Part shown: positions 1 through 64,000 of the stretch, one piece after another
Layout: every line of letters starts with the position of its first letter
How positions within the stretch are numbered: the first letter of the stretch is position 1
Source of the DNA: Clostridia bacterium
GTDB taxonomy: Bacteria > Bacillota > Clostridia > UBA1381 > UMGS1253
Direction of reading: 5' to 3'
Assembly (NCBI GenBank): GCA_045537695.1
Contig: JAZSQB010000069.1
Span: 4,730 to 68,729, forward strand
DNA length: 64,000 nucleotides
Made by a program: the position numbers and the translations under genes
The notes under the pieces: model-generated
What the model saw: the letters and a program-made list of their open reading frames with translations, nothing else
Database searches by the model: none
What the model was told of the DNA's origin: nothing

Positions 1-563
1 GCCGGAATCCCGTACTTTTCCACCGCTCTTTTTCTTGCAAGCTTAGCCGCCAAATCCATCGGCGCACTGAGTGGCAACAAATTTTTAATCAAACTTGGAA
101 AACGCACGCGAATCAAACGCACAATTGCGGGGCACGCCGTTGAAATCACCGGCATTTCCAATTTCTTTTGCATCAGCAAATCCATCGTCGCAATCGTAAC
201 AATTTCCGCCGCTCTCGCCACTTCGTACACATCGTCAAAACCGATTTCCTTTAAACCGTTTAAAATCAGATTGATATCGCGCACGTTATGAAACTGTCCG
301 TACAGTGCCGGTGCCGGCAGTGCAATCTTGTATTTAAAATTATATATACTGTCAAACGGGTCTGTAACTGCCTGCTTTGCATGATACGGACACACGCGTA
401 TACATTCGCCGCAATCTATACAGCGTTCTTTGATAATTCTCGCTTTGCCGTCACGCACACGAATCGCCTCCGTCGGACAGCGACGGATGCAGTTTGTACA
501 ACCCATACATTTTTCTTTATCTAACGTTACTGAATGAAAATATGTCTGTCCCAAAGCTTTCAC
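1..563 (-). CDS. [FeFe]-hydrogenase-like iron-sulfur protein, N-terminal part (rest of gene lies beyond window start)
   Basis: Absent from ORF track because it runs off the edge. My reverse-strand translation reads ..SVTLDKEKCMGCTNCIRRCPTEAIRVRDGKARIIKERCIDCGECIRVCPYHAKQAV.. (two CxxCxxCxxxCP ferredoxin motifs), then ..EMPVISTACPAIVRLIRVRF.. resembling the TSCCP H-cluster motif with one Cys replaced. GTG at 563-561 is the first in-frame start after a TAG. Confidence 0.6.
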   Translation of the reverse strand, partial: MKALGQTYFHSVTLDKEKCMGCTNCIRRCPTEAIRVRDGKARIIKERCIDCGECIRVCPYHAKQAVTDPFDSIYNFKYKIALPAPALYGQFHNVRDINLILNGLKEIGFDDVYEVARAAEIVTIATMDLLMQKKLEMPVISTACPAIVRLIRVRFPSLIKNLLPLSAPMDLAAKLARKRAVEKYGIP

Positions 564-575
564 ATCCTATCTGCG

Positions 576-998
576 TCAGCAATAAATCACCATTTCTACA
601 GTAGTTCCTACGCCGACCTCCGATTTCACTGTCATTTCATCGGTATAGTTTTTCATATTCGGAAGCCCCATGCCGGCACCGAAGCCGAGGTCTCTGGCTT
701 CCTGGCTCGCCGTAGAATACCCTTCTTTCATTGCAAGTTCTACGTCCGCAATGCCGGGTCCCTTATCAGAGAGCACGATTCGGATTGTGTCCGGGTCTAT
801 ATACACATCCGCTACGCCGCCGTCCGCATGAATTACCATGTTGATTTCGCCTTCATACATAGCAATTGCCGCTCGACGAATCACAGCCGGATCAAACCCG
901 AGCTGGTTGAGTGTTTTCTTCACCTTGCCGGAAGCTGCGCCGGCATCCACAAAATTATTACCGTCAATATTGAATTGCAATTTAATGGTTTCTGCCAT
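576..998 (-). CDS. HATPase_c-only ATP-binding protein (anti-sigma-factor / Ser-kinase-like)
   Basis: 140-aa ORF. N-box-like and G-box-like segments (DKGPGI, GFGAGMGLPN). No dimerisation/His-phosphotransfer domain. Confidence 0.7.
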   Translation of the reverse strand: MAETIKLQFNIDGNNFVDAGAASGKVKKTLNQLGFDPAVIRRAAIAMYEGEINMVIHADGGVADVYIDPDTIRIVLSDKGPGIADVELAMKEGYSTASQEARDLGFGAGMGLPNMKNYTDEMTVKSEVGVGTTVEMVIYC

Positions 999-1019
999 AA
1001 TACGGTTGCCTCCCGTCGG

Positions 1020-1364
1020 TTATTTTCGCGGTACCAAGCCCGCCGCATACAATTCGCCACACGCTACATACATCGGCTTTTGTGTGCGCATCAGCACCAT
1101 ACCGCGTTCCTTGGCAAGTAAAATCATTTCTGCGCTCGGCACCTTGCCGCGCACAAAAACAATCACTTTGATATCCATCATTTCCGCCGTACGTACCACC
1201 TGCGGATTTACAAGACCGGTCAAAAGCAGCCCTTCCTCTTTTACGAACGCCAATACATCGCTCATCATATCGCTGCCGCAAGCCGTTTTGACTTCCATCT
1301 CCAGCAATTCTTCGCCGGTTTCCACAACCGCGTCCAATAATTCTTTTACTTCTTTTACTTTCAT
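1020..1364 (-). CDS. DRTGG domain-containing protein
   Basis: 114-aa ORF with LLLTGLVNPQVVRTAEMMDIKVIVFVRGK, typical of DRTGG domains. Sits in the known context next to hydrogenase-like sensor genes. Confidence 0.65.
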   Translation of the reverse strand: MKVKEVKELLDAVVETGEELLEMEVKTACGSDMMSDVLAFVKEEGLLLTGLVNPQVVRTAEMMDIKVIVFVRGKVPSAEMILLAKERGMVLMRTQKPMYVACGELYAAGLVPRK

Positions 1365-1429
1365 AGCAGTCTCCCCACTTTCGGTTTTACTTCTAATTCT
1401 TCTAACCGATATTTATATTATACCACTAT

Positions 1430-1461
1430 AAAAGAACATGCACAAGAGTTTTTTCTTGTGC
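1430..1461 (-). terminator. hairpin terminator downstream of birA
   Basis: GCACAAGA (1440-1447) pairs with TCTTGTGC (1454-1461). Followed on the minus strand by a T-rich run. Confidence 0.5.
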
Positions 1462-1485
1462 ACGTTGCATAAAAACATTGTTTAT

Positions 1486-2277
1486 TTATTGTTCTGTTCT
1501 TCTAATGGAGATTTCCGCGCTGCGCAGAACTTCCGCTTCACCGTCCGCGTAAGTTACGCACAAACCACCCTCCGCATCAATATCCGTCACAAAAGCAGCA
1601 CGACCGATTCCGTTTTGCAGTACCGTTACGTATTTACCGATGACAAAGCTTCGTGCACGGTATTCCTGCATGACATTCTTATCCGAAAGCGTATCGTACA
1701 CTGCACACAGTTCGTTTATTAATTCTGCCGCAAGCATATCGCATGACGGCACGTTGTCCGCATGTCTGTCAAGCGTGGTCACTATTTCTTTTAATTCCGC
1801 ATCAAATGCATCGTAGCCGCAGACATTGACACCGACGCCGACAATGATCGTTTTAATTTTTCCGCTTGTCGCATCCGTTACGGCTTCCGTCAATATACCG
1901 CATACTTTTTTGCCGCCGAGATACACATCGTTGACCCATTTGATTTCTGCTTTTTCACGTGCATATCCGTTCAGCACGCGGCAGACCGCAACCGCCGCAG
2001 CTGCCGTAACCAACAAAACCGCATCTGCATTGTCTTCCGCATCAAAGGCAACACTTAAATAGATACCGTTTCCCTTCGGCGAAACAAAGGTCCTGCCGAG
2101 CCGTCCCCGACCGCCGCTCTGGCTGTCGGCAAGCACCGCCGTTTTGTGCATAACCGGCTGTGTACGGCACAGAGTTTTCAAATATGTATTTGTAGAATCA
2201 ATCTCATCAAACACAGCATGCAGCGTGATATTCTTATCCAAAGCACATACAATTTTTTTCTCATCCATACCTTTCAC
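1486..2277 (-). CDS. birA: biotin--[acetyl-CoA-carboxylase] ligase (class I, no HTH)
   Basis: GRGRLGRTFVSPKGNGIYLS and KWVNDVY motifs. 263 aa. Confidence 0.85.
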   Translation of the reverse strand: MKGMDEKKIVCALDKNITLHAVFDEIDSTNTYLKTLCRTQPVMHKTAVLADSQSGGRGRLGRTFVSPKGNGIYLSVAFDAEDNADAVLLVTAAAAVAVCRVLNGYAREKAEIKWVNDVYLGGKKVCGILTEAVTDATSGKIKTIIVGVGVNVCGYDAFDAELKEIVTTLDRHADNVPSCDMLAAELINELCAVYDTLSDKNVMQEYRARSFVIGKYVTVLQNGIGRAAFVTDIDAEGGLCVTYADGEAEVLRSAEISIRRTEQ

Positions 2278-2278
2278 C

Positions 2279-2310
2279 TAAAAGAAAACGGGCGAACGTG
2301 GTTCACCCGT
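2279..2310 (-). terminator. rho-independent terminator downstream of ychF
   Basis: ACGGGCGAAC (2288-2297) pairs with GTTCACCCGT (2301-2310). TTTTCTTT follows on the minus strand. Confidence 0.6.
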
Positions 2311-2320
2311 TAAATTCAAA

Positions 2321-3412
2321 TCAGACATTGAAACGGAACAGTACAATATCTCCGTCTTTCATCACATAATCCTTGCCTTCGGAACGGACAAGCCCTTTTT
2401 CCTTTGCCGCAACCATATTGCCGCAAGCGATAAGGTCATCATAATGGATAACTTCCGCACGGATAAAGCCCTTTTCAAAATCCGAATGGATTTTACCTGC
2501 CGCCTGCGGTGCCTTTGTGCCGTTGGTAATTGTCCATGCGCGAACTTCCGGCTCACCGGCAGTCAGATAACTGATTAAGCCGAGCAACTTGTAGCTGGAC
2601 TTTACAATCTTGTCAAGGCCGGATTCTGCCATGCCCATTTCGGCAAGGAATTCCTGCTTTTCTTCCGGCTCAAGCTCTGCGATTTCTTCTTCGATTCTTG
2701 CACAAATGGCAATCACTTCCGAGCCTTCCGCATCTGCAATGCCCTTCACTTCGGCAACCATCGCGTTCTCCGATGCATCTGCCGCTTCATCTTCGGACAC
2801 ATTTGCAGCATACAGTACCGGCTTCATAGTCAGAAGCGCAACTTCGCGCATCATTTCTCTTTCTTCATCGCTGTAGTCAAGCGCACGCGCCGGCTTACCT
2901 TCTTCAAGCCCAGCCTTTACGCGCTCTAAAAGGTCGAGCTCAATCTGGAATTTCTTATCGCCCTTCAGTGCCTTTTTTACGCGGTCAATTCTGCGCTCAA
3001 TCATTTCCATATCGGCAAATACGAGCTCGAGATTGATGGTTTCAATATCACGTGCCGGACCGATGCTGCCGTCCACATGCACGATGTTGGAGTCTTCAAA
3101 GCAACGTACTACATGCACGATGGCATCCACTTCACGGATGTGGGACAGAAACTTATTTCCGAGACCTTCACCGCGGCTTGCGCCCTTTACAAGACCTGCG
3201 ATATCCACAAACTCAATCATCGCCGGCGTAACCTTCTTCGGGTTGTGCATTTTGGTAAGCACATCGAGTCTTTCATCCGGCACAGCTACGATGCCGACAT
3301 TCGGCTCAATCGTACAGAACGGATAGTTTGCAGACTCCGCGCCCGCCTGTGTAATTGCATTAAAAAGTGTGGATTTTCCGACATTCGGCAGACCAACTAT
3401 ACCGAGTTTCAT
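2321..3412 (-). CDS. ychF: redox-regulated ribosome-binding ATPase YchF
   Basis: MKLGIVGLPNVGKSTLFNA P-loop, 363 aa, C-terminal TGS-like ..KDGDIVLFRFNV. Confidence 0.95.
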   Translation of the reverse strand: MKLGIVGLPNVGKSTLFNAITQAGAESANYPFCTIEPNVGIVAVPDERLDVLTKMHNPKKVTPAMIEFVDIAGLVKGASRGEGLGNKFLSHIREVDAIVHVVRCFEDSNIVHVDGSIGPARDIETINLELVFADMEMIERRIDRVKKALKGDKKFQIELDLLERVKAGLEEGKPARALDYSDEEREMMREVALLTMKPVLYAANVSEDEAADASENAMVAEVKGIADAEGSEVIAICARIEEEIAELEPEEKQEFLAEMGMAESGLDKIVKSSYKLLGLISYLTAGEPEVRAWTITNGTKAPQAAGKIHSDFEKGFIRAEVIHYDDLIACGNMVAAKEKGLVRSEGKDYVMKDGDIVLFRFNV

Positions 3413-3558
3413 ATATCTTCATTCTCCTTTATTTTCAAGGGTTTCAAATTGACCTGACACCAATTTGACACCATTACATTTTAATAGTTTCCTACTTTAC
3501 ATCAAAACATTATATCACAATACCGAATAATAGTCAATTATTCTGCGTGTTTTTGTTT
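3413..3558. repeat. att-like repeat copy A (ychF upstream arm + core CTGACACCAATTTGACACCATT + X arm)
   Basis: Core at 3454-3475. X-arm end at 3511-3558. Aligns with copies at 11114-11277 and 16863-17006. Confidence 0.8.
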
Positions 3559-3672
3559 CAATTTTGCTACGATTTTTTCATAGATTAACTTTCTTTTAAC
3601 TTTGTGAATTTATAATAATATTAAAATCAGGAAAATGTTTTGAATTTGACATAGCTCGGGAGGTGATAACAA

Positions 3673-4338
3673 GTGAAATTCAGGCATGAATACAAGCATC
3701 AAATAAACCTTGCTGATATATACGGTCTCAGGACAAGGCTTAGTGCAGTTGCAAAGTACGATCCTAATGCAGGCGAAGATGGGACATATTTTATCAAGAG
3801 CTTATATTTTGATAATTATATGGATAAAGCTCTTCGAGAAAAGATTGATGGATTGAATAAGCGAGAAAAGTTTCGTATCAGGTACTACGGAACCGACACA
3901 TCCTTTATCCGATTAGAGAAAAAAAGCAAAATAAACGGTTTATGTAATAAAGAAAGCTGCAGAATTACTGCTGAGGAATGTCAAAAGCTTATTGTCGGCG
4001 ATATTGAGTTTATGAAGGATAGTGAACATGAGCTGATACGAGAGTTATACTCTAAGATGAAATATCAGGTTCTCCGACCTAAATGTATCGTAGCATACAC
4101 CCGTGAGTGTTTTGTATATCCACCCGGGAATGTGAGGGTAACACTTGATATGAATATCTGTGGCAGTAACAATGTAAGGGAATTCCTGAATCCTGATTTG
4201 CCTTTCTTGCAGACTTATCACGAAGCAATCTTAGAAGTAAAATGGGATGAGTTTCTTCCACAGATTATTAGGGACTGTGTTCAGGTTAAATCAAGAAGAA
4301 GTGCCGCCTTCTCAAAATATGCGGCAATAAGAATATAA
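3673..4338 (+). CDS. VTC-domain (polyphosphate polymerase-like, CYTH/tunnel fold) protein
   Basis: 221 aa. MKFRHEYKH.., SLYFDN, KFRIRYYG, RLEKKSK, EVKWDE pattern typical of bacterial VTC-domain proteins. GTG start with GGGAGGTG RBS upstream. Confidence 0.75.
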   Translation: MKFRHEYKHQINLADIYGLRTRLSAVAKYDPNAGEDGTYFIKSLYFDNYMDKALREKIDGLNKREKFRIRYYGTDTSFIRLEKKSKINGLCNKESCRITAEECQKLIVGDIEFMKDSEHELIRELYSKMKYQVLRPKCIVAYTRECFVYPPGNVRVTLDMNICGSNNVREFLNPDLPFLQTYHEAILEVKWDEFLPQIIRDCVQVKSRRSAAFSKYAAIRI

Positions 4339-4367
4339 ATAAACTTAATGGAAGGAAGTAAAAAATT

Positions 4368-5039
4368 ATGACTTTTTCAGATGTATTTAAATCAAGCTTT
4401 TTATCAAACATCAATTCTTTTTCAACACTTGATGTGCTTTTAGCACTTGGACTTTCCTTTGTTTTGGGACTGTTTATCTTTTTTATTTATAAGAAAACCT
4501 ATCAGGGTGTTATGTATTCCGACTCTTTTGGTGTATCACTTATTGCGATGTCAATGATTACAAGCCTTGTTATTATTGCGGTAACATCAAATGTTGTGTT
4601 GTCACTTGGTATGGTCGGTGCTCTTTCTATCGTTCGTTTCAGAACTGCAATTAAAGAGCCTATGGACATTGCATTTTTATTTTGGTCAATAGCAGTTGGT
4701 ATCGTTCTCGGTGCAGGACTTCTTCCTCTTGCAATTATCGGCTCGGTTATTATCGGAATCATTATCGTAGTTTTCTCAACAAGAAAAATCGGTGATATTC
4801 CTTATATCCTTGTTGTAAACTGCGAAAGCGAAGAAACAGAAAATGAAGCATACGAACTTATTAAAGAAGAAGCAAAGAAAAGCCTTTTGAAATCAAAATC
4901 AATAAATAAATTAGGTGTTGAGCTTACATATGAAGTACGCATCAAAGATGATAACACAGGTTTTGTAAATAAAATCTCAGCTTGCAAAGGTGTAACAAAT
5001 GCAGTTTTAGTTTCCTATAACGGCGAATATATGTCGTAA
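4368..5039 (+). CDS. DUF4956 domain membrane protein
   Basis: 223 aa. About 4-5 hydrophobic helices. LSIVRFRTAIKEPMDIAFLFWSIAVGI signature. Soluble C-terminal tail. Confidence 0.75.
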   Translation: MTFSDVFKSSFLSNINSFSTLDVLLALGLSFVLGLFIFFIYKKTYQGVMYSDSFGVSLIAMSMITSLVIIAVTSNVVLSLGMVGALSIVRFRTAIKEPMDIAFLFWSIAVGIVLGAGLLPLAIIGSVIIGIIIVVFSTRKIGDIPYILVVNCESEETENEAYELIKEEAKKSLLKSKSINKLGVELTYEVRIKDDNTGFVNKISACKGVTNAVLVSYNGEYMS

Positions 5040-5057
5040 GATGAAAGGAGACTTAAA

Positions 5058-5627
5058 ATGCTGAAAAAAGTAATTCCGATAGTCCTTATGCTATGCTTGT
5101 TATTTAGTATAAGCGTAATGGCTGAAAATGAAAATCCGGTAAGTGAAGAAACTATACCCGAAGTATCACAGCAGATGCCGCAAGGTGCCGAGGAACGCCC
5201 ACAAGGCGGTCGTGGTAATATGGGTATGCCACCATCAGACGATATGCAAGGAAGAACTCCGCCGAATATGCCGAGCGGAGAGATGCCATCCGAAGGTATG
5301 AACAGAGGTCAAAGACCTTCAGGTAATTTTACTCCTCCACAGAACAACGATACAAATAATAACGCCGAAGCTACAACGCCTCAAGACGGTGATACGTCAG
5401 CGGAAAATTCGCAAATTCCAAATGGTAATCATCAGTTTGGCGGTCAGATGCCCGGCGGTATGGGCGGATTTCCCGGTAATATGCAAAACTTTAATGGGCA
5501 GACTCAGGAAGAGGTGCCTATGACATTTTTAGGCTTTGTTAAAACATATTCTACTCCTATAACTTCTGTAATTCTTTTAGCGTTGGCATTTGTTTTTGTT
5601 GTTTTTTACAGAAGAAAAAATTATTGA
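5058..5627 (+). CDS. secreted, C-terminally membrane-anchored low-complexity (Met/Pro/Gly/Asn/Gln-rich) protein
   Basis: Signal peptide MLKKVIPIVLMLCLLFSISVMA. About 130 aa disordered with MP and GG(F/M)GG motifs. C-terminal TM ITSVILLALAFVFVVFYRRKNY. Confidence 0.6.
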   Translation: MLKKVIPIVLMLCLLFSISVMAENENPVSEETIPEVSQQMPQGAEERPQGGRGNMGMPPSDDMQGRTPPNMPSGEMPSEGMNRGQRPSGNFTPPQNNDTNNNAEATTPQDGDTSAENSQIPNGNHQFGGQMPGGMGGFPGNMQNFNGQTQEEVPMTFLGFVKTYSTPITSVILLALAFVFVVFYRRKNY

Positions 5628-5675
5628 TATATTGAATGCCAACTAAATCTTGAAGAAAAGGAGGGTGAATATCAT

Positions 5676-7346
5676 ATGCTATCAAGTAAATATATTTCAA
5701 AAATAACGATTATACTTGTATCTGTTGTTTTGATTTTATGCGTTCTTGCAATGACTTTTTATGATAAGCTGTTACCTGTTGTAAATGATATGGGTTACAG
5801 TATGGAATATCAGGACAAGCTCTTTGATACAAGCAATATTATTGATATAAATATCGTTATGGATGAGACACAGTGGAATGAAATGCTCCAAAATGCAAGG
5901 CAGGAACAATATTATGAATGTGATGTTGTGATAAACGGAACTACTTTTAGGCAGGTCGGAATCAGACCAAAAGGAAATACAAGTCTTTCATCCATTGCAA
6001 GCGACCCAGACAATAACAGATATAGTTTTAAACTTGAATTTGACCAATTCGTTGACGGGCAGACTTGTTTCGGACTTGATAAATTAGCATTAAATAATAG
6101 CTATGCTGACACCACTAATATGAAGGAAGCAATCATTTATGATATGTTTCAGTTTTTAGATGCAGATGCTTCTCTTTACAACTATGCTAAGATTTCTGTA
6201 AATAATGAATATTGGGGTGTGTATCTTGCACTTGAAGCCGTTGAAGATAGTTTTATGCTACGCAATTACGGTATGGAAAAGGGATATTTATATAAGCCTG
6301 AAAATATGGGACGTGGCAATAACAATGGCGACAAAAAAGCAGAGGGCAATAATTTTCATGCACCGCCCGAAGGTGGATTTAAAATGCCGGAGAATTTTGA
6401 AAATGGCGCTCAAAACAGACCTCAAATGCCAAACCTTGAAACAAATACTCAAAACGAATCTGCACAAGGAGAAAGAAATCAATTCCCTAATGGTGGATTT
6501 GGCGGCGGCGAAAGAGCCGGACGTGGTGGATTCTTCGGTGGTATGGGTGGCGGAAGTAATTTGAATTATACCGATGATAATTTAGATAGTTATCAGACAA
6601 TATGGAATGGTGAGGTTACTGACAGTACGAAATCAGACCACAAGAGAGTTGTTGATGCACTTAAGAATGTTCACGAAAAAAATAATATTGAAAAATATAT
6701 TGATGTTGACCAAGTATTAAAGTATATGGCGGTTCATAACTTTTCTGTCAATGACGATAGTTTAAGCGGTTCTATGGCTCATAACTATTATCTGTATGAA
6801 GCAAATGGTCAAATCAGCATTTTGCCGTGGGATTACAACCTTGCTTTTGGCGGAATGCATCGTGCTGACGGAACAACCGTTATCAATGAACCTATTGACG
6901 ACTTATGGCAAGGAACAAAGCTTTTGGATTTTGTTTTAGAAAATGAAGAATATAAGGCTCGTTATCACGAGTATTACAATAAACTCGTGAACGAATATCT
7001 GCATGGCGGCAAATTTGAAGAAACATATAACAGAATTACCGGTCAGATAGATGAGCTTGTAAAAACTGATCCGAACAGTATGTATACCTATGAGGAATAT
7101 ACAAAAGGTATAGAAGTTTTATATGATACAGTAATGCTCCGTGCTGAAAGTATTAAAGGTCAACTTAACGGAACCATCCCGTCAACATCAGAAGGTCAGA
7201 AAGCAGATTCTTCAAAGCTTGTTGATGCATCACATCTAAATCTTTCCGATTTGGGACAGTTTAGAATGGGCGGTTTTGGTGGAAATCGAAATAACGGTGA
7301 ATGGGAAATGCCGGAAAGAAATAATCAGAACGTATCAAACGAGTAA
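5676..7346 (+). CDS. CotH family protein (atypical kinase fold), N-terminal membrane anchor
   Basis: 556 aa. FRQVGIRPKGNTS, KLEFDQF, LNNSYADTTNMKEAI, NEYWGVYLALEAVE. Carries a G/N/F/M-rich insert (about aa 205-295). Confidence 0.8.
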   Translation: MLSSKYISKITIILVSVVLILCVLAMTFYDKLLPVVNDMGYSMEYQDKLFDTSNIIDINIVMDETQWNEMLQNARQEQYYECDVVINGTTFRQVGIRPKGNTSLSSIASDPDNNRYSFKLEFDQFVDGQTCFGLDKLALNNSYADTTNMKEAIIYDMFQFLDADASLYNYAKISVNNEYWGVYLALEAVEDSFMLRNYGMEKGYLYKPENMGRGNNNGDKKAEGNNFHAPPEGGFKMPENFENGAQNRPQMPNLETNTQNESAQGERNQFPNGGFGGGERAGRGGFFGGMGGGSNLNYTDDNLDSYQTIWNGEVTDSTKSDHKRVVDALKNVHEKNNIEKYIDVDQVLKYMAVHNFSVNDDSLSGSMAHNYYLYEANGQISILPWDYNLAFGGMHRADGTTVINEPIDDLWQGTKLLDFVLENEEYKARYHEYYNKLVNEYLHGGKFEETYNRITGQIDELVKTDPNSMYTYEEYTKGIEVLYDTVMLRAESIKGQLNGTIPSTSEGQKADSSKLVDASHLNLSDLGQFRMGGFGGNRNNGEWEMPERNNQNVSNE

Positions 7347-7352
7347 ATTCAT

Positions 7353-7379
7353 AAGGTGTGGCGAAGTTCGTCACACCTT
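7353..7379 (+). terminator. possible hairpin after the CotH gene
   Basis: AAGGTGTG (7353-7360) pairs with CACACCTT (7372-7379). Weak T-run. Confidence 0.4.
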
Positions 7380-7461
7380 GAATATTATATAGAAAATGTT
7401 TGGGTTTCTTGTAATTTGAGCTATAATATGTTATAATTGGTTATGCAAAAGAGGTGAAATT

Positions 7462-8133
7462 ATGCGACTTTTGGTTGTTGAAGATGAAAAGCATCTTAAT
7501 AAAACACTAACGGAAAGACTGACAAAAATCGGTTATACCGTTGACAGTTGCTTTGATGGCGAGGATGCTTTGTACTATATAGAAAACACACAATATGACG
7601 GGATTATACTTGATGTTATGATGCCGAAGATTAATGGCTTTGATGTTCTTCGAATAATGCGTGAAAAGAAAATATTAACTCCTGTTTTGATGCTCACGGC
7701 GAAGGATTCGGATGAAGATATAATAATGGGACTTGATACCGGAGCAAATGATTATCTTACAAAACCATTTTCCTTTGACATCCTCTGTGCAAGAATCAGG
7801 GCGATGCTCCGAGTAAAAGAAAATATTACGGGAAGTGTGCTTGAAATTGCGGATTTGAGCATAGATACAACCACAAGACTTGTAAAGCGTGGAGATACAG
7901 TAATTGAGCTTTCGTCAAAGGAATACTCTGTACTTGAATACCTTATGCGAAATAAAGGCATTATCGTATCAAAAGAAAAGATTGAAGAAAATATTTGGAA
8001 CTATGAATACGAGGGTTCGAGCGATGTTATAAAGGTATATATCCACCACCTGCGTAAAAAGATTGATGATAACTACGAGGAAAAATTGCTCCATACCATA
8101 AAAAATGTGGGGTATGTGATAAAGGAAGATTAA
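7462..8133 (+). CDS. OmpR-family response regulator
   Basis: MRLLVVEDE.. receiver domain, DVMMPKINGF, winged-helix C-terminus (VYIHHLRKKID). Confidence 0.9.
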   Translation: MRLLVVEDEKHLNKTLTERLTKIGYTVDSCFDGEDALYYIENTQYDGIILDVMMPKINGFDVLRIMREKKILTPVLMLTAKDSDEDIIMGLDTGANDYLTKPFSFDILCARIRAMLRVKENITGSVLEIADLSIDTTTRLVKRGDTVIELSSKEYSVLEYLMRNKGIIVSKEKIEENIWNYEYEGSSDVIKVYIHHLRKKIDDNYEEKLLHTIKNVGYVIKED

Positions 8134-8134
8134 G

Positions 8135-9484
8135 ATGAAAAAGCCTACTTCTATAAAAACTAGAATAACAATATGGTACACAACACTTATGTTTGTACTT
8201 GTATTAGTTGTGCTTTCTTTAGTTGGCGGACTTTCTTATCAACTTTCCATAGACAGTATTGAAAAAGATGTTATTCTTCAGGTTACACAGGTGACTGAAA
8301 AGCTATCCAAAAGACAGCCCGGTGTATTTGAAATAGTTGAAAATAAAGAAGAATTTAAAAATGTATCCATTTATGAGATTGGCGGGAAATATCTTGTCGG
8401 GCAGTATAATTACGATGTTGTAAACATCCCGTTTGAAGAAGGTATTCCCCGAAGAGAAAATATAGACGGGAAAGATTATATCGTTTATGATACACGCACT
8501 CCGGGACCCCCCGGGATGCGTGGCGGCTTTTGGATAAGAGGTGTGGAATCGGTTAATTCTACGATGCTTTTGGGACGTTCTGCGATTATAATAATGCTTA
8601 TTTTAATACCGCTTATCCTATTTTTAACAGCACTTGGCGGATATTATATTACTAAAAGAGCATTTCGACCTGTAAACAATATTACAAAAACTGCAAATGA
8701 TATTTCTGCACAAAAGGATATTTCACGACGAATTGAAATATCTCCCGATTCAAAAGAAGATGAACTTCATCACTTGTCAGTTACTCTTAATAAAATGCTT
8801 GATAAAATTGAAAACCTTATCAAGCAGGAAAAGCAGTTTACTTCGGATGCTTCTCACGAACTAAGAACACCAATAAGCGTTATTCTTGCACAAGGCGAAT
8901 ATCTTTTGGATATTGCAAAGGATGAAAAAGAAAAAGAACTTGCTCAGACAATAGTTGATAAATCAAAACAGGTTTCAAAGCTTGTATCAAGACTTTTGCT
9001 CCTTGCAAGAATAGACCAAAACAGACAAAAATTCAATAAGGAAAAGGTTGACCTCGGTGTGATTATTGATGTTGCAGTTGACAGTATGAAAGAATTGGCA
9101 GCACAGAAAGAAATTCTGCTTTTCTCAAATGTAGCCGAAGGTATTATTGTGGATGCAGATGAACCATTGCTTCTATCTGCAATTACAAATCTTATCAGCA
9201 ACGGAATTAAGTACGGCAAAGAGTCCGGTCATGTATCTGTATCAGCTTCAAAGATTGGTGACAGAACAGAAATCATAGTTGCAGATAACGGCGTAGGAAT
9301 ATCAGGAGAAAACATTGATAAGATATGGACTCGCTTCTATCGTGTTGATGATGTCCGCAATGACGAATACGGAAGCAGTGGATTAGGTCTTTCAATGGTG
9401 AAAAGTATAATCGAACTACACGGTGGAGAGATTACTGTAAAAAGCAATATCGGTCAGGGAACAGAATTCAGAATTATGTTATAA
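8135..9484 (+). CDS. sensor histidine kinase (2 TM, HAMP, HisKA, HATPase_c)
   Basis: H-box FTSDASHELRTP. N-box NLISNGIKYG. G-boxes DNGVGI and GSSGLGLSMV. Confidence 0.9.
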   Translation: MKKPTSIKTRITIWYTTLMFVLVLVVLSLVGGLSYQLSIDSIEKDVILQVTQVTEKLSKRQPGVFEIVENKEEFKNVSIYEIGGKYLVGQYNYDVVNIPFEEGIPRRENIDGKDYIVYDTRTPGPPGMRGGFWIRGVESVNSTMLLGRSAIIIMLILIPLILFLTALGGYYITKRAFRPVNNITKTANDISAQKDISRRIEISPDSKEDELHHLSVTLNKMLDKIENLIKQEKQFTSDASHELRTPISVILAQGEYLLDIAKDEKEKELAQTIVDKSKQVSKLVSRLLLLARIDQNRQKFNKEKVDLGVIIDVAVDSMKELAAQKEILLFSNVAEGIIVDADEPLLLSAITNLISNGIKYGKESGHVSVSASKIGDRTEIIVADNGVGISGENIDKIWTRFYRVDDVRNDEYGSSGLGLSMVKSIIELHGGEITVKSNIGQGTEFRIML

Positions 9485-9642
9485 ATGTAGAATTTGTTTA
9501 AATAAGTTTTTATCTAAAAAGAAATTTTACAATATAAACAAACAGAGTCCCCGAGAATTTTGAACAGAACCAGTAAAAACGGACAATGACAAAAAAGACC
9601 TCCTATGGTAGAATAAAATAAACTACCATAGGAGGATTTTTT

Positions 9643-9978
9643 ATGCCGAGAAGTTACAGACATATGAAAGATTATGAATTAGAAATATTGGAGTTAAAAG
9701 CAGAAGGAAAGACCAATCGTGAAATATGCGAAAAGTTTGGTTTTGAAATGAAACAAATCAAGAATTTTATCAATAGATACAACAAAAATCAAAGGAAGAT
9801 AGCGGCAGGGATTTCAATTAAACGAAAAGGCAGACCGCTAAAAAACTATGTTGTTAGCGAACAAGAAAAAGCTGCAGAATTAAGATATATTCTTGCTCGT
9901 AAAGATGCAAAGATTAGAACATTAGAAATGGAAAATGAACTGATGCGGGATTTTCTCTCGCTCACAGAAAGGAAGTGA
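9643..9978 (+). CDS. IS3-family transposase OrfA (HTH)
   Basis: 111 aa with an HTH then a leucine-zipper-like tail. RBS AGGAGG upstream. Confidence 0.85.
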   Translation: MPRSYRHMKDYELEILELKAEGKTNREICEKFGFEMKQIKNFINRYNKNQRKIAAGISIKRKGRPLKNYVVSEQEKAAELRYILARKDAKIRTLEMENELMRDFLSLTERK

Positions 9979-10829
9979 GAGCAAGGGTAAAATATATGGT
10001 TATCTATCGTCATAAGGAAAAGTATTCGATTAGTGAGATGTGTAGATTTTTTGATGTATCAAGAAGTGGTTATTACAGTTATGTATCCCGTATGGAATTA
10101 CCAGCAAAAGATTTGCCTTTAGCTGAGAAGATAATGGAATGTCAAGAAAAATGTGGCAAAACTTATGGCTATCGTAGAGTACATATATGGCTTGAAAGAC
10201 AAGGAATACATCACAATCCAAAAACAATACTTCGAGTAATGCAGAAATACAACATGTTATCTGATGTCAGAAGAAAGAAATATCGTAATTATGGAGAGAG
10301 TTTACACCGCTACCCAAATTTGCTAAATAGAGATTTCAACGCAGAAAGACCAAATCAAAAATGGGTTACAGATATTTCATATATTAAAACTTATCAAGGA
10401 ACCTTGTATTTATCTGTAATTAGGGATTTATACGACAACAGTATTATTGCATATAAGATGGGAACAGAACAAAACACAAACCTTGTACTCTCAACAATTA
10501 GAGAGGCAAGGAAAAGAGAAAAGGTCACTACAGAGCTGCAACTCCATAGTGACCAAGGCTTTCAGTATACTTCACACGCGTACTTTAAGCTAACTAAATC
10601 ATACAACATTACGCCGTCAATGTCAAGAAAAGGTAATCCATACGATAATGCTTTAGCCGAAAATTTCTTCTCTATTCTTAAAACAGAGTGTATTTATCGG
10701 ACAAAGATTCAAACATACGATGACGCACGGCAGCTAATAGATGAATACATATATTTTTATAACAATGAAAGAATTCAATTAAAAACAAAACTGACACCGT
10801 ATGAAAAACGATGTCAGTATGTTGCATGA
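9975..10829 (+). CDS. IS3-family transposase OrfB (DDE integrase core), probably made as an OrfAB fusion by -1 frameshift
   Basis: WVTDISY, HSDQGFQYTS, NALAENFFSILKTE. The -1 frame is open from 9939. Confidence 0.85.
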   Translation: MRARVKYMVIYRHKEKYSISEMCRFFDVSRSGYYSYVSRMELPAKDLPLAEKIMECQEKCGKTYGYRRVHIWLERQGIHHNPKTILRVMQKYNMLSDVRRKKYRNYGESLHRYPNLLNRDFNAERPNQKWVTDISYIKTYQGTLYLSVIRDLYDNSIIAYKMGTEQNTNLVLSTIREARKREKVTTELQLHSDQGFQYTSHAYFKLTKSYNITPSMSRKGNPYDNALAENFFSILKTECIYRTKIQTYDDARQLIDEYIYFYNNERIQLKTKLTPYEKRCQYVA

Positions 10830-10930
10830 TTATTTGATAATTACTACCGTAGTAGTCTTTTTTGTGCTGTCTGCACAAAATGGTGCAGTTCATTTTTCTC
10901 GGGGACTTTTATCATAATTAAATATATTTT

Positions 10931-10988
10931 TGTGTCAAACTCTTTAAATAGTCTTTTATACTCCCTGACACCAATCCTGACACCAATT
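10931..10988. repeat. att-like repeat copy B1 (Y arm + core variant CTGACACCAATCCTGACACCAATT)
   Basis: Y arm TGTGTCAAACTCTTTAAATAGTCTT.. matches 16863-16896. Core at 10965-10988. Confidence 0.7.
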
Positions 10989-11113
10989 TTTTATGAAATA
11001 TATAGTGTTATACGGGAATATATAGAATTCAGCTTTTGTGAAACCCCCTTGTATATAGCCATTTAGAAAGCTTTATAAGGATATATAGACTTATAGAAAA
11101 AAGTACATGAGTT

Positions 11114-11130
11114 ACTATACCTAATTTCAT
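11114..11130 (-). pseudogene. relic of a ychF 5' end (codons 1-6, MKLGIV)
   Basis: Minus strand ATGAAATTAGGTATAGT versus the genuine ATGAAACTCGGTATAGT at 3412-3396 (15/17 identical). Same upstream RBS block. Similarity ends after codon 6. Confidence 0.55.
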
Positions 11131-11277
11131 AAGTTTTAAATCTCCTTTATTTTCAAGGGTTTCAGAATTGGTCTGACACCAATTTGACACCATTATAATT
11201 TTATTGTTGATAAATTTTATACTAAATAATCATATCACAATGTTGGATAATAGTCAATTATTCTGCGTGTTTTTGTT
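11114..11277. repeat. att-like repeat copy B2 (relic ychF start + upstream arm + core + X arm)
   Basis: 24/24 and 22/22 identical blocks with copy A. Last 31 nt of the X arm are identical to copy A. Confidence 0.8.
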
Positions 11278-11425
11278 CTGATTTTTGTGTTTCTGATTGA
11301 GAAATGTTATAAAACGTACTTTTTAGATGTTAAATAGTTTGTGAGTAAGATTATACCTTAAACCGCACCTCAGACGGTAGTGGATTAATTACAGATATGA
11401 CTGCATGCCTTTTAACGAGCGAAAA

Positions 11426-12304
11426 TTAATTTTTATAATGAATATTTTTATATTCACGAGGAGACATACCCATTATTTTATTAAAATTACGGTTAAAAGT
11501 AGAAAAATCATTATATCCGCACAGTCCGTAAATGGCGGTGATTTTATAGCCTTTTTTTATATATGAAGTTGCCGCCTTTATACGGCATGTGTTTAAGTAA
11601 TCATTAAATGAATGACCTGTTGTTTTAAAAAACAGTGCACAGAAATTGCTCTTTGACATAGCGGACTTCTTCGAAATTTCGTTTAATGTAATTTTATCTG
11701 CAAAATTATTTTCTATGTATTCGACGCAGTGGAGAACAAACTGTCTGTTGTCTTCAAAATGCTCTGATATATCGTGTTCATCCTTTGTGAAATACTCGCG
11801 GGCAAGCATTGTAACAAGTAACTGTGCATAGGCTTGTACCGTATCGTAATAAGCGATTGGCTTTTGGTTGAATTCTTTTAAAATGTGCGCCATTATGTTT
11901 TCAATGTAGAAAATTTCTTCAGAATTCATCAAAACTTTTGGTTTTACATATATGTCTTCGTTTGATTGCAGCGAACGAAGAAAATTTCTTGCAAGCTTGT
12001 TGGTGGTATACTGATCAAAAAACAGTTCCTCCATAAACGAAAAAGAGTAAAACACTGTGTTGTGTAACGGAGTTATGCAGTGTGTTACACCGGGCGGAAT
12101 AATAAACATATCTCCTTGCGTTAAGTGCGCTGACTCATTTTCAACATTGTGTTCAAGGCTTCCCTTTGATATATAATAAATCTGAAAATATTCGTGAGTG
12201 TGCGGTTTTTGCGCTTCTGTTACCTTGGCGAGTTTTTGAATATGAAAGTTTTCGGTGGAGTTTTCATAATAAGAAAGAACAAAATTTTTGACATCCATCA
12301 TCAT
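11426..12304 (-). CDS. AraC-family transcriptional regulator (cupin sensor + HTH)
   Basis: 292 aa. N-terminal cupin-like (HTHEYFQIYYI). C-terminal AraC HTH (GYNDFSTFNRNFNKIMGMSPREY). Confidence 0.9.
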   Translation of the reverse strand: MMMDVKNFVLSYYENSTENFHIQKLAKVTEAQKPHTHEYFQIYYISKGSLEHNVENESAHLTQGDMFIIPPGVTHCITPLHNTVFYSFSFMEELFFDQYTTNKLARNFLRSLQSNEDIYVKPKVLMNSEEIFYIENIMAHILKEFNQKPIAYYDTVQAYAQLLVTMLAREYFTKDEHDISEHFEDNRQFVLHCVEYIENNFADKITLNEISKKSAMSKSNFCALFFKTTGHSFNDYLNTCRIKAATSYIKKGYKITAIYGLCGYNDFSTFNRNFNKIMGMSPREYKNIHYKN

Positions 12305-12340
12305 TCACCTCTGTTTGCATTATAACATCCTTTTAGAATT

Positions 12341-12372
12341 AATGCAATATAAAAAAGAAAAAATGCAATATA
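12341..12372. promoter_or_regulatory. candidate operator: perfect direct repeat AATGCAATATA x2, 21 bp apart, in the divergent araC / atuA-like intergenic region
   Basis: AATGCAATATA at 12341-12351 and 12362-12372. Confidence 0.45.
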
Positions 12373-12413
12373 TATGCTTTTTGTTGTGCTAAAATTAAAA
12401 TGAGGTGATAGAT

Positions 12414-13727
12414 ATGAAAATAGTTGCATTAAACGGACTTTTAGGGTATGGGTACAGCAAAGAGGCTTTGGATGTCGCTTTTTCAGAAAAGGTTGATTAT
12501 CTTGGCGTGGATGCAGGCTCAACCGATCCCGGGCCGTATTATCTTGGAAGTGGTAAATCATTTACAGACCGCGGTGCGGTAAAAAGAGATGTATCCTTGG
12601 CTTTGCCAAAGGCATTGGAACATAAAGCGCCGTTTATCATCGGCAGTGCGGGCGGCGCAGGCAGCAGTGAACATGTTGCATGGCTGAAAGAAATCATTTT
12701 AGAGATTGCAAAAGAAAAAAAGCTTAATTTTAAATTGGGTACAATTTTAAGTGATGTATCCACTGCGTACGTACTTGAAAAATACGATAACGGTAAGTTG
12801 ATAGATATGAGTAGCGAGTTTCCTGCAGATAAAAACGCAATCCAAGACAGCGTACGTATTGTGAGTCAGATCGGTATCGCGCCGATTATAAAGCTGCTGG
12901 AAGAAAAGTGCGATGTTATTTTATGCGGACGAGCGTGCGATACGGCAATTTATGCTGCACCGTGCATATATGAAGGCTATAAAGAAGGTCTTGCTTTTCA
13001 TATGGCAAAGATTATGGAATGCGGTGCTATGTGTTCCGAGCCGGTTGCGGCGGCTGATGTTATGCAGGCGTATATGTATGACGATTACTTTGAGCTTCGT
13101 CCTGCAAATCCAATCAGAAAATGTACGGTTGACAGGGTAGCAGCACATACACTTTATGAACAATCGAATCCTTATTTAATATTTGAGCCTGATGGTGTTT
13201 GTAATCTTACAAACTCTGTGTTCACACAAGTTGACGAAAGAACGGTGAGAGTTTCCGGCTCGGTATTTGAAGAAGCGCCGGAAAAGACCTTAAAGTTGGA
13301 AGGTGTCAGATGTGCAGGTTTCAGAACAATATGCCCTGCCACAATTTATGATCCGAAAACCATAGAAAATTTTGATTTTATTGTTAATACAGTAACAGAA
13401 TTTGTTAAAGAAAATACAAAAGAGACAATGCCTGATAACAGTTATAAGCTTTTCTTTAAAACCAGCGGCGGAAAAGAAAGTTCTATGGGTGTTGTAATAG
13501 ACGTTGTAGGAAAAACACAGGAAATTGCTGATACAGTATGTGCACTGATCAGAAGCAGAATGCTTCACTGTGACTATGTAGGAAGAAAATCATCCGCAGG
13601 CAATCTTGCATTTCCATTTTCACCTTCAGATATTCACGTGGGGGCTGTTTATGAATTTTCCGTGTTCCATCTAACAAAGGTGAATTCTCTTATGGAAACG
13701 GCAAAAATTCTGATCGAGGAGGTTTAA
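12414..13727 (+). CDS. AtuA-like (DUF1446, acyclic terpene utilisation family) protein
   Basis: About 437 aa. N-terminal ..NGLLGYGYS..LGVDAGSTDPGPYYLGSG typical of DUF1446. ATG at 12414 has GAGGTG 8 nt upstream (the track start 12405 is a GTG). Confidence 0.7.
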   Translation: MKIVALNGLLGYGYSKEALDVAFSEKVDYLGVDAGSTDPGPYYLGSGKSFTDRGAVKRDVSLALPKALEHKAPFIIGSAGGAGSSEHVAWLKEIILEIAKEKKLNFKLGTILSDVSTAYVLEKYDNGKLIDMSSEFPADKNAIQDSVRIVSQIGIAPIIKLLEEKCDVILCGRACDTAIYAAPCIYEGYKEGLAFHMAKIMECGAMCSEPVAAADVMQAYMYDDYFELRPANPIRKCTVDRVAAHTLYEQSNPYLIFEPDGVCNLTNSVFTQVDERTVRVSGSVFEEAPEKTLKLEGVRCAGFRTICPATIYDPKTIENFDFIVNTVTEFVKENTKETMPDNSYKLFFKTSGGKESSMGVVIDVVGKTQEIADTVCALIRSRMLHCDYVGRKSSAGNLAFPFSPSDIHVGAVYEFSVFHLTKVNSLMETAKILIEEV

Positions 13728-13728
13728 A

Positions 13729-14028
13729 ATGAAAAAACTGATTGATTACACAAAAATTTTAAGAAGCAAAAATGCAGGTCCTCTTTTTATTACATTTGAT
13801 TTGATTTTCCATACAAAAGAAGATATGCAGTATGTAGAACAAAAGCTTACAAAAGCAGACATTGTAAAAGCTTATGATGTTGCCGAGGAGAAAATAGATA
13901 TTATCGCCTACGGTGTTGTAAATTCCATTAAAATAACTTTCCCAAGAAAAAATATAAGCGGCAGTCTTGCAGATAACGATATTTACGGATGTCAGCAACA
14001 TATGCCGCTGGCAAATATTGAAATATAG
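13729..14028 (+). CDS. DUF4387 domain protein (usual partner of AtuA-like proteins)
   Basis: 99 aa. ..LRSKNAGPLFITFDLIF.. motif. Starts 1 nt after the previous stop. Confidence 0.65.
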   Translation: MKKLIDYTKILRSKNAGPLFITFDLIFHTKEDMQYVEQKLTKADIVKAYDVAEEKIDIIAYGVVNSIKITFPRKNISGSLADNDIYGCQQHMPLANIEI

Positions 14029-14037
14029 CGGGGGATT

Positions 14038-15240
14038 ATGGCAATGTATGCAGATAAAGATTATATAATTTCGTTAAGACGTGAAATGCACGAATATCCT
14101 GAAATCGGGTTTGATTTACCTAAAACAATTGCGGTTGTAAAAAGAGAGCTTGATAAACTCGGTATTGAATATACTACAAAATACGGAGAATCAAGTGTAG
14201 TAGGTATTATAAACCCTGATAAAAAACATTTTACAATTGGTATTCGTGCAGATATGGATGCTTTGTTGATTGAAGAAAAGACAGATTTACCTTTTAAATC
14301 AAAAATCAAAGGGCAGATGCACGCCTGTGGACACGACGCGCATACAGCAATGCTTTTAGGTACTGCCAAAGCCTTAAAAGAAATGGAAGATAAGATTTGC
14401 TGCAGAGTTATGCTTGTTTTCCAGCCTAGCGAGGAAGGTATTAGAAGCGGCGCGGAGGCACTTGTAGCAGGCGGTCTTATGGATGAAATTGACGTTATCA
14501 TCGGTATGCATATTGAAAATTGGTTGGCATCCGGCTGCATCGGGGTATGCAAGGGAAGTTCGATGGCTTCCAGCCGTAGTTTCAAGCTTGATTTTTACGG
14601 AAAGACTGCGCACGCAACGTTACCGCACTCGGGCACTGATGCGTTGGCGACTGCCATCCGCACATACAATAACATTCAGTATATGCTTGGAAGAGAAATC
14701 AATCCGTTTTCGAAATATGTGTGTTCTGTAGGTAAACTTACGGGTGGCACTTCGCAGAATATTATAGCAGATCATGCCTATATGCTCGGCACAATCAGAA
14801 CATTTGATATGGAGTTGGATGCGTTCTTAATCAGAAGGATTGAAGAAATCGCGAAGAATGCCGCTGCAGAAGTGGGCGCAAAAGCGGAACTGGATACAAG
14901 TCTGAAGGCGTTTGTTGTATATAACAATCCCTATATTTCTGATTTGGTTCTTTCTGCAGGTGAAAAAATCGTTGGCAAGGAAAGGGTAGTAAATATGCCG
15001 GAAAAGCTTAGTTCGGAAGATTTTTCGCAGTATCTTACCAAAAAGCCCGGTGTGTTTTTAAGACTCGGCACACGCAATGAGGAAAAGGGGTGTGTGACCC
15101 TGCCGCATAATAATGATTTTTTAATAGACGAAGATGCGTTCCCTGTCGGAACTGATGTATGTGTTCAGTTTGTACTTGATAATATGGACGGTATAGATAT
15201 GGAGAGCGTTGAAAAATCGGATGAAAGGAAAAAGAGGTGA
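14038..15240 (+). CDS. M20D-family amidohydrolase (N-acyl-amino-acid deacylase / hippurate hydrolase type)
   Basis: HACGHDAH metal-binding motif, FQPSEE, about 400 aa. Alternative start ATG at 14044. Confidence 0.85.
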   Translation: MAMYADKDYIISLRREMHEYPEIGFDLPKTIAVVKRELDKLGIEYTTKYGESSVVGIINPDKKHFTIGIRADMDALLIEEKTDLPFKSKIKGQMHACGHDAHTAMLLGTAKALKEMEDKICCRVMLVFQPSEEGIRSGAEALVAGGLMDEIDVIIGMHIENWLASGCIGVCKGSSMASSRSFKLDFYGKTAHATLPHSGTDALATAIRTYNNIQYMLGREINPFSKYVCSVGKLTGGTSQNIIADHAYMLGTIRTFDMELDAFLIRRIEEIAKNAAAEVGAKAELDTSLKAFVVYNNPYISDLVLSAGEKIVGKERVVNMPEKLSSEDFSQYLTKKPGVFLRLGTRNEEKGCVTLPHNNDFLIDEDAFPVGTDVCVQFVLDNMDGIDMESVEKSDERKKR

Positions 15241-15246
15241 AACTTT

Positions 15247-16164
15247 GTGATTAAAACAGAAGTTTATGAACAGGCGCTTTTTGAAACAATTAAACGCGGC
15301 GCGACGGAAATTTCTCCGGATGTAAAAGAAGCGTTTATGAAGGCAATAGCGAGAGAAGAAAATGTTGATGCACAAAAAGGATTGAAAGCCACGCTGGAAA
15401 GCATGGAAATGTCGAAGGTGCGGGAAAATCCGCTTTGTGTGGATACGGGCTGGCCTATTTTCTATTTTAAGGTTGGTAATCAGTGTGAGATAGAAGGCGG
15501 ATTTGTAGAGCTCGAGAATGCTGCTCGCCGTGCGGTTGCAAAGGCTACAGAACTCGGTTATTTAAGAGCTACAATGAAACATCCTTTAACAGGATATGAC
15601 CCGGGAAACAACATAGGTATGAATATTCCTGATTTTACATATCAGTTTGTTGACGGTGATGCAATCGAGATGTCCTATGCAGCAAAAGGTGGCGGTAGTG
15701 AATGCTTCGGCGGCACAAGACACAGAATCGTCGCTTTTGCGGATGGAATAAAAGGTATTGAGAAATTTGTAATTGACAGCTTTGTGGCATCGGCAAGAGC
15801 GGGTGCGGTATGTCCTCCGTCAGTGCTTGGTATCGGTATCGGCGGAACAGCAAATGTTGCTGCAAATCTTGCTAAAGAGGCAGCGTGCTTACGAACTGTC
15901 GGCTCAAAGCACCCTGACCCGATGTTTGCAAAAATAGAAGAAGATTTATATGAAGCTATTAACAGTCTTGGAATAGGTATTTTAGGCGCAGGAGGAAGCA
16001 CCTCTGTACTTGCTGTAAATGTTGAATATGCATATACTCATATTGCGGGAATTGCCTGTGCAACGAGTACTAACTGTATGGTTGCGCGCCGTGCATCTAC
16101 AAGAATTGATGCAGACGGTAAAGTAACAAAAATGATAAGTCCCAACTGGTTTGGCGACAGATAG
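15247..16164 (+). CDS. Fe-S type hydro-lyase alpha subunit (fumarate hydratase / tartrate dehydratase N-terminal domain family)
   Basis: PLCVDTG, AAKGGGSE, CPPSVLGIGIGGT and a conserved late Cys (TNCMVARR). GTG start. Confidence 0.8.
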   Translation: MIKTEVYEQALFETIKRGATEISPDVKEAFMKAIAREENVDAQKGLKATLESMEMSKVRENPLCVDTGWPIFYFKVGNQCEIEGGFVELENAARRAVAKATELGYLRATMKHPLTGYDPGNNIGMNIPDFTYQFVDGDAIEMSYAAKGGGSECFGGTRHRIVAFADGIKGIEKFVIDSFVASARAGAVCPPSVLGIGIGGTANVAANLAKEAACLRTVGSKHPDPMFAKIEEDLYEAINSLGIGILGAGGSTSVLAVNVEYAYTHIAGIACATSTNCMVARRASTRIDADGKVTKMISPNWFGDR

Positions 16165-16174
16165 GAGGATACAT

Positions 16175-16798
16175 ATGGCAGAATACCATTTAACAGCGCC
16201 TTTAAAGGATGAAGATGTTAAAAAGTTAAAACTTGGCGATACCGTATACATTAGCGGTGAGTGTTTTACTTGCCGTTCAAGACTTCAAAAGTATATTTTC
16301 GATGAAGGAAATGTGTTGCCTTTTGATACAAAGGACAGAAACATTTTAATCCATAACGGACCTATTGTTGTCAAAGAGGACGGAAAGTGGCGTTTAGTTT
16401 CCTTTATGCCCACATCGAGCATCCGTTTTGAAAAATGGGGTGCAAAAAGTGTTTCTGAATGGGGGCTTAAAATGATTGTAGGTAAAACTACAATGGGTGA
16501 AAAAACGGCACATATGATGAAAGAAAAGAAGTGCGTTCACGTATCTCCGCGTTCTGTAAGCCCTAACCTCTGGATAGATTCAATAGAAGTGCAGGATGTT
16601 TATCTTTATGATGAACTTGGAAGAATTGAAGCTGCGTGGTTCTTTAAAATGAATGAATTAGGACCCTTTATCGTTGATATCGATGCAGAGGGTAATAATT
16701 ATTTTGACCATCTTGATAAAGATATAGCCGACAGAAAAGAGAAAGCTTTAAAAAAACTGGGTATTGATAATACTTTTGAATTTACAAAATTATATTAA
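16175..16798 (+). CDS. Fe-S type hydro-lyase beta subunit (fumarase C-terminal domain family)
   Basis: LKLGDTVYISGECFTCRS.., IVGKTTMG, AAWFFKMNELGPFIVDIDAEGNN. ATG at 16175 is preceded by AGGAGG. Confidence 0.8.
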   Translation: MAEYHLTAPLKDEDVKKLKLGDTVYISGECFTCRSRLQKYIFDEGNVLPFDTKDRNILIHNGPIVVKEDGKWRLVSFMPTSSIRFEKWGAKSVSEWGLKMIVGKTTMGEKTAHMMKEKKCVHVSPRSVSPNLWIDSIEVQDVYLYDELGRIEAAWFFKMNELGPFIVDIDAEGNNYFDHLDKDIADRKEKALKKLGIDNTFEFTKLY

Positions 16799-16804
16799 CG
16801 AGAA

Positions 16805-16836
16805 AAGGACAATGGAAATCAATCCATTGTCCTTTT
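16805..16836 (+). terminator. rho-independent terminator ending accessory module 2
   Basis: AAGGACAATGGA (16805-16816) pairs with TCCATTGTCCTT (16823-16834), then TTTT. Confidence 0.8.
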
Positions 16837-16862
16837 AATAATTTCAGGTGTTTTTTAGTTGT

Positions 16863-17006
16863 GTGTCAAACTCTTTTAAATGGTCTTATATACGCCCTGA
16901 CACCAATTTGACACCATTTGATTTTGAATTTCTCATCACAAATTTATACGCCAAAATATTATATCACACTGTTAAATAACAGTCAATTATTCCTCCTCTT
17001 TTTGTT
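16863..17006. repeat. att-like repeat copy C (Y arm + core + X arm in one piece)
   Basis: Y arm 16863-16896 matches B1. Core 16897-16918 is identical to the A and B2 cores. X-arm end 16960-17006 matches A at 37/47. Confidence 0.75.
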
Positions 17007-17201
17007 CCAAACCTACAATCACCTTTTGCCAATAATTACATATTAGCTCAAAAAACCATTTGAGATTTCAAAAAAATCCGTTTCACAGAAAATCGAATTA
17101 TAGGTACAATTAAAAACAAATGAAAATTTGAATCTTTTCCTTTACATTTCACTTTGGCTAATGTATAATATTAACATCAAATGAAGAATGGAGGGTATAC
17201 T

Positions 17202-18335
17202 ATGTATATCAATGACCAAGACAAGAAATTCGCAGCCGAGCTTTTAGATAAAATGGTAACAAAGTTTTCCAAAACAGCAGACATCGTCGGCGACCGTATT
17301 CCGCGCATCACCGATTATGAGGGCGCATATATTTACGCAGAAGAACCGTACTCCGCATGGGAAGCCGGCTTCTGGCCGGGCATCATGTGGATGATGTATT
17401 TAAAAACAAAGGAAAACAAGTACAAAGAAAAGGCAGAGCACTGCGAAGAACTGTTAGACCAGGCAATTGAAGCCTTCACCTGCCTGCACCACGACGTTGG
17501 CTTTATGTGGTTGCCGAGCGCCGTTGCAAACTACCGCATCACCGGCAATGAAAAGTCCAGAGTGCGCGGTCTGCACGTTGCCTCTACCCTGGCGGGACGC
17601 TTCAACCCGATCGGTTGCTTCATCCGCGCATGGAACGGCAGAAACCCGGAACACATCACAAAAGCAATCATCGACTGCATGATGAACACACCGCTTCTGT
17701 ACTGGGCAAGCGAAGAAATTGGCGATAAACGCTTTGCAACCATCGCAAATCTGCACGCAGACACCGTTATCGATAACTTTATCCGTCCGGACGGTTCTGT
17801 CAACCATATGGTTGTATTCGACCCGGATACCGGCGAAGCAATCATGCGTCCACGCGGTCAGGGCTATGCAGAGGGCTCTTCCTGGACACGCGGTCAGTCC
17901 TGGGCAGTGTATGGCTTTACAATTGCCTATTTACATACGCAAAACCCGGAATATTTGGCCGCCGCAAAGCGCGTAGCCGATTACTTTATTTCCTCGCTGG
18001 ATGAAACCTGCGTACCGCCGGTAGACTTCCGCCAGCCGCTTGAGCCGCATAAGCTCGACACCTCGGCAGGCGCAATCACCGCTTGCGGCTTGATTGAAAT
18101 TTCCAAGCTGATGGAAAGCGAAGCCGAAGCAAAGAAGTACATGGATTGGGCAATGAAGATTATTCGCGGCATCTCTGTACACTGCGACTTCACGGACAAG
18201 ACACCGTCCATCCTGCAAATGAGCAGCGGACAATACCATACCGAAAAGACTATACACGTCAACCTCGTTTACGGCGACTACTACCTGTTCGAGGCGCTGA
18301 TGAAGCTCGACGGTAACGAAATCTTCTTCTGGTAA
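17202..18335 (+). CDS. glycoside hydrolase family 88 (unsaturated glucuronyl hydrolase-like)
   Basis: HHDVGFMW and WTRGQSWAVYGF motifs. ATG at 17202 is preceded by GGAGGG. Confidence 0.8.
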   Translation: MYINDQDKKFAAELLDKMVTKFSKTADIVGDRIPRITDYEGAYIYAEEPYSAWEAGFWPGIMWMMYLKTKENKYKEKAEHCEELLDQAIEAFTCLHHDVGFMWLPSAVANYRITGNEKSRVRGLHVASTLAGRFNPIGCFIRAWNGRNPEHITKAIIDCMMNTPLLYWASEEIGDKRFATIANLHADTVIDNFIRPDGSVNHMVVFDPDTGEAIMRPRGQGYAEGSSWTRGQSWAVYGFTIAYLHTQNPEYLAAAKRVADYFISSLDETCVPPVDFRQPLEPHKLDTSAGAITACGLIEISKLMESEAEAKKYMDWAMKIIRGISVHCDFTDKTPSILQMSSGQYHTEKTIHVNLVYGDYYLFEALMKLDGNEIFFW

Positions 18336-18336
18336 A

Positions 18337-18603
18337 ATGAAAAACAGAATTTATAAAATTCGCACACAAAAAGGGCTTTCTCTGACCGATGTGTGCAGCC
18401 TCTACAAGTTGTATTTCGGCGAAAAGCTTTCCGTAAAGAAGCTACGCGATATTGAAGAAGGCAAGCTAATGCCGCCGCTCGGCACGTTTCTCTGTTTTGC
18501 AGAGCTGTTCGATGTAACGCTCGACTATCTGCTCTGTCGCACAGACGAAGCAAGCGAAGAATTGCGTATGCACCAAAAAGGACTCGTAGAGACAGACAAA
18601 TAA
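18337..18603 (+). CDS. XRE-family helix-turn-helix protein
   Basis: 88 aa. IRTQKGLSLTDV... and DVTLDYLLCRTD, typical of HTH_3 proteins. Starts 1 nt after the GH88 stop. Confidence 0.7.
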   Translation: MKNRIYKIRTQKGLSLTDVCSLYKLYFGEKLSVKKLRDIEEGKLMPPLGTFLCFAELFDVTLDYLLCRTDEASEELRMHQKGLVETDK

Positions 18604-18607
18604 AATT

Positions 18608-18651
18608 AAAAGCACTTTTCTTTGGGCGAGTAGCCTTAGAAAGGTGCTTTT
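18608..18651. terminator. bidirectional hairpin between convergent HTH gene and malQ
   Basis: AAAAGCACTTTTC pairs with GAAAGGTGCTTTT (one mismatch). A/T runs on both sides. Confidence 0.65.
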
Positions 18652-18713
18652 AATTTTTAAATATGTTACAATAGTTTGAATATTTTAGAAAGAAGATATA
18701 AAAGAGTTTTAAA

Positions 18714-20141
18714 TTATCGTGCATACATTTGATTGAGTTTCTTAAACTTTTCTTTATCAATACCATTAAGTTGGTCTCTTGTCACGCGGTATGCCCAGTT
18801 GCCGTCCGCTTTGCCCGGAATATTCAGTCTCGTATCCGAACCGTAGCCGAGCAAATCCTGCATCGGCAACACCACTAAACGGGCGTGACTTGCAAACAGG
18901 GTGCGCAGTATGCTGTAGCAACCGCTCTCCCAATGCTCCGTGTGTCCGCAATACTCGAGCATTCTTGCGCGCGAAGCATCGTCGAGTTCCCAAAGGTACC
19001 CCAAAAGTGTATTGTTGTCGTGCGTACCCGTATAGGCTACGCAATTTTCAGGATAGTGATGCGGTTGGTGCAAGCTGTCCCCTTCGCCCAAAAAACCAAA
19101 CTGGAACACGCGCATCCCCGGAAAACCGCTTTCCTGCACAAGTGCGTGCACTTCCGGTGTAATATCGCCCAAGTCCTCGGCGATGATTTCCGTATCCCCT
19201 GCCGCCGCTTTGATTACATCTATAAACGCCATACCGGGACCCTTTTCCCAATGACCTTCCCTTGCCGTCTCCGCATCGCCTGGCACTGCCCAGTAGGATT
19301 CAATACCACGAAAGTGGTCAATGCGCACGGCATCGAAAAGCTTTGCCATATGGCGGATACGGTCGCACCACCACTGATAGCCGTCCTTTTTCATTTCTGC
19401 CCAGTTGTATATCGGATTACCCCAAAGCTGACCGTCTTCGCAGAAATAATCCGGCGGCACACCGGCAACCCACGCCGGCTGATTGTCCTCTTTTAAGCAA
19501 TACTGTGCTTTATTACTCCACACATCACAACTGTCGTGCGACACATAAATCGGAATGTCACCAATGATGCGAATGCCGCGCTCGTTTGCGTACTTCTTAA
19601 TTTCCGCCCACTGCGTGAAAAATGCATACTGAATAAATTTCCACATAAAGAGCACATCTTCGTCTATGCTGTCATTCGTCCACGCAAACCACGGCGCTTC
19701 ATCGTTCGCTGCCTTGCGCGCCATAAATTCACAGAATTTGGACAAATATGCATCCTCTGCAATAAACGCTTCTATCGCATCTCTGTTCTGCACACGCTTG
19801 GACGCCTTCATCAAAAGTTCCAGTCTTGTGTGGTACAGGCGCACAAACTCGCAAACATACGGATTCTGCTGTCGGTAGGCATCCAGTTCTTCCACCGTCA
19901 CCAATCCCTGTCTGTGCAAGGTATTTAAATCCACAAAATACGGATTGCCGCCGAAGGTCGAATACGATTTGTACGGCGAATTACACGCATCCACCATACA
20001 AAACGGCAACACCTGCCAGTAGCTAAAGCCACATGCCTTTAAAAAATCTACAAATTGCTTTGCTTCGTCACCGAAGCTGCCGATGGAATACTCCCCGTAA
20101 AGAGAGGAAATATGCATCAGCACACCGCTTTTTCTTTCCAT
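18714..20141 (-). CDS. malQ: 4-alpha-glucanotransferase (GH77 amylomaltase)
   Basis: 475 aa. RKSGVLMHISSLYG..GSFG, YWQVLP, GDIPIYV. Confidence 0.9.
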   Translation of the reverse strand: MERKSGVLMHISSLYGEYSIGSFGDEAKQFVDFLKACGFSYWQVLPFCMVDACNSPYKSYSTFGGNPYFVDLNTLHRQGLVTVEELDAYRQQNPYVCEFVRLYHTRLELLMKASKRVQNRDAIEAFIAEDAYLSKFCEFMARKAANDEAPWFAWTNDSIDEDVLFMWKFIQYAFFTQWAEIKKYANERGIRIIGDIPIYVSHDSCDVWSNKAQYCLKEDNQPAWVAGVPPDYFCEDGQLWGNPIYNWAEMKKDGYQWWCDRIRHMAKLFDAVRIDHFRGIESYWAVPGDAETAREGHWEKGPGMAFIDVIKAAAGDTEIIAEDLGDITPEVHALVQESGFPGMRVFQFGFLGEGDSLHQPHHYPENCVAYTGTHDNNTLLGYLWELDDASRARMLEYCGHTEHWESGCYSILRTLFASHARLVVLPMQDLLGYGSDTRLNIPGKADGNWAYRVTRDQLNGIDKEKFKKLNQMYAR

Positions 20142-20156
20142 ATACCAAAATATCCT

Positions 20157-20873
20157 TTATGCGTATTTTTCAACGAAATTGATAATCGGTGTCGGATCCT
20201 CCAAGCCGTGCGGATGGTGTTTACAGCCTTCTTTGCCGTATACCTCAATGATACCGCCCTTTGCTTTGTACATTTCTTCAAAAACTGCGCCATTTTCTTT
20301 GTACGGTACAACATCGTCCGCATCACCGTAAACCATGATGACCGGCTTTTTATCGGCAAGGAGCTTGCCGACCTTATCAATCGGATGCTCCCTATAGTTA
20401 ATCAAGTCGAGTAATTTTAGACCTGTTGCCTTGTAAAATTCAGTATAAATTGCACCAAACGTCTCACGCGTGCCAAGACCGCACGGGCAGGACAGATAGT
20501 TCATTACCGGCGCGTCAATGTAGAGACAGGAAACAAGCTCCGGATACTTTGCAGTAAACTTTACCGCGATCTGACCGCCGCAGCTCATACCAACTGGCAC
20601 GCAGGTCATATCCAGATCATATGTCTTACTAATATATGCGCAAAAACGCGCCTTTGTGTCCAGAACCTCTTCGGTACACCAGCGCGTCACATTCTTATTG
20701 AACGCCACACACCAACCGCGCTTTAACATCTCGATTTCAAAGCCCGGAAAAGCATTTCTATACTCTGTTTTTAAGAGCCATTTGCCGCACTTCTCGCCCT
20801 TCGGAAATACGATAGATGCCATTTTCCCTTCAAATTCAAATTCCTCAATTTCAAAGCCAAACCAATCTGCCAT
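20157..20873 (-). CDS. alpha/beta hydrolase (esterase / dienelactone-hydrolase-like)
   Basis: Nucleophile elbow GMSCGG. Late GDADDVV and HHPHG. Confidence 0.7.
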   Translation of the reverse strand: MADWFGFEIEEFEFEGKMASIVFPKGEKCGKWLLKTEYRNAFPGFEIEMLKRGWCVAFNKNVTRWCTEEVLDTKARFCAYISKTYDLDMTCVPVGMSCGGQIAVKFTAKYPELVSCLYIDAPVMNYLSCPCGLGTRETFGAIYTEFYKATGLKLLDLINYREHPIDKVGKLLADKKPVIMVYGDADDVVPYKENGAVFEEMYKAKGGIIEVYGKEGCKHHPHGLEDPTPIINFVEKYA

Positions 20874-20986
20874 TTTTCTTCCGTCCTTTCTGCCTAAAAC
20901 TTAAAACTAGTATAACAGCTTTTGCGCATAATTGCAACATTCGAATCCTCTTTTTTCAAAAAATTTGAAACTTTTTTAAAAAAAGC

Positions 20987-21015
20987 TTTACAAATTCAAA
21001 ATCCCGTGTTATAAT
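20987..21015 (+). promoter_or_regulatory. sigma-70-type promoter for tRNA-Gly
   Basis: TTTACA (20987-20992), 17-nt spacer, TATAAT (21010-21015), about 20 nt before the tRNA. Confidence 0.7.
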
Positions 21016-21035
21016 ATTAAACGTTCCAAAGAAAT

Positions 21036-21110
21036 GCGGGAGTGGCTCAGTGGTAGAGCGTCACCTTGCCAAGGTGAACGTCGCGAGTTCGAATCTCGTC
21101 TTCCGCTCCA
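21036..21110 (+). tRNA. tRNA-Gly (anticodon GCC), CCA encoded
   Basis: GCGGGAG..CTCCCGC-type acceptor stem. Anticodon arm TCACC-TTGCCAA-GGTGA. T-arm GGTTCGAATC-like GAGTTCGAATCTC. 75 nt ending in CCA. Confidence 0.95.
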
Positions 21111-21115
21111 AAAAA

Positions 21116-21147
21116 ATGACCTATCCAACGGATAGGTCATTTTTTTT
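21116..21147 (+). terminator. rho-independent terminator after tRNA-Gly
   Basis: ATGACCTATCC-AAC-GGATAGGTCAT (11-bp stem) followed by TTTTTTT. Confidence 0.9.
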
Positions 21148-21296
21148 GTGTGTTCACAGACGAGATGTAAGCGAGCAGAGTTCGTCGTAGCAGCCGCAAT
21201 GACGCGATAGGCATTGCGGTCTGCGAAGGTCCGTTTCATTTTCCACCCCGTTGCGGCAGGAGCAAGCCCCTACCCTACAATGTTATTCTAATTTAA

Positions 21297-22154
21297 TTAT
21301 CCGCAATTTTTAATTTCGCACAGCCGCACACGGTTGCCGCGACAGAGCAATGCATCGGAAATCTGCGTTTCCGTCAGGCAGCCACAATAGCGTTGCTGTT
21401 CATCAAACAGATGCACCATGTGGTATTTGTCATACGAAAAATGCGCCGCAATCTGTTTTGCCAGCGTATCTCTCTGCGCCGCAATATTGCGCACACGGAT
21501 TACCTTTTGTTTTGTTAGCTTTTGCTTGTATTCCGCCACCTGGCGCATCATTAAATATGCATTGTTTTTTTTCTCTGTACTCATATTAAACAGCAAAAAT
21601 GCCACCAACATCATCAACGATACATTAAAGGATTGCTGCCATAGCGCTAAAATCGCGCATACCCCAACGAACAGCACAAAAAAACATGTTACCAACTCCG
21701 TTACGCGAATAGCGCGCAAAAGTCCCAAACGTGCCGTCAGATACGCTTTTAAAACGCGCCCGCCGTCTAATGGGACAATCGGCAGCAAATTGATGCCGGC
21801 AATAGACAAATGGGACAACATTAAAAACTGGACGTCCGCCTCCCCCGTCCCCAATGCAAAATACAGACCGGCTGCAACGCACAGATTTGCAACTGGTCCG
21901 GCAAGACAGAGCATTATTTCCTCAGACGGCTCTCGTATGCAGTTATCGTGCAAACGAAGTGTTATCCCAAATGGCTGCAGCACAAGTCCATTATGCTTGA
22001 GCTTGAGTCGCACCGACACGAAATAGTGCGCAAGCTCATGTACCGCAAGGACACTATACGAAAGCAAAAGCCATTTTAGTACACCACAGAGCGCCGAAAA
22101 CAGCACAAGCACAACCGTCCAGAGGCTGACATACAAATTGCCTGCTTTAATCAT
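21297..22154 (-). CDS. spoIVFB: M50 site-2 protease with C-terminal CBS-like region (SpoIVFB-like)
   Basis: HELAHY zinc motif and NLLPIVPLDGGRV. 6 TM-like segments. Confidence 0.75.
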   Translation of the reverse strand: MIKAGNLYVSLWTVVLVLFSALCGVLKWLLLSYSVLAVHELAHYFVSVRLKLKHNGLVLQPFGITLRLHDNCIREPSEEIMLCLAGPVANLCVAAGLYFALGTGEADVQFLMLSHLSIAGINLLPIVPLDGGRVLKAYLTARLGLLRAIRVTELVTCFFVLFVGVCAILALWQQSFNVSLMMLVAFLLFNMSTEKKNNAYLMMRQVAEYKQKLTKQKVIRVRNIAAQRDTLAKQIAAHFSYDKYHMVHLFDEQQRYCGCLTETQISDALLCRGNRVRLCEIKNCG

Positions 22155-22429
22155 TTCTGCGCCTCTACGATGCGGTCACAAAACTGATTAAACGCTTCGA
22201 TGGATTCATCCCGCGCACGTACAAAATCCGGCGCACCGCGCAAATAGTATTCCAAGCCATTTTTCGTCTGCGCAAGCATATCACCACCGCACAGTCTTGC
22301 AAATGCAAAATATAAAAACAGCCCGAAGCAGAGCAGCATACGCAGTATGAATCCTGTGCCCTTAATCTGTGGCTGTGCCATTTTAGGCCTTCGTAGATTT
22401 GCGCGCACTTTTTTATATGACTTATCCAT
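22151..22429 (-). CDS. small membrane protein, unknown function (sits in the spoIVFA position)
   Basis: One TM (FILRMLLCFGLFLYFAF). ATG at 22429 has GAGGTG 7 nt upstream. 4-nt overlap with the protease gene. Confidence 0.5.
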   Translation of the reverse strand: MDKSYKKVRANLRRPKMAQPQIKGTGFILRMLLCFGLFLYFAFARLCGGDMLAQTKNGLEYYLRGAPDFVRARDESIEAFNQFCDRIVEAQK

Positions 22430-22665
22430 CACAAATCACCTCTTCTGTACAAGCTATGCGCCAGAAGAGAAAATAATGCGTGTATTTTGCGACAACTACT
22501 ATGTCATCAACAGGATTTTGACAGGCACCCTCGGAAAAGAGCTGTCACGATGCGATCGAGAGAGATATCTCCTCTATTTTGCACTACTCTCCCTCCGTCT
22601 TTGCCTAAGGCAAATCCACCTTCCTCAACAGAGGGAGGCAATACATAAATTCTATCTGCAAACCA

Positions 22666-22697
22666 AAATAAAAAAAGCGATGTATTGCATCGCTTTT
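22666..22697 (-). terminator. rho-independent terminator downstream of metK (bidirectional shape)
   Basis: AGCGATG (22675-22681) pairs with CATCGCT (22687-22693). Flanked by an A-run and a T-run. Confidence 0.8.
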
Positions 22698-22705
22698 TGC
22701 TGTTA

Positions 22706-23887
22706 TTAAAGTCCGGCTTCTGCGCGGAGAACATCCGCTTTGTCTGTCTTTTCCCAGGACAAGTCCAAATCGTCACGTCCCATATGACCGTATGCAGCTG
22801 TCTGCTTGTAAATCGGGCGTCTCAGGTCGAGGTTCTTGATAATGGCAGACGGACGAAGGTCAAAATGCTTATTTACCAATTCCTCAATCTTCTCTTCTGG
22901 AATTTTCGCTGTGCCAAAGGTTTCTACCAATACGGATACCGGCTTTGCTACACCGATGGCATACGCAATCTGAATTTCGCATTTATCTGCAAGCCCTGCG
23001 GCAACGACGTTTTTTGCAACATATCTTGCTGCATATGCTGCACTGCGGTCCACCTTCGTCGGGTCTTTACCGGAGAAGGCACCGCCGCCGTGTCTGCCCA
23101 CGCCGCCATAAGTATCAACGATAATCTTTCTGCCGGTGTGACCGCTGTCACCCTGCGGACCGCCAACAACAAATCTGCCGGTCGGGTTGATTAAAAACTT
23201 TGTATCGTCATCCACCAGTTCGCTCGGCAGCGACGGGAGGATTACTTCTTTGATAATATCTGCGCGCAGTGTTTCAAGTGCAACGCTTTCATCATGCTGA
23301 CTGGATACAACAACGGTATCAATACGCACCGGTGTGTTGCCGTCATATTCTACGGTCACCTGTGTCTTACCATCCGGACGCAGATAGGTCAAAACGCCCT
23401 TCTTGCGCACATCGGTCAGGCGAAGCGCCATTTTGTGTGCCAGGTAAATCGGCATCGGCATCAAGGTTTCTGTTTCGTTACAAGCGTAACCAAACATCAT
23501 GCCCTGGTCGCCCGCGCCGCCGTTGGAATCGTCCATTTCGCCTTCCTTCGCTTCGAGCGCTTTATCTACGCCAAGCGCAATATCCGGCGACTGCTTATCC
23601 AGCGCCGTAATGACCGCGCAGGTATCGCAGTCAAAGCCATACTTCGCTCTGTCATAACCGGTTTCGCGTACAGTCTGGCGTACGAGCTCCTGAATATCAA
23701 TATCCGCTTTGGTAGAAATTTCACCGACAACCATTACAAGACCGGTCGTCGCCGTAACTTCACAAGCCACGCGGCTCATTGGATCCTGCGCCAAAAGCGC
23801 ATCTAATACCGCATCGGAAATCAAGTCACATATTTTATCCGGATGCCCTTCCGTAACGGACTCGGATGTAAAAAGTCTTCTTGCCAT
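22706..23887 (-). CDS. metK: S-adenosylmethionine synthase
   Basis: [44 protein letters not shown]. Confidence 0.97.
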
Positions 23888-23925
23888 AATACATACCCCA
23901 TTCTTTCGTTTGGTTTCACCTAAGT

Positions 23926-23954
23926 ATTATACAGCATATATTTACAAATTGCAA
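23926..23954 (-). promoter_or_regulatory. sigma-70-type promoter of metK (extended -10)
   Basis: Minus strand TTGCAA, 17 nt, then TGTATAAT. Leaves only about a 40-nt leader. Confidence 0.6.
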
Positions 23955-24025
23955 GCAAAATACAGTTTTTCTGTTGCACTGTTGTCAGATTTATGATAAA
24001 TTAATGCAAAAAGGATGTGATTATA

Positions 24026-24388
24026 ATGAAAGAGAACAAATATGAAGCTATAAAAAGAGCCTTTTCTGCGCGTTTGCAGGCTCTGCGTAAGGCAAACCAT
24101 CACACGCAATCCTATCTTGCCGGAAAACTAAATTTATCCAAAAGCTGTATTTCCAATTACGAAAGTGGCACGCGCATTCCCGATATGGATGTCATTTCAA
24201 AAATTGCAGACATATATAGTGTCAGCATAGAATATCTGATCGGTACTTCCAAAAGGCCAAACCACTATGTGGCAGAAGACAAATTCATTGACAAAAATCG
24301 CTATCTTGATTTAAATATGCTTTCTCCGGCACATCAGAATAGCATCATAGAATATTACGAGCTTCTGTGTCAGAAAGACAACCTTTAA
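24026..24388 (+). CDS. XRE-family helix-turn-helix protein
   Basis: LRKANHHTQSYLAGKLNLSKSCISNYESGTRIPDMDVISKIADIYSVSIEYLIG. Confidence 0.8.
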   Translation: MKENKYEAIKRAFSARLQALRKANHHTQSYLAGKLNLSKSCISNYESGTRIPDMDVISKIADIYSVSIEYLIGTSKRPNHYVAEDKFIDKNRYLDLNMLSPAHQNSIIEYYELLCQKDNL

Positions 24389-24490
24389 TTTTAAAAATCG
24401 GTTCATTTTCTGTTTGTGCTCGTTTTCGAGGGCAAATTCACACCTATATACCTCGCAAACTTTCTCCGTAACGCCCAACAAATGATTCGC

Positions 24491-25306
24491 TCACTTCGCG
24501 AAGTAATGCTCTTTTACATATTTCATCACATGCGCATCATTATTGCAGATGACCGCATCTGCAATCGACTTGAGCGTTTCGCACGCATTTTCTGTTGCAA
24601 GTCCGAGTCCCGCTATGGAAATCATTGGCGCATCATTGTCACTGTCACCGACAGCGACAACATCCTGCATCGGTATATTCAACTTCTCTGCAAGGATTTT
24701 CAACGCGTTTCCCTTTCCTGCATCCTTAAGAAATATTTCAAGGTTGTGCGGCCAGGTCGTTGCTGCTTTCACATCCGGATTGGAAGAGAGCACTGCCTGG
24801 CATGCAGCTACATCCGCAGCATTTGCAAAAAACACCACAACACATTCAACAGCACTGTCCGGCAATTTCTTTTCAAAATCTTCTATTAAAATGCAGTTGT
24901 TTTTTACAATATCTTCCACATTAATACTTACCGGGTAATCGGACAGTCTTTCTGCTTTTTTCTTGTCGGCATAGGCTTGTCCATTGACATGCACAATCAT
25001 AAATGTATCATAGCGAAGCAAGGTATCGAAAACAAAACGAAGCAGCTTGCCGCCAAGTCCCAGCACAACCTTCTCGCCTGTTTTTTTATCATGAATCGTC
25101 GCACCATTGGAATAAATCGCATAACGGATTTCCGGCAAACCAAAAACATCTTCCATTTCACACAGGGTACGTCCGGTTGTCGGCACAACAACAACACCGC
25201 GTTCAGTAAGCACCTTGATTGCCTGATAATTTTCTTTACTGAGCGTCAAATCCGCTCCTAAAAGTGTGCCGTCCAGGTCGCAGGCAATTAATTTATACCG
25301 GTTCAT
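24491..25306 (-). CDS. Cof-type HAD-IIB phosphatase
   Basis: LIACDLDGTLL motif I and GDSDNDAPM motif IV. Confidence 0.85.
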   Translation of the reverse strand: MNRYKLIACDLDGTLLGADLTLSKENYQAIKVLTERGVVVVPTTGRTLCEMEDVFGLPEIRYAIYSNGATIHDKKTGEKVVLGLGGKLLRFVFDTLLRYDTFMIVHVNGQAYADKKKAERLSDYPVSINVEDIVKNNCILIEDFEKKLPDSAVECVVVFFANAADVAACQAVLSSNPDVKAATTWPHNLEIFLKDAGKGNALKILAEKLNIPMQDVVAVGDSDNDAPMISIAGLGLATENACETLKSIADAVICNNDAHVMKYVKEHYFAK

Positions 25307-25498
25307 TTACAATCCTCCAAAAGTTTGCAATACTCTCATTTTCTGTACTGAGAAAATTCTACCACAACACAAGCAAAAACGCAATACGAAAGCAAAGCTC
25401 CAAATGCTTTTTCCTAATATTCTTTTCTTGATTTCTATAAAAGGATAACAAATGGTACAAAATTGTCCATTTATGATAAACGCCAGCAGCAGATGCGC

Positions 25499-25528
25499 AA
25501 ATAAAATAGGAGGGCCTCAAGTCCCTCC
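25499..25528 (-). terminator. hairpin terminator downstream of mgsA
   Basis: GGAGGG (25509-25514) pairs with CCCTCC (25523-25528). TATTTTAT follows on the minus strand. Confidence 0.6.
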
Positions 25529-25549
25529 CTTACAAACTATAAAGCAAAC

Positions 25550-25954
25550 TCAATCCTTTGGATTGACGATATCACGCCACGCAAGGTCGCCGCGTTCTAC
25601 GCCGTGAATTAACACTTCGGCAGTAGCCACATTGGTTGCTAGCGGAATATTATGCACATCGCAAAGACGGAAAAGTGCTGACACATCCGGCTCGTGCGGC
25701 TGCGCGGTCAGCGGATCGCGGAAGAAGAGCACAAGGTCGATTTCATTATATGCAATTCTTGCACCAATTTGCTGGTCACCGCCCTGTGGACCGGACAAAA
25801 AACGATGAATTTCCAGACCGGTTGCCTCAATCACCAAGCTACCCGTGGTGCCCGTTGCAAACAGATTGTGTTTCGCCAGTATGCCCTTATAAGCAATACA
25901 AAACTCTACCATCAGTTCTTTCTTTTTGTCATGCGCAATTAAAGCTATATTCAT
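25550..25954 (-). CDS. mgsA: methylglyoxal synthase
   Basis: [15 protein letters not shown].., [16 protein letters not shown]. The ATG at 25954 is preferred over the upstream TTG of the track ORF. Confidence 0.9.
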
Positions 25955-26042
25955 TCCGGATCGATCCTTTCGCAAACCTTTTTCGACTTATTATACACCC
26001 GTTTGTATAATTTTTCAAGTTATTTGCTCGAATTTATGCGAA

Positions 26043-26297
26043 TTATTTTATCAGTTCCGCCTGCAAGGTGTATAAAAGTCTTTTGGTATGCGCGTCACTT
26101 TCCATATGGCACGAATAATGCTTAACCGTAAAATACCGCGCAAGCACAGAGGAAAGCTCAGCATCGAGGCGTGCTGTGCTGTTCTGCTGTGTACGATCGC
26201 ACGCAAGCACCGTGCGGATGCGCATAGCGGCGATGCTTGCCGTTTTTCGCTCCGGCATCCAACTTTGCAGCAAACGAAAAAATGCAAAACGCTTCAT
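26043..26297 (-). CDS. minE: cell division topological specificity factor MinE
   Basis: 84 aa. Position directly after minD with an ATGA overlap. ..ASIAAMRIRTVLACDR.. resembles the MinE N-terminal region. Confidence 0.75.
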   Translation of the reverse strand: MKRFAFFRLLQSWMPERKTASIAAMRIRTVLACDRTQQNSTARLDAELSSVLARYFTVKHYSCHMESDAHTKRLLYTLQAELIK

Positions 26298-27118
26298 AGA
26301 CTTTGCTCCTTTCGTACGCTGCCCTGTGGCATACCCACCCCCAAAAGTTGCTTGAGCATCGAAAGTCTACCCTGCGGCATCAAGGGAATTGCCAGCCCTT
26401 CGAGCCTGCCGCAGATATTGCGATAGGCTCTGCCGGCACTTGATTTTTTGCGTAAGACTGCTGCATCACCGCGATTGGTAGAAACAATAATCGTTTCATC
26501 ATCCTCCACAACGCCCAAGATTGCCACAGATAAAATATCTGCCACCTCCGATGGCGAAAGCATATTTCCTTTTTCAATCATTTTTGGGCGCACACGATTT
26601 ATAACCAGGCGGATATTTTCCTCGGGCATGCCCGCTGCACTTAAAAGTCCGATAATACGGTCTGCATCGCGCACACTGGAAAGCTCCGGCGTAACCACCA
26701 CGATTGCTTCCTGTGCGCCTGCAACTGCATTTTTAAATCCACGCTCTATTCCGGCAGGACAATCAACCAGCACATAGTCAAACTGCGCGGAAAGCTGCGA
26801 GGTCAGCGCCTGCATCTGGGCCGGTGTGACGGCATTTTTATCCCGCACCTGCGATGCGGCAATGAGATACAAGTCACTAAAACGCTTGTCCCGAATTAGT
26901 GCCTGCTGCAGCGTACAACGCCCTTCGGTCAAATCCACCAAGTCATATACAATTCGGTTTTCAAGCCCCAAAACGACATCCAAATTACGCAGACCGATAT
27001 CTGCATCCACCAAAACAACACGTCGCCCGAGCTGTGCCAAGCCTGCGCCGAGGTTTGCCGTCGTCGTCGTTTTGCCGACACCCCCTTTTCCGGACGTTAC
27101 TACAATTACTTTTCCCAT
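26294..27118 (-). CDS. minD: septum site-determining ATPase MinD
   Basis: MGKVIVVTSGKGGVGKTT deviant Walker A. RBS AAAGGAGAG before the ATG at 27118. Confidence 0.95.
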   Translation of the reverse strand: MGKVIVVTSGKGGVGKTTTTANLGAGLAQLGRRVVLVDADIGLRNLDVVLGLENRIVYDLVDLTEGRCTLQQALIRDKRFSDLYLIAASQVRDKNAVTPAQMQALTSQLSAQFDYVLVDCPAGIERGFKNAVAGAQEAIVVVTPELSSVRDADRIIGLLSAAGMPEENIRLVINRVRPKMIEKGNMLSPSEVADILSVAILGVVEDDETIIVSTNRGDAAVLRKKSSAGRAYRNICGRLEGLAIPLMPQGRLSMLKQLLGVGMPQGSVRKEQSL

Positions 27119-27196
27119 AATTTTCTCTCCTTTATCGGAGAAAACAGCAAAAAATTTACCAAAGCCCATTATAAATGAACTTTGGCAAATAGATTG

Positions 27197-27847
27197 TCAT
27201 ATTCTGTCTTTCACATTATATTTTCGCACGCAGATTGCACCCTCCGACAAAAATGCCGTCTCAGGATACGGTTTTTCCTGATAACATACGCCGGATTTTT
27301 GCGCAATCACGCTGGCAATCCGGATTTCGGACGGCGATAGCTGCCACGCGCTCACGATTGCATCTTCCCTGCCGCCGCATCCCGCCCAGGCTGCGCCGAG
27401 CAATTTCCCGAGCACAGTAATATGCCCGTTGGCTTCCAACCGCGCGCCGGCGTGCACATCGCCAACAACGGTTATATCCCCACCACTGCGCAGACACATA
27501 CCACCACGCACCGTGCCGTGATGCACTACAGAGAGTGGTGCATTCGATTTTGACTTTCCTTTGCGTACTTCTATTTCATTTCCAAAACGCGCACGCAGCC
27601 GCTGCTCTAACTGCAGCCGCTCTGCTTCGCCAAATACAAGTCCTGCAATTTCCACGATGCCACCTTCGGCAAGCAATTCTGCCAGTGCGGCTGTTTTTTC
27701 CTCTACCATTTCAAAAGCTTGCTCCGTTTGCTTTTCTAAGTGCAATGCACCTTGCGTTGCAAATGAAAAGCGCAAACCGTCCCGTATACCGCACACGCGG
27801 ACTTCCGGCATTTGCTTTATGCCGCACTTGCTGTCCTGCTTTTTCAA
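27197..27847 (-). CDS. minC: septum formation inhibitor MinC
   Basis: C-terminal beta-helix repeats (GDITVVGDVHAGARLEANGHITVLG). Position upstream of minD. Confidence 0.85.
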   Translation of the reverse strand: MKKQDSKCGIKQMPEVRVCGIRDGLRFSFATQGALHLEKQTEQAFEMVEEKTAALAELLAEGGIVEIAGLVFGEAERLQLEQRLRARFGNEIEVRKGKSKSNAPLSVVHHGTVRGGMCLRSGGDITVVGDVHAGARLEANGHITVLGKLLGAAWAGCGGREDAIVSAWQLSPSEIRIASVIAQKSGVCYQEKPYPETAFLSEGAICVRKYNVKDRI

Positions 27848-27879
27848 AAAGCATCTCTCCTAATTGAAATAATATAGTA

Positions 27880-29949
27880 TTAACGCAAAAGCGACTGTGC
27901 CGCCGGTGCATACTGATAAGCTGTTTCCACCGAGAAATACTTGTCCATCACCGCTTTTGCAATCGGCGCAACATCCGATCCGGAATTACCGTGTTCTACG
28001 ACAATGGCAATGGCAATCTCCGGTTTATCAAAGGGTGCAAAACCAACAAACACGCCGTTATCCGATCCCTTCGCCACCTGCGCAGAACCCGTCTTACCAC
28101 CAACGCGAATCGGATAATCCTTAAACACACTACTTGCCGTACCGTCTTCGGTTACGGCAAGCATACCATTAAGCACTGCTTCTACATTGATATCCTGCAT
28201 ATTTACTTCTTCCACCACTTTTGGCTCCGTCGCAAAAACAATTTTTCCATCCACCGGCGAACGCACACTCTTAATTACGTGCGGCTCATAGCGTTTGCCG
28301 CCATTGATCAGGGTACAAATATAATTTGCAAGCTGGAGCGGGGTCATTAGATTATCCGACTGTCCGATGGAAGCCTGCAGGGTATCGCCCGGCTGCCATG
28401 TGCCTTCTTGGTGCTTCTTTCTGTCTTCCGGTCCTGCCAGTCTGCCCGCTGCTTCCTCTGTTGCAAGTTCAAAACCTGTACGCTGTCCAAAGCCAAACAT
28501 CTTGCCGTATTTATTCAAGGTCTCAATGCCCATCAATCTGCCTGCTTCGTAATAATAGTAGTTGCAGGAATTCATAATCGCATCGGTTACCGTTTGCGGT
28601 CCGTGCGTCTGCCCGTACCGGCTCTTCCATATCCAGCAGCGCGGCTGATAGTCCGGAAAAAATTTATACACGCCCTCGTCCACAATGACGGTTTGCGGTG
28701 TCACCGTACCGGATTCCAGTGCCGCAATCGAGGTCAACATCTTAAAGGTAGACCCCGGCGGATACGCCGCAGACACAGAGCGGTTCCACAAAGGCATATT
28801 TTCATCCTTCAACAGCTGATTATACACCTTGCTGAAATTAGATATATCATACGTCGGATGCGACGCAATCGCTAAAACCTCACCCGTGTTGACATCCATC
28901 ACAACACCGGCACCACAGTAGGCATCGCCGCCGGATTTGTATTTGGGGTCTCCACCGCGTTCGCGGATGTTAAATATAGTCTCAGCCAGTGCCGTTTCCA
29001 ATGTTGCCTGCAAGCCGGCATCTATCGTCAGTGTTACGTAATTTCCCTGTATTGGTTTCTCTGTCAGATCTTCCTGGACTTCAAAGCCGTTTTTCGTTTG
29101 CACCAGGCTAGCCGAACCATCCTCGCCCTTCAGGTATTGTTCGCACACCTTTTCAATACCCTGCTTACCAATCATATCGTTCATACGGTAGCCGTCTTTG
29201 GCAAGCGCTTCATATTCCGTGTCGGAAATTCTGCCGATTCTGCCAAGCACGTGCGCCGCCATTGTCCCCTGATTATACGTGCGAACATATTCACTGGCAA
29301 TATTTACGCATCTATAATCCGCCTGACTTTCACGAATTTTAGTCACCAATTCCATGCTGATATCGCTCGCCATTACAAACGGTTCGGATACGGAAAAGCC
29401 TCGCTTTTCCATTTCATAGCGCACACCGGCAATTTTGCGCATCTCCGCCGGCGTGTACGTATCTGCAATCTTATATCTTTCCTTTAAAGCATCCATCACC
29501 TGCGCCGCGGTGATGTCCTTGTCATAATCCATACTTTTTTTAAAGCGTTCTTCCGCTTTTTTTACTTCTTGCACATCGGAGTACGTTTCCGAAAAATCGA
29601 AAGAAAAAGGCTCATCACTAATCGGCAAAGAATCCGAAACCTCTGCGCCGTCCTGCACAATCATATCATAGAGCTTAAGCAAAATGCCGTTTAACGCATC
29701 CGCTTCCATACCGATGCGCTGAATCTGCACGCAATAGCCTACCTCATTTGTAATGAGCGGCACACCGTAGCGGTCATAAATCTCGCCGCGCGGTGCGGCA
29801 ATATTCATTCTGCGCATCTGCTTTTGTTGCGCAATTTCTAAAAATTCGTCACCTTGAATCACTTGCATCTGAAAAAGACGCACAACAAAAATGGTGCAAA
29901 CAAGCACAACAAACACAATATAGACCGTGAGTCTCGGCTTTTTATCCAT
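27880..29949 (-). CDS. mrdA: penicillin-binding protein 2 (elongasome transpeptidase)
   Basis: STFK (PGSTFKM), SxN (NSCN), KTG (GGKTGSA). Position after mreCD. Confidence 0.9.
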   Translation of the reverse strand: MDKKPRLTVYIVFVVLVCTIFVVRLFQMQVIQGDEFLEIAQQKQMRRMNIAAPRGEIYDRYGVPLITNEVGYCVQIQRIGMEADALNGILLKLYDMIVQDGAEVSDSLPISDEPFSFDFSETYSDVQEVKKAEERFKKSMDYDKDITAAQVMDALKERYKIADTYTPAEMRKIAGVRYEMEKRGFSVSEPFVMASDISMELVTKIRESQADYRCVNIASEYVRTYNQGTMAAHVLGRIGRISDTEYEALAKDGYRMNDMIGKQGIEKVCEQYLKGEDGSASLVQTKNGFEVQEDLTEKPIQGNYVTLTIDAGLQATLETALAETIFNIRERGGDPKYKSGGDAYCGAGVVMDVNTGEVLAIASHPTYDISNFSKVYNQLLKDENMPLWNRSVSAAYPPGSTFKMLTSIAALESGTVTPQTVIVDEGVYKFFPDYQPRCWIWKSRYGQTHGPQTVTDAIMNSCNYYYYEAGRLMGIETLNKYGKMFGFGQRTGFELATEEAAGRLAGPEDRKKHQEGTWQPGDTLQASIGQSDNLMTPLQLANYICTLINGGKRYEPHVIKSVRSPVDGKIVFATEPKVVEEVNMQDINVEAVLNGMLAVTEDGTASSVFKDYPIRVGGKTGSAQVAKGSDNGVFVGFAPFDKPEIAIAIVVEHGNSGSDVAPIAKAVMDKYFSVETAYQYAPAAQSLLR

Positions 29950-29965
29950 ATGCGTCTCCTTTCCG

Positions 29966-30457
29966 TTAATTGGGATTTACAAATGCATCCGCAAGCTTCC
30001 TGACCATTGGCATCAGTAAACTGCCCGCCACCGCGCAGTACGCGGCAGACGGAAGCACACAATCGAGCAGCACCTGCCAATAATCCGACTGCTGCCAGAG
30101 TCCGAAGCATAAAATATAGTAAAAAAACTCATACGCAAGTGCAGTAACAAACAAAAACAGCACCGTTGCCGCAAACTTCGCCTTAAACACGTGCGGACTA
30201 ATCATTGTAATCAACGCGCAGCACACCGTGCACAAAAGCGTTGCAACACCAAAAAGCGCCCCTGAGGTATAGTCAAGCAAAATACCGCAAACGATGCCGA
30301 AAATCGCAGAATGTAAATAATCATTTTCACGCACAGCAAAACAAACCGCTGTCGCTAAAATCAAATTCGGCGCGGTTTGTCCAAACCAGTTTTTCATAAA
30401 GGTTGTCTGCAGTAAAAGCAAGACAAGCAAAAGGACTGCCGTTTTAATATACTTCAT
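29966..30457 (-). CDS. mreD: rod shape-determining protein MreD
   Basis: 163-aa polytopic membrane protein directly after mreC. Confidence 0.8.
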   Translation of the reverse strand: MKYIKTAVLLLVLLLLQTTFMKNWFGQTAPNLILATAVCFAVRENDYLHSAIFGIVCGILLDYTSGALFGVATLLCTVCCALITMISPHVFKAKFAATVLFLFVTALAYEFFYYILCFGLWQQSDYWQVLLDCVLPSAAYCAVAGSLLMPMVRKLADAFVNPN

Positions 30458-30459
30458 TT

Positions 30460-31284
30460 CTATTTCCTCAAAACTAAAACGTAACGTGTGTTTGCAAAAT
30501 CCACCGCCGGTTCTACCACAGCATACTGATTGACGCCCGTAGAGTCCGCGTGCAGCTCTGTCACGCGTCCGAGTGGAATACCGGCTGCAAACACATCGCC
30601 GAGACCGGAGGTTTCGATCAGATCGCCGACCACAATTTCCGCTTGCTTATTGACAAAATTCAGCTTGCAATATCCGTCTTTCCCCAATGCCAAATCGCCG
30701 TCGAGCATCGCTACGTCACCAGTCCGCACTACACAACCGCCCACCGTAGAAGCACTGTCAATAATCGTACTGACGCGCGCCCAGTTCAGTCCGACCTCTT
30801 GCACCTGACCAACAAGACCTCGTTCGGTTACAACCATATCCTGCGCTTTGATGCCGTGCAAACTGCCCTTGTCAATCGTATAGGCGTTATACCAGTTATC
30901 ACTGCTCCAACCGATAATTTTTGCACCGGTGGCGTTGTGGCCTTCGTACGTTTCTTCTTTCAGCTCAAGCAACGCCTTCAAGTGCGCATTTTCTGCAGCA
31001 ATCTCCTCTGCAGAGCGGTAATTTTGCTCTAAATCCGCAATGCGCTTTGTCAGGGCATCATTTACCTCCTTGTAATCGCGCATTTCAAACAGAAAATTGA
31101 AAAACCCGCCCACGCCTTCGGATGCACTTGTCGTCACCTTTTGCACCGGTGAAAGCAACGTATTAAAGGCATTTTCAAAAATAGATGCCCGGTTTTTTTG
31201 GATGGTAGAAAGCGCCATAAAAATGCTGATAGCCAGGACAATACAACCCAAAATTATTAACTTTTTGTGCTTATCAAAATTCAT
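30460..31284 (-). CDS. mreC: rod shape-determining protein MreC
   Basis: N-terminal TM, coiled coil (AEEIAAENAHLKALLELKEE), beta-rich C-terminus (GLVGQV, GDLIETSG..FAAGIPLGRV). Confidence 0.9.
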   Translation of the reverse strand: MNFDKHKKLIILGCIVLAISIFMALSTIQKNRASIFENAFNTLLSPVQKVTTSASEGVGGFFNFLFEMRDYKEVNDALTKRIADLEQNYRSAEEIAAENAHLKALLELKEETYEGHNATGAKIIGWSSDNWYNAYTIDKGSLHGIKAQDMVVTERGLVGQVQEVGLNWARVSTIIDSASTVGGCVVRTGDVAMLDGDLALGKDGYCKLNFVNKQAEIVVGDLIETSGLGDVFAAGIPLGRVTELHADSTGVNQYAVVEPAVDFANTRYVLVLRK

Positions 31285-31850
31285 ATTGTCCCCTTTTCTT
31301 TAAGCATTTCTTCAAACAACCACAACGGAAAACCAATGACATTGTTTAAGTCCCCTTCTGTGCGTGCAACCAGTGCGCCGCCAATCCCCTGAATCGCGTA
31401 TGCACCCGCTTTGTCCATCGGCTCGCCGCTGGCGATGTACGTTTCAATTTCCGCTTCCGACAGTTTTTTAAACGTAACGTGCGTTACATCACTGCGGCTG
31501 ACGGCACTACCATCTTTTGCATCCACAATACATACACCGGTCAGCACCTGATGGGTGTTGCCTGACAGCAAAGAAAGCATCCGCTTTGCATCCGCCGCGT
31601 TCGCCGGTTTTCCCATAATTTCTCCATTGAAGCTAACGACTGTATCCGACCCGATAACATACGCATCCTCGTTAACGCTTTTTGCTACCGCAGCGGCTTT
31701 TAAAAGCGCAAGCTCGCGCACTAAAAGCGCCGGGTCGGTCACGGAAATGTTTTCATCCACGTCCGCTACCTGTATATCAAATGTATAGCCCGCTGCCGCC
31801 AGAATTTCTCTTCTGCGCGGTGAAGCGGACGCAAGTATAAGCTTTTTCAT
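31281..31850 (-). CDS. maf: Maf-like nucleoside triphosphate pyrophosphatase
   Basis: MKKLILASASPRRREIL.., DKAGAYAIQG. The track ORF extension to 32177 overlaps the upstream gene and is rejected. Confidence 0.9.
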   Translation of the reverse strand: MKKLILASASPRRREILAAAGYTFDIQVADVDENISVTDPALLVRELALLKAAAVAKSVNEDAYVIGSDTVVSFNGEIMGKPANAADAKRMLSLLSGNTHQVLTGVCIVDAKDGSAVSRSDVTHVTFKKLSEAEIETYIASGEPMDKAGAYAIQGIGGALVARTEGDLNNVIGFPLWLFEEMLKEKGTI

Positions 31851-31852
31851 TT

Positions 31853-32359
31853 TCAGTTCACCCTTTTTAAGTACTGGACGGCAAATTTTGCCGCAAATCC
31901 CGTAAATACGCCGCACACTGCCGCAATGCTGAGCAGCGGCGGTAAATAGCTGTAAAGCAAAACCGGCGAAAGCAAGATTGCCGCTACGCACACCTGCGCC
32001 ATAGAATGGGCGCACGCGCCGAGCACGCTTACGCCAATGATGCTCAGCTTCGTAAAATACCGCTTTGCCACAGCCATCAGAAGCGTTGCCAAAACCGCGC
32101 CGCTCAGACTGTAGAGCATCCCAATCACGCCGCCGAATAACAATGCGCCGAGTATACTGCGCACAACGGAAGCGCAAAGCGCCTCCCGCGCGCCGTATAA
32201 ATACAAAACCGTCAGTGCCGCAATATTGGCAAGGCCGAGCTTACCGCCAGGCAAATCCACAAAAAACGGCAAAAAGCTTTCAAACAGCTGCAACGTTATC
32301 CCCAGCGCAACCAGCATCGCCAACAAGGTCAGCTTTTTAATAGGCAACGATGTCTGCAT
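31853..32359 (-). CDS. Gx transporter family protein (heptaprenyl diphosphate synthase component I-like membrane protein)
   Basis: About 168 aa, 5 TM. ..PGGKLGLANI.. motif. GGGAGG RBS before the ATG at 32359. Confidence 0.65.
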   Translation of the reverse strand: MQTSLPIKKLTLLAMLVALGITLQLFESFLPFFVDLPGGKLGLANIAALTVLYLYGAREALCASVVRSILGALLFGGVIGMLYSLSGAVLATLLMAVAKRYFTKLSIIGVSVLGACAHSMAQVCVAAILLSPVLLYSYLPPLLSIAAVCGVFTGFAAKFAVQYLKRVN

Positions 32360-32711
32360 CCGCTTTTCCTCCCGTAATCTGCACAACCAAGCGATTCGGC
32401 AGGCATATCAAAGACGCATTCGCCTTGGATATTCTGCCCTGCCGCACCTCCATCTGGTCTTTGCAGCTGCTTTTTTGTACATATGCCCCTTCAGCATCAA
32501 TCACAATTTCATTGTAGCCGTATTCCGTATCGGAAATATACGTTTTTTGCTCCGTTAAAGCGCGGTAATTGTAACGGGCGACGCATTTGCCGTCCACACA
32601 GATTTCGACCGTATCTCCAGCAGCAGAAAACACAAACAATTCTGCGCACACCATAAAAATGAGCGCAAAGGCAAGTATGCTTCCCGTTAAAATTTTATCC
32701 CACGTATTCAA
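32337..32711 (-). CDS. NusG domain II-containing protein (DUF1312)
   Basis: 124 aa. N-terminal TM. ..YGYNEIVIDAEGAYVQKSSCKDQMEVRQGRI..LICLPNRLVV pattern. Confidence 0.65.
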   Translation of the reverse strand: MNTWDKILTGSILAFALIFMVCAELFVFSAAGDTVEICVDGKCVARYNYRALTEQKTYISDTEYGYNEIVIDAEGAYVQKSSCKDQMEVRQGRISKANASLICLPNRLVVQITGGKADADIVAY

Positions 32712-32723
32712 GTAAAGCCTCCG

Positions 32724-34823
32724 TTACTGCACGCCGCGGTAAAAATGACCGCGCGTAAACGTATTTTGTGCAAACAGGCTTTCTGCGTTGCCGTGCTCGA
32801 TTGCCTGTATATAATTTGCAAGCACCTGCGCCGTTTCCTGCGCATTTTCCACTGTAAAATCCAATCGGATATGCCGTACACCTGCCGCGCGCAAATCCGA
32901 AAGCTTGTCCGCCATATATGTTGGCTTGGAGTTTAACAGCACATTCACGCACGCCTCCGGTCTGCAAAGCACCGGAAAATCCGTCTGTTTTCTATCGCGC
33001 AGAATAAACGGTCCTTTTCCCTTTTTGCATCCGCCGGTATACGCGCGCATCAGGCAGTTTTGCATCACCATCAGCGGCAGTCTGCCGTAGGCAACTACAA
33101 CCGCTTTTTCCAATACATCATCGCCGAGCGCGGCAATTTCATCGGTATTGAGCTCCGGCGAAACGGTAATCTTAGATACCCCCATCGCCAAAAGCTGCAT
33201 GGCGGTCTCTGTGTTGTACACACCGATGCGAAAATCCGTGTGGCGCTCTTTGTCCGTTAATTCCAGCTCCCCAATGCCGCTGATCGACACGGTATCCGTT
33301 ATTAATTGTTCCAGTGCGCGCTCCCTGTTTTCTTCGGTCAGGATTTCCGGCAGTTTTACTGCCAGTTTAGTATCTTCCACCGCCGGCAGCTTTGCAATCA
33401 CCGATGCCGGTGCATACAGCACCGCCGGATGGTATGCCAGCGCCGCTTTTGCCTGCGCAAGCGTTTCCACCGAAACGCTAAAGCGCATTTCCGCCGCACG
33501 TGATGCACGCTTTTGCCCAAATTTCGGCAACGCCTCCACCAGTGTTCTGTTCACGGCGCACCGCTGCGCAGCCAATGCAGCCATCGCACTGCGGCGCAAC
33601 GCATTGAGCGCACTGACCGGCAAAAATACATCCCCGTATAGCGTTACCGCTATATCGCGCACACGAAACGCCGTGCCACCGGTTTTTGAAAGGCGTTTAG
33701 TGATTTCTTCTTCTGTGGTCGGGCGGTTTTGCGCCGCATCCACCACATCACCCGTCACCGTTACTCTATGCCCGTCCGCATCCGTCACGGTCAGCTCCGC
33801 CGGATGCGACGGCGTAAAGTTTACTTGCATATCTACATCCACACAGCGCACGTTTGCCTGCGCCGTGCAAAGATTTTCTATTCCCTCTGCAAATTTTTCC
33901 GGTGAAACATTGGACGGATTGAGCACACTCATCATCTCCGCGCCGCGTTTCCCCTTAAAATAAGCATCTGTAAATCCACTGCGGTTAAAGGCATCGAGCA
34001 AGGTTTGCATATCCTGCTTGGTTGCCGGCAGCGCACTGTCTAATTTTTTTCTATACACGCCGGTTACGGTTGCAACATATGCCGGCTTTTTTAATCTGCC
34101 CTCAATTTTGAGCGAAGCGACGCCCATATCCGCAAGCGTCTGTAGATCGGAAAGCAACGCCAAATCCTTCGGACTCATTAAATAGCCGCTTTTCAGCTTC
34201 TTGCCGTCTTCTGTCAGCAGTGTATACGGCAAACGACACGGCTGGGCACAGCGTCCGCGATTTCCGCTTCTGCCGCCCAAAACGCTGCTGAGTAAGCACT
34301 GCCCTGAATAACAATAACACAGTGCGCCGTGCACGAAGATTTCAAGTTCTGCGCTGCAGTGCTTTGCAATATGCGCAATCTGCCCGGAAGACAGCTCGCG
34401 CGCAAGCACCACGCGGCAAAAGCCGAGCTTTTCCAATGCGCGCACACCGGCAAGGTTATGTACTGTCATCTGCGTAGATGCGTGCAGTGGAAAATCCGGC
34501 ATTGCAGTATGCACCGCGCGCGCAAGACCCAAGTCCTGCACAATCAGCCCGTCCACACCGATTGCATACAAAAGCTTTGCATATTCTACCGCCGACATAA
34601 GCTCACTTTGCTTAATCAGCGTATTCTGCGTTACATAGAGTTTCACGCCGCGCAAGTGGCAATATTCCACCGCCGCACGCATCTCTTGTTCATCAAAATT
34701 ACTCGCCGAAGCGCGCGCCGAAAAACGGCTACCCCCGACATATACAGCGTCTGCGCCGCTCTGCACGGCGGCATACAAAGCCGCCTCTGAGCCCGCAGGC
34801 GCCAAAAGCTCCAGTAATTTCAT
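32724..34823 (-). CDS. U32 family protein (peptidase U32 / O2-independent hydroxylase-type), long form
   Basis: LELLAPAGS..GADAVYVGG, Cys cluster GRSGNRGRCAQPCR. 699 aa. Confidence 0.85.
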   Translation of the reverse strand: MKLLELLAPAGSEAALYAAVQSGADAVYVGGSRFSARASASNFDEQEMRAAVEYCHLRGVKLYVTQNTLIKQSELMSAVEYAKLLYAIGVDGLIVQDLGLARAVHTAMPDFPLHASTQMTVHNLAGVRALEKLGFCRVVLARELSSGQIAHIAKHCSAELEIFVHGALCYCYSGQCLLSSVLGGRSGNRGRCAQPCRLPYTLLTEDGKKLKSGYLMSPKDLALLSDLQTLADMGVASLKIEGRLKKPAYVATVTGVYRKKLDSALPATKQDMQTLLDAFNRSGFTDAYFKGKRGAEMMSVLNPSNVSPEKFAEGIENLCTAQANVRCVDVDMQVNFTPSHPAELTVTDADGHRVTVTGDVVDAAQNRPTTEEEITKRLSKTGGTAFRVRDIAVTLYGDVFLPVSALNALRRSAMAALAAQRCAVNRTLVEALPKFGQKRASRAAEMRFSVSVETLAQAKAALAYHPAVLYAPASVIAKLPAVEDTKLAVKLPEILTEENRERALEQLITDTVSISGIGELELTDKERHTDFRIGVYNTETAMQLLAMGVSKITVSPELNTDEIAALGDDVLEKAVVVAYGRLPLMVMQNCLMRAYTGGCKKGKGPFILRDRKQTDFPVLCRPEACVNVLLNSKPTYMADKLSDLRAAGVRHIRLDFTVENAQETAQVLANYIQAIEHGNAESLFAQNTFTRGHFYRGVQ

Positions 34824-34835
34824 ATATTCACTCCG

Positions 34836-35192
34836 TTATCTGCGCGTTGCCAGGTCTCTGTTCTTTCGCTCCAGCTCCGTTTTGAGTACCTCTAACTGCG
34901 CACGAAGGCGCTTCTTTTCCTGCTCCGCTTCCTCTAACTTTGCATCATAATCCACAATCTGACGGCGCAGTTCATCCTCTGCCTTCTGCGCTTTAAAATG
35001 CAAATCTGACAGATTGATTGCGGTCAATACCGCTGCCATATCCATACTCAGGCGCGGATTGTACTCTGTGATTTCGCCGATTTTTTTGTCCACATAAGCG
35101 CAAATCTTGTATATGTATTCCTCCGGCTCCTCCGCTGTGATTGTGTACTGTCTGCCCCGGATGCGCACCTCAATTTTATTTCTTTCGCTCAT
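34836..35192 (-). CDS. zapA: cell division protein ZapA
   Basis: VRIRGRQYTITAEE.. fold followed by a coiled-coil tail. Confidence 0.8.
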   Translation of the reverse strand: MSERNKIEVRIRGRQYTITAEEPEEYIYKICAYVDKKIGEITEYNPRLSMDMAAVLTAINLSDLHFKAQKAEDELRRQIVDYDAKLEEAEQEKKRLRAQLEVLKTELERKNRDLATRR

Positions 35193-35743
35193 GCTTTTCT
35201 ACCACCTTTATTTTCAAGATACTTTTTCGCCTTTAATATACCAATGACGGTTTTCGCGTCATAAAGTGTCCCATCCATAACCATATCCACCAACGTGTCC
35301 AAAGGATAACTGTATACCTCGACAAACTCATCGCCGTCCGGCTGCATTTCGCCGGCGGTCAATCCCAAAGCGAGATACACATAAATTTTTTCGCAGCAAT
35401 AGCCGGGGCTGACATAGTCCGCGCCGAGGAATACAAATTTCTCCGCCGTAAAGCCGGTTTCTTCGCGCAGTTCTCTCTTTGCGCCCTCTAAGCTGTCCTC
35501 CTCCGCTTCCAGTTTGCCTGCCGGTAGCTCCAAAAGAAAATCATCGAGCGGACGGCGGTACTGCCGAACCAGATACGCCTTGCCCGCATCATCCACTGCA
35601 ACCACACATACGCCGCCGCAGTGCTCCACAATTTCGCGCTTGGCAGTATGTCCGTTTTGCACTTCCACCTCTTCGACGCGCACGCTTAATATTTTCCCGC
35701 GATATACATATTCGGAATGGATACATTTTTCCTTCTTCAGCAT
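35189..35743 (-). CDS. NUDIX hydrolase (ADP-ribose pyrophosphatase-like)
   Basis: Nudix box GKLEAEEDSLEGAKRELREETG. The ATG at 35743 has an AAAGG-type RBS. The upstream part of the track ORF is rejected. Confidence 0.85.
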   Translation of the reverse strand: MLKKEKCIHSEYVYRGKILSVRVEEVEVQNGHTAKREIVEHCGGVCVVAVDDAGKAYLVRQYRRPLDDFLLELPAGKLEAEEDSLEGAKRELREETGFTAEKFVFLGADYVSPGYCCEKIYVYLALGLTAGEMQPDGDEFVEVYSYPLDTLVDMVMDGTLYDAKTVIGILKAKKYLENKGGRKA

Positions 35744-35841
35744 ACCTTTTTCCCTCATATTCCTATAACTACATATATATAGTTCATTATAGTATTTTTT
35801 CACAAAAATAGCAAGAAAAATCTTTTCAACTGCCCGATTTT

Positions 35842-35875
35842 CAAACGACAAAAGCCGTCCATATTGGACGGCTTT
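35842..35875 (-). terminator. rho-independent terminator
   Basis: AAAGCCGTCC (35851-35860) pairs with GGACGGCTTT (35866-35875). TTTTGTCGTTT follows on the minus strand. Confidence 0.8.
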
Positions 35876-35880
35876 CCCAA

Positions 35881-36285
35881 TTAGCTCATAAAATCTTCTA
35901 AAATACGCGTCAGCGCTTCTTCGCTACGCAGCACGATGCCGTCCTCCAACTGTGCCACATCCTGCGGTGGCAAACGCCGGATGTCCGTATCAATAATGCT
36001 CGCAATCGCGCGGGTACCGTCCCCGTATACGCGGTACACAGCAAGCTTTTCCATATATGCCTTCAGCACAAAATATCCGCCGCCGTCCGGCGCTTCCTTT
36101 TCCGTTTCCGCCGGCGATGCCGACGGTACAATCGCTTCCGCCTGCGGTGCCGGCAGCGGAATCTGCTCAATTACCGCCTGCGGCATCGCAGGACTCTCTA
36201 CACGCTTCGTGCCCCGTAACAGCGCAACGCCCATCAGCAGCATACATCCCCCGCAAATCCATACCCATTTTTGTTTCATTTGCAT
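35881..36285 (-). CDS. membrane-anchored hypothetical protein (BofC C-terminal-like ending ..LRSEEALTRILEDFMS)
   Basis: Signal/anchor WVWICGGCMLLMGVALL. Alternative ATG at 36279. Confidence 0.45.
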   Translation of the reverse strand: MQMKQKWVWICGGCMLLMGVALLRGTKRVESPAMPQAVIEQIPLPAPQAEAIVPSASPAETEKEAPDGGGYFVLKAYMEKLAVYRVYGDGTRAIASIIDTDIRRLPPQDVAQLEDGIVLRSEEALTRILEDFMS

Positions 36286-36342
36286 ACATTCCTTTGCACT
36301 TCTTTGCCCTTATTTTGTCTGTACAAAGAAAAAATTATGCAT

Positions 36343-37455
36343 TTATTTTTGCAGCGCCCACACCGCATCCGCCGCTTGTTTCACATCGCGCATTGTATTA
36401 TAATAACCAAACGAAAAACGAACCGTGCCCGCAGGATATGTACCGAGCGATTTGTGCGCCAGCGGCGCACAGTGCAGTCCACTGCGCACGCATATGCCGT
36501 ATTCCTTCTCCAGTGCTTCGCTCACTTCTACCGGATGCCTATCCCGCATACACACGCTCACCACGCCGCTTTCGCCGCGGTAAACTGTAACATTTGGCAT
36601 TGCGGACAGTCTTTCGCAAAACGCATCCGCAAGTGCACGTTCGTGCGCCAAAAGCGCACCGTTTCCCAAGCCTTGCACATAGCGTATTGCCGCACCGAGC
36701 GCCGCAATCGCAGGTGCATTTACCGTGCCGCTGACCAACTTATCGGGAAATGTTTCCGGCTGATAAATATTTTCCGATTCGCTGCCGCTGCCCCCTTGCA
36801 GTAACGGACGGATATCCACCCCGTCGCTAACATACAATCCGCCTGTACCGAGTGGTCCCATCAACCCCTTGTGTCCGGCAAACGCCAGCATATCTATGCC
36901 CTGCGATTTGACGTCAATCGACGCCACACCGGCACTCTGCGCCGCATCCACTAAAAGCAGCGCACCGTGTGCATGTGCAATACACCCCATCGCAGCGATA
37001 TCCTGCACCACACCGCACACATTGGAAATATGATTTACAATCACCAGTTTCGTATGCCTTTGCATAACCGCTTCCACCGCAGACGGCAAAACATGCCCCT
37101 GCGCATCCGCCTGCGCAATGCTGTAAGCGCATCCGGTATGGATAACCGGACGCAAAACGGAATTATGCTCCATCCCCGTCAGCACAACGTGATCCTCTAT
37201 TTTTAGCGTGCCGTGAATCGCCATATTCAGCGCCATCGTTGTGTTCTGCGTAAATGCAATGCGCTCCGGCTGTGCAATACCGAACAAATCGGCCGCCGCA
37301 TCCGCCGCGTCGCTGACCATCTCGGAAGCACGCAAAGAAAATTGATGCCCACCACGTCCTGCATTTGCACTATTGCGGCGCACGGCATCAAAATATGTTT
37401 TATAAACGACAGACGGCTTATGCAGCGTCGTCGCCGCATTATCAAGATAAATCAT
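36343..37455 (-). CDS. class V aminotransferase-fold cysteine desulfurase family protein
   Basis: MIYLDNAATT.., PLP-Lys region FAGHKGLMGP, C-terminal SGLHCAP. The start could also be 37476. Confidence 0.8.
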   Translation of the reverse strand: MIYLDNAATTLHKPSVVYKTYFDAVRRNSANAGRGGHQFSLRASEMVSDAADAAADLFGIAQPERIAFTQNTTMALNMAIHGTLKIEDHVVLTGMEHNSVLRPVIHTGCAYSIAQADAQGHVLPSAVEAVMQRHTKLVIVNHISNVCGVVQDIAAMGCIAHAHGALLLVDAAQSAGVASIDVKSQGIDMLAFAGHKGLMGPLGTGGLYVSDGVDIRPLLQGGSGSESENIYQPETFPDKLVSGTVNAPAIAALGAAIRYVQGLGNGALLAHERALADAFCERLSAMPNVTVYRGESGVVSVCMRDRHPVEVSEALEKEYGICVRSGLHCAPLAHKSLGTYPAGTVRFSFGYYNTMRDVKQAADAVWALQK

Positions 37456-37708
37456 ACGCCGTATACACTCTCCCATCCTCTGATTCCGTCACATGAAAAA
37501 CCGCCTTGACCGGCATTTGCTTTTCTGCAGAATATGCCAAAATTCCCTCACAATCCGCCGTGGCGCACTCCAAACCGTAGCTGCAGCCCTTAAGTCCCAA
37601 ATCCGACGGCAGCTGCACCACCGCTGTACGTACCTTTTTCTGCTTGAGCTGCTTTCGCGCCCGATGCACCACTGAAATGGAGCTGTATACGATAACACAC
37701 CTCTGCAT
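37442..37708 (-). CDS. DUF3343 domain protein (putative S/Se carrier-like)
   Basis: 88 aa from MQRCVIVYSS.. with a GGGGG RBS. The 5' extension of the track ORF to 37984 is rejected. Confidence 0.6.
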   Translation of the reverse strand: MQRCVIVYSSISVVHRARKQLKQKKVRTAVVQLPSDLGLKGCSYGLECATADCEGILAYSAEKQMPVKAVFHVTESEDGRVYTAYDLS

Positions 37709-37774
37709 AAAAACACCCCCTTTCCACAAACTTTCTATTTTCATTGTATGCAAAAGGGCTGATTTATGCGCATG

Positions 37775-37809
37775 AAAAAGCACAAACGGGACGATGTGGG
37801 CATCGTCCC
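37775..37809 (-). terminator. rho-independent terminator downstream of cwlD
   Basis: GGGACGATG (37788-37796) pairs with CATCGTCCC (37801-37809). GTTTGTGCTTTTT follows on the minus strand. Confidence 0.75.
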
Positions 37810-37856
37810 CTACAGTGTTGCCATTGGTTTTACAGCATTTTTCACAACCCACCCGG

Positions 37857-38561
37857 CTATTGCTTCTCCCCGGCGAAATACTGTGAGATACCATCTGCGA
37901 TGGCATCAGCAACCGCCTTTTGATAATCGGCGGTTTTGAGTTTTTCGCGTTCCGTCTCGTTGGATAAAAACCCACATTCCACAATCAGCGACGGTACATT
38001 GGGTGCGCGTAATAAATAAATCCCGTCCGGCGCGCGCATCGGTACGCGCTGATTTTCCGGGTCTACCTTTTCGCGCAGTGCGCTCTGTATACACTGCGCC
38101 ACGTCTGCCGAAGCTTGGTGCGTTGTATCATAGAGTACCTGTGCCCCGTGGTATTTCGTTTGCTCAAATTGGTTCATGTGAATACTGACAAACAATGCCG
38201 GCATCGCCGCATCACGCAGTTTTTTCCGGTTGCGCATATCAGCGCGTTTCTTTTCACCGATACTTTTCCCGCTGTCATGGATACCGTTTGCATCCGTGCG
38301 GGTCATCAACACGCAAAAGCCACGACTTTCCAACGCTTTTTGCAATTGAAGACAGACCGCCAGATTTAGCGGCGCCTCCTGTGTGCCGTCTGCTGCGACA
38401 CAGCCGCCATCCGGCGCACCGTGCCCTGCATCGAGCATAATCGTGCGCTGCAATGGTGCGCTTACCTCTATTTCATTTTCAGCCAAGCCGACCAAAACCA
38501 AGCTCAGTAATAGAATACAAACCAACAACACCGCGCTGCTGCGCCGAACAAATAAAATCAT
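37857..38561 (-). CDS. cwlD: N-acetylmuramoyl-L-alanine amidase CwlD-type (germination-specific)
   Basis: IMLDAGHGAPDGG, LFVSIHMN, ECGFLSN. Signal anchor. Confidence 0.8.
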   Translation of the reverse strand: MILFVRRSSAVLLVCILLLSLVLVGLAENEIEVSAPLQRTIMLDAGHGAPDGGCVAADGTQEAPLNLAVCLQLQKALESRGFCVLMTRTDANGIHDSGKSIGEKKRADMRNRKKLRDAAMPALFVSIHMNQFEQTKYHGAQVLYDTTHQASADVAQCIQSALREKVDPENQRVPMRAPDGIYLLRAPNVPSLIVECGFLSNETEREKLKTADYQKAVADAIADGISQYFAGEKQ

Positions 38562-38590
38562 ATATACCTCCGAAAGTTTGTTCTAACTCG

Positions 38591-38629
38591 AAACAAAAAT
38601 GCGGTGCAAACTTTACGTTTACACCGCAT
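38591..38629 (-). terminator. rho-independent terminator downstream of the Asp23 gene
   Basis: ATGCGGTG (38599-38606) pairs with CACCGCAT (38622-38629). TTTTTGTTT follows on the minus strand. Confidence 0.75.
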
Positions 38630-38645
38630 TTTATCTCATTTTCAT

Positions 38646-39059
38646 TTATGCTTCCGGCGCTTCGTCCGCCTTCGCTTTTTCCTTCTTGCCTTCCTTTTCA
38701 AAGTATACGCCGTCAATGTATACATTCACGCCGAGCACTTCAAGTCCGGTCATGCTCTCCACTGCCTTTTTCACCTTCTGCTGCAGCTGCGCGGAAATAT
38801 CTGCAATTTTTGCACCGTAGCACACGGTGATATGCACATCAATCGTCGCCTTGCCGTCCTCGATGTCTGCTTTCACACCCTTGCCTACATTCTTTTTGCC
38901 CAAAATCTCCGCAATGCCACCGACGATACCGCCGCTCATAGAGTAAATACCCGGCACCTCAGCGGCAGCCGCACCTGCAATCACACCGACAACTTCATCC
39001 GAAATCACAACGCTGCCGATTTCCATATTTGTATTTTCCATAACGTTTTCTCCTTTCAC
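38646..39059 (-). CDS. Asp23/Gls24 family envelope stress protein
   Basis: VVISDEVVGVIAGAAAAEVPGI.. and ..VESMTGLEVLGVNVYIDGV. Confidence 0.85.
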   Translation of the reverse strand: MKGENVMENTNMEIGSVVISDEVVGVIAGAAAAEVPGIYSMSGGIVGGIAEILGKKNVGKGVKADIEDGKATIDVHITVCYGAKIADISAQLQQKVKKAVESMTGLEVLGVNVYIDGVYFEKEGKKEKAKADEAPEA

Positions 39060-39115
39060 ATAACCTGCATCCGTCCTTCGCCGGATTCACTTATGTAAAT
39101 AGTATACCACGTTTT

Positions 39116-39670
39116 TTACTGAACTTCAACAATTTTTATATTTTTTATTGAAACATTCGTCTGCGATGCGACAATGTCCTGAATTTTTGCCACATCCGCT
39201 TCGGAAAGTGCCTGCGCTTTTACGGTGACGCTTGCCGTATCGCCGGACACGTACACCACGGCATCGGCAAATCCTTTTGCCTTAATCATATTCTCTGCCG
39301 CTGTCTCCTTATCCGCGACACCTGCAATGGCGAGTAGGTCCGTTTGCGCCTGCTTTTTTGTTTCCAAATCCATATTGGCATTGTCAACGATTTCATTGAG
39401 CCTTGCAATCGTGGTGCTGCGCGCATTTTCGCGGCTGACGCGCGCCGCGCTGAAATAATCCTCTACCGGCGCGCTCACCAGCTGTGCCTCACCCATTTTA
39501 CCCGCCGGCTGCGTTTCTTCTGGTGCTTTGTCTGCTTCTGCCGTCTCCTGCTGTGCTACAACCGGTGCCTGCGCATTCTGCGTATAATTAAAGTTAATAA
39601 ACGCCGCAACACCGATGAGCAAAATCAGGGCACCAATTAAAACCTCTTTCCTTTTCATCACCATCATCAT
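39116..39670 (-). CDS. spoIIIAH: stage III sporulation protein AH
   Basis: TM followed by ..YFSAARVSRENARS..QTDLLAIAG..MIKAKGFADAVVYV. AAGGAGG RBS before the ATG at 39670. Confidence 0.85.
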   Translation of the reverse strand: MMMVMKRKEVLIGALILLIGVAAFINFNYTQNAQAPVVAQQETAEADKAPEETQPAGKMGEAQLVSAPVEDYFSAARVSRENARSTTIARLNEIVDNANMDLETKKQAQTDLLAIAGVADKETAAENMIKAKGFADAVVYVSGDTASVTVKAQALSEADVAKIQDIVASQTNVSIKNIKIVEVQ

Positions 39671-39689
39671 TCCTTTTGCCTCCTTAGAT

Positions 39690-40190
39690 TTATTTTGCAA
39701 AAACACCGATACGGTGCTCCTCTACAGCCAAAACCGCCTTCAGCGCACATATGATCTGCTCGCGCACACGCGCGCTATCCGCCCCTTCCGCAACCGCAAT
39801 CACCCCGCGCACCTTTGGGTACGTTTCCGTTTCCAGCACCGGCGCATCCTCCGGCACAAGCATACGGATGTGTTCTTCGCTGCTGCTTTTACTTGCCTCT
39901 TTACTCTGCTTGCGCTCCACCTCTGTGGCATATACGCGCTTGCCCGTACCGTCATAGCTAAGCATTACATCCACTGCGCCCACACCGCGGATTTTGCTTA
40001 AAATCGCCTCTAAGCGCCGCTCTGTCTCCGCGTATGGTTGCTCTGTCGGCATCGCCGTTTCCTCCGCTTGCGGTACTTTCTTTCCCGCACCGTTTCCAAA
40101 TCCCAATAAAAGGATGCCTATAAATAATATGATGACCAAGCGCAGAATATGCTTGTTTTTCAAAAAATCTTTCCACTTGATTTTATCCAT
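39690..40190 (-). CDS. spoIIIAG: stage III sporulation protein AG
   Basis: Position and ..LEAILSKIRGVGAVDVMLSY..PKVRGVIAVAEGA. Confidence 0.85.
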   Translation of the reverse strand: MDKIKWKDFLKNKHILRLVIILFIGILLLGFGNGAGKKVPQAEETAMPTEQPYAETERRLEAILSKIRGVGAVDVMLSYDGTGKRVYATEVERKQSKEASKSSSEEHIRMLVPEDAPVLETETYPKVRGVIAVAEGADSARVREQIICALKAVLAVEEHRIGVFAK

Positions 40191-40632
40191 AGTCCGCCTC
40201 CAGACCGAATTCTTCCCGGATATGCGCTTTTAGCGCATCCTTGTCCGCTTGCACATCATAAATGGTCAGCCGACGCACCATCAGTGTGTGATCCTGTATG
40301 TATACATCCGCCTCTGCGCGCACGGTCTGCGAAAACGCTTCCTGCACGCTCTGCTCCACCGCTAGCACCAGCTTTTGTGCAAACTGCGCCGCAACAACAG
40401 CATCTGCGTTTGTTTCTTCCAGTGCATAAGCATCTGTTGGTTCTATAGAAAGCGCATCCCAATCCATCTGCCGGATTTGCAAAAATGCGCTGACGACAAC
40501 CACTGAAACCACCAAACCCGTAACGAGAGATACATATTTAGAAAGTGGTCCTGCGCAAACTAAAGATTCACTGAAAAAACACAAAAATGCTACACCCAAA
40601 ACCGTCGCCGTAAATTGCTGCAAAAATTCCAT
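40183..40632 (-). CDS. spoIIIAF: stage III sporulation protein AF
   Basis: 149 aa, two N-terminal TM. Operon position. Confidence 0.75.
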   Translation of the reverse strand: MEFLQQFTATVLGVAFLCFFSESLVCAGPLSKYVSLVTGLVVSVVVVSAFLQIRQMDWDALSIEPTDAYALEETNADAVVAAQFAQKLVLAVEQSVQEAFSQTVRAEADVYIQDHTLMVRRLTIYDVQADKDALKAHIREEFGLEADYG

Positions 40633-40633
40633 C

Positions 40634-41725
40634 CTACCCTCCTATGTGCATTAGCATTGCCACGCAAATGATAAACATAATAAAGATGGCACAAAGCGTA
40701 CCGAGCATAAAGGACAGCACCTCCGAAAGCGATGCCACCGCTGAAAAAATACGTTTATCCGTCACCGGCTCGATGACCGCTGCCGCCAGATGAAACATAA
40801 GGGCATACATTCCGATTTGCACAATCGGCGCAAGGCAAACCGAAAAGAGCGCAATCACGCCCGCCGCCCCGGTTGCGCCGCGAATCACCTGCGTGCTCGA
40901 TACAAGTGTGTCGAGCGTGTCCGACAAAATGCCGCCGACCACCGGCACGCCGTTAGAAACCACATAGCGCGCCGTCTTTGCCGTCATCGCGTCCATTGCA
41001 CCAACGCCGAAGCCCTGTACCGTAAGGAGTCCCGAAAACGCCGTCAACAAAAAGCACAGCCCCCAACGCAGAAGCTTTTTTAAAAATCCCGTCAGTGCCC
41101 GCACCGATACCGTGCGGCTGATGCCTGAAATCATCCCCAGTGCCGCCACGCAGTACAATAGCGGCACAATCCACAGCCGTACGGCGTTGCCGAGCAGCGT
41201 GCATCCCGCCAAAATCACCGGATGCACCCCCGCCGCAGTTGCCGCTTTGCCACCGGCAAGTAACAGTCCGGTTAAAATCGGCACACAGCCGTTCATGAAA
41301 ATTACGCCACTTGCAACCGCATTTTGAAACGTGTTTGCCGCCACACAAAATGCATCCATAGCCATGCCTGCCAACACAAGGTAGCACACAAAAAATACCG
41401 TTTCCTGCACTGATTGCGCTTCCATACCATGCTGCATATTGGAAAGCACCGCAAACAGAATGCTGACCGCAACAATTTTGAGCAGAAGCGCAATGACCTC
41501 ACCGCCGTGCGCGCGCACAAGCGCGATGCATTTTTCAAGCAAACTCTGAAAGCTGATAACGCTTTCGCCTGCGGCAATACGCCGAGTATTGTCCGCAAAA
41601 GCATCCCCTTCCACCGCAAGGTCATAATCATATTGCGCCAACAAAGCATCCATCTGATTTTGTGCCTCTGCGTGTATGCCGAAAAGCAGCAGAATCACCA
41701 AAGATAACCAAATCACTTTTTTCAT
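40634..41725 (-). CDS. spoIIIAE: stage III sporulation protein AE
   Basis: 363 aa. Signal peptide plus polytopic membrane domain. Operon position. Confidence 0.85.
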   Translation of the reverse strand: MKKVIWLSLVILLLFGIHAEAQNQMDALLAQYDYDLAVEGDAFADNTRRIAAGESVISFQSLLEKCIALVRAHGGEVIALLLKIVAVSILFAVLSNMQHGMEAQSVQETVFFVCYLVLAGMAMDAFCVAANTFQNAVASGVIFMNGCVPILTGLLLAGGKAATAAGVHPVILAGCTLLGNAVRLWIVPLLYCVAALGMISGISRTVSVRALTGFLKKLLRWGLCFLLTAFSGLLTVQGFGVGAMDAMTAKTARYVVSNGVPVVGGILSDTLDTLVSSTQVIRGATGAAGVIALFSVCLAPIVQIGMYALMFHLAAAVIEPVTDKRIFSAVASLSEVLSFMLGTLCAIFIMFIICVAMLMHIGG

Positions 41726-41726
41726 C

Positions 41727-42113
41727 TTACAGTATCCCCGTTAATGTCTCTATCAGTTTGCCGGCAATCGGCAGCGCCTGCACCAAAATCAAAAGCTTGC
41801 CAAACAGCTCCGCCTGCACACCAATGGATGTATGTCCCGCATCCTTACATAGCTGCGAAGCCAGGGTGCAGACATAGCCGATGCCAATGACTTTAAACAC
41901 CGTCTCCAAATAGCCATCTTCTAAAGAAAGACGCTCTGCCAGCCGGCGAATGTAGTCCATAACGCCATATGCCATATTTAAAGAATACAAAAGCAAAATC
42001 GCGCACGTCAGCAAGGAAACAACAATATGTAGCTCCGAATGCATACCGCGCAAAATCACACAAACCAGCATGCCACACACCGCAATACCAATCATCTGTG
42101 TTAAATCAATCAT
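41727..42113 (-). CDS. spoIIIAD: stage III sporulation protein AD
   Basis: 128-aa membrane protein. Operon position. Confidence 0.8.
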   Translation of the reverse strand: MIDLTQMIGIAVCGMLVCVILRGMHSELHIVVSLLTCAILLLYSLNMAYGVMDYIRRLAERLSLEDGYLETVFKVIGIGYVCTLASQLCKDAGHTSIGVQAELFGKLLILVQALPIAGKLIETLTGIL

Positions 42114-42304
42114 AGATGAAACACCGACTTTATCGTATCAAATAGCGCGCTGATTTGCCCGACAATCATAAACAAAACAACAATCAGCCCGGCAAGCGTT
42201 GTCAGCATCGCCTGCTCCTCTCTGCCGGAGCGGATTAACAGCTGATTGAGCACGGACACAATGATACCGATTGCCGCAATCTGAAAAATAAAATCAACGC
42301 CCAT
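42110..42304 (-). CDS. spoIIIAC: stage III sporulation protein AC
   Basis: 64 aa, two TM. IFQIAAIGIIVSVLNQLL. Confidence 0.8.
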   Translation of the reverse strand: MGVDFIFQIAAIGIIVSVLNQLLIRSGREEQAMLTTLAGLIVVLFMIVGQISALFDTIKSVFHL

Positions 42305-42323
42305 CGGCTCTCCTCCTTATGTA

Positions 42324-42821
42324 TTAGAGCATTAACAGCACCAACAGCGCGCCGCCGAACACGCCGGATGCCATATACAGCCTGCCGTTTGTCTGCGCAT
42401 GTTCCGCAGCGGCTCTGCGCTGCATATACAACTGCTCCGTAATCACGCAAAGCTGCTCCGCCTGCGACGCCGCATCACTGGCGCCAAGCTGCGCCGCAGC
42501 GCGCAAAAGCACAGCGGCATCCGCCTTCGTAAGCACGCCGCTCTCCTCGGAAAGTGCTGCTTGCATTGCTATATAAGGTGTTTTTTCTTGTTTGAGCTGC
42601 GCTGAAAACACGCAAAGCAGCGGCGTTGGATTTGCAGCAGCTGCTTTTTCCACCGCCTGCGGTAAAGGTGTCTGCAAAAATGCAATTTCCGTGCGCAACA
42701 TCGAAAATGCGTGTGCCAGTGTTTCCATAAGCGACACCCGTTTAAAAAGCTGTCTTTGCATCCAAATGCCCAAAAGAGAACATCCGGCAAAGGTCAAGGC
42801 AGCACCGCATAACTTAAGCAC
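42324..42821 (-). CDS. spoIIIAB: stage III sporulation protein AB
   Basis: GTG at 42821 has AGGAGG 8 nt upstream. The longer track ORF is rejected. Confidence 0.75.
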   Translation of the reverse strand: MLKLCGAALTFAGCSLLGIWMQRQLFKRVSLMETLAHAFSMLRTEIAFLQTPLPQAVEKAAAANPTPLLCVFSAQLKQEKTPYIAMQAALSEESGVLTKADAAVLLRAAAQLGASDAASQAEQLCVITEQLYMQRRAAAEHAQTNGRLYMASGVFGGALLVLLML

Positions 42822-43689
42822 GGCAATACACCTCCTGTATACTGCCCGGGCCCTGCTTGCGTGACAGCGTGACGAAAATTTCAAAAGGCAGCACATCTTC
42901 TATGCGACTGCGAGTTGCCGCGTGCATACTGGTTAGCAAACTACAGCCGCAGCCTAGCGCATACTGCATGGCTTGTCGCTCATCCTCGCCCCACAGTTCA
43001 TCCGTAACAATCAACTGTGGCGAAAGCGTACGTACGGCAAGCGCAATCCCTGCCGCCTTTGGGCACATTCGAAGCACGTCCGTATTTTCACCGATATCAA
43101 ATGCAGAAACGCCATTGTGCATCGCACAAAGCTCATCGCGTTCATCTATCACACATACGCGCACGCCCCGATGGGACAAGCTGCGGATTAAATCGCGCAA
43201 AAGCGTTGTTTTGCCGCAACCCGGCGGCGAAAGCACCACCGTATTTTTTATGCGCCCGTTTTGCATTACCTGCGAAAGCAGTTTGTCCGCGCAGCCGATA
43301 ACCTCGCGCGGTATACGAAAATTCAAGCCGGAAAACAGCTTCATATTTTCAACCGTGCCACCGGAAGAAAGCACACTGCCGGACAGACCGACGCGCACGC
43401 CGCATGGCAGCATTAAAAACCCGTTTTTGATTTGCTCCATTACGGCATAAACAGAGTTATTACAAATGCGCATCACCGTCTCGCTGATTTGTTGCGCCGT
43501 CACCGTGCTTTGCGTAATCGGCACACTTTGTCCGCAGCGCACCAGCATCACACGACAGCCCGCGCGCAGCCTGAGTTCCTCTGCATAAAGCAAGTCCCGC
43601 TCGGCAATGCATGTCCGCAGTGCTTCCGGCAGACTACGCAGAATTTCCAGCGCGGCATTGGGCGTATTTGCCTTTTTCATAAGCTTCAC
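42814..43689 (-). CDS. spoIIIAA: stage III sporulation protein AA (AAA ATPase)
   Basis: Walker A SPPGCGKTTLLRD and Walker B LIVTDE. Confidence 0.9.
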   Translation of the reverse strand: MKLMKKANTPNAALEILRSLPEALRTCIAERDLLYAEELRLRAGCRVMLVRCGQSVPITQSTVTAQQISETVMRICNNSVYAVMEQIKNGFLMLPCGVRVGLSGSVLSSGGTVENMKLFSGLNFRIPREVIGCADKLLSQVMQNGRIKNTVVLSPPGCGKTTLLRDLIRSLSHRGVRVCVIDERDELCAMHNGVSAFDIGENTDVLRMCPKAAGIALAVRTLSPQLIVTDELWGEDERQAMQYALGCGCSLLTSMHAATRSRIEDVLPFEIFVTLSRKQGPGSIQEVYCRA

Positions 43690-43761
43690 CTCTTTTTCGT
43701 TTGCTTCATCTTTATGCCACCACTGAAATAATTATGTCACAAATTTTCTTTCTAAAATTTG

Positions 43762-43790
43762 TTGACAGATGCGTATGAATAGATTAAAAT
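43762..43790 (+). promoter_or_regulatory. sigma-70-type promoter for the DUF1292 gene
   Basis: TTGACA (43762-43767), 17 nt, TAAAAT (43785-43790). Confidence 0.6.
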
Positions 43791-43825
43791 ATGTGTAGAC
43801 TACAAAAGCCGAGAGGAGAACAAAC

Positions 43826-44089
43826 ATGGCTGAAAGAGAAGATATCATCACTTTATATGATGAAGACGGCAAAGAAATTGACTTTGAACATTTAGATACT
43901 GTTTCTTTAAACGATAATCTCTATGTTGTGCTGTTAGAAGTACTGGAAAACGGCGAAGAAAATGACGAAGTGGTCATTTTCAGAATTGAGCAAACCGATG
44001 ACGAAGACGATGCGCTTGTTGTCATTGAAGATGAAGCGGAGTTAAACGCTGTATTTGAAGAGTTCCAGAACCGTCTGGAGGACGAATAA
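43826..44089 (+). CDS. DUF1292 domain protein
   Basis: 87 aa, acidic. ..ITLYDEDGKEIDFEHLDTV..YVVL.. pattern. Confidence 0.75.
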   Translation: MAEREDIITLYDEDGKEIDFEHLDTVSLNDNLYVVLLEVLENGEENDEVVIFRIEQTDDEDDALVVIEDEAELNAVFEEFQNRLEDE

Positions 44090-44311
44090 ACCAAATTAAA
44101 TATGCCCTGCGGTGTACGTATGTGTACCATTTATTTTACCAACACTTTTAATATGGGATTCTTTGCTCTATGTGCGGATTGCAGGCCTCCCTAAATGGAA
44201 GAGGAAGCGCGAAACACAAGGCGGTTGCCCACCTGCATTTGCAGGTCAAATAAAGGTACAAAACTACGGCATAGCGGGGTTTTTTCATTGAATCAAAATT
44301 GAGGGATGCTT

Positions 44312-45157
44312 ATGAAAACCAGAACAAAGCTTTTGCTTGCGCTCAATAAATTCTTTAAAGCACCGGTGCACCCGTTCAACCTGCAAAACGAAGGCGTGAA
44401 GTCCTATGCGATGTGGCAGTTTGAAAAAGGCGCGCAGACAATCGCTTTTTACACCAAGCGCTATACGCCCGATGAAATGTTTAAAGACAAAACCGTCGTT
44501 GATATCGGTTGCGGCGCAGCAGGCAAATCGCTGTATTATGCGTCCTGCGGTGCAAAAAAGGTCATCGGTGTGGAGATTTTGGAAAAATACCGCCGCGAAG
44601 CCGAAAAACTTGCCACAGATTTAAATTTAAAGGACAAGTTTGAATTCGTCTGTGCCGATGCGGCAAATCTGCCGTTTGAAACAGACAGCATTGATACCAT
44701 CATTATGAATGATGCAATGGAGCACGTGGACAATCCGGAAGCAGTGCTGACCGAATGTATGCGCGTCATCAAAAAAGGCGGCAGAATTTTTATTAACTTT
44801 CCGCCCTACTATCATCCGACCGGCGCGCATTTAAGCGATGCCATCTTTATTCCGTGGGTACATATGTTCTTTAGTGAAGACGTGCTGGTGGAAAGTTATA
44901 AGATTCTCGCAAAGCAGTACCCGGACGGCGACGAGCGCATCGAGTTCCGCATTTCGGAAGATGCACATGGAAAAGCCTATTTTTCCTACATCAATCATAT
45001 GACCATCTGCCGATATAAAAAGATTCTCAAATCCCTCGACATCAAACCGGTATATTACAAAGAAGAGCCGTTGCGCAGCATCGTTGCGCCGCTGGCAAAG
45101 CTGCCGCTTTTCAAAGAAATGTTTGTAAAAATGGCAGTTTGCGTTATAGAAAAATAA
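44312..45157 (+). CDS. class I SAM-dependent methyltransferase
   Basis: VVDIGCGAAGKS motif I, IIMNDAMEHV, KKGGRIFI. The ATG at 44312 is better spaced from GAGGG than 44306. Confidence 0.8.
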   Translation: MKTRTKLLLALNKFFKAPVHPFNLQNEGVKSYAMWQFEKGAQTIAFYTKRYTPDEMFKDKTVVDIGCGAAGKSLYYASCGAKKVIGVEILEKYRREAEKLATDLNLKDKFEFVCADAANLPFETDSIDTIIMNDAMEHVDNPEAVLTECMRVIKKGGRIFINFPPYYHPTGAHLSDAIFIPWVHMFFSEDVLVESYKILAKQYPDGDERIEFRISEDAHGKAYFSYINHMTICRYKKILKSLDIKPVYYKEEPLRSIVAPLAKLPLFKEMFVKMAVCVIEK

Positions 45158-45160
45158 GAT

Positions 45161-45187
45161 AAAGGTGCCTGCGGGCACCTTTTTTTA
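45161..45187 (+). terminator. rho-independent terminator
   Basis: AAAGGTGCC-TGCG-GGCACCTTT followed by TTTTT. Confidence 0.9.
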
Positions 45188-45248
45188 TGTATATTTTCTT
45201 GGATTCCGGCAAAAATACCAGTATCACAATACAGAAAGGCTGGTTACT

Positions 45249-45983
45249 ATGTCTGAATTCAAAAATAAATGTGTTGCCTGGATAAAAGCAAATCGCTATT
45301 ACATAGTGCTCGCACTATGTATCCTGACCGTCAGCGGCACATATCTTCTGCTCAACAACGCTGTTTCTTTAGAGCAAACGCCGCGCAAAGAGGCACAATA
45401 CGTTGCACCGCCGGTGACGGAAACACCGCTGCCGGATTTGGCGGAATACTTCCCGCCGGAATTGGAGCCGGAAAAACAAAGCGAAACAACGAAAGCACCA
45501 TCTGTCGCGCCTGATTTGACGCAAGAAGACACTGCTATGCGCGTGTCCGCCGATGCCCCCGAGGTGGAAAAAGCGGAATTGCACTACAAGTATCCGTTAA
45601 ACGGAAAAATCTCCAAAGGCTTCTCCGGCGATACGTTGGTGTTTTCCAAAACCATGTCGGACTGGCGCATCCACAGCGGCATAGACATTGCCGCCGAAGC
45701 CGGCACCGATGTCTGCGCTTGCGCAGACGGCACCGTAGAGGATGTGTTTACGGATGAACGCATGGGCATCACTATCGTTTTGCGCCATCCGGACGGTGTG
45801 CAATCCATTTACAGCAATCTCTCCAGCGGTCTTTTGGTCGAAGTCGGGCAAAGCATCCGCGGCGGCGAGGTCATCAGCTCGGTCGGCACCTCTGCCCTCT
45901 TTGAAGCGGCAGACGAAAGCCATCTGCACTTTGAACTGACCAAAGACGGCACGCATATTGACCCGCTGGCGTATTTACAATAA
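45249..45983 (+). CDS. membrane-anchored M23/LytM peptidase (SpoIIQ-like architecture)
   Basis: TM YYIVLALCILTVSGTYLLL, linker, then a LytM domain with HSGID and HLHFE. Confidence 0.75.
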   Translation: MSEFKNKCVAWIKANRYYIVLALCILTVSGTYLLLNNAVSLEQTPRKEAQYVAPPVTETPLPDLAEYFPPELEPEKQSETTKAPSVAPDLTQEDTAMRVSADAPEVEKAELHYKYPLNGKISKGFSGDTLVFSKTMSDWRIHSGIDIAAEAGTDVCACADGTVEDVFTDERMGITIVLRHPDGVQSIYSNLSSGLLVEVGQSIRGGEVISSVGTSALFEAADESHLHFELTKDGTHIDPLAYLQ

Positions 45984-45990
45984 TTTTTCT

Positions 45991-46024
45991 AAAGAGCGAC
46001 ACGCATTGCGTATCGCTCTTTTCT
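45991..46024 (+). terminator. rho-independent terminator
   Basis: AAGAGCGA (45992-45999) pairs with TCGCTCTT (46013-46020), then a T-run. Confidence 0.7.
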
Positions 46025-46052
46025 TGACTACCGTCGCTTTTTGTGGCATAAT
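46024..46052 (+). promoter_or_regulatory. sigma-70-type promoter for the CDF transporter gene
   Basis: TTGACT, 17 nt, CATAAT. Confidence 0.55.
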
Positions 46053-46068
46053 ATAAATATATATTTTT

Positions 46069-47256
46069 ATGACAAGGCTGGTTACATGGATGCATAATTT
46101 ATTATTTAGAATTTTTATTAAAAATCACACCAATACAAGCGACCCTGCCGTGCGCCGGCACTACGGCATTTTAGGCGGCGCCATCGGCATTGCGCTCAAT
46201 ATTCTATTGTTTATCTTCAAAACCGTGGCAGGTCTGCTTTCTGCATCCGTGTCTATGATTGCGGATGCGCTAAACAACCTCTCCGATGCGGGCTCATCCG
46301 TCATCTCTTTGGTTGGCTTTAAAATGTCCGGTAAACCGGCAGACAAGGATCACCCCTTTGGGCACGGACGCATCGAATACATCAGCGCGCTGTTTGTTTC
46401 TATCATCATCTTTATGATGGGCTTTGAGCTCATCCGAACCTCCTGGGACAGAATACGCCACCCGCAGGCTACGCAGTTCAGCACAGTGGCATTTGTCATT
46501 TTAATTGTTTCCATCGCGGTCAAGTTCTGGATGTTCCTGCTCAATCGCAGCATTGGAAAAAAAATTGATTCACCGGCAATTCTCGGCACGGCAAAGGACT
46601 CCATTTCCGATGCGATTGCAACGCTTACCGTTCTGCTCGGTGCAATTTTTGCAAAAGTCACCGATATTATGATTGACGGCTACCTTGGTATGCTGGTTTC
46701 CCTTTTTATCCTGTATGCCGGTTATTCTACGCTCAAAGAGGCGCTCGCGCCCCTGCTCGGCCAACCGCCAGAGCAATCTTTGGTGGACGAAATTGAAAAA
46801 ACCGTGCTCGCCCACGAAGGCATCATCGGCATGCACGATTTAATTATACATAACTACGGTCCGGCGCGTTTTATGCTTTCGCTGCACGCCGAAGTACCGT
46901 GCGACGGCGATGTGCTCGCTCTGCACGATACGATTGATTTAGTCGAAAAAGAGCTTTCCATCCGTTTAAACTGCGATGCGGTCATTCATATGGATCCGGT
47001 GGAAACCAACAACGCCGTCATTACGGAAGCAAAGCAATTTGTATCGCACGTCATCAAAGAGGTTTCCGACGAGCTTTCCATCCACGATTTTCGTATGGTC
47101 AGCGGTACAACGCACACCAACTTGATTTTCGATGTTGTTGTACCGTATAATTTTACAATGTCCAACAGTGAAATTGCCGCCGTGGTGGAAGAAAAGCTCA
47201 AAGGCTACAACCAAAACTATTTTGCAGTTATGACTTTTGAAAACAAATACATTTAG
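46069..47256 (+). CDS. cation diffusion facilitator family transporter
   Basis: ADALNNLSDAGSS, HPFGHGRIEY, 6 TM plus a C-terminal cytoplasmic domain. Alternative start at 46090. Confidence 0.85.
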   Translation: MTRLVTWMHNLLFRIFIKNHTNTSDPAVRRHYGILGGAIGIALNILLFIFKTVAGLLSASVSMIADALNNLSDAGSSVISLVGFKMSGKPADKDHPFGHGRIEYISALFVSIIIFMMGFELIRTSWDRIRHPQATQFSTVAFVILIVSIAVKFWMFLLNRSIGKKIDSPAILGTAKDSISDAIATLTVLLGAIFAKVTDIMIDGYLGMLVSLFILYAGYSTLKEALAPLLGQPPEQSLVDEIEKTVLAHEGIIGMHDLIIHNYGPARFMLSLHAEVPCDGDVLALHDTIDLVEKELSIRLNCDAVIHMDPVETNNAVITEAKQFVSHVIKEVSDELSIHDFRMVSGTTHTNLIFDVVVPYNFTMSNSEIAAVVEEKLKGYNQNYFAVMTFENKYI

Positions 47257-47268
47257 TGAGGAAAACCC

Positions 47269-48804
47269 ATGCAAATTTTCAGAAAAATATGCATCTTACT
47301 TCTGGCGCTGTGCTGTCTGCTGTCTGTCAGCGTGACAACTCACGCCTTTGAGCCGGATGTAAACCGTTTCACATTTATTCCCATAGAATACGACGGCAAA
47401 ATTTCAGATGCCCTTCCCTGCAGCGATGGGCTGTTTGCCATTAAAAACGAAGCTTTTAAAACCGGCTATCTTGCCGCGGACGCCACACTGAAAATTCCGT
47501 TTGCATTTTCCGACGGCGGCAGCTTTAGCGCCGGTCTTGCGCCGGCAATGGTCGCAAACGGCAAATACGGCTATATCAACAAATACGGTCTGTTTGAAAT
47601 CGCACCCGCCTATGACAGCGCAAATGCGTTTTCGGATGGTCTGTCGCTTGTAGAAAAAGACACACAAGCATTCTATATAGATGCAACCGGCAAAAAAGTA
47701 AGCTTTGCCACACAGGCAGACTATACCCCTATCAGCAGTTATCACGACGGCAGTGTCTGGGTCATGGACGCGAACGGCGGCTATCGCCTTTTGCGCAAGG
47801 ACGCTACTTTTTTAAACGACGTCCCCTATCTCTGGGCGGGGGAGTTTTCCGAAGGCGTATGCTGGGTCAGTCCGGAAAGTGGCGATGACTTTATAGATTT
47901 TTCTATGCAATTGATAGATGCGAACGGCAATGTGCTGATAGAAAAAGGCATTTACACTTCTGCCACCGTTTACAAAGACGGCGTTTGCTGGGCAAAGCGC
48001 ACCGCAGATGGCAAGATTGTGCTGATTGACAAGCAAGGTAGCGTGCTCTTTATTGCAGAAAATGCGGAAGCGATGCCGACACCGTTTGCAAACGGTGTCA
48101 GCGTCAGCATGGAAAACGGATTGTTTACACTGCGCAATCCGGAGGGTATTGTCCTGTTTTCCTCTCTCAAATATCGCGCTATAAACTACGGCGGATTTTC
48201 GGAAGGCAGCCTCTTGGTGCACAACACAACCGAGGACAAGTATTACATTATGCGCGACAACCGCTATGTGCCGGAAGAAAAATTTATAGCCGCACACGAA
48301 TTTGGATATTGCGAAACGTACGGAAAAGGCAACCGCTTTGAAATTGTATTCCGGCTTGGTTCCCCGTTTGCCATTGTCAACGGCGAAAAGATGTATATCG
48401 ATGCCGCAAACCCAAACGTGAAGGCATTTACGCAAAATGACCGCACACTGATTCCGATGCGCTTTTTATCCGAGCATCTGCCCGGCTGGCGCATCACGTG
48501 GGATTATATCACTGAAAGTGCCGTGCTTCAAAGCGATACCTTGTCGGCAAGCTTTAAGGACGGCGTCCGTTTGCTAAGCTATATCCAATTCAACCCAGAG
48601 AAAAAGCAATATGACAGCTTGACAAAGTCATTAGACCAACCACCTCTGATTTTAGACGGACGTATGTTTTTGCCCGTGCGCGCACTCAGCGAGTTGATGG
48701 AAGTGAATGTCTTTTACGACGCACGCGGTTTGGTTGTATTTTCCAATACAATAGAAAATTTATCCGAAGCAGATGCGACGCAGCTGCTTGCAACTTTTGA
48801 GTAA
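47269..48804 (+). CDS. secreted WG-repeat protein with C-terminal copper-amine-oxidase-N-like (stalk) domain
   Basis: Signal peptide. Repeated GKYGYIN/..G(L/V)..V.. WG-type repeats. C-terminal NDRTLIPMRFLSE.. and GRMFLPVRALSE. Confidence 0.7.
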   Translation: MQIFRKICILLLALCCLLSVSVTTHAFEPDVNRFTFIPIEYDGKISDALPCSDGLFAIKNEAFKTGYLAADATLKIPFAFSDGGSFSAGLAPAMVANGKYGYINKYGLFEIAPAYDSANAFSDGLSLVEKDTQAFYIDATGKKVSFATQADYTPISSYHDGSVWVMDANGGYRLLRKDATFLNDVPYLWAGEFSEGVCWVSPESGDDFIDFSMQLIDANGNVLIEKGIYTSATVYKDGVCWAKRTADGKIVLIDKQGSVLFIAENAEAMPTPFANGVSVSMENGLFTLRNPEGIVLFSSLKYRAINYGGFSEGSLLVHNTTEDKYYIMRDNRYVPEEKFIAAHEFGYCETYGKGNRFEIVFRLGSPFAIVNGEKMYIDAANPNVKAFTQNDRTLIPMRFLSEHLPGWRITWDYITESAVLQSDTLSASFKDGVRLLSYIQFNPEKKQYDSLTKSLDQPPLILDGRMFLPVRALSELMEVNVFYDARGLVVFSNTIENLSEADATQLLATFE

Positions 48805-48819
48805 AGGTGGACTGCTACA

Positions 48820-50007
48820 ATGCAAATTCCTGCCTATGTACAATTTGTATTAGACGCATTAAATCAAAGCGGATTTGATGCCTACATCGTCGGTGGCAGT
48901 GTGCGTGATGCACTACGCGGTCAACAGCCAGATGATTTTGATGTAACGACAAATGCACTGCCGAAAGAGATTATTCAAGTCTTTGACGGCAAATGCAAAG
49001 TGATTTTAACCGGTCTTAAACACGGTACAGTTACCGTGCTTTCCGACAAAATGCCGATTGAAGTGACCACCTACCGCACGGACGGCGACTACAAGGACAA
49101 CCGCCATCCGGAAAGCGTGACCTTTATCGGCAAGATTGACGGCGACCTCGCAAGGCGCGATTTCACCGTCAATGCCATGGCTTATGCGCCGAGCAAAGGG
49201 TTAGTAGATCTCTTCGGCGGACAAGCCGATTTACAAAGCCAGATTCTGCGCTGTGTCGGCACGCCGGATATTCGTTTTCACGAGGATGCACTGCGTATGC
49301 TGCGCGCACTGCGTTTTGCATCGGTGTTGCAGTTTGAGATTGAACCGGAAACCGAAAAAAGCATCCGCCAAAACCGCGCACTGCTCAAAAACGTTTCCGC
49401 AGAGCGCATCCGCACAGAGTTGTTTAAGCTGCTCTGCGGCGCAGATGCAAAAAAAGTATTACTTGCTTATAAAGATATATTTTTCACGCTGTTTCCGGCA
49501 CTCGAGGATGGATATACAAACGAAAGCTATACCGAAGCCATTTCGTATATGTCTACCCTGCCGAAAGATGCCTGCGTGCGCTTTGCCGCACTGCTGATGC
49601 CGGCAGTCCCATACTTAGAGGCTTGTTATACGGCAACAGACAGTTTAAAAACCGACAGAAAGTCTGCCGATGCAATCAAGTTTGCAATTTCGCATATAAA
49701 CGAGCGTGTCGGTTCTGATAAAATCAGCATCCGCCGCGCCCTCAGTCGCTACGGCGAAGCACATTTGCGTTTTTTACTCACACTGCAAAACGCAACGAAT
49801 GCCCTATCCACGCTCGACACCGTCCTTACAAACGGCGACGTTTACAGCATCCGTGATTTGGCTATCCGCGGCGAAGATATTGCCGCCTTGGGTTACACCG
49901 GCAAGCAAATCGGCGAAGTGCTCTCGCAGTTGTTGGATATGGTGATGGAAGAAAGCTTAGAGAATCGGAAAGAAAAGCTTGTAAAAGCAATTGAACGCAT
50001 AAAATAA
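48820..50007 (+). CDS. cca: CCA-adding tRNA nucleotidyltransferase
   Basis: YIVGGSVRDALRG..DDFDVTT, TYRTDG, RRDFTVNAMA. Confidence 0.9.
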   Translation: MQIPAYVQFVLDALNQSGFDAYIVGGSVRDALRGQQPDDFDVTTNALPKEIIQVFDGKCKVILTGLKHGTVTVLSDKMPIEVTTYRTDGDYKDNRHPESVTFIGKIDGDLARRDFTVNAMAYAPSKGLVDLFGGQADLQSQILRCVGTPDIRFHEDALRMLRALRFASVLQFEIEPETEKSIRQNRALLKNVSAERIRTELFKLLCGADAKKVLLAYKDIFFTLFPALEDGYTNESYTEAISYMSTLPKDACVRFAALLMPAVPYLEACYTATDSLKTDRKSADAIKFAISHINERVGSDKISIRRALSRYGEAHLRFLLTLQNATNALSTLDTVLTNGDVYSIRDLAIRGEDIAALGYTGKQIGEVLSQLLDMVMEESLENRKEKLVKAIERIK

Positions 50008-50049
50008 AGCATCCCACTATGTGAACTGCACCATAGGGGATGCTTTTTC
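50007..50049. terminator. hairpin terminator between convergent cca and the glutamine synthetase gene
   Basis: AGCATCCCACTATG pairs with CATAGGGGATGCT (bulged stem), then TTTTT. Confidence 0.65.
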
Positions 50050-50136
50050 TATTGTCCATTTTTACCGGACCTGTTTAGGTACCAAAACCCAATTCAATTC
50101 TATAAAATTTTCAAAAGCATACCGGCATAACAACTA

Positions 50137-52230
50137 TCACACACCGAACATTAAATCGTCGTATGTCGGGTACGGCCAGTACTTCGACGGTGTCATCGCC
50201 TGAATGGTGTCCGCGGTTTTGCGCAGTGCGTCCATACACGGAATGACCTTATCTTTATACGCCGGTGCTTGCGCAGCCCCGTCTGCAATCTTTGTAACCT
50301 CTTGCACTGCCAGATCCAGCGCTTCCGTATTTTCGTGCAGCTGCGTAATCAGCTTAGAAAGCTTCTTAGCCAAAATAAGCTCTGCATCCTGCGCAGTTGC
50401 AATGCCAAGCGTCGCCTTTGCATTCTGCGTATCCGCAAGCTCGCGCATATACAGCACCGCTGCCGGCATAATATCTCTTCTTGCCATATTCAGCATCGTC
50501 AGCGACTCGATATGAAGCACCTTTGAATAGTTTTCAAGCATGCTTTCGCATCTGGAATGCATTTCCGTTTCGGTAAATATACCGTACTTTTCAAAGAGGG
50601 CAATGTTCTTTTCCGCCACGAATGCCGGCAGGGCATCCGGTGTGGTTTTAAGCTCTGTAAGACCGCGCTTTTTCGCCTCTCTCGCCCATTCCTCGGAATA
50701 ATTGTTGCCGTTAAACACAATGCGCTTATGCGCAACGTAGGTTTTGCGAATCAATTCGCGCACAGCGGCTTCATCGCATACCTCCAAAGCTTCCAGCTCT
50801 GTTGCCATATCATCGAGCGCCTCGGCAACGATGGTATTAAGCACAATATTACAATCGGAAATGGAAAACGACGAACCTACCATACGAAATTCAAACTTGT
50901 TTCCCGTAAACGCAAATGGAGAGGTACGATTTCTATCCGTGGTATCTTTTCGGAAATTCGGCAGTACATCTACGCCGCTTTCAAAGCGACCTGCAGAGTG
51001 CTGCTCATAGGTAATGCCTTTTTCAATTGCATCCAGTACGCCTTCCAACTCATCGCCGACATACATCGACACAATCGCCGGCGGCGCTTCGTGTCCGCCG
51101 AGACGGCAGTCATTGCCCGCACTGGCAACCGAAGCACGCAATAAATCCTGATACTTGTCCACCGCTTTAATCACCGCGGCAAGGAACACCAAAAACTGCG
51201 TATTTTCATACGGACGCTTGGTCGGATTGAGCAAATTCTCCCCTGCATCCGTGTTTAACGACCAGTTGTTATGCTTACCGCTACCGTTTACGCCGGCAAA
51301 TGGCTTTTCGTGCAGCAGGCACACAAGCCCATGCTTTAATGCAACCTTTTTCATAACCTCCATCGTCAGCTGATTGTGGTCGGTTGCGATGTTGGAGGTA
51401 CTGTAAATCGGCGCCATTTCGTGCTGCGCCGGTGCAACCTCGTTGTGCTTAGTCTTCGAAAGCACGCCAAGCTTCCAGAGCTCTTCGTCGAGCTCCTTCA
51501 TATAAGCAGACACACGCGGCTTGATATTACCGTAGTAATGGTCCTCTAATTCCTGCCCCTTCGGCGCCGGGGTGCCGAAAAGTGTTCTGCCTGCAAAAAT
51601 CAAGTCTTTTCGCTTATCATAATATTTTTTATCTACCAAAAAGTATTCCTGCTCTGCGCCGACAGTGGTGATAACACGATGCACTTCCCTTTTACCAAGC
51701 AAATTCAAAATACGAACCGCCTGCTTATTCATCAGTTCCACGGAACGCAAAAGCGGTGTTTTCTTATCCAACACTTCGCCGCTGTACGAGCAAAATGCCG
51801 TCGGGATACAGAGCGTGCCGTCCTTAATAAACGCATACGAGGTCGGGTCCCAAACCGTATAACCTCTTGCCTCAAAGGTTTCGCGGATACCGCGGGACGG
51901 GAAGCTTGACGCGTCGGACTCACCCTTGATGAGTGCTTTGCCGCTGAATTCCATAATGACATTGTCATCATCGGTCGGCTCAATAAAGCTGTCGTGCTTT
52001 TCCGCCGTAATACCGGTCATCGGCTGAAACCAATGCGTATAGTGCGTTGCACCCTTTTCGACTGCCCAATCCTTCATGGCATTGGCAACTACGTTTGCAA
52101 CATCACTCGAAAGCGGCGCGCCGTCTTTAATTGTCTTTTGCAGCTCAGCATACGTATCTTCCGGCAACCATTTTTTCATTGCACGGGTATTAAACACCAT
52201 ACTGCCAAACATTTCCGGTACGGAACTCAT
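50137..52230 (-). CDS. glnN: type III glutamine synthetase
   Basis: About 697 aa. MFGSMVFN..AMKKWLP start typical of GSIII. ..NGSGKHNNWS.. active-site region. GGGAG RBS before the ATG at 52230. Confidence 0.85.
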   Translation of the reverse strand: MSSVPEMFGSMVFNTRAMKKWLPEDTYAELQKTIKDGAPLSSDVANVVANAMKDWAVEKGATHYTHWFQPMTGITAEKHDSFIEPTDDDNVIMEFSGKALIKGESDASSFPSRGIRETFEARGYTVWDPTSYAFIKDGTLCIPTAFCSYSGEVLDKKTPLLRSVELMNKQAVRILNLLGKREVHRVITTVGAEQEYFLVDKKYYDKRKDLIFAGRTLFGTPAPKGQELEDHYYGNIKPRVSAYMKELDEELWKLGVLSKTKHNEVAPAQHEMAPIYSTSNIATDHNQLTMEVMKKVALKHGLVCLLHEKPFAGVNGSGKHNNWSLNTDAGENLLNPTKRPYENTQFLVFLAAVIKAVDKYQDLLRASVASAGNDCRLGGHEAPPAIVSMYVGDELEGVLDAIEKGITYEQHSAGRFESGVDVLPNFRKDTTDRNRTSPFAFTGNKFEFRMVGSSFSISDCNIVLNTIVAEALDDMATELEALEVCDEAAVRELIRKTYVAHKRIVFNGNNYSEEWAREAKKRGLTELKTTPDALPAFVAEKNIALFEKYGIFTETEMHSRCESMLENYSKVLHIESLTMLNMARRDIMPAAVLYMRELADTQNAKATLGIATAQDAELILAKKLSKLITQLHENTEALDLAVQEVTKIADGAAQAPAYKDKVIPCMDALRKTADTIQAMTPSKYWPYPTYDDLMFGV

Positions 52231-52397
52231 GTACAACAACTCCCATCGGCTAAATAAAAACACCTTGTAATTATACACTATGTGCCATTTAATGTCAACT
52301 TTTTTCAGGATGTAACAAAAAAGAAATCAATTTTTCTGTTGTATAGAAAATACTTTTGTGTTAAAATATTTTCAATAAGCTGAGGGGAGCGTTGCAA

Positions 52398-52868
52398 ATG
52401 CGTATTGTTGTGTTTTCCGACACGCATCGAAATATAAGCGGCTGTATACAGTTGCTTGAAAATATGCAAGGGCAAATCGATGCGGTTTTGCACGCGGGCG
52501 ACATCGCCGAAGATATCGAAAAGCTAAAAAGCACTTTCCCCCATATGGCGATATGCGGCGTGCGCGGCAATAACGATTTTTACACGAATTTACCAACGGA
52601 GCTTCTGCTCGACTATGAAGGCATAAAGATTTTTTTAACGCATGGGCATCGCTACAAGGTAAAATACACCTATGAAGATATTGCGGATGTTGCCATAGCG
52701 AAAGGCGCGCAAATTGCAGTATTTGGGCACACGCACCAATCCTGTGACCGCATAGAAAAAGGCGTACATCTGCTCAATCCGGGCAGTGCCGGCGGTCTTT
52801 GGCCGACCTACGCCATCATCGAAATGGAAAACGGAAAAATTTCTACTGATATTATTAGCTTGAGGTGA
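52398..52868 (+). CDS. YfcE/MJ0936-family metallophosphoesterase
   Basis: VFSDTHRN, HAGD, GNND, THGH, GHTH. Confidence 0.85.
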   Translation: MRIVVFSDTHRNISGCIQLLENMQGQIDAVLHAGDIAEDIEKLKSTFPHMAICGVRGNNDFYTNLPTELLLDYEGIKIFLTHGHRYKVKYTYEDIADVAIAKGAQIAVFGHTHQSCDRIEKGVHLLNPGSAGGLWPTYAIIEMENGKISTDIISLR

Positions 52869-52873
52869 AATAT

Positions 52874-53635
52874 ATGATTATTGTAATAGACGTGGGAAAC
52901 ACAAACATTGTTGTCGGTGCGTTTTCGGACAACGGTTTAATCCGTAGCTGGAGAATGTCGACAGACTTTCAGCGAAGCTCGGACGAAACCGGTATTTTCT
53001 TTTCGCAGCTTCTGTCGCACAGCGGTCTGCAAATCCGCGATATAGAGGCGGTGGTAGTCTCTTCCGTTGTGCCGCAGATTATGTTTTCCTTAGAGCGTGC
53101 TATCAAGCGTTATTTAAGACATACGCCGATTATTATCAGCAAAAATGTTGCCACCGGCTTGCAGATTAAAACCGATAACCCGAGCGAAGTTGGTGCTGAC
53201 CGTATTGTAAATGCAGTTGCGGTGCACAATCTTTATCCGGGCGACAGCATTATTATCGACTTCGGTACAGCAACCACCTTCTGTGCGCTCAAGGCAAACG
53301 GCGATTATCTCGGCGGCGTCATTTGCCCAGGCATCAAAATCGCATTGGATGCTTTGATTGAAAAAACGGCAAAGCTGCCGAAAATCGAATTGGTGCGTCC
53401 TGAAAAGGTTATCGGCACAAACACAGTCGCTTCTATGCAATCCGGTGCCATTTACGGCTATGCCGGACAGATTGAAAGCATCGTCAGCCGCATAAAGTCG
53501 GAAATTGGTGAAGCGCAGGTCATTGCTACCGGCGGTGTAGCTTCCCTGATTAAAGAAGCAACAAATGTGATTGATATTCTTGACCCAAACCTCACGCTGA
53601 AGGGTTTAAAATTGCTCTACGATATGAATAAATAA
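52874..53635 (+). CDS. coaX: type III pantothenate kinase
   Basis: MIIVIDVGNTN.., GADRIVNAVA, IDFGTATTF, VIATGG. Confidence 0.92.
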   Translation: MIIVIDVGNTNIVVGAFSDNGLIRSWRMSTDFQRSSDETGIFFSQLLSHSGLQIRDIEAVVVSSVVPQIMFSLERAIKRYLRHTPIIISKNVATGLQIKTDNPSEVGADRIVNAVAVHNLYPGDSIIIDFGTATTFCALKANGDYLGGVICPGIKIALDALIEKTAKLPKIELVRPEKVIGTNTVASMQSGAIYGYAGQIESIVSRIKSEIGEAQVIATGGVASLIKEATNVIDILDPNLTLKGLKLLYDMNK

Positions 53636-53667
53636 GTAAAGGGGATGTAAAAAAGTCCCATAAAGAC

Positions 53668-53694
53668 TCGAGGATGATAAATCCTCGATTTTTT
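53668..53694 (+). terminator. rho-independent terminator after coaX
   Basis: TCGAGGAT-GATAA-ATCCTCGA followed by TTTTTT. Confidence 0.85.
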
Positions 53695-53980
53695 GTGCAA
53701 AAAACAGGCTGAAACCTTAGCGGAATCAGCCATTTTGTGGTATAAAGTAATGGATGTAAATCATTCATCGCAACGGTGCGTATTCTACACCAATTTAAAT
53801 TTCCAGTGTATTTAGGAAAAATTATTAAAATTTCTGCTCCAATATACACATACAACGAAATAATGCGTAAGGTTAGGTTAACCTAAGAAAACACCTTGTT
53901 GTAAATGGAAACCGGGTTGGTGAATCCGAGAGGGGACCCAAAAATGAAGCTTTCTCAAAATCAACACTGTACATAATCAG

Positions 53981-54004
53981 CAAAATGCCGGTTTCGGCAT
54001 TTTG
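53981..54004. terminator. hairpin downstream of the 1503-aa gene (also closes a plus-strand micro-ORF)
   Basis: CAAAATGCCG-GTTT-CGGCATTTTG. Confidence 0.55.
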
Positions 54005-54093
54005 CCAAAACCGGACACATTGCTAATAGTATTGTTCTGCTTTAAAAAACTACAATTGACTTTTTCATGCTTTTCAATATCTTTTTGTGCTAT

Positions 54094-57000
54094 TTACAGT
54101 ACTTCCGGTGCCGCTAATATACGCATGGTGAAGAAAGATTCTAACAGCATCACCTGTGCCTCATCAAATTCCACATTCGGCAAAAGAGATTCTACGCTCT
54201 CTTCTCCATTATACGATGTAATTTCCACGCCACACTGTGCCCCATCTTTATACAGAACGACGATCAGATAGCCGCTCTTCGCCGCACCGCCTGTAACATT
54301 GGTTGTAAACTTCCAGTTCTCGCCTGCTACTGCATACACCGTCTCCGTTGAAGTCTGCACATTTGGACTCACATATCTATAGCCGATTGCCTCCAGCTCA
54401 TTGATGGAGTATCTTTCCGTATAGCCATCTGTACTGCGTACGCACATACAAATGGCATTGACCGGTTCCGGACAGTCAATTTTAAGCTCATTTACACGCA
54501 CGCCACCCCGCAGTGTACCTTCCTCCAGATTTGCCATTGTGCCGAGTTCAATCCACTCTCCTGCTGCATTTTTGCCCGTAAAGGTTGCTGTTTCCATAAC
54601 CGAGCCAGCTGCATCTCTTTTATCGTAAAGCTTAAAGCTCTCGATAATAGTCAACGCACCAAGTTCCAATGTATAGGTAACATCCGTCAGTGTCCTGCTT
54701 TGGGTTGCACAATATGTGCTTGCACTGCCGTCCGTCATCTCCAGCGCTGGATGGTCTCTATGCAACGCTGTGTTCACAGTCGGGATAACGCCGCCAAGCA
54801 CATTATCTCTTGCAAATTCCGTTGTATTCTCTATGTAGTTGAAGGTATACGTCTTGCCATCGAGTGTAAAGCTGGATGCATCTGCGGTCTTGGTTACCGT
54901 CGCGGCGTCGCTTACGCTTACCTTCGGCTTTGCATTGTTGTACGGAATATAGTAGGTATCTCTGTCTGTTGTAAACGCGGCAAAGTCCTTACCGTCGATA
55001 TACACGCGCGTTTTAAGTTCCTTGGCAATGGCTGCATTGGTTGCTGCGCCGTAATTTACCGCTGTGTCAGAAAATACAATCAAACCGTTTTCCGTATCTG
55101 TATATAGCTGCATACCGAGCGCAGCTGCCAGTTTGTCTGCCGGTGCATATACCACACCGTTTATGGTGGTTAAACCGGACGTTACTGTATTGGTCGCGCC
55201 GTTTCTTGTTACGCTGACGCTACTTTCCGATACTGTAGATTTGGCAAAAATGCTATCTGCCACGAATTTTGCCGGCACCATATACTTACCGCTTTGCAAT
55301 ACCGGTACAATATTTGTATTTGAAGCATCAATGAGCTTCTTTTCTTCCAAAACGAGGGCATTCGGACTATTTTCCATCAGCGCGATAGCATAACCTGCCT
55401 GACGCGCTACGCTGATGGTATTATCCGAAACGCTCCACTCGCCAATCGGTTTTACCTCGCTAAACTGTGTCGGTACGGTTTCGCCCTTCTCAATCGGGAT
55501 AAACTCAACCGCCAGTGTCATTTCGCTCACGTTCGTCATATGAATTGCAAGCTTACGGAAGTTTCTGTAAGTTTCATCCGGCGCAGTAGGACTGGTAGAA
55601 AGTGGAAGCGCATCCATCACGGTAAATACCGCATCCTCCGGACCTGCAATAATTTTTACAAACATTTTTTCGCCGCCGACATTCAAAAGTGCGCCCTTGC
55701 CGTTCTCCACAAGAGATATAACAGCATCGGTATGGGCAAACCACCAAAGCTCGGACGGGAAGTTCATCGTTACCTCATCCTGCAAAATTACGCTGTTTCT
55801 GCCCTTTGTCATAAACATACCGCGCTTTGCGTCTGCAAAGTCTGCGTTGGTTTGCGTCATATCCAGTACGGTATACGCTTCATTTTCCGCTTCGCCGTGA
55901 TCAATAAAACGCGCTACTGCAGTCGTTACCTGGTCAAAGCCTTCACCCGGATTGGCAATCAGCGTATTCTGGCCTTCGGCACGTTCGTTATAATACATAT
56001 ATGTCGGATAATTTGCCGAATAGTTACTTCTGCCGATGGTGCGGATAAAACGCTTACCATTAGCATCAATTACAAATGTACCTAATGACTTAAACATATG
56101 TCCCGTTGCATTGTCACCGCCCTGCATTGCGGCATAAAGTGCATCGTTTGCCGTCCAAGAAGAACGCATGGATGCAATCTGCGCTGTATCAGATGCATTA
56201 AAGGTTTTATCGAGAGGCATACCGCTGTTATAGCTTTCAAAGCTCGGGTTATACCACGGAATTGAAAAATATGGCCTATCAGCATCTGTGCTTGTTTTTG
56301 CTAAAATATGCTTCGCATACCAGCTGTGGAACGGTGTGTTGTTTTTCTGTGCATGCCAAAAAATTACCGATGTTGCATCCAAATCCGACGACGAATCACC
56401 AAAGTCAAATTTTCCCGTCGTACCAGAGCCGTATGCCCAGTAATCCAGCGTGTTTTTCAAAGCCTCATTGTCAAAATACCACTGCGCAGCATCCGGAAGT
56501 GTATATCCCTCTACCACCGCAGACTGCATACTGCTCAGGAACGGCGTAATCGTACGCATTGGATAAGACCAGTACGACACACCCTCCGGGTACGCACCGT
56601 CAGTGGCATACGCATTGGTCGGTTCCTGCATACATTCTAATGCACGATCAATCAAATACTGTGCAAGCTGCGGATACTCATCCGCAACCGCAAGTGCAAG
56701 CAATCCCGCTGCCGAATTGGCTACGGTTGTTCTGTTGGATTTGCCATTTGCAATTTCCACGTTGATCACACCGTCATACGAACGTACAAACTGCCAGAGT
56801 GCCTGCTTCTTTATAATATCCATCAATTCTGTTTTGATTTCAGCCGTCATGGTCGGCGAATTATAGCACCAGTCGTAGAAGCACGCAAAACCAAGCATAA
56901 TTTCAGAAGGAATAATCGGCACATTGTTCGACCAGTCCGGGAAGGTGCTTGCGTTGCGCAATTCTTCAATACCACGCTCTACATATTTTTCATCCTGCTC

Positions 57001-58605
57001 CACAAGATACGCAAAACCGAGCTGCTCTAAACGTTCACCAATGCCGCGCGCAACATCCAAAATGTTTCTGCCGTTGCCGTAATTGTACGTATACAGATCG
57101 GCTGTCAGTGCCTTGTCTGCCGCAGCTTTTAAGCTTGTATACCACGCCTGGCTCTGCGGGTCACTGTTAATTTGTTCTACCAGTGCTGCGCGATCGTTAA
57201 TCATCAAACGCGGATGCTGACGAAGCTTGTTAACTAAGCTATTATCCGTAGGCACGGTATCCGTTGCAACGAGCGACCAGGTAGTACCGGTGATGCCGTA
57301 GTATTTTACGTTTGTAAGCTTCGGCTCTGCATCCTGATACATCACAAAGTTATCCAAAAGAATCGTATCTGACGTTAAAAGCTTACCGTATACATACACC
57401 GAGACTTCGTATGTATCTTCCGGCATAGCCGCTTTAAAGGCTAAATCGCTCACGGCCAGTGTATCGTTTACATAAACATTTAATCGCTGATTCTGAATAT
57501 CAAAGGTTGCTTTAATTTTATTCCAGCTGTCCGCTACGGCACCCTGTGATGTCTCCGAAACGACCGCATCCTCAGAGGTCACCAAAATATTGTTGTCTTT
57601 ATCACGAAGCTCTACATACATTGCAGAGTCAGAAAGCACGGCATAATACTCCGTTGTAAGCTCCTGCACTTCCGTACCGACCGCTAATTTCTTTTGCAGA
57701 TAAGGCGTCTGCGTAATTTTCGTATTATTGGTCATACGGATGATTTTACCGTTATTGCTTGTATCCGCATTCAAAACGGCCTGCGACGCACCGCTGTCTC
57801 TCGTCCAAAGCGCATCTGTACCGCTGCCAATACCATTGCTTGCGTTGAGCGTACAGTCGTAGGTAAACATAAGGTACTTGCCGGTCGGCACGCTCGTTGC
57901 CGGCGCATGCGGGTACGACAAATACGGCTCCATAATCTCTTCCTGTGTGCGGAATGCAATGTTAATATTGTTACATTCTTCAACGTCGACCGGGCTTGTC
58001 GTTGTTACACGTACATCATCTAAATATGCCGCTTTGCCTGCTTCCTGCGAGGAAGCAAAACGCAATTGCAATGTAGAAATATTATTATACCCAATATCGC
58101 CCTCGGCATTTTTCACTTCATTTACATAGGTCACGTATTTTTTCGTCGCAAAATTAAGTTCAACCTTACAATCTGCCCATGTCCCTTCACTGCTTTGGTT
58201 CAAAAACAACTGATTGTTGACGTCCGCAAAACGAAGATATAAGCCCACATTTGCACTCTGCGTCTTTATCTTATAGCTCACTGTCATATTTGTCATGGTT
58301 TCATCAAAATAGAACGTCTTGAGCAGACGCGGAGTGCCAGAAGTGGTCGACGTATTGGAAAAATACGCAACTCTCCCCTGCGCCGTATCCTCCGCAATTT
58401 TGATTGTCGAGGTCCTCGACTCTGTACGTTCGGTCCACATGTTCACCGTGTTTGCCTTCGTCGGGATATTGTCACCTATAGCATCATTCTCAAAATTACT
58501 TTCAAACAGCACAGTCTCTGTTTCTGCTGCCTGCACGCCTATGCCGGCAAACCCAAACGGGCATGCAATACACAAGCACAAAAGCAATGCTAACATTTTT
58601 TTCAT
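54094..58605 (-). CDS. secreted multidomain heparinase II/III-family protein (polysaccharide lyase-like) with jelly-roll, stalk and discoidin-like modules
   Basis: Signal peptide MKKMLALLLCLCIACPFGFAG.. and two N-terminal about 190-aa beta-sandwich modules. Heparinase II/III-like core (..RQHPRLMI.., DGAYPEGVSYWSY, GHMFKSLGTFVIDANGKRF). Copper-amine-oxidase-N-like segment. F5/8-type-C-like segment ending ..INELEAIGY. Confidence 0.75.
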   Translation of the reverse strand: MKKMLALLLCLCIACPFGFAGIGVQAAETETVLFESNFENDAIGDNIPTKANTVNMWTERTESRTSTIKIAEDTAQGRVAYFSNTSTTSGTPRLLKTFYFDETMTNMTVSYKIKTQSANVGLYLRFADVNNQLFLNQSSEGTWADCKVELNFATKKYVTYVNEVKNAEGDIGYNNISTLQLRFASSQEAGKAAYLDDVRVTTTSPVDVEECNNINIAFRTQEEIMEPYLSYPHAPATSVPTGKYLMFTYDCTLNASNGIGSGTDALWTRDSGASQAVLNADTSNNGKIIRMTNNTKITQTPYLQKKLAVGTEVQELTTEYYAVLSDSAMYVELRDKDNNILVTSEDAVVSETSQGAVADSWNKIKATFDIQNQRLNVYVNDTLAVSDLAFKAAMPEDTYEVSVYVYGKLLTSDTILLDNFVMYQDAEPKLTNVKYYGITGTTWSLVATDTVPTDNSLVNKLRQHPRLMINDRAALVEQINSDPQSQAWYTSLKAAADKALTADLYTYNYGNGRNILDVARGIGERLEQLGFAYLVEQDEKYVERGIEELRNASTFPDWSNNVPIIPSEIMLGFACFYDWCYNSPTMTAEIKTELMDIIKKQALWQFVRSYDGVINVEIANGKSNRTTVANSAAGLLALAVADEYPQLAQYLIDRALECMQEPTNAYATDGAYPEGVSYWSYPMRTITPFLSSMQSAVVEGYTLPDAAQWYFDNEALKNTLDYWAYGSGTTGKFDFGDSSSDLDATSVIFWHAQKNNTPFHSWYAKHILAKTSTDADRPYFSIPWYNPSFESYNSGMPLDKTFNASDTAQIASMRSSWTANDALYAAMQGGDNATGHMFKSLGTFVIDANGKRFIRTIGRSNYSANYPTYMYYNERAEGQNTLIANPGEGFDQVTTAVARFIDHGEAENEAYTVLDMTQTNADFADAKRGMFMTKGRNSVILQDEVTMNFPSELWWFAHTDAVISLVENGKGALLNVGGEKMFVKIIAGPEDAVFTVMDALPLSTSPTAPDETYRNFRKLAIHMTNVSEMTLAVEFIPIEKGETVPTQFSEVKPIGEWSVSDNTISVARQAGYAIALMENSPNALVLEEKKLIDASNTNIVPVLQSGKYMVPAKFVADSIFAKSTVSESSVSVTRNGATNTVTSGLTTINGVVYAPADKLAAALGMQLYTDTENGLIVFSDTAVNYGAATNAAIAKELKTRVYIDGKDFAAFTTDRDTYYIPYNNAKPKVSVSDAATVTKTADASSFTLDGKTYTFNYIENTTEFARDNVLGGVIPTVNTALHRDHPALEMTDGSASTYCATQSRTLTDVTYTLELGALTIIESFKLYDKRDAAGSVMETATFTGKNAAGEWIELGTMANLEEGTLRGGVRVNELKIDCPEPVNAICMCVRSTDGYTERYSINELEAIGYRYVSPNVQTSTETVYAVAGENWKFTTNVTGGAAKSGYLIVVLYKDGAQCGVEITSYNGEESVESLLPNVEFDEAQVMLLESFFTMRILAAPEVL

Positions 58606-58717
58606 TTTTCGTTCTCCTTCTCATGTCATTTTCCGTTTTTTTTTGCAACACACACTTTGTATTATTACAAAAACATTACATATATTGTTAGTATACCAAA
58701 TCAATGCGTCTATGTCA

Positions 58718-58747
58718 ACAAAAAAGGACGGATTTTTTAACCGTCCT
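58718..58747 (-). terminator. rho-independent terminator ending the T-box operon
   Basis: AGGACGG (58725-58731) pairs with CCGTCCT (58741-58747). TTTTTTGTT follows on the minus strand. Confidence 0.85.
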
Positions 58748-58764
58748 ATATCTTATTTATTAAA

Positions 58765-61224
58765 TTATTTCTTCAAACCAAGCATCTCTACGCTTTCATC
58801 GCGCATCTTGTACTTCAAAATCTTACCTGCCGCATTCATCGGGAATTCCTTGACAAACACGAAGTAGCGCGGCACCTTATGGCGCGCAATAGATGCGTTG
58901 CCGTATTCGCGCATTTCGTTTTCGTCCGCTTCCTCGCCTTTATGCAGAATAATCCACGCGCAGCACTCTTCGCCGTAGCGCTCATCCGGCACGCCGACCA
59001 CCTGCACATCCCTTACCTTCGGATGCGTTAGATAAAACTCCTCAATTTCTCTCGGGTAGAGGTTTTCGTCATCGCGGATAATCATATCCTTGAGACGACC
59101 GGTTACCTTATAGTAGCCGTCCGGCGTGCGACAGCAGATATCGCCCGAATGGAGCCAACCGTCCGCATCAATCGTCTGCGCCGTTGCTTCCGGCATTTTG
59201 TAGTAGCCCTTCATAATGTTAAAGCCGCGTGCAACAAATTCGCCGCTCTCGCCATCCGGCAGTTCTTCCCCTGTTTCCGGGTCAATGACCTTACATTCCA
59301 CGCCTGGAAACGGCGAACCCACCGTTTCTACACGGTGGTCAATATCTTCATTGACTTCGCCCATCGTGCAGCCCGGCGAAGCCTCAGTCTGCCCGTATAC
59401 AGAGATAATCTCACGCATATTCATTTCATCTGCCGCACGGCGCATCAAATCCGCAGGACAGTTTGCGCCTGCCATAATACCCGTACGCATATATGAAAAG
59501 TCCGTCTTTGCAAAATCCGCGTGGTTAAACATCGCAATAAACATCGTCGGTACGCCGTTAAAGCACGTAATGTGCTCATCGTTAACGCACGCGAGCGACG
59601 ATTTCGGCGAGAAATACGGCATCGGGCACAGTGTGCCGCCGTGCGTCATCGTCGAGGTCATGGAAAGCACCATACCGAAGCAATGAAACATCGGCACCTG
59701 AATCATCATACGATCCGCCGTGGATAAATCCATACGGTCGCCAATGGTTTTACCGTTGTTGACAATATTTCTGTGCGTCAGCATAACGCCTTTCGGAAAA
59801 CCGGTTGTACCGGAGGTATACTGCATGTTGCACACATCATCCGGCTTTACGAGGGATGCGCGGCGGCGCACTTCTTCCTGTGGAACAAAATTGCTTCGCT
59901 CCAGCATTTTTTCCCAGGTAAGACAGCCGTCCATCTCAAACCCAACCGTTACGACATTGCGCAAGAACGGCAGATTCTTCGAATACAGCGGCTCACCCGG
60001 CTTGAGGCTTTTCAGCTCCGGACAAAGCTCTTCAATAATTTCTTTATAGTTGATATCCTTGCAATCCTCAATCATCACAAGCGTATGCGTATCCGACTGC
60101 TTTAAAAGATACTCAATTTCGTGAATTTTGTAAGCGGTATTCACCGTAACCAGCACCGCACCGATTTTTGTGGTTGCCCAAAAGGTAATAAACCACGCCG
60201 GCACGTTGGTTGCCCAGATGGCAACATGGTCGCCCGCCTTTACGCCGAGCGAAATCAGCGCCGCTGCACACTCATCCACATCGCGGCGGAACTGCGCATA
60301 GGTACGTGTATAATCCAGGGTCGTATATTTAAATGCATACTGGTCCGGATACTTTTCCACCATTTTATCGAGCACATCCGAAAAAGTTGCCTCAATGACA
60401 TCGTACTTTTTCCAGACAAAGGTGCCCGTCTTATCGCGATTATAATAGGTGCGGTCGTATTCCTTCTTCGTGCGCGACAGATTTGCAATGTAGTTTGCAA
60501 AATGCGTCAGCACAATATCCGCATCCTGAATTTCTTCATTCCATGCCACGCAGATATAGCCATCGAAATTGAGCGAAGACAGCGCGTTGATTACGTTGGT
60601 CACCGGCAATTCACCCTCGCCAATGAGCACCTTTTTGCCGTCCTTCATATCGCCAAGGCGCACATATTTAATGTATGCACCCAAGGTCTTGATGGTTGTA
60701 TCCGCACTTTCACCGGCGTTAAAATACGTTTCTCTCGTATTCCAGGCTACGCCGATGGCTGCCGAAGAAAAGAAATTGATTAAATCAATCACGTTCTCCG
60801 TTTCCGCAAGATAGCCTGCCGTTTCAAATAAAATCTGCACATCCGCAGCTTCCGCACGACGAATTGCCGCCATCAGCTTCGAGGCGAGCACTGCCGTGTC
60901 CGTTTTTTCCATAATGCGCACAATCACGCGCTCCACGCCGGCATTTCTTGCCATATCCACATATTTTACAAGCGCTTCTTCCGTCGCCTGCTCACTCTCT
61001 ACGGCATACGGATAGCGCAGTGCGGAAACCGCCAAGCCGCGGTTAAATAGCTTGCGCTTTGCGTCCGCATTGCGGTCACTTCTTAAAATACTATCGTAAT
61101 GCTGTTTTCTCTCTGCAACTGCATCATAGATTTCAAAACCGGCATAGCCATAGTCATAGGCGTAACGGCACGTATCCAGAAAGGAAGGTCTGTTTACGTT
61201 TTTCGTTGAAAATATCAGCTTCAT
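58765..61224 (-). CDS. fusion protein: xylose-isomerase-like TIM barrel (sugar phosphate isomerase/epimerase family) + AMP-forming acyl-CoA synthetase
   Basis: aa 1 to about 245 are TIM-barrel-like (..GFEIYD.., ..ILFETAG.., ..YVRLGD..). aa about 265-819 are the adenylate-forming enzyme (YTSGTTGFPKGVMLTHRN, VYGQTEASP, SGDICCRTPDGYYKVTGRLKD). Confidence 0.8.
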   Translation of the reverse strand: MKLIFSTKNVNRPSFLDTCRYAYDYGYAGFEIYDAVAERKQHYDSILRSDRNADAKRKLFNRGLAVSALRYPYAVESEQATEEALVKYVDMARNAGVERVIVRIMEKTDTAVLASKLMAAIRRAEAADVQILFETAGYLAETENVIDLINFFSSAAIGVAWNTRETYFNAGESADTTIKTLGAYIKYVRLGDMKDGKKVLIGEGELPVTNVINALSSLNFDGYICVAWNEEIQDADIVLTHFANYIANLSRTKKEYDRTYYNRDKTGTFVWKKYDVIEATFSDVLDKMVEKYPDQYAFKYTTLDYTRTYAQFRRDVDECAAALISLGVKAGDHVAIWATNVPAWFITFWATTKIGAVLVTVNTAYKIHEIEYLLKQSDTHTLVMIEDCKDINYKEIIEELCPELKSLKPGEPLYSKNLPFLRNVVTVGFEMDGCLTWEKMLERSNFVPQEEVRRRASLVKPDDVCNMQYTSGTTGFPKGVMLTHRNIVNNGKTIGDRMDLSTADRMMIQVPMFHCFGMVLSMTSTMTHGGTLCPMPYFSPKSSLACVNDEHITCFNGVPTMFIAMFNHADFAKTDFSYMRTGIMAGANCPADLMRRAADEMNMREIISVYGQTEASPGCTMGEVNEDIDHRVETVGSPFPGVECKVIDPETGEELPDGESGEFVARGFNIMKGYYKMPEATAQTIDADGWLHSGDICCRTPDGYYKVTGRLKDMIIRDDENLYPREIEEFYLTHPKVRDVQVVGVPDERYGEECCAWIILHKGEEADENEMREYGNASIARHKVPRYFVFVKEFPMNAAGKILKYKMRDESVEMLGLKK

Positions 61225-61226
61225 CC

Positions 61227-62615
61227 TTACGCCTCCTCAAATACAATCTTGTTGAGCGCATTGATATAGGCTCTGATACTGGCAGCCACGATGTCTGTCG
61301 AGCTACCGTTGCCGGAATAAAGCTTGCCACCCACGCGCAGCTTCACAAGCGCAGAACCGAGCGCCTCTTTACCGTCGGTCACGGACTGAATCTGGAAATC
61401 ATCCAGCTCATAGTGATAGCCGATGCTCTGCTCAATCGCACGGAATACCGAGTCAATCGGACCGTCCCCCGTGCTGACACCACACAGAATTTCATCGCCG
61501 CAACGCAATGTCACCTGCGACATCGCCGTGGTTAAATTGCCGCAGCTGGTCGAATAGCTCTCAAAATGATAGGTCGACGGTGCCTGCATCGCTGTACTTG
61601 CAATCAAGGCTTCAAACTCTTTTGCGCCCACGGTGCCCTTCTTTTCGCAAACCTGCATCAGGGCTTTATGCACCTTGCCGTTATCTTCATCGGACAAATC
61701 ATAACCGAGCACACCGGCAGCATGTGCCACATCGGAAAGTGTGCTGTCCTCATCGAGTAAAATCTTCTTCTTTTCGCTGACAACACTCACGCTGTCATAG
61801 CCCTCGTGCTGAATTTTTGTAAGCAAATCCGCAATACTTGCGTGGATTTTTGTATTGACCAAAGATACGCTTGCGCCAACATCTTCCCCGCGCGCAGAAA
61901 CTGCGTTGGAAAGCTCGCCCATCGAGAGCACATCATCGCCAACCATTGCGCACTTAAGACCGTCCGCACCGGCGCCAACTGCCGAAAATGCCGCAGCCAC
62001 TGCCATACCGATGTGCGTGGAAACCTGCACATAAACCGGTACATCCACTTCTTTTTTAAGCGCTTCTACCAGGGTTGCAATTTCCGCCGGCAACGATACG
62101 CCAGCATCATCGCAAACCGTAACCAAGGTCGCACCGTTCTCTACTGCCATTTTTGCTGCCTGCACAAGGAATTCCAAATCTGCACGTGTTGCATCCAATG
62201 CCGCAAATTCCACATCTGCGCAAAGCGCTTTCGCCGCCTGCGTCAGTTCCGCAATTTTGGCAAGCATTTTATCGGACTTAACGTGGTAGGTATACTCCAT
62301 CTGTACCGTCGAGGTCGGCACTTCCACCTGCAGTCTCGGCTTTGCCGCTTCGCGGATGCATTCCCATGCGTTGCTCACTTCTGCCGCCGAAAAACCGACC
62401 GGCAAAGCCAGCACACTGTTTTTCACATTCGCCGCAATCGTTTTATATATAATGGTGTCTTCGCGCACATTCTTAAGCGGTGCAAGCTCAATGGCATCCA
62501 CGCCCAAGCCGTCTGCGCACGCTGCAATCGCCGTTTTTTCGCGAAACAAAAGCGAAACCTCGCGATCCTGCGCCAGCTTTTTTAATGTGATATCGGTTAC
62601 ATTGATTTTTTTCAT
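61227..62615 (-). CDS. LeuA-like protein (HMGL-like barrel with degenerate catalytic motifs + LeuA allosteric/dimerisation domain)
   Basis: Starts MKKINVTDITLKKLAQD (canonical DTTLRDGEQ lost). STH replaces the HxH metal site. C-terminal ..GDGPIDSVFRAIEQ..LVKLRVGGKLYSGNGSSTDIVAASIRAYINALN is the LeuA_dimer type. The upstream 80 codons of the track ORF overlap the T-box and are rejected. Confidence 0.75.
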   Translation of the reverse strand: MKKINVTDITLKKLAQDREVSLLFREKTAIAACADGLGVDAIELAPLKNVREDTIIYKTIAANVKNSVLALPVGFSAAEVSNAWECIREAAKPRLQVEVPTSTVQMEYTYHVKSDKMLAKIAELTQAAKALCADVEFAALDATRADLEFLVQAAKMAVENGATLVTVCDDAGVSLPAEIATLVEALKKEVDVPVYVQVSTHIGMAVAAAFSAVGAGADGLKCAMVGDDVLSMGELSNAVSARGEDVGASVSLVNTKIHASIADLLTKIQHEGYDSVSVVSEKKKILLDEDSTLSDVAHAAGVLGYDLSDEDNGKVHKALMQVCEKKGTVGAKEFEALIASTAMQAPSTYHFESYSTSCGNLTTAMSQVTLRCGDEILCGVSTGDGPIDSVFRAIEQSIGYHYELDDFQIQSVTDGKEALGSALVKLRVGGKLYSGNGSSTDIVAASIRAYINALNKIVFEEA

Positions 62616-62644
62616 TTCAAAAAATCCCCTTCCTTGAGACTGTT

Positions 62645-62912
62645 GCAAAAAAAATGCCTTCGTCTCTTTGATTTTTGAAAGAGACGAAAGCGTCAAATTC
62701 TCACTTAACCTTCCGCGGTACCACTCTTCTTCATCCAACGGATGCCCTTTCGATGCAAACACATCTTGACTCTGTAACGGGAGTGCCCGTCTGCCCTTAC
62801 GCACCATAGGTTTCACGGCAGCTGCTCCGCGGTGAGTTCTGCAAATCTTTCCCAATGCCTCGCAGCAACCGGCATCTCTCTCCAGGCGAAAGGATTCTGC
62901 GTACTATTCCGC
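62645..62912 (-). promoter_or_regulatory. T-box riboswitch leader, specifier CUC (Leu)
   Basis: On the minus strand: AGAGAG box, then the specifier loop GAA-CUC-A (codon at 62836-62834). T-box sequence GUGGUACCGCG (complement of 62713-62725), with UGGU bulge matching an ACCA tRNA end. Terminator CUUUCGUCUCUUU..AAAGAGACGAAGG plus U8 (62645-62692). Confidence 0.85.
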
Positions 62913-62940
62913 ATCAATGCATTTTTATAACATTAGATTT

Positions 62941-62969
62941 AATATAGCATATTTCCCGCACGTTGTCAA
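62941..62969 (-). promoter_or_regulatory. sigma-70-type promoter of the T-box operon
   Basis: Minus strand TTGACA (62969-62964), 17 nt, TATATT (62946-62941). Confidence 0.65.
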
Positions 62970-62976
62970 GCTTTTT

Positions 62977-63654
62977 TTAAATTATCCCGAACAGAACAAA
63001 CCCAATGGTGTTAATCGCAAAATTTGCAAACATATGCACCAACCACGAAGGATAGATTGTGCCGCTCTTCGCATTGAGATAATTAAAGATCAGTCCGCCG
63101 GCAAAAAGACCGATTAGCACAATTGCAAACACCGGCAGCGAAAACCATCCGAGCATCATCGCAACGTGATAAAGTGCAAACACGACGGCACTGAAAATGT
63201 AGGCAAAGCGCTGCCCCGTCAGCTTCTGCAGATTCAAAAATGCAAAGCCGCGGAAGAAAAACTCCTCTAACAGCGAGTTGACAAACGAGATATACAGCGA
63301 TACATAAATAAAGTTCTTGCCATGCACGCCGATGTTCTGTGTCAGGCTCTTGGTGATGTTTGAAAAATCAAACACGCCTCTGAGCAAAAAATAGCCGCCC
63401 AGAATCACTGCAAAAACGCCAAGCCCTAGCCCAAGTGCCGGCAAAATGCTTTTTCTGTCTATCCGAAACAATGGCAAGACACTAAGCGAAGCATCTATAC
63501 GTGCATACAGCGCCGGAACGCCTAAAAACAGCACGAGCTTGATGGCGGATTTAGCAAAGTAATTCACCTGCAGCACACCGTCCACCACTGCCATCACGGC
63601 GCAAAACAGCACAACGAGTGCGCACAGTAAATATATGCGTTTTTTGTTTTGCAT
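62977..63654 (-). CDS. CPBP family intramembrane glutamic endopeptidase (CAAX/Abi type)
   Basis: EEFFFRGF motif 1, FALYH motif 2, LVHMFAN motif 3. Polytopic. Confidence 0.85.
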   Translation of the reverse strand: MQNKKRIYLLCALVVLFCAVMAVVDGVLQVNYFAKSAIKLVLFLGVPALYARIDASLSVLPLFRIDRKSILPALGLGLGVFAVILGGYFLLRGVFDFSNITKSLTQNIGVHGKNFIYVSLYISFVNSLLEEFFFRGFAFLNLQKLTGQRFAYIFSAVVFALYHVAMMLGWFSLPVFAIVLIGLFAGGLIFNYLNAKSGTIYPSWLVHMFANFAINTIGFVLFGII

Positions 63655-63677
63655 ATGTATTACCCCTTGTGTATCAA

Positions 63678-63701
63678 AGAGGACATCTTGTAACGTCCTC
63701 T
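63678..63701 (-). terminator. hairpin downstream of the partial CBM9-like gene
   Basis: AGAGGAC (63678-63684) pairs with GTCCTCT (63695-63701). Short T-run. Confidence 0.5.
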
Positions 63702-63710
63702 CCTATAACA

Positions 63711-64000
63711 TTATTCCAATACAAATTTATCGAAAAATTCCGGTCGGTGATAATCCGGTTCCGGCACATCAATCGGATAGTAAGTCAAATAGTGCGTGTT
63801 CTCCACTTCGTCGCCGCATTTATATAAATTACCGTACATCACCTTGTCACATTTGCCGAAATTACGCTCAATAAATTCAAACGGCACCGTAAACATCAGA
63901 TTCCATTCCTTGTCATCCACTTCGCTTTTTGCGCCGAAGTATTTTTTATCCTCCGTCGGGAACGCGGAATCATCGCGTCCTGTACGGATACCAAGATACA
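63711..64000 (-). CDS. carbohydrate-binding family 9-like domain protein, C-terminal part (5' end beyond window)
   Basis: The frame is open to the window edge (..YLGIRTGRDDSAFPTEDKKYFGAKSEVDDKEWNL..). Ending ..GNLYKCGDEVENTHYLTYYPIDVPEPDYHRPEFFDKFVLE is typical of CBM9-like proteins. Confidence 0.6.
   Translation of the reverse strand, partial: YLGIRTGRDDSAFPTEDKKYFGAKSEVDDKEWNLMFTVPFEFIERNFGKCDKVMYGNLYKCGDEVENTHYLTYYPIDVPEPDYHRPEFFDKFVLE

Follow-up and report, generated by a model that had tools for sequence, protein, structure and literature searches.

A probable tandem array of integrase-less element remnants at the start of ychF in a Clostridia bacterium

Integration of mobile DNA next to ychF is known from pneumococci, where a defective or satellite prophage (PPH005, PhiBM6001.4, Javan 759) is inserted site-specifically immediately upstream of ychF at an intergenic attB (TTAGCACTTTATCCCTTTTTGTGTTA; 14-bp core CCCTTTTTGTGTTA), with the integrase gene beside ychF; the ychF promoter is rearranged and expression altered, and the prophage is excision-proficient (PMC6375853, PMC10383233, PMC8637289). 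Tandem integrase-less arrays were not described there. Integrase-less derivatives which are flanked by att sites and lie in tandem at one site are found as CIMEs at fda of Streptococcus thermophilus (ICESt1/ICESt3) and as composite SCC at rlmH; in the ICESt1/ICESt3 model, such derivatives are in principle still open to mobilisation if an intact relative is present. In integrons, an array of cassettes, each of which lacks an integrase and is delimited by a recombination site, adjoins a fixed platform made up of integrase, outward-facing promoter and insertion site. Tn916 and Tn1549 are conjugative and have a low target specificity, with insertion into AT-rich sites.

The locus described here comprises positions 3413–17006 of a window of 64 kb (the whole stretch of DNA that was analysed). 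It probably represents two remnants, arranged in tandem and without integrase, from a family of site-specific integrative elements, with a third scar at the right end; the kind of element is an ordinary one, the family is undescribed. The family resembles the pneumococcal prophage in its ychF-adjacent integration, its integrase gene beside ychF and the change of promoter; however, the pneumococcal attB leaves the ychF start codons uncovered, whereas the putative target block of the present family covers codons 1–6, and the cargo consists of regulator and metabolic operons instead of phage-satellite genes. Tandem integrase-less derivatives are shared with CIMEs and composite SCC, although these target the 3' ends of their genes and the present family would exchange the 5' end of its target gene together with the promoter; moreover, SCC use serine recombinases, not a tyrosine integrase. 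The platform and cassettes of integrons have their likeness here too, but integrons use attC hairpins, whereas the junctions in the window resemble lambda/Tn916-style sites with arms, and the cassettes comprise several genes each, organized as operons that bring their own regulators and run against the platform promoter. An identification of the family integrase as IntI was rejected (NCBIfam integron-integrase match of 49 bits, cut-off 265). Likeness to Tn916/Tn1549 is seen in the best structure match of the integrase (Tn1549 Int), in a PF02920 domain in one related integrase (L039) and in repeats found on either arm of the attP-like junction; in contrast, the present family would be specific for one gene start, the N-terminus of the L026 integrase matches PF02920 weakly, and the TGACACC repeat differs from the DR2 arm sites of Tn916.

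The target gene ychF (363 aa; Pfam MMR_HSR1 and YchF-GTPase_C) is located on the minus strand at 2321–3412. GC content across 3–17 kb was 0.31–0.43, compared with 0.46–0.50 in the flanks, and GC skew changed its sign at each border; the AT-rich accessory region reported in a first-pass annotation was confirmed. When the sequence was re-read, the four related segments of that annotation (A, B1, B2 and C) were all found in place. The 22-nt core, CTGACACCAATTTGACACCATT, had exact matches at 3454, 11173 and 16897, all three on the plus strand; no further copies were present at up to 5 mismatches in the whole 64 kb, and there was no match in 100 shuffles (expectation 0). Segments A and B2 share, as had been claimed, a 24/24 block (3423–3446 = 11141–11164) and an identical 31 nt (3527–3557 = 11247–11277). 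Segments B1 and C do have a common left arm, the Y arm TGTGTCAAACTCTTT(T)AAAT (91% identity in an alignment of 46 nt that includes a 1-nt indel), but not the same core, since B1 contains the variant CTGACACCAATCCTGACACCAAT at 10965–10987, with TGACACCA half-sites spaced 12 nt, versus 11 nt in the core. In several places, the accessory region contains short repeats that are rich in AT and have direct repeats within them.

Six assemblies of close relatives (YchF 95–98% identical) possess an empty site, with about 80 nt between a 2-hydroxyacid dehydrogenase gene and ychF and a native promoter (TTGCAA-17-TACAAT) upstream of ychF. The core and the X and Y arms are absent from the ychF site of all six, as is the leader found in the window (3413–3453, minus strand; short-leader class, with RBS), which is probably element-borne; similar leaders are present in many species whose ychF genes are divergent. 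Homology between relatives and window, as determined by blastn, stops exactly at 3412, the ychF start codon. These empty sites, together with matching scaffolds around different cargo at the ychF of about 30 other species, support the proposal of tandem site-specific insertion at the ychF 5' end. Cross-species conservation shifts at the ychF start (block O, see below): in 12 species, pairwise identity was 77% for ychF codons 7–106 and 95% for leader plus core, a contrast measured on the related long-leader class, not on the short-leader class of the window, and with conservation of the core being partly an ascertainment effect, because every locus was retrieved by an exact core match. The 3' 300 nt of the integrase gene had 98% pairwise identity in the same comparison.

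The crossover appears to take place within an 18-nt block covering ychF codons 1–6; the corresponding attL identity block O (ATGAAACTCGGTATAGT) is situated at 3396–3412 on the minus strand. A second ychF-like start (MKLGIV; ATGAAATTAGGTATAGT, minus strand, 11114–11130) is identical to it at 15/17 positions, and similarity stops after codon 6, as first described. Extended by the neighbouring A at 11113, it gives ATGAAATTAGGTATAGTA and matches all 18 nt of the naive attB in relatives L055 and L069 (naive attB in relatives: ATGAAATTAGGTATAGTAGG). This "relic ychF start" would be a copy of the crossover block. Within the block, the crossover position may be at the codon 6 edge, as the relic of L072 would indicate, or at the start-codon edge, to which the variation of codon 3 between attL sites points. 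The idea that mobile DNA brings a donor-type ychF start gained support from the recurrence of relic, GGTACATGA flank and 125-nt spacer in five other species, and also from the 95% versus 77% identities given above.

A search of 185,579 species genomes with 20 nt of the core yielded 54 loci, one or two per genome; in 25 of these the core was 42–66 nt upstream of the ychF start, in 8 further loci it was part of ychF-type scaffolds, and 21 matches were outside any ychF context. A core upstream of ssrA was observed in Agathobacter. In 8 other Clostridia (L001, L002, L003, L006, L022, L026, L036, L044) the core forms the 3' end of an ORF of 405 aa, which sits between X promoter and ychF leader. The protein contains the Pfam domains Phage_integrase and Phage_int_SAM_3, has Tn1549 Int as its best PDB match (6EN0, E = 9e-25) and is 97–100% identical between species; decay intermediates were found in L020, L050 and L038. 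The core thus corresponds to the last 8 codons of an integrase gene, and core A (3454–3475, plus strand) would be a remnant of its 3' end, with the same 22 nt that make up the last integrase codons in L026 and loci like it. Core A contains two TGACACCA half-sites, 11 nt apart, and its reverse complement encodes NGVKLVS, followed by a partial G codon. TGACACC repeats flank the crossover block to the left and right and are probably arm-type Int binding sites. They also adjoin the integrases of L039 and L005, which are 24–26% identical to that of L026; L005 is an integrase-bearing element with TGACACC pairs near each end. The Tn916 arm-binding domain PF02920 was recognized in the L039 integrase (E = 6e-23), whereas the L026 integrase remained below threshold (E = 0.002; 18 bits, cut-off 27). 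No integrase in the phage collection was more than 33% identical to that of L026, and no conjugation genes were seen.

An integrase of this family was not found in the window by tblastn or in a search of its six translated frames with an HMM built from three integrases (all E > 1), and the sole transposase found was of the IS3 family (Pfam rve/HTH_21), other ORFs beyond 22 kb having been checked by eye only. The earlier statement that no recombinase is visible was therefore upheld for the relevant family. Its corollary, an agent unknown or acting in trans, stands as far as absence from the window is concerned, but the agent can now be given a family, that of the 405-aa tyrosine integrase, which occurs intact at the same ychF position in other gut and rumen Clostridia.

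The family integrase would be of the tyrosine type, with a Tn916/Tn1549-like catalytic core, and would target the 18-nt block with the ychF start codon and first six codons. An intact element should carry, at the ychF-proximal end, a replacement ychF start, an RBS and a leader, then an integrase gene reading towards ychF, with the core as its last 8 codons and the X arm as its promoter. The distal end should consist of terminator, Y arm, core' (a second TGACACC pair), 125-nt spacer and a copy of the 18-nt block; the 8-kb blocks read around integrase-bearing loci stop before the right ends of these elements, and Y-core'-spacer right ends are deduced from integrase-less relatives. Since the element would bring start, leader and promoter, integration would separate ychF from its native promoter and place it under the promoter of the element.

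In the window the integrase genes would have been deleted, each deletion fusing the core to the promoter, and the X arms would be the scars. X(A) (3476–3558, minus strand) contains the best sigma-70 match of the region (11/12 with TG; -35 TTGACT at 3537–3532, 17-nt spacer, TG-extended -10 TATAAT at 3514–3509) and probably drives ychF now; the X arms gave the top sigma-70 matches on the minus strand, with a -35 at 11257–11252 and a -10 TATGAT at 11234–11229 in X(B2), and a -35 at 16986–16981 and a -10 at 16963–16958 in X(C). The X arms align to the integrase 5'UTR/promoter, the distal part of X(A) to that of L026 with z = 6.6, and the proximal part of X(C) aligns to the integrase 3' end as well (z = 4.1). 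Just beyond the core, A and B2 retain no significant alignment to the integrase 3' end; their proposed scar status is based on the core, the promoter part and the similarity to scars of other species. The length from core to -35 is mostly 75–78 nt, with variants of 44–90 nt.

The right end of element 1 would be B1 (10931–10987, plus strand), composed of a Y arm (10931–10964) with an inverted GTGTCAAA and core' (10965–10987); it is kept in L004, L015, L027 (twice), L048 and L072. It is followed by the conserved 125-nt spacer, the putative P-arm (10988–11113, plus strand, ending GTACATGAGTT), which was aligned for six junctions from five other species and the window and is also present in L072, by the relic, and by B2 (11131–11277, minus strand; leader 11131–11172, core 11173–11194, then X(B2)), the presumed left end of element 2. 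The entire order, Y-core'-spacer-GGTACATGA-relic-leader-core-X, recurs in L004, L015, L027 and L048, and B1-spacer-relic-B2, which is conserved in five further species, would appear to be an attP-like junction between element 1 and element 2. Terminal attR sites in L004 and L072 show the relic followed by the native leader without a core. Segment C (16862–17006, plus strand) is not a proper attR but a degenerate junction: its Y arm (16862–16896) is fused to the core (16897–16918), followed by X(C), and spacer, block O and leader are lacking. Junctions of this type occur also in L017 (twice) and L052, and C probably arose by loss of the crossover block.

The right end had been taken as an island border, but synteny with relatives revealed a rearrangement junction (17007–17184). 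From 17185 on, the window corresponds to the ireB-GH88-HTH-malQ-metK locus of the relatives, not to the 2-hydroxyacid dehydrogenase side of ychF; thus, the array seems to be joined to a different chromosomal locus, and its original attR and chromosomal neighbour would have been replaced by rearrangement. Element 2 was presumably inserted first and element 1 second, and the modules may have come in either as units without an integrase that had help in trans, or through homologous exchange.

The first-pass layout, with the core as crossover, modules extending from core to core, ychF5'-core as attL and Y-core-X as attR, could draw on the core being the longest exact repeat, in three copies, on the Y-core-X form in C and in the L017 and L052 junctions, and on the TGACACC pairs near both ends of the integrase-bearing element L005. 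We consider it improbable: the naive ychF sites of the six related assemblies contain no core, the terminal attR of L004 and L072 join the element to the native leader at the relic, leader and core (95% identical across species) belong to the element, and a sequence of direct repeats and integrase coding is atypical of a tyrosine-recombinase crossover site. Still less credible is a vertically inherited cis-regulatory ychF leader (operator or RNA element) in A, B2 and C, copied locally by segmental duplication, with the AT-rich genes as unrelated insertions. The strong promoter, the leader, the 11-nt-spaced tandem repeat resembling response-regulator boxes and the core at ssrA in Agathobacter would suit a regulatory element, but the segments are absent from the closest relatives, far more conserved between species than ychF, directly joined to an integrase gene in eight species and without a match in Rfam at E ≤ 1; local duplication is also contradicted by the B1-B2 composite, which is found again in other species. 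The short AT-rich repeats in the region might have suggested a dispersed repeat of the REP/MITE type without relation to island borders; this is ruled out by copy number (three copies in 64 kb, at one locus and in one orientation, and 54 loci in all genomes searched); terminal inverted repeats and target-site duplications are lacking as well.

A possibility of more substance, though somewhat unlikely, is import of the array ready-made, or a swap of its cargo, by homologous recombination on conserved scaffolds (ychF 5' end, leader-core-X and Y-core' serving as portable homology), with no role of an integrase in this lineage. The window is without an integrase of this family, and all sampled short-leader scaffolds lack an intact one; the sites in close relatives are naive; scars of similar length are common to cassettes with different cargo in many species, which fits spread after integrase loss; and module 1 cargo is found without scaffolds, so that cargo and scaffold move independently. 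However, homologous recombination alone leaves unexplained the complete attP-like internal junction with its 18-nt block and the end of homology exactly at the start codon, and the right side of the array is a rearrangement junction without homologous anchor. Such an import concerns the last step only and is compatible with an integrase-built origin, as in the preferred reading of the array as element remnants.

The cargo itself appears to be mobile, as both modules recur at high identity in other loci. Module 1 (3576–9484, plus strand) encodes, according to Pfam, VTC (3673–4338), DUF4956 (4368–5039), CotH (5676–7346), an OmpR-type response regulator (7462–8133) and a histidine kinase (8135–9484), and in addition an unknown 189-aa protein (5058–5627); the block is 92–96% identical in L075–L077, and in L075 it is located at a tRNA-Lys site, without ychF scaffolds. 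It is followed by the IS3-family insertion sequence (9546–10907, plus strand; orfA 9643–9978, orfB 9975–10829; Pfam rve, rve_2, HTH_21), with terminal inverted repeats of 27 nt (9546–9572 / 10881–10907). Module 2 (11383–16798) carries Pfam matches to an AraC regulator (11426–12304, minus strand) and, on the plus strand, an AtuA-like protein (12405–13727), DUF4387 (13729–14028), an M20 amidohydrolase (14038–15240) and fumarate-hydratase-type alpha and beta subunits (15247–16164, 16151–16798). Its AraC end is found directly beside core-X in L008 (96% identity) and also in L017 (86%); in L008, a B2-type scaffold and AraC are directly at its own ychF. Module 2 is closed by a hairpin terminator read from the sequence (GGACAATGGA...TCCATTGTCC, 16803–16836), which was not called by a simple terminator scan; the hairpin also precedes Y in L017, L027 and L052.

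The four att-like segments that the first-pass annotation placed around the AT-rich region upstream of ychF (minus strand, 2321-3412, followed by birA) were all found as described: A (3413-3558), B1 (10931-10987), B2 (11114-11277) and C (16862-17006). The 22-nt core, CTGACACCAATTTGACACCATT, is present as exact plus-strand copies at 3454, 11173 and 16897, and a search of the 64-kb window at up to 5 mismatches gave no additional match; 100 shuffles gave 0 matches. In agreement with the earlier reading, A and B2 match without any difference in a 24-nt leader block and in their last 31 nt. The likeness reported for B1 and C extends to their common Y arm (91% identity over 46 nt) and not to the core, since B1 carries a variant (core', CTGACACCAATCCTGACACCAAT) in which the TGACACC half-sites are 12 nt apart, compared with 11 nt in the core. 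The GC content was 31–43% over 3.4–17 kb versus 46–50% outside, as the suspected AT-richness had implied, and the sign of the GC skew reverses at both borders of this region. A motif scan of the whole window and a self-blast detected no more copies of Y, core', spacer, relic (the second ychF-like start in B2, 11114-11130, minus strand) or X, the arm to the right of the core; therefore, no terminal attR is contained in the window. Each X arm contains the best sigma-70 match of its region on the minus strand (TTGACT-17-TA(T/A)(G/A)AT, TG-extended), and all three promoters are oriented towards ychF.

The origin of the core became apparent from a survey with an exact 20-nt core query of one genome per species in 185,579 species. 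It yielded 54 loci, 1–2 per genome, mostly in metagenome-assembled genomes (MAGs) of gut or rumen Clostridia; in 25 of them the core was situated 42–66 nt upstream of the ychF start, and 8 others lay within ychF-type scaffolds. To the right of the core, loci L001, L002, L003, L006, L022, L026, L036 and L044 contain, instead of X, the 3' end of a 405-aa ORF which is directed towards ychF and terminates with ...QDQNGVKLVSGQ*, the core coding for NGVKLVSG. The product is a tyrosine integrase (Pfam Phage_integrase, 1e-28 for the intact reference protein L026 Int; Phage_int_SAM_3), whose nearest solved structure is Tn1549 Int (6EN0, 9e-25) and whose identity between species is 97–100%. An X-type promoter is located just upstream of the intact integrase gene, 1272 nt from the core, and partial deletions of the gene in L020, L050 and L038 form a decay series. 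The X arms of the window align to the 5'UTR and promoter of the integrase gene, and C, together with most scars of other species, aligns also to those 25 nt of the integrase coding region that adjoin the core (z 3.6–5.3); the middle part of X in A and B2 has diverged past direct detection against the coding sequence. Because of these alignments, the X arms can be regarded as scars of integrase deletions which retained the integrase promoter. The first-pass annotation had seen no tyrosine or serine recombinase in the window, and a tyrosine recombinase with a catalytic domain was indeed not found there; homologous elements elsewhere encode one, and the copies in the window are therefore remnants, not complete members.

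The integrase-bearing element may be an IME, a satellite of a phage or an element of another type. A CxxCxxCC protein and a fragment of a C5 methylase were the sole Pfam matches in its cargo in L026 and L001; the core had no match among IMG/VR viral contigs, and no integrase in a phage collection was more than 33% identical to the L026 type. One scan of metagenomes, made with a 27-nt spacer pattern, detected a single locus (L072). At the integrase promoter of L026 (L026:3732-3850) a pair of inverted Y-like motifs was noticed, AAGAGTTTGACACA in the 5'UTR and TGTGTCAAATATCTT past the -35 box, which could constitute an autoregulatory operator.

The site of integration was deduced from related genomes. 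When the 12 species that have the long-leader scaffold were compared in pairs, identity was 77% for ychF codons 7-106, 95% for leader and core, and 98% for the integrase; this jump at the ychF start indicates that everything to the right of it is mobile DNA. Empty sites, the search for which had been suggested earlier, were present in six related assemblies (L055/56, L065, L067/68, L069-71) with YchF proteins 95–98% identical to that of the window. Here a 2-hydroxyacid dehydrogenase gene is separated from ychF by about 80 nt, in which a native promoter (TTGCAA-17-TACAAT) is located; core, X and Y are absent from these relatives, and their homology to the window ends exactly at 3412. Their ychF begins with ATGAAATTAGGTATAGTAGG, of which 18 nt are identical to the relic region of B2; this string, ATGAAATTAGGTATAGTA, is thus common to the naive attB and the relic region and is designated block O (ychF codons 1-6). 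The relic within these 18 nt may be either the displaced 5' end of a host ychF or a block borne by the element. The unit consisting of B1, a 125-nt spacer, GGTACATGA, relic, leader, core and X is kept in L004, L015, L027 and L048; the attP-like junction is conserved across five species. In L004 and L072 this right end continues past the relic into a native leader without core, i.e., a terminal attR. The layouts may be written as ychF - O - native leader for attB and as Y - core' - spacer - O - leader - core - int - Pint for attP. On comparison of these sequences, B1-B2 (10931-11277) is the kind of attP-like junction that two elements in tandem should form, and strand exchange probably takes place inside O. 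The core had also been considered as the crossover, which was dropped.

Both arms of the attP-like site contain half-sites. Relative to O, pairs of TGACACCA are found at about -150 (core') and at +45 to +66 (core), and Y contains an inverted copy of TGACACC; the repeats thus flank O on both sides. The window contains 10 copies of the octamer TGACACCA, all on one strand, and 8 of the 10 are inside the repeat segments. Similar repeats occur just past the stop codons of integrases with 24–26% identity to L026 Int, three of them in L039 and pairs near both ends of the element in L005. The Tn916 arm-binding domain PF02920 was recognized in the L039 integrase (E=6e-23); L026 Int gave E=0.002 with 18 bits, which is under the cut-off of 27. 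From sequence and position, we infer that the TGACACC repeats are putative arm-type binding sites of the integrase, which overlap its own C-terminal codons.

Two modules make up the array. Module 1 (3576-9484) encodes VTC, DUF4956, an unknown protein, CotH, an OmpR-type response regulator and a histidine kinase; module 2 consists of a divergent AraC regulator, AtuA-like, DUF4387, an M20 amidohydrolase and a two-subunit fumarate-hydratase-type enzyme, with a closing hairpin. Element 1 is bounded by attL (3396-3558) and by the attP-like junction (10931-11277); the right junction of element 2 is C, which is without O. The cargo of module 1 is 92–96% identical in L075-L077, and the AraC end of module 2 is 96% identical in L008, where it stands directly at that genome's own ychF, and 86% identical in L017. 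In L075 (1-6700) the module 1 cargo (92% identical) lies beside tRNA-Gln and tRNA-Lys genes without ychF scaffolds, bounded by direct repeats of about 210 bp containing a terminator and the 3' end of tRNA-Lys; the same cargo therefore has a second, tRNA-linked landing site. Cassettes of other species contain LysR with threonine dehydrogenase, aminotransferase and transporter genes, TetR with a 1904-aa surface protein, or GlpA-like dehydrogenases with GlpP and a HAD hydrolase. Exact-protein look-ups with YchF and GH88 of the window found no record. An IS3-family element (9546-10907) with 27-nt terminal inverted repeats is inserted between the kinase gene of module 1 and the Y arm, where other elements have a terminator hairpin; it has no obvious target-site duplication (flanks CAG and TTT). 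A 54-aa ORF (MKLGIVTHV..., 11029-11193, minus strand), which is opened by the promoter, leader, RBS and relic start of B2 and crosses the spacer, probably arose as a by-product of the attP-like junction; Pfam gave no match to it.

The feature is real and well delimited, and the earlier proposal of tandem site-specific insertions at the ychF 5' end was right in outline; the agent and a corrected anatomy can now be added. An empty target, an identity block shared with the naive attB and the same ends in spite of host divergence are properties of tyrosine-recombinase elements, and the att-flanked, deletion-derived modules without integrase or transfer genes are CIME-like. CIMEs and composite SCC arrays offer a similar picture, with derivatives that have lost the integrase piled up at one att site. 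A high-copy REP or MITE, which had been named earlier as the contrary case, would be dispersed and numerous; there are three copies at one locus here and 1–2 per genome elsewhere. A function of the core as a Pho-box-like operator for a response regulator, to be suspected from the neighbouring VTC and two-component genes, was considered and rejected because B2 and C have no such genes downstream and the core is integrase coding sequence. For a riboswitch or known RNA leader, a covariance-model match would be expected; Rfam (E<=1, window 1-22000) gave none in the repeat segments, and elsewhere one tRNA and chance microRNA or sRNA hits. Nor is the array an integron: the NCBIfam model integrase_gron scored 48.9 bits versus a cut-off of 265, and the junctions are arm-type sites of about 350 nt, not attC hairpins.

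Comparable use of ychF has been described in other bacteria. A prophage of Streptococcus pneumoniae, defective or a satellite, with its integrase adjoining ychF, integrates beside the gene and excises; integration rearranges the ychF promoter and lowers ychF expression (PMC6375853, PMC10383233, PMC8637289). The pneumococcal attB is intergenic and unrelated in sequence, the likeness being site-specific integration next to ychF. Actinomycetota pipolins with serine recombinases likewise use ychF (PMC11551731).

A wider interpretation, which we consider rather unlikely at present, is that the ychF 5' end in many gut and rumen Clostridia serves as a platform, where one ychF-proximal integrase captures, stacks and exchanges integrase-less modules in trans; such a system would be integron-like, although built on an integrase of the Tn916/lambda type with arm sites. 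Each module would comprise a regulator and a metabolic or surface operon and would be bounded by a complete attP-like site (Y-core'-spacer-block-leader-core-X), while the integrase promoter, which points outwards, would at the same time serve ychF, the gene of a conserved GTPase. Among the loci read, within the short blocks covered, an intact element with integrase was not seen in tandem with integrase-less cassettes.

Independently of this wider interpretation, the integrases represent an undescribed site-specific lineage, with an attachment site at the ychF start codon, which is spread over uncultured Oscillospiraceae, Congzhengia and other gut and rumen Clostridia. Since these elements supply a conserved housekeeping GTPase gene, ychF, with a new 5' end and promoter, its expression would be linked to mobile DNA; in the sole experimentally studied analogue, that of the pneumococcus, such integration changes both ychF expression and colonisation. 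The att anatomy should permit automatic delimitation of islands at the ychF hotspot in MAGs. The stacked modules are complete regulator-plus-operon units (VTC/CotH with a two-component system; AraC-controlled AtuA/amidohydrolase/hydratase; elsewhere Tdh/Kbl and GlpA/GlpP) and show how metabolic traits move between these species.

The 20-nt core was also encountered without ychF context, namely in L009, L032, L051 and L053 (Agathobacter) and in L012, L013, L016, L037, L007, L025, L030, L033, L034, L040, L047 and L049. In the four Agathobacter genomes it is situated in the smpB-ssrA interval, 128 nt upstream of the 5' end of the tmRNA; other occurrences are in MAGs of Actinomycetota, Planctomycetota and Pseudomonadota, often with a third TGACACC repeat. 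Within the blocks read around these loci, an integrase homologue was not found nearby.

At the right end of the array, in C, Y is joined directly to core and X; spacer, O and leader are all absent. Junctions of this kind are found twice in L017 and also in L052. Lacking O, C cannot take part in the recombination proposed here and is therefore a fossil. A third junction type, in L024 (2376-7170, re-oriented coordinates), consists of terminator, TTTCAT, leader and core without Y, core' and spacer; the ychF-proximal scaffold of this locus has relic, leader and X, the core being absent within 3 mismatches. Evidently, scaffolds decay by several routes.

Synteny of the window with the pheS-pheT-ireB-GH88-HTH-malQ-metK locus of the relatives begins at 17185, where GH88 starts, and extends to 25955 or beyond, and tblastn found no 2-hydroxyacid dehydrogenase, SpoVAC or LeuRS in the whole 64 kb; thus, the array now adjoins a different part of the chromosome. 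The orientations of the genes are compatible with an inversion that has one of its breakpoints between 16.9 and 17.18 kb. In five related lineages (L055, L065, L067, L073, L074) GH88-HTH-malQ-metK is preceded by pheS-pheT-ireB, and here by the ychF-birA side; a MatE gene between HTH and malQ in L073 is missing from the window. In L066, from the same assembly as L074 (YchF 97% identical), an 8-kb insertion (2088-10000) is present between 2-hydroxyacid dehydrogenase and ychF. It is without any att scaffold, so a different mechanism has acted at the same hotspot. Its genes encode a histidine kinase, a response regulator, a Na/Pi-PhoU protein, OAD beta, an amidohydrolase and a metallophosphatase, and its ends are formed by a duplicated pseudo-ychF 5' fragment with a mutated start (ATGTAA) and a duplicated 3' end of the dehydrogenase gene.

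Follow-up and report, generated by a model that had tools for sequence, protein, structure and literature searches.

Gene organization of the locus

Six genes lie on the + strand at positions 3673-9484 of the window, the whole 64-kb stretch of DNA analysed here. ORF calling gave gaps of 29, 18, 48, 115, and 1 nt between them, and each gene is preceded by a Shine-Dalgarno-like sequence. The genes and two elements between them are as follows.

3673-4338, + strand: VTC-domain protein, 221 aa, GTG start (Pfam VTC, E 7e-41)
4368-5039, + strand: DUF4956 membrane protein, 223 aa (Pfam DUF4956, E 8e-11)
5058-5627, + strand: low-complexity anchored protein, 189 aa
5676-7346, + strand: CotH-family atypical kinase, 556 aa (Pfam CotH, E 2.5e-60)
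7352-7380, + strand: hairpin 3' of cotH, 13 pairs, weak T tail
7409-7437, + strand: promoter-like site 5' of the regulator gene, TTGTAA-17-TATAAT with an extended -10 TG (consensus match alone)
7462-8133, + strand: OmpR/PhoB-family response regulator, 223 aa (Pfam Response_reg and Trans_reg_C)
8135-9484, + strand: sensor histidine kinase, 449 aa (Pfam HAMP, HisKA, and HATPase_c)

The Pfam matches bear out the family assignments (VTC, DUF4956, CotH, and the regulator/kinase pair) of an earlier sequence-only reading of this DNA, and the ORF, gap, and GC data confirm its description of tightly spaced, same-strand genes of low GC content followed by a regulator/kinase pair. The GC content of the cassette genes was 34-43% and their GC3 26-37%, compared with 48% in the flanks (1-3400 and 17000-64000); the low-GC stretch continues beyond 9484, to ~17000. 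Given the hairpin and the promoter-like site at the junction, the cassette likely comprises two transcription units, a four-gene operon and then the regulator/kinase pair, with the hairpin possibly serving as an attenuating terminator between them.

Horizontal acquisition and boundaries

Repeated and inserted elements around the genes, none of them assigned a strand, were located as follows.

3396-3565: direct repeat copy A, left boundary; 5' end of ychF (start codon at 3412, - strand), RBS, and promoter region
9546-10907: terminator hairpin of the histidine kinase gene, arms 9546-9560 and 10893-10907, split by the IS3-family element
~9561-10892: IS3-family element with inverted repeats; orfA 9643-9978, orfB 9975-10829 (Pfam HTH and rve)
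11114-11285: direct repeat copy B, right boundary; remnant of the ychF start, RBS, and promoter

Copy A matches 11114-11285 at 81% identity over 172 nt and 16897-17007 at 78% identity over 112 nt. The ychF repeats aligned with their counterparts in the relatives L005 and L007, and in L007 a downstream repeat copy likewise follows the kinase gene. The cassette is ~90% identical to that of a relative, whereas ychF is just ~68% identical. These flanking repeats and the contrast in identity support the earlier proposal that the cassette was acquired horizontally as one unit. The unit itself thus held up, but its placement at 3673-9484 did not, since the sequence between the ~170-bp direct repeats extends it to about 3566-11113, a span that includes an IS3 element inserted later. 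The IS3 element was considered as the vehicle of the cassette and rejected, being a later insertion within the kinase terminator that is missing in L007, where positions 4349-6469 correspond to 7442-9561 of the window and positions 6466-6727 to 10894-11152.

Co-occurrence across genomes

We surveyed gene neighbourhoods in 80 species-representative genomes, with the evaluable ones (76, 65, or 43) as denominators. The VTC gene was directly followed by the DUF4956 gene in 72/76 species genomes (median gap, 27 nt), and the gene after this pair encoded CotH (45) or a Cthe_2159 beta-helix protein (11) in 56/65. Strong co-occurrence was therefore found well beyond the window genome, and this attempt to refute the earlier reading failed; the gene set is a real, recurrent unit. 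The next gene of the operon after the VTC-DUF4956 pair almost always codes for an extracytoplasmic protein, with 9-30 nt between the genes, and an acidic, low-complexity, TM-anchored segment is encoded either by a separate gene, as in the window, or as a fusion to the third protein. In 24 of the 43 fully evaluable loci, the cassette has a two-component system next to it; GGDEF-EAL proteins were also seen as neighbours of the trio, and plasmid exopolysaccharide clusters as another context. The trio occurs in non-sporulating streptococci and bifidobacteria, and also in methanogenic archaea.

Co-occurrence of the trio is already known: cotH, polyphosphate polymerase, and DUF4956 genes have been described as accessory to the pel operons of Gram-positive bacteria (Whitfield et al., bioRxiv 768473; bioRxiv 2024.04.20.589940), those of S. 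intermedius being SIR_1592-1594 (bioRxiv 2024.04.20.589940). There, as here, genes of the three families lie side by side in one orientation; secretion is predicted for CotH and a cytoplasmic location for the VTC protein, which has catalytic residues. The trio was not found outside pel operons in that study (bioRxiv 2024.04.20.589940), whereas no pel or glycosyltransferase gene adjoins it at the present locus. The cassette also differs in having its own two-component system, promoter box, and extra anchored low-complexity protein, and in that CotH can be swapped for Cthe_2159; it is a stand-alone variant, linked to a two-component system, of the pel accessory module. VTC, DUF4956, and CotH also occur together on accessory or mobile DNA in C. 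perfringens NELoc-2 and in Planococcus and Pseudobutyrivibrio plasmid loci, where glycosyltransferases, HEAT-repeat proteins, deacetylases, or sigma/anti-sigma factors replace the two-component system.

The DUF4956 membrane protein and the destination of the putative polymer

The DUF4956 protein is polytopic according to hydropathy, and its AF2 model has five predicted helices and a C-terminal ACT-like domain. R90, R92, and K96 are invariant, as is a basic loop, SIVRFRTAIKEP, where the confidence of the AF2 monomer is at its lowest. Identity among homologues is 57-65% for this protein versus 53-60% for the VTC enzyme, the membrane protein thus being the better conserved. Similarity to MgtC was detected under the cut-offs of both Pfam (MgtC, E 0.018) and NCBIfam (MgtC/SapB, E 1.6e-6), and homologues carry a YhiD-like label in one source. 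Foldseek matches were the MgtC C-domain 2LQJ, NikR, and ACT folds; in the PDB fold search, matches were limited to the C-terminal ACT-like domain, every one with E >0.001. The protein shares with the MgtC/SapB/YhiD family a polytopic NH2-terminal domain followed by an ACT-like domain, as well as weak but specific sequence similarity over both parts, but it scores far under the family cut-offs (27.9 versus 214 bits; 15.8 versus 31.4 bits) and is set apart by an invariant motif of its own and by its obligate pairing with VTC. By sequence and model, it is a distant relative of MgtC/SapB whose C-terminal part is an ACT-like domain.

Homology to the Vtc1/Vtc3/Vtc4 channel was also considered and was rejected in favour of the MgtC-like match and fold. 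As in the yeast VTC complex, a membrane protein with conserved basic residues on its cytoplasmic side is genetically coupled to the enzyme; however, the yeast subunit is of the three-helix Vtc1 type, whereas the cassette partner is MgtC-like, with five helices and an ACT-like domain. The earlier suggestion of a split synthase-translocase analogue therefore stays conditional: the genetic coupling of the two genes speaks for it, but it gains nothing from homology to the Vtc1/Vtc4 membrane domain.

Our preferred reading, to which we assign a probability of about 45%, is that of a self-contained, horizontally mobile envelope cassette of gut Clostridia that would make polyphosphate (polyP) and hand it over for surface proteins. 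MgtC-family proteins are known as regulators rather than channels, and the likeness of DUF4956 to MgtC/SapB in sequence and architecture, together with the YhiD-like label, would also suit a system in which polyP is synthesized in the cytoplasm and stays there. DUF4956 would then be an MgtC-like regulator or membrane tether, with the ACT-like domain as its ligand sensor, and would adjust enzyme activity or the supply of ATP/Pi, and the surface proteins would be co-regulated without contacting the polymer. Cytoplasmic polyP has been proposed for S. intermedius, since other parts of the VTC complex are missing, and MgtC is reported to affect ATP and phosphate homeostasis (bioRxiv 2024.04.20.589940). 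The gene for an extracytoplasmic protein is nevertheless almost always next in the operon, and the invariant basic juxtamembrane loops of DUF4956 suit the handling of a polyanion. In addition, cytoplasmic polyP in Firmicutes is normally made by PPK enzymes. We consider retention in the cytoplasm somewhat unlikely.

The VTC enzyme

The VTC protein is soluble, with no hydrophobic segment in its hydropathy profile. A profile of 70 VTC homologues matched Vtc4 (E 1e-9), and the top Foldseek matches of the AF2 model (pLDDT 96.4) were Vtc4 structures 3G3Q/3G3R (E 3e-15, TM 0.72-0.75), with hydrolytic TTM/CYTH enzymes trailing (E 4e-8 or weaker, TM 0.5-0.6). R68, R70, and E188, which are invariant, correspond to R264, R266, and E426 of Vtc4, respectively, and the profile paired K84, K93, R144, and R155 with K281, K294, R361, and R373. 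Each of the seven equivalents is either invariant or conserved at a level of 90% or more, and the conserved basic tunnel residues expected from the earlier reading are thus present. A Vtc4 mutant carrying R264A/R266A/E426N is catalytically dead (PMC9911596). The cassette enzyme therefore has the catalytic family, the fold, and the polymerase-essential residues in common with the eukaryotic VTC complex, differing as a free 221-aa protein that lacks an SPX sensor and a fused membrane domain. K215 presumably corresponds to Vtc4 K458, judging from the common FSK(Y/F) motif and from Hothorn et al. 2009.

In bacterial VTC members, strand 1 contains a Glu (E6, within R-H-E-x-K) that is invariant, at a position that is probably Thr in Vtc4. 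Such a difference might be expected if the protein were not a polymerase but a tripolyphosphatase, an NTP phosphohydrolase, or a maker of another phosphoanhydride, with the cassette serving envelope phosphate scavenging or signalling; most prokaryotic tunnel enzymes are hydrolytic, and the fold is common to the TTM/CYTH hydrolases YgiF, SaTTM, and thiamine triphosphatase. Given that, in both sequence and structure, Vtc4, Vtc2, and Vtc3 are distinctly nearer to the protein than any hydrolase is, and that it keeps residues whose mutation abolishes Vtc4 polymerase activity, we regard this possibility as improbable and the 221-aa triphosphate tunnel metalloenzyme as a putative polyphosphate polymerase. 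The literature searched yielded no experimental function for any bacterial VTC/DUF4956 member, in agreement with the earlier statement on this point.

The two-component system and promoter box

One further element lies upstream of the VTC gene.

3585-3603, + strand: direct-repeat box TTAACTTT-CTT-TTAACTTT, 7 nt 5' of TATAAT (3611-3616) and overlapping the -35 position

This box is the single match within the 64-kb window. Its relaxed pattern occurs exactly once in each of the loci L001-L012, in every case a short distance 5' of the VTC gene, and is absent from 78 other loci scanned; the box is thereby conserved in 12/12 members of the window's clade. We consider it a candidate site for binding by the OmpR-type regulator. 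The idea of dedicated control by the two-component system is thus favoured by the conserved box but does not extend to a single co-inherited partner: the systems next to the cassette fall into at least four non-orthologous groups in different clades, and orthologues of the present kinase (66-90% identity) were found only in the closest clade. Whereas yeast VTC is controlled by inositol pyrophosphate, control of the cassette, whose activity and translocation are putative, would be transcriptional.

The histidine kinase has two TM segments around an extracytoplasmic loop of ~100 aa, followed by HAMP, HisKA, and HATPase domains. The best NCBIfam matches of the regulator (225 bits against a cut-off of 279) and the kinase are the heavy-metal CztR/SilR/CopR and CztRS/SilRS/CopRS subfamilies. 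PolyP is a metal chelator, and the tails of the anchored proteins are acidic and Met-containing, with a 3.6-fold enrichment of the MP dipeptide, which would suit a CopRS/CusRS-like system inducing surface polyP and Met-rich, cation-sequestering anchored proteins for the handling of metals such as copper. Both matches are, however, under the curated cut-offs and limited to the cytoplasmic core, PnpS and PhoR score nearly equally, the sensor loop has no cluster of His, Cys, or Met, the tail motif is [QEN]MP[ED] rather than MxxM, and other clades have non-orthologous systems or GGDEF-EAL proteins. A metal-handling role therefore appears quite improbable.

Outward-facing proteins

The 189-aa protein is predicted to be a type I membrane protein, with a signal-like segment at 1-24 and a TM segment at 163-186 followed by RRKNY in its hydropathy profile. 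Its acidic, low-complexity ectodomain is rich in P, G, N, Q, and M and contains [QEN]MP[ED] motifs and a conserved segment, FLGFVKTYSTPITSV. The protein matched no family in Pfam or NCBIfam and has homologues only in the closest clade, and in other clades the same build of tail and TM segment is fused to the COOH-terminus of CotH or Cthe_2159. Direct binding of polyP by the acidic tails is not expected, a point against the export mechanism.

The cassette CotH matched B. cereus CotH (5JD9) and has a single NH2-terminal hydrophobic signal anchor, a low-complexity insert (~210-295), and a low-complexity COOH-terminus. The catalytic residues D361 and D386 correspond to D228 and D251 of B. subtilis CotH and show at least 93% conservation across 54 cassette CotHs. 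An NH2-terminal anchor is present in 53/54 CotHs and 13/13 Cthe_2159 proteins. Given this anchor, the kinase domain is predicted to be an extracellular ectodomain rather than to reside in the mother-cell cytoplasm, and the hydropathy and anchor survey support the earlier view that both CotH and the 189-aa protein face outward. Because Cthe_2159 can replace CotH, the kinase is dispensable to the cassette.

A role in spore-coat modification, also raised earlier, is hardly credible: CotH family membership, the intact catalytic Asp residues, and a low-complexity neighbour recall B. subtilis CotH, which phosphorylates its adjacent low-complexity substrates CotG and CotB, and would leave the other cassette genes incidental, but the cassette CotH is signal-anchored with its kinase domain predicted outside the cell, a non-kinase beta-helix takes its place in 11 genomes, the trio is present in the non-sporulating streptococci and bifidobacteria and in methanogens, and the neighbour is an acidic, TM-anchored protein instead of a Ser/Lys/Arg-rich coat protein.

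Proposed function

For the envelope cassette that we prefer, a polyP synthase-exporter mechanism is plausible on the basis of sequence and structure models. An extracytoplasmic cue would be sensed by the histidine kinase, and the phosphorylated regulator would bind the TTAACYTT-N3-TTAACYTT box, which stands in place of a -35 element, and switch on the four-gene operon. The VTC enzyme would dock at the invariant basic cytoplasmic loops of a DUF4956 oligomer and polymerise phosphate from ATP, and the chain would be passed across or into the membrane, with the anchored ectoproteins binding, using, or organising polyP at the cell surface. Surface polyP may serve as matrix or in surface charge and cation handling, roles that would be in keeping with the linkage of the trio to exopolysaccharide loci elsewhere.

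Gene organisation and distribution of the cassette

The ORF calls confirmed the six + strand genes proposed in the sequence-only reading, at the positions that it had assigned to them.

Genes of the cassette and features between them
3673–4338, + strand, VTC-domain protein
4368–5039, + strand, DUF4956 membrane protein
5058–5627, + strand, 189-aa protein
5676–7346, + strand, CotH
7352–7380, hairpin between cotH and the regulator gene
7409–7437, promoter-like site between cotH and the regulator gene
7462–8133, + strand, OmpR-type regulator
8135–9484, + strand, histidine kinase

The intergenic gaps are, in gene order, 29, 18, 48, 115 and 1 nt, and each of the six genes is preceded by a Shine-Dalgarno-like sequence. 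Given the hairpin and promoter-like site downstream of cotH, the six genes are probably split into two transcription units. The GC content of the cassette genes is 34–43%, compared with 48% in the window outside 3400–17000; that the genes have low GC had been noticed before.

Relatives of the VTC gene were sought with an alignment of 14 VTC sequences in one genome per GTDB species, and at least 595 were found. The best 80 of these loci (53–95% identity) were analysed by ORF calling and iterative HMM labelling. Among these 80, DUF4956 lay directly 3' of VTC in 72 of 76 evaluable loci (median gap 27 nt), and the third gene encoded CotH in 45 and a Cthe_2159 protein (PF14262) in 11 of 65 evaluable loci (56 of 65 together), with one or the other nearby but not directly adjacent in four more. 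The genes thus co-occur well beyond this genome. A regulator/kinase pair adjoined the cassette in 24 of 43 fully evaluable loci, whether downstream, upstream or divergent. No further neighbour family recurred in the best 80 loci, so that the flanks of the cassette are otherwise unrelated. The cassette is a real, conserved and mobile unit.

The hosts of the 80 loci were mostly Oscillospiraceae, Lachnospiraceae and other Clostridia of gut or rumen. VTC-DUF4956-CotH sets were also present in two methanogens, Methanimicrococcus stummii (L033), the complete genome of which carries two sets side by side, and a Methanocorpusculum MAG (L061); their VTC proteins are 54–57% identical to that of the window, and these sets point to a transfer between domains among gut anaerobes. 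One MAG (JAZNGA01) carries paralogous cassettes on different contigs (L009 and L010), with VTC identities to the window of 95% and 88%.

Relation to known gene sets

The genes cotH, polyphosphate polymerase, DUF4956 and DUF4832 have been described, for streptococci, clostridia and bifidobacteria, as pel accessory genes that are contiguous with the operon (Whitfield et al., bioRxiv 768473). In a preprint on S. intermedius, the three proteins of the cotH-VTC-DUF4956 trio were described from models, polyphosphate (polyP) was proposed to be cytoplasmic, and the trio was not found outside pel operons (bioRxiv 2024.04.20.589940). The trio of the window resembles this accessory module in being contiguous but differs from it in not being contiguous with pelDEA(DA)FG. 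The neighbours of the structural genes are instead ychF, the two-component system, an IS3 element, an AraC gene and an AtuA-type operon, and no link to pel was seen in this clade. A GGDEF-EAL protein is encoded directly after CotH in a few genomes (L027, 5208–7925; L036, 9913–11865; similarly in L074), an arrangement that echoes the diguanylate cyclase/phosphodiesterase reported beside the trio in bifidobacterial pel loci. The trio also occurs on two plasmids within exopolysaccharide-type clusters (L089, Pseudobutyrivibrio pNP95; L090, Planococcus), one with glycosyltransferase, acyl-transferase and pyruvyl-transferase genes beside it and the other with genes for HEAT-repeat proteins and glycosyltransferases, similarly to C. 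perfringens NELoc-2, which carries VTC and CotH genes.

The synthesis of polyP in prokaryotes is ascribed to PPK enzymes, with VTC being treated as the eukaryotic type (e.g. PMC12526157). We found no experimental study of a bacterial VTC protein or DUF4956 protein in the literature searched, in agreement with the earlier statement that the pair has no experimentally defined function. The gene set as such has already been noticed in the literature; the cassette represents a variant of it that stands alone and is linked to a two-component system.

Insertion beside ychF

Features of the insertion site
3396–3565, direct repeat copy A, ychF 5'-end region on one side of the cassette
~9561–10892 (window 9546–10907), IS3-family element inside the loop of the terminator hairpin of the kinase gene
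11114–11285, direct repeat copy B on the other side of the cassette, 81% identical to copy A
11426–16798, second low-GC segment: AraC regulator (− strand), then AtuA-like, DUF4387, M20 peptidase and a fumarate/tartrate hydratase-like pair
16897–17007, third, partial repeat copy at the end of the whole low-GC stretch

The direct repeat of ~170 bp consists of the first 17–20 nt of ychF together with its ribosome-binding site and promoter, and the three copies of this region are 78–81% identical. The same two copies surround the cassette of a relative (L007). Nucleotide identity between the window and another relative (L005) is 65–72% in ychF and rises to 85–94% from ~3505 through the cassette, and the cassette nearest to that of the window by nucleotide identity (L009, 89.7%) is located in an unrelated context. 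These observations together indicate that the cassette was exchanged after divergence of the hosts, at the same landing site. The horizontal acquisition proposed earlier for this lineage is therefore upheld at the sequence level by the flanking repeats, the jump in identity relative to L005 and a GC content ~10 points below that of the flanks. Low GC was rejected as a general trait of such cassettes: over 59 loci (58 other genomes and the window), the median difference between cassette and flanks was +0.5 points, with the window cassette ~10 points lower.

No integrase is present within the cassette, and homology-facilitated insertion through the ychF 5' end and the repeat is one possible route. 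The IS3 element, the orfA and orfB of which overlap by 4 nt and which ends in TGAAC...GTTCA, was rejected as the vehicle because L007 has the cassette without it; we read the element as a later insertion than the cassette. A megablast search of 3400–9600 against plasmids gave no match, and an exact-sequence look-up of the window YchF for strains with an empty site returned no record. The three repeat copies divide the low-GC stretch into two parts, the VTC cassette and the AraC-to-fumarase segment, a layout suggestive of successive insertions at a single hotspot next to ychF, without an integrase being present. The second segment, with its class I, two-subunit hydratase-like pair, looks like a small catabolic operon.

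The VTC enzyme

The VTC protein matched Pfam PF09359 at 140.7 bits (cut-off 23; E 7e-41; profile positions 1–228 of 235). As a single sequence it barely matched solved structures (Vtc2, E 0.006), and a profile built from 70 diverse homologues matched the catalytic domain of yeast Vtc4 (E 1e-9). We obtained a very confident structure model with AlphaFold2 (pLDDT 96.4), the closed beta-barrel tunnel fold of which was closest to Vtc4. In a Foldseek search with this model, the top 13 PDB matches were all Vtc4, Vtc2 or Vtc3 (E 3e-15 to 1e-11; TM 0.64–0.75), with the hydrolytic tunnel (TTM) enzymes ranking below them (E 4e-8 or weaker).

Window VTC residues and Vtc4 equivalents (70-sequence profile alignment)
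R68 / R70: Vtc4 R264 / R266
K84: Vtc4 K281
K93: Vtc4 K294
Y142 / R144: Vtc4 Y359 / R361
R155: Vtc4 R373
E188: Vtc4 E426

Each of these residues is either invariant or conserved in at least 90% of the 70 homologues. Given this equivalence and the Vtc-type fold, the enzyme does not lack the basic tunnel residues on which the sequence-only reading depended, with R68, R70, K84, K93, R144, R155 and E188 all aligning to Vtc4. The C-terminus reads F213-S214-K215-Y216, with S214 invariant and K215 present in at least 90% of the same 70 homologues. Given that the HMM alignment to Vtc4 ended before this segment, we take S214 and K215 to correspond to Vtc4 S457 and K458 only by matching of the motif F-S-K-Y to F-S-K-F. 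Hothorn and colleagues are said to have reported in 2009 that the catalytic Lys458 of Vtc4 is missing from the inactive Vtc2 and Vtc3. The inactive form of Vtc4 used in cryo-EM structure work was R264A/R266A/E426N (PMC9911596).

The 221-aa protein is a VTC domain alone, with no hydrophobic segment, and thus differs from the eukaryotic VTC complex in having neither an SPX domain nor a fused Vtc1-type C-terminal membrane domain. With clustering at 50% identity, the VTC-domain family accounts for 4,344 clusters (E 0.001 or better) in a library that covers public genomes and metagenomes. One subgroup of 418–496 aa (P0222, P0235, P0244, P0248 and P0260) has an N-terminal extension of 200–270 aa that is disordered, strongly basic and K/P/A/Q-rich, with no family match and no membrane segment; these ~480-aa proteins were thus rejected as membrane-domain fusions. 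An apparent VTC-DUF4956 fusion (P0187) was likewise rejected as Rosetta-stone evidence. In this protein, a truncated VTC part runs in mid-domain into DUF4956 and a Cthe_2159-like end, so that the protein is probably an assembly or deletion artefact.

The DUF4956 membrane partner

DUF4956 matched Pfam PF16316 at 42.4 bits (cut-off 30.6; E 8e-11). It scored 15.8 bits against Pfam MgtC (cut-off 31.4; E 0.018), the only other Pfam match, and 27.9 bits against the NCBIfam MgtC/SapB family NF007431 (cut-off 214; E 1.6e-6; residues 70–209). Given that these scores fall below the curated cut-offs, DUF4956 is a distant relative rather than a member of MgtC/SapB, to which its similarity appears weak but specific. 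The AlphaFold2 model (pLDDT 74.6) showed five helices and a C-terminal beta-alpha-beta-beta-alpha-beta domain, for which Foldseek returned the C-domain of M. tuberculosis MgtC (2LQJ), NikR and ACT folds, all with E >0.001. A polytopic N-domain followed by an ACT-like C-terminal domain is thus common to DUF4956 and MgtC/SapB. Beyond the ACT-like domain, nothing significant was found among PDB folds, and a relationship to the Vtc1 channel is unsupported by this search.

DUF4956 is better conserved than the VTC enzyme in the same genomes (57–65% versus 53–60% identity). The stretch LSLGMVGALSIVRFRTAIKEPxD, including R90, R92 and K96, is invariant, and the motif SLGMVGALSIVRFRTAIKEPxD occupies residues 79–100 (window 4602–4667). 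By the positive-inside rule, the invariant loop and a YKKT loop are predicted to face the cytoplasm. Confidence in the monomer model is lowest at this motif (pLDDT <50, residues 80–95), which may take shape solely in an oligomer or together with VTC.

Outward-facing proteins

The CotH protein matched Pfam PF08757 at 205 bits (E 2.5e-60). In an alignment to B. cereus CotH (5JD9), D361 and D386 take the positions of B. subtilis D228 and D251 and are predicted to be the two catalytic and metal-binding Asp residues; both, together with an HNY motif, show at least 93% conservation across 54 CotH proteins from cassettes. A hydrophobic N-terminal signal anchor is present in 53 of these 54, so that the kinase domain is predicted to lie outside the membrane, as had been supposed. 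The spore-coat role that had also been suggested is unlikely, given this anchor and the occurrence of the protein in non-sporulating taxa and archaea.

CotH and Cthe_2159 are exchanged between close relatives (L001, 86% VTC identity, Cthe_2159; L002, 82%, CotH), and Cthe_2159 stands in place of CotH in L001, L014, L040, L042, L045, L051, L055, L063, L067, L068, L075, L077 and L085. The replacing proteins share the N-terminal anchor of CotH and, often, an acidic tail and transmembrane end. Cellulose and polygalacturonic acid are the reported ligands of Cthe_2159, a beta-helix of the PL9-like type (bioRxiv 401869).

The 189-aa protein, which has no Pfam family match, begins with a signal peptide, followed by an ectodomain that is acidic and rich in P/G/N/Q/M, a conserved FLGFVKTYSTPITSV segment, a transmembrane helix and an RRKNY tail, a build consistent with the outward orientation proposed for it. 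Recognisable homologues occur in the closest clade only, with the gene before or after the third gene. In other clades, the same build is found as a C-terminal extension (acidic G/S/D/P/E/N/M-rich tail, transmembrane helix, basic end) in ~33 of 54 CotH and 9 of 13 Cthe_2159 proteins. The dipeptide MP was seen 92 times in 42 such tails compared with 25.5 expected from shuffling, mostly as [QEN]MP[ED]. Given that this build recurs either fused or separate, the acidic tail is a conserved part of the system.

Two-component system and promoter box

Pfam identified an OmpR-type receiver with a winged-helix domain in the regulator and HAMP-HisKA-HATPase domains in the kinase. The best NCBIfam subfamily was for both proteins the heavy-metal CztRS/SilRS/CopRS type, with the regulator at 225 bits (cut-off 279) and the kinase at 212 bits (cut-off 292). 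The matches span the cytoplasmic core only, with PnpS and PhoR scoring close behind, and a heavy-metal CopRS/CusRS/CztRS assignment was rejected on the basis of the cut-offs. Orthologues of the window kinase (66–90% identity) are restricted to the closest clade; kinases beside other cassettes are only 20–26% identical to it and form at least four groups, which indicates that the two-component link arose repeatedly. The two-component control proposed earlier is supported in that a conserved box lies upstream of VTC, but the two-component system is not a single co-inherited partner.

A direct-repeat box, TTAACTTT-CTT-TTAACTTT (3585–3603), lies upstream of VTC and ends 7 nt before TATAAT (3611–3616). 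A relaxed form of this pattern occurs once in each of L001–L012, always just upstream of VTC, even in unrelated surrounding DNA, and in none of 78 other loci. Activated promoters of the PhoB/OmpR type classically have two direct repeats with 11-bp spacing in place of the −35 element, and the box, being laid out in this way, is a candidate site for the regulator.

Proposed mechanism and implications

The mechanism that we infer, and the best supported, is a polyP synthase-exporter. The idea of a bacterial split analogue of a synthase-translocase remains a proposal, with the membrane partner as an analogue and not a homologue of the eukaryotic channel. The tunnel enzyme would pass polyP to the cell surface by way of an MgtC-like protein in oligomeric form; there the anchored CotH kinase could take the exported polymer as phosphoryl donor instead of scarce external ATP or, alternatively, the Cthe_2159 beta-helix could bind it; an envelope-sensing two-component system would turn on the whole. 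To this full chain, as a compact VTC-type synthase-exporter of bacteria and some methanogens with a membrane part unrelated to the eukaryotic channel, we assign a probability of roughly one in five.

Should the polymer stay intracellular or the enzyme prove to be a hydrolase, the finding would reduce to an ordinary accessory operon. Being small, the cassette, with its four structural genes, a switch of its own and a defined promoter box, lends itself to direct testing by heterologous expression. If the proposal is true, gut anaerobes and methanogens would have a second, envelope-directed route of polyP production, given the tight link of the enzyme with a conserved membrane partner and outward-facing proteins, and the MgtC-like DUF4956 family would gain its first concrete function.

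Follow-up and report, generated by a model that had tools for sequence, protein, structure and literature searches.

What is degraded by the products of the AraC-controlled gene set at positions 11426–16798 of the window (by which we mean the whole stretch of 64,000 nucleotides that was analysed), and through which reactions? The first-pass annotation had described a divergent AraC gene facing five tightly packed co-directional genes, closed by a strong terminator and lying in a low-GC module. All these elements were seen again in our analysis of open reading frames, Pfam and NCBIfam matches, GC content and hairpins, and they are arranged as follows:

11114..11285, no strand: upstream boundary repeat of the low-GC module (direct-repeat families D1–D3)
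11426..12304, minus strand: AraC/XylS-family regulator, divergent from the operon, with an N-terminal cupin ligand domain and a C-terminal HTH_18 domain
12305..12413, no strand: divergent control region of 109 nt between the AraC gene and the CmlA-like gene
12414..13727, plus strand: CmlA-like large subunit (AtuA family/DUF1446; Pfam PF07287; 9erq_A match)
13729..14028, plus strand: CmlB-like small subunit (DUF4387; PF14330; 9erq_B match)
14038..15240, plus strand: M20D-type amidohydrolase (N-acyl-amino-acid deacylase type; Peptidase_M20 and M20_dimer; TIGR01891), accessory
15247..16164, plus strand: hydro-lyase alpha subunit (HylA), class I fumarase/TtdA family, 'non-Q' (CVDTG; PF05681)
16175..16798, plus strand: hydro-lyase beta subunit (HylB; Fumerase_C, PF05683; TCRSRLQ/PTSSIRFE/GKTTM)
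16803..16836, plus strand: intrinsic terminator closing the operon (hairpin and U-rich tail)
16856..17014, no strand: downstream boundary repeat of the low-GC module (direct-repeat families D1, D2, D4 and D9)

The gaps among the five operon genes are 1, 9, 6 and 10 nt. A GTG start at 12405 is possible for the CmlA-like gene, the ATG at 12414 having the better ribosome-binding site, and the beta-subunit gene has an alternative TTG start at 16151. In the terminator, a U-rich tract follows a hairpin whose stem is 14 bp long (dG −20.1 kcal/mol, z −5.7). The GC content is 31–43% over 3–17 kb, as compared with 45–55% elsewhere in the window, and the low-GC module that holds the cassette is bounded by repeats. 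As read from the sequence, the upstream boundary repeat includes the core CTGACACCAATTTGACACCAT as well as a relic ychF start, and this core sequence is found in the window at 3454, 11173 and 16897.

The AtuA-like pair had been regarded in the first-pass annotation as a couple without a defined reaction, performing an unknown step. This view is outdated, as the pair matches the CmlAB citramalate lyase (PDB 9ERQ/9EVF). The CmlA-like protein aligned at E=3e-103 through residues 2–425 with 9erq_A, 'Citramalate lyase, subunit A (cmlA)'. Its DUF4387 partner, besides matching PF14330 (7e-26), aligned with 9erq_B, 'Citramalate lyase, subunit B (cmlB)' (9e-20). The name of the enzyme rests on the titles of these PDB entries and on one preprint using the enzyme; in the case of Raoultella Cml, citramalate is cleaved directly to pyruvate and acetate (bioRxiv 10.64898/2026.01.16.699985). 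The CmlA-like protein is also 44% identical over its full length to ECs_0760 of E. coli O157, and the CmlB-like protein is 39% identical to ECs_0759, which are flanked in that strain by mal and by fumD, a mesaconase gene (PMC4682846). Since such a pair has a defined reaction, the two window genes, adjacent and 1 nt apart, are likely to provide the last step of the cassette, a C–C cleavage, and we predict from homology that their products form a CoA-independent, acetate-releasing lyase. No gene for a CoA ligase, a CoA transferase or an HpcH-type lyase was found in the window cassette. In a quick ML tree, the window-type CmlA and three environmental sequences formed a clade of their own (SH-aLRT 100), which is sister to the E. 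coli/mal-linked group and separate from it (37–49% identity). Thus, the substrate of the window pair may differ from citramalate.

The partner of this pair is a two-subunit Fe–S hydro-lyase. Its alpha subunit matched PF05681 (8e-68) and 7xky_A (5e-49), and its beta subunit matched PF05683 (2e-20), 2isb and 7xky_B (the latter two at about 3e-26 to 5e-26), but none of the NCBIfam equivalog cut-offs for fumarate hydratase or TtdA/TtdB was reached (PRK06246, 230.5 vs. 276; TtdA, 148 vs. 365; TtdB, 147.7 vs. 264; PRK06043, 124 vs. 269). The three cysteine ligands of the cluster, in CVDTG, VCPP and TNCM, are kept and occupy the same alignment columns as in FumA, TtdA and the M. jannaschii class I fumarate hydratase (MjFH). 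Kept, too, are the alpha-subunit equivalents of MjFH Asp62, His257, Arg102 and Gly147 (the Gly of KGGGS) and the beta-subunit equivalents of Arg32, Thr80, Arg84 and Lys104, with Thr81 replaced by Ser. However, the equivalent of MjFH Gln61, the Gln of CQDTG, is Val. In MjFH this Gln hydrogen-bonds a substrate carboxylate and is essential, and its replacement with a non-polar residue makes the enzyme inactive on fumarate and malate (bioRxiv 10.1101/2022.09.03.506457). The loss of this essential residue disfavours fumarate as the substrate of the window hydro-lyase.

The replaced Gln is a mark of a whole lineage. The Val never varies within the gut clade, and sister lineages have P, A or G at the same position. 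In the beta subunit, the motifs RDxAH, GPTTSxRM(D/E) and GKG are missing, with RSRLQ, MPTSSIRFE and GKTTM in their place, and these changes co-vary with the non-Q residue of the alpha subunit in 60 metagenome loci. The non-Q clade that contains the window alpha subunit (SH-aLRT 99) excludes FumA, FumD, TtdA and six mal-linked mesaconases. Both motifs quoted in the first-pass annotation, PLCVDTG and TCRSRLQKY, are present as written, and its suggestion that they hint at a non-fumarate substrate was borne out by the alignment and the tree, in which the differences are clade-specific and absent from genuine fumarases and mesaconases and from TtdAB. HylAB belongs to an unstudied branch of Fe–S fumarase-type hydratases, whose signature points away from fumarate. 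The Gln is kept in E. coli FumD and in the mal-linked mesaconases of Clostridia, so that an enzyme need not lose it to act on mesaconate, and its loss may indicate another substituent.

Among 80 related loci from gut Clostridia MAGs, 53 had at least 6 kb of downstream sequence, and in 51 of these both HylA and HylB genes lay beside CmlAB. A divergent AraC gene was present within 1.5 kb in 59 of the 72 loci with enough upstream sequence, and nothing outside the cassette was conserved. The conserved unit is therefore AraC, the CmlAB-like pair and the hydro-lyase, an AraC-linked catabolic cassette that recurs in other genomes, as the first-pass annotation had expected of its gene set. The pairing is also kept in environmental loci (HylA 65–74% and CmlA 53–58% identical), where gene orders differ and where the genes adjoin those for TRAP DctPQM, DcuC or Dpp-type ABC transporters; the window cassette contains no transporter gene. 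Hydro-lyases that are more distant but share the signature adjoin genes for a TfrAB-like dehydrogenase, a SucCD-like CoA ligase and a CitE/RipC(Ccl)-like lyase. By analogy, this distant set may combine a hydratase with a subsequent CoA-dependent acetyl-releasing lyase, which would be a functional counterpart of CmlAB.

Of the five genes taken as one set in the first-pass annotation, only the CmlAB-like pair and the hydro-lyase proved to be core. The M20D gene, which encodes a clear member of the aminoacylase/hippuricase/ILR1-type family (TIGR01891, 336 bits vs. a cut-off of 153.75; HACGHD motif in the translation; YxeP and ILL2 as the nearest structures), is present in 24 of the 51 complete related cassettes and missing from 27. 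It is optional and lies outside the conserved core. In relatives it is replaced or joined by PGA_cap-like, M81/MlrC-like or AXE1-like hydrolases. Conceivably, M20D is an optional front end that hydrolyses an amide conjugate and so frees the acid or else a co-substrate, and the other hydrolases might likewise free the acid from conjugates.

The regulator has the AraC/XylS architecture, with an N-terminal cupin/AraC_binding domain and a C-terminal double HTH (HTH_18 8e-17, AraC_binding 2e-10, Cupin_2 5e-9 in Pfam). Two exact AATGCAATATA direct repeats, read in the control region at 12341–12351 and 12362–12372 with a 21-nt offset, are a candidate AraC operator. Presumably, the regulator senses the acid and switches on the operon through these repeats.

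Taken together, these observations lead us to an explanation that we consider reasonably probable: the cassette moves horizontally, is controlled by AraC and serves to break down a C2-substituted fumarate-type dicarboxylate in two steps, with mesaconate as the closest known model substrate. Most likely, the acid is mesaconate-like, of plant or microbial origin, and is converted to a 2-oxo acid and acetate. The [4Fe-4S] enzyme HylAB would add water over the double bond to give a 2-hydroxy-2-substituted succinate, which is citramalate if the substituent is methyl. The CmlA/CmlB-like pair, judged by its homology to a solved and named enzyme, would then split this hydroxy acid without CoA or ACP into acetate and a 2-oxo acid, which is pyruvate when the hydroxy acid is citramalate.

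A special case of this explanation is that the cassette is simply the lower half of the methylaspartate pathway, with HylAB as a plain mesaconase and with free mesaconate or citramalate scavenged by way of (S)-citramalate to pyruvate and acetate. The CmlAB homology, the mal-cmlAB-fumD order in E. coli O157 and the mal-CmlAB association in Clostridia all fit it. Moreover, in the CmlA tree four environmental CmlA proteins encoded beside non-Q hydro-lyases fell in one group with the citramalate lyases of E. coli and of mal-linked loci, and RipC/Ccl-like genes (citramalyl-CoA lyase type) adjoin hydro-lyases of the same signature. However, CQDTG and RDxAH are kept in all context-validated mesaconases, to which the window HylA is only 32–38% identical, and the window CmlA falls in the sister clade. 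We regard this narrower version as a tentative but serious possibility.

Trans-aconitate accumulates in grasses, and forage could supply a different substrate, a 2-substituted fumarate that is bulkier or charged; trans-aconitate, for example, would be hydrated to citrate, and citrate cleaved to oxaloacetate and acetate by a CoA-independent, citrate-lyase-like relative of CmlAB. The clade-wide replacement of Gln with a small or hydrophobic residue (P/A/G/V) would open space beside C2, and, by their record titles, many cassette-bearing MAGs have a ruminant gut as their source (goat, sheep, roe deer, water buffalo, rumen). Relatives with the same signature also adjoin a CitE-like lyase, PrpD/MmgE-like genes and ATP-grasp proteins with weak Citrate_bind matches. 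Those matches are marginal, however, and NCBIfam aligns the same ATP-grasp proteins to SucC over their whole length. The beta subunit retains all four of its carboxylate-binding residues, and this fits mesaconate just as well. We find a tricarboxylate or other such substrate unlikely.

Still less probable is the route proposed in the first-pass annotation, in which an N-acylated dicarboxylic amino acid (e.g., N-acetyl-aspartate or N-acetyl-methylaspartate) would be deacylated by M20D and the amino acid converted to a central metabolite via the other enzymes. M20D enzymes do deacylate N-acyl amino acids, with YxeP and ILL2 the nearest structures to the window protein, and two class II fumarase/aspartase-family (FumC/AspA-type) genes are present elsewhere in the genome. 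However, more than half of the complete cassettes manage without M20D, the window cassette contains no ammonia-lyase, aminotransferase or dehydrogenase gene, and the 98.6%-complete genome has no MAAL_C or Met_asp_mut_E match, i.e., no methylaspartase or glutamate mutase. Thus, an N-acyl amino-dicarboxylate would have no path to the hydro-lyase substrate, and fumarate is itself disfavoured by the lost Gln. Finally, it is hardly credible that the hydro-lyase is a housekeeping class I fumarase whose adjacency to the AtuA-like pair is functionally meaningless: it is the sole Fumerase-family enzyme encoded in the genome, but its genes are AraC-controlled, belong to a mobile module of low GC content and are co-inherited with CmlAB in 51/53 loci and also at deeper divergence, the essential Gln is missing, the two class II genes are at hand, and most cassette-bearing Clostridia also have a canonical CQDTG enzyme.

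The preferred explanation, the two-step breakdown of a mesaconate-like acid, places the cassette beside several known systems. With enterobacterial CmlAB (PDB 9ERQ/9EVF; Raoultella planticola Cml; the glm-mal-cmlAB-fumD island of E. coli O157) the window pair shares full-length homology, side-by-side genes for AtuA-family (~440–456 aa) and DUF4387 (~100 aa) proteins, and a neighbouring gene for a class I fumarase-family hydratase. It differs in belonging to a separate sister clade (37–49% identity), in having no link to glutamate mutase or methylaspartase, in its AraC control and location on a mobile cassette, and in its partner, which is a two-subunit non-Q hydro-lyase and not FumD. With the two-subunit mesaconase of the clostridial methylaspartate pathway (mal-linked Fumerase/Fumerase_C) and the promiscuous FumA/FumD, HylAB shares Pfam families, subunit architecture, the three Cys ligands, the acid/base residues and a place right before a citramalate-cleaving step. 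It lies outside their clades, however, with CQDTG changed to CVDTG, T(A)RDxAH to TCRSRLQ, GPTTSxRMD to MPTSSIRFE and GKG to GKTTM, and with an extra CFGGTRH insert after KGGGSE. E. coli L(+)-tartrate dehydratase TtdAB is likewise a two-subunit Fe–S hydro-lyase, and TtdB is the top NCBIfam model for the window beta subunit, but both window subunits score under the cut-offs, TtdAB keeps CQDTG, TCRDVCH, PTTSMRME and GKGGM, all changed in the window, and neither TtdT nor TtdR accompanies the window genes. Among solved structures, MjFH (PDB 7XKY) is the best match for both subunits; of its ten active-site residues, nine are kept or conservatively changed and one, Gln61, is Val. The CoA-dependent routes for C5-dicarboxylates (itaconate/methylsuccinate; a hydratase with citramalyl-CoA lyase Ccl/RipC) follow the same logic, in which an unsaturated branched dicarboxylate is hydrated and then cleaved with the release of an acetyl unit; in the window, the CmlAB-like pair would perform this cleavage without CoA.

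The open reading frame, domain, hairpin and GC data confirmed the layout described in the first-pass annotation, that is, a divergent araC gene facing five closely packed genes, followed by a terminator and embedded in a low-GC module. The parts of the cassette are as follows.

11426-12304, minus strand: AraC/cupin regulator (ORF listing, Pfam and NCBIfam scans)
12414-13727, plus strand: AtuA-family gene, cmlA-like, 437 aa (ORF listing, Pfam and NCBIfam)
13729-14028, plus strand: DUF4387 gene, cmlB-like, 99 aa (ORF listing, Pfam and NCBIfam)
14038-15240, plus strand: M20D amidohydrolase (TIGR01891, 336 bits against a cut-off of 154)
15247-16164, plus strand: Fumerase alpha subunit, hylA (Pfam and NCBIfam)
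16175-16798, plus strand: Fumerase_C beta subunit, hylB (Pfam and NCBIfam)
16803-16836: operon-closing 14-bp hairpin, then a U-rich tract (dG -20.1 kcal/mol, z -5.7)

With starts chosen by good ribosome-binding sites, the gaps in the five-gene operon are 1, 9, 6 and 10 nt. The 109-nt divergent control region between araC and cmlA (12305-12413) contains two exact AATGCAATATA direct repeats, at 12341-12351 and 12362-12372 (21 nt apart), which are a candidate AraC operator.

The GC content of the cassette stretch is 31-43%, as compared with 45-55% in the remaining window. Copies of a repeat of about 170 nt, which contains the ychF start, bracket the cassette at 11114-11285 and 16856-17014, and a third copy is present at 3396-3565. 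With a further segment at 10925-10975, they bound two tandem modules that make up the low-GC region. The repeat derives from the upstream region and the first six codons of ychF, and in its copy at 11114-11164 the relic start MKLGIV can still be read. Its core, CTGACACCAATTTGACACCAT, occurs in the window at 3454, 11173 and 16897; of 80 related loci, L005 (two copies separated by 6.8 kb) and L016 alone share it, directly upstream of their AraC genes. Module 1 (3673-9484) encodes a VTC-domain protein, a DUF4956 protein, a CotH kinase-like protein, a response regulator/histidine kinase pair and a 189-aa protein with no Pfam match. An IS3-family transposase (orfA with HTH, orfB with rve; 9643-10829) lies at the junction of module 1 and the repeat preceding the cassette; no integrase was found inside the low-GC modules of the window.

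The AtuA-family/DUF4387 pair had been described as a conserved couple without a defined reaction. This statement is outdated, because both proteins match the chains of the two-subunit citramalate lyase CmlAB (PDB 9ERQ/9EVF) and the mal-linked orthologues of E. coli O157, mal being the methylaspartase gene. The 437-aa protein matched chain A over nearly its full length (E=3e-103), and the 99-aa protein matched chain B (9e-20). Their full-length identities to ECs_0760 (456 aa, AtuA family) and ECs_0759 (105 aa, DUF4387) of E. coli O157 Sakai are 44% and 39%, respectively, and the gene order there is glmE - mal - ECs_0760 - ECs_0759 - transporter - fumD. Kronen and Berg (2015; PMC4682846) noted a DUF1446 gene misannotated as methylaspartase downstream of mal in the enterobacterial glutamate-fermentation island, which also encodes the mesaconase FumD. 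In RefSeq, ECs_0760 and ECs_0759 (L086, the E. coli O157:H7 Sakai locus, 31934-33618) are named '3-methylaspartate ammonia-lyase' and 'acyl-CoA synthetase'; the Pfam and PDB matches indicate that both names are wrong. The function of CmlAB as used here rests on the PDB titles and one preprint employing the enzyme. No primary description of CmlAB was found in the literature, where the matches were that preprint and the 2015 remark on the DUF1446 gene 3' of mal.

In a quick tree, the window-type CmlA and three environmental sequences formed one clade (SH-aLRT 100), separate from the E. coli/mal-linked group (37-49% identity). The window type kept 80 of the 129 columns invariant in E. coli-type CmlA, versus 73 of 129 in a more distant group, a count that did not discriminate between the two. 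The tree thus places the cassette lyase as a sister clade of the characterised CmlAB.

For the hydro-lyase, we aligned both subunits of the window enzyme and six diverse members of its clade with FumA, FumD and TtdA/TtdB of E. coli, together with six clostridial mal-adjacent hydro-lyases. Every reference enzyme has C-Q-D-T-G in the alpha subunit and T(A/C/G)RDxxH, GPT(T/S)xxRM(D/E) and GKG in the beta subunit. The window clade is invariant for C-V-D-T-G, 'DPGNN' and an insert after KGGGSE in alpha, and for TCRSRLQ, MPTSSIRFE, GKTTM and SPRSVSPN in beta, and it retains the three cluster-binding cysteines. In the fumarase of M. jannaschii (MjFH, PDB 7XKY), the substrate is contacted by alpha Gln61, Asp62, Arg102 and Gly147, by beta Arg32, Thr80, Thr81, Arg84 and Lys104, and by His257, and replacement of Gln61 by a non-polar residue is reported to abolish activity on fumarate and malate (bioRxiv 10.1101/2022.09.03.506457). 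Of these contacts, only Gln61 is missing in the window enzyme (Val), and Thr81 is conservatively replaced by Ser. Since only this residue is lost, and its non-polar replacement inactivates MjFH, HylAB looks catalytically competent yet unsuited to fumarate.

We searched 1.84 billion representative proteins and found a tight clade, one relative with 56% identity (CADTG), and then relatives at 33-43%. Among the best 150 matches, 114 had a recognisable motif, and 39 of these lacked Gln at the CQDTG position (hereafter non-Q). In a quick maximum-likelihood search (IQ-TREE with SH-aLRT), from which the clade support is taken, the non-Q sequences formed a single clade of 29 rows (SH-aLRT 99), with FumA, FumD, TtdA and the mal-linked mesaconases all outside it. 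The motif differences pointed out from the sequence at first are thus real and clade-specific, and they are not common among bona fide fumarases, all the reference enzymes having CQDTG-type motifs. As the cassette hydro-lyase lacks the defining motifs of the characterised fumarase, mesaconase and TtdAB groups and scores below their equivalog cut-offs, its sequence places it in none of them. Non-Q proteins annotated as "fumarate hydratase" or "tartrate dehydratase" are probably misnamed, because this branch lacks the Gln essential for fumarase activity. Weak Pfam scores made six further Clostridia hydro-lyases candidates for the non-Q clade; they were rejected, all being CQDTG enzymes.

A scan of one genome per species gave 80 loci with CmlA-like proteins 76-88% identical to that of the window, all in Clostridia metagenome-assembled genomes of several families, many of them sampled from the rumen or from goat, sheep, roe deer or water buffalo. 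Both hydro-lyase subunits lay within 6 kb in 51 of the 53 loci having at least 6 kb downstream of CmlA, and, of the 72 with enough upstream sequence, 59 had a divergent AraC gene no more than 1.5 kb away. The M20D gene was present in only 24 of the 51 loci carrying CmlA and both hydro-lyase subunits. Clustering of neighbouring ORFs showed that a transporter is not part of the gut version and that, apart from genes inserted within the operon, nothing further is common to more than four loci. The inserted genes encode:

PGA_cap/CapA-like protein, 20 loci
M81/MlrC-like peptidase, 7 loci
AXE1-type esterase, 7 loci
310-aa protein with no Pfam match, 6 loci
weakly ceramidase-like protein, 1 locus

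From these counts and the clustering, the conserved core is therefore AraC, the CmlAB-like pair and HylAB, and the hydrolases are interchangeable add-ons. Conservation of the gene set as a unit thus holds for the core, but not for the optional M20D gene. The 310-aa protein sits between araC and cmlA in its six cassettes (2555-3487 in one of them, L014). A few gut loci (L055, 11703-15045; also L072 and L076) have the CmlAB-like pair without a hydro-lyase, followed by a PGA_cap-like protein, an ArgE/DapE-type M20 peptidase and a metallo-beta-lactamase-fold protein. We also sampled 400 Clostridia genomes evenly; 7-8 of them (about 2%), from six families, had the cassette, with 77-95% protein identity. 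This distribution and the repeat-bounded low-GC location in the window fit horizontal spread.

A metagenome scan with an alignment of seven non-Q sequences returned 80 loci. In one lineage, HylA is 65-74% identical to that of the window (CPDTG or CADTG), and in at least 11 loci its gene adjoins those for CmlA (53-58%) and CmlB; the gene order varies, and AraC and M20-type genes frequently accompany them. Transporters flank some HylAB/CmlAB loci:

L161 and L190: TRAP DctPQM
L168: DcuC
L191: Dpp/Opp-type ABC system with a PGA_cap-like gene
L163: Xan_ur_permease

The tblastn and ORF-length patterns suggest that L195, L197 and L203 are arranged like L191. That some loci have carboxylate carriers, and others peptide-type carriers with hydrolases, fits uptake of the free acid or of a conjugated form.

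More distant non-Q hydro-lyases (38-61%) occupy a different conserved cluster, seen in sediment and digester metagenome contigs (L134, 785-11787; L157, 4522-12967). It comprises a sigma-54 activator, hydro-lyase alpha and beta subunits, DUF1847, a TfrA/TfrB-like flavoprotein and Fe-S/CCG subunit, a small CDC48_N-like protein, a PrpD/MmgE-like protein, a SucCD-like CoA ligase and a CitE/RipC(Ccl)-like lyase, all of these family names scoring below their equivalog cut-offs. By its gene content, the cluster reads as dehydrogenase, hydratase, CoA activation and acetyl-releasing lyase, and resembles an anaerobic pathway acting on a substituted succinate of the methylsuccinate or tricarballylate type. 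Like the window cassette, it would place a hydratase before a C-C lyase, but its lyase would be CoA-dependent. In most non-Q loci, the non-Q alpha subunit co-occurs with beta R-S-x-(L/F)-(Q/H), PTSSIRFE and GKTTM, a minority having variant beta motifs; all CQDTG enzymes in these metagenome loci have beta TARD(Q/E)AH, PTTSxR(M/I)(D/E/N) and GKGGM. A citryl-CoA synthetase in the same-signature relatives was also considered; the Citrate_bind matches were marginal and NCBIfam was not supportive, and it is kept as a minor rival.

The observed homologies, architecture, co-conservation and active-site signature are best accommodated by a scheme that we regard as fairly probable: hydration by HylAB, then CoA-free cleavage by the CmlAB-like pair. 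In the step order that we infer, HylAB would hydrate a 2-substituted fumarate, the presumed substrate class (mesaconate being the model), to a 2-hydroxy-2-substituted succinate, which the CmlAB-like pair would split into a 2-oxo acid and acetate without CoA. M20D here, and its PGA_cap-like, M81-like and AXE1-like counterparts in other loci, would presumably free the acid from conjugates in which it is bound as an amide or ester. AraC, with the AATGCAATATA repeats in its control region, may sense the acid as its ligand.

Within this scheme, mesaconate/citramalate itself is a plausible substrate pair, although we would not presume it. Four further environmental CmlA proteins adjoining non-Q hydro-lyase genes group with the E. 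coli and mal-linked enzymes in the quick tree. The non-Q lineage is thus found with CmlA of two subclades; one includes the context-validated citramalate lyases, and this favours a citramalate-like product of the cassette hydratase. The genome context rules out glutamate fermentation as its setting: neither methylaspartase nor the glutamate mutase E subunit is present in the window's 98.6%-complete genome (1.65 Mb). The cassette's hydro-lyase is the only one of the Fumerase family there, and two class II fumarase/aspartase-type genes lie elsewhere. A bulkier substrate, such as trans-aconitate/citrate, is rather improbable. The route from an N-acylated dicarboxylic amino acid, proposed in the first-pass annotation, is very unlikely, because M20D is dispensable and no cassette enzyme could deaminate an amino acid.

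A further-reaching proposal, which we put forward tentatively, is that HylAB represents a functionally distinct new subfamily of class I Fe-S hydro-lyases (alpha C[PAGV]DTG; beta R-S-x-(L/F)-(Q/H), PTSSIRFE, GKTTM) whose substrate is no longer fumarate but another unsaturated di- or tricarboxylate substituted at C2, e.g., trans-aconitate from forage or a larger alkyl-fumarate. With the new CmlAB subclade, it might form a CoA-free 'hydrate-and-split' cassette that spreads horizontally among herbivore-gut Clostridia and acquires different hydrolases for different natural conjugates of that acid.

We found no paper on the cassette's gene combination or on the non-Q subfamily. A sizeable and so far unstudied branch of the Fe-S fumarase family, without the residue essential for MjFH fumarase activity, is now defined by sequence, and an operon once said to have "no assignable substrate" has a concrete two-step hypothesis and a short list of candidate substrates. 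CoA-independent lyases of the CmlAB type appear to act beyond glutamate fermentation, both in this mobile cassette and in sediment and digester metagenomes. Conversion of a C5/C6 unsaturated acid to a 2-oxo acid and acetate without CoA would be of interest to pathway engineers; Cml has already been employed in a synthetic methylsuccinate module. By analogy, the cassette would correspond in function to the lower part of the methylaspartate pathway, i.e., mesaconase and citramalate lyase, and to the CoA-dependent hydratase/lyase routes for branched C5-dicarboxylates.
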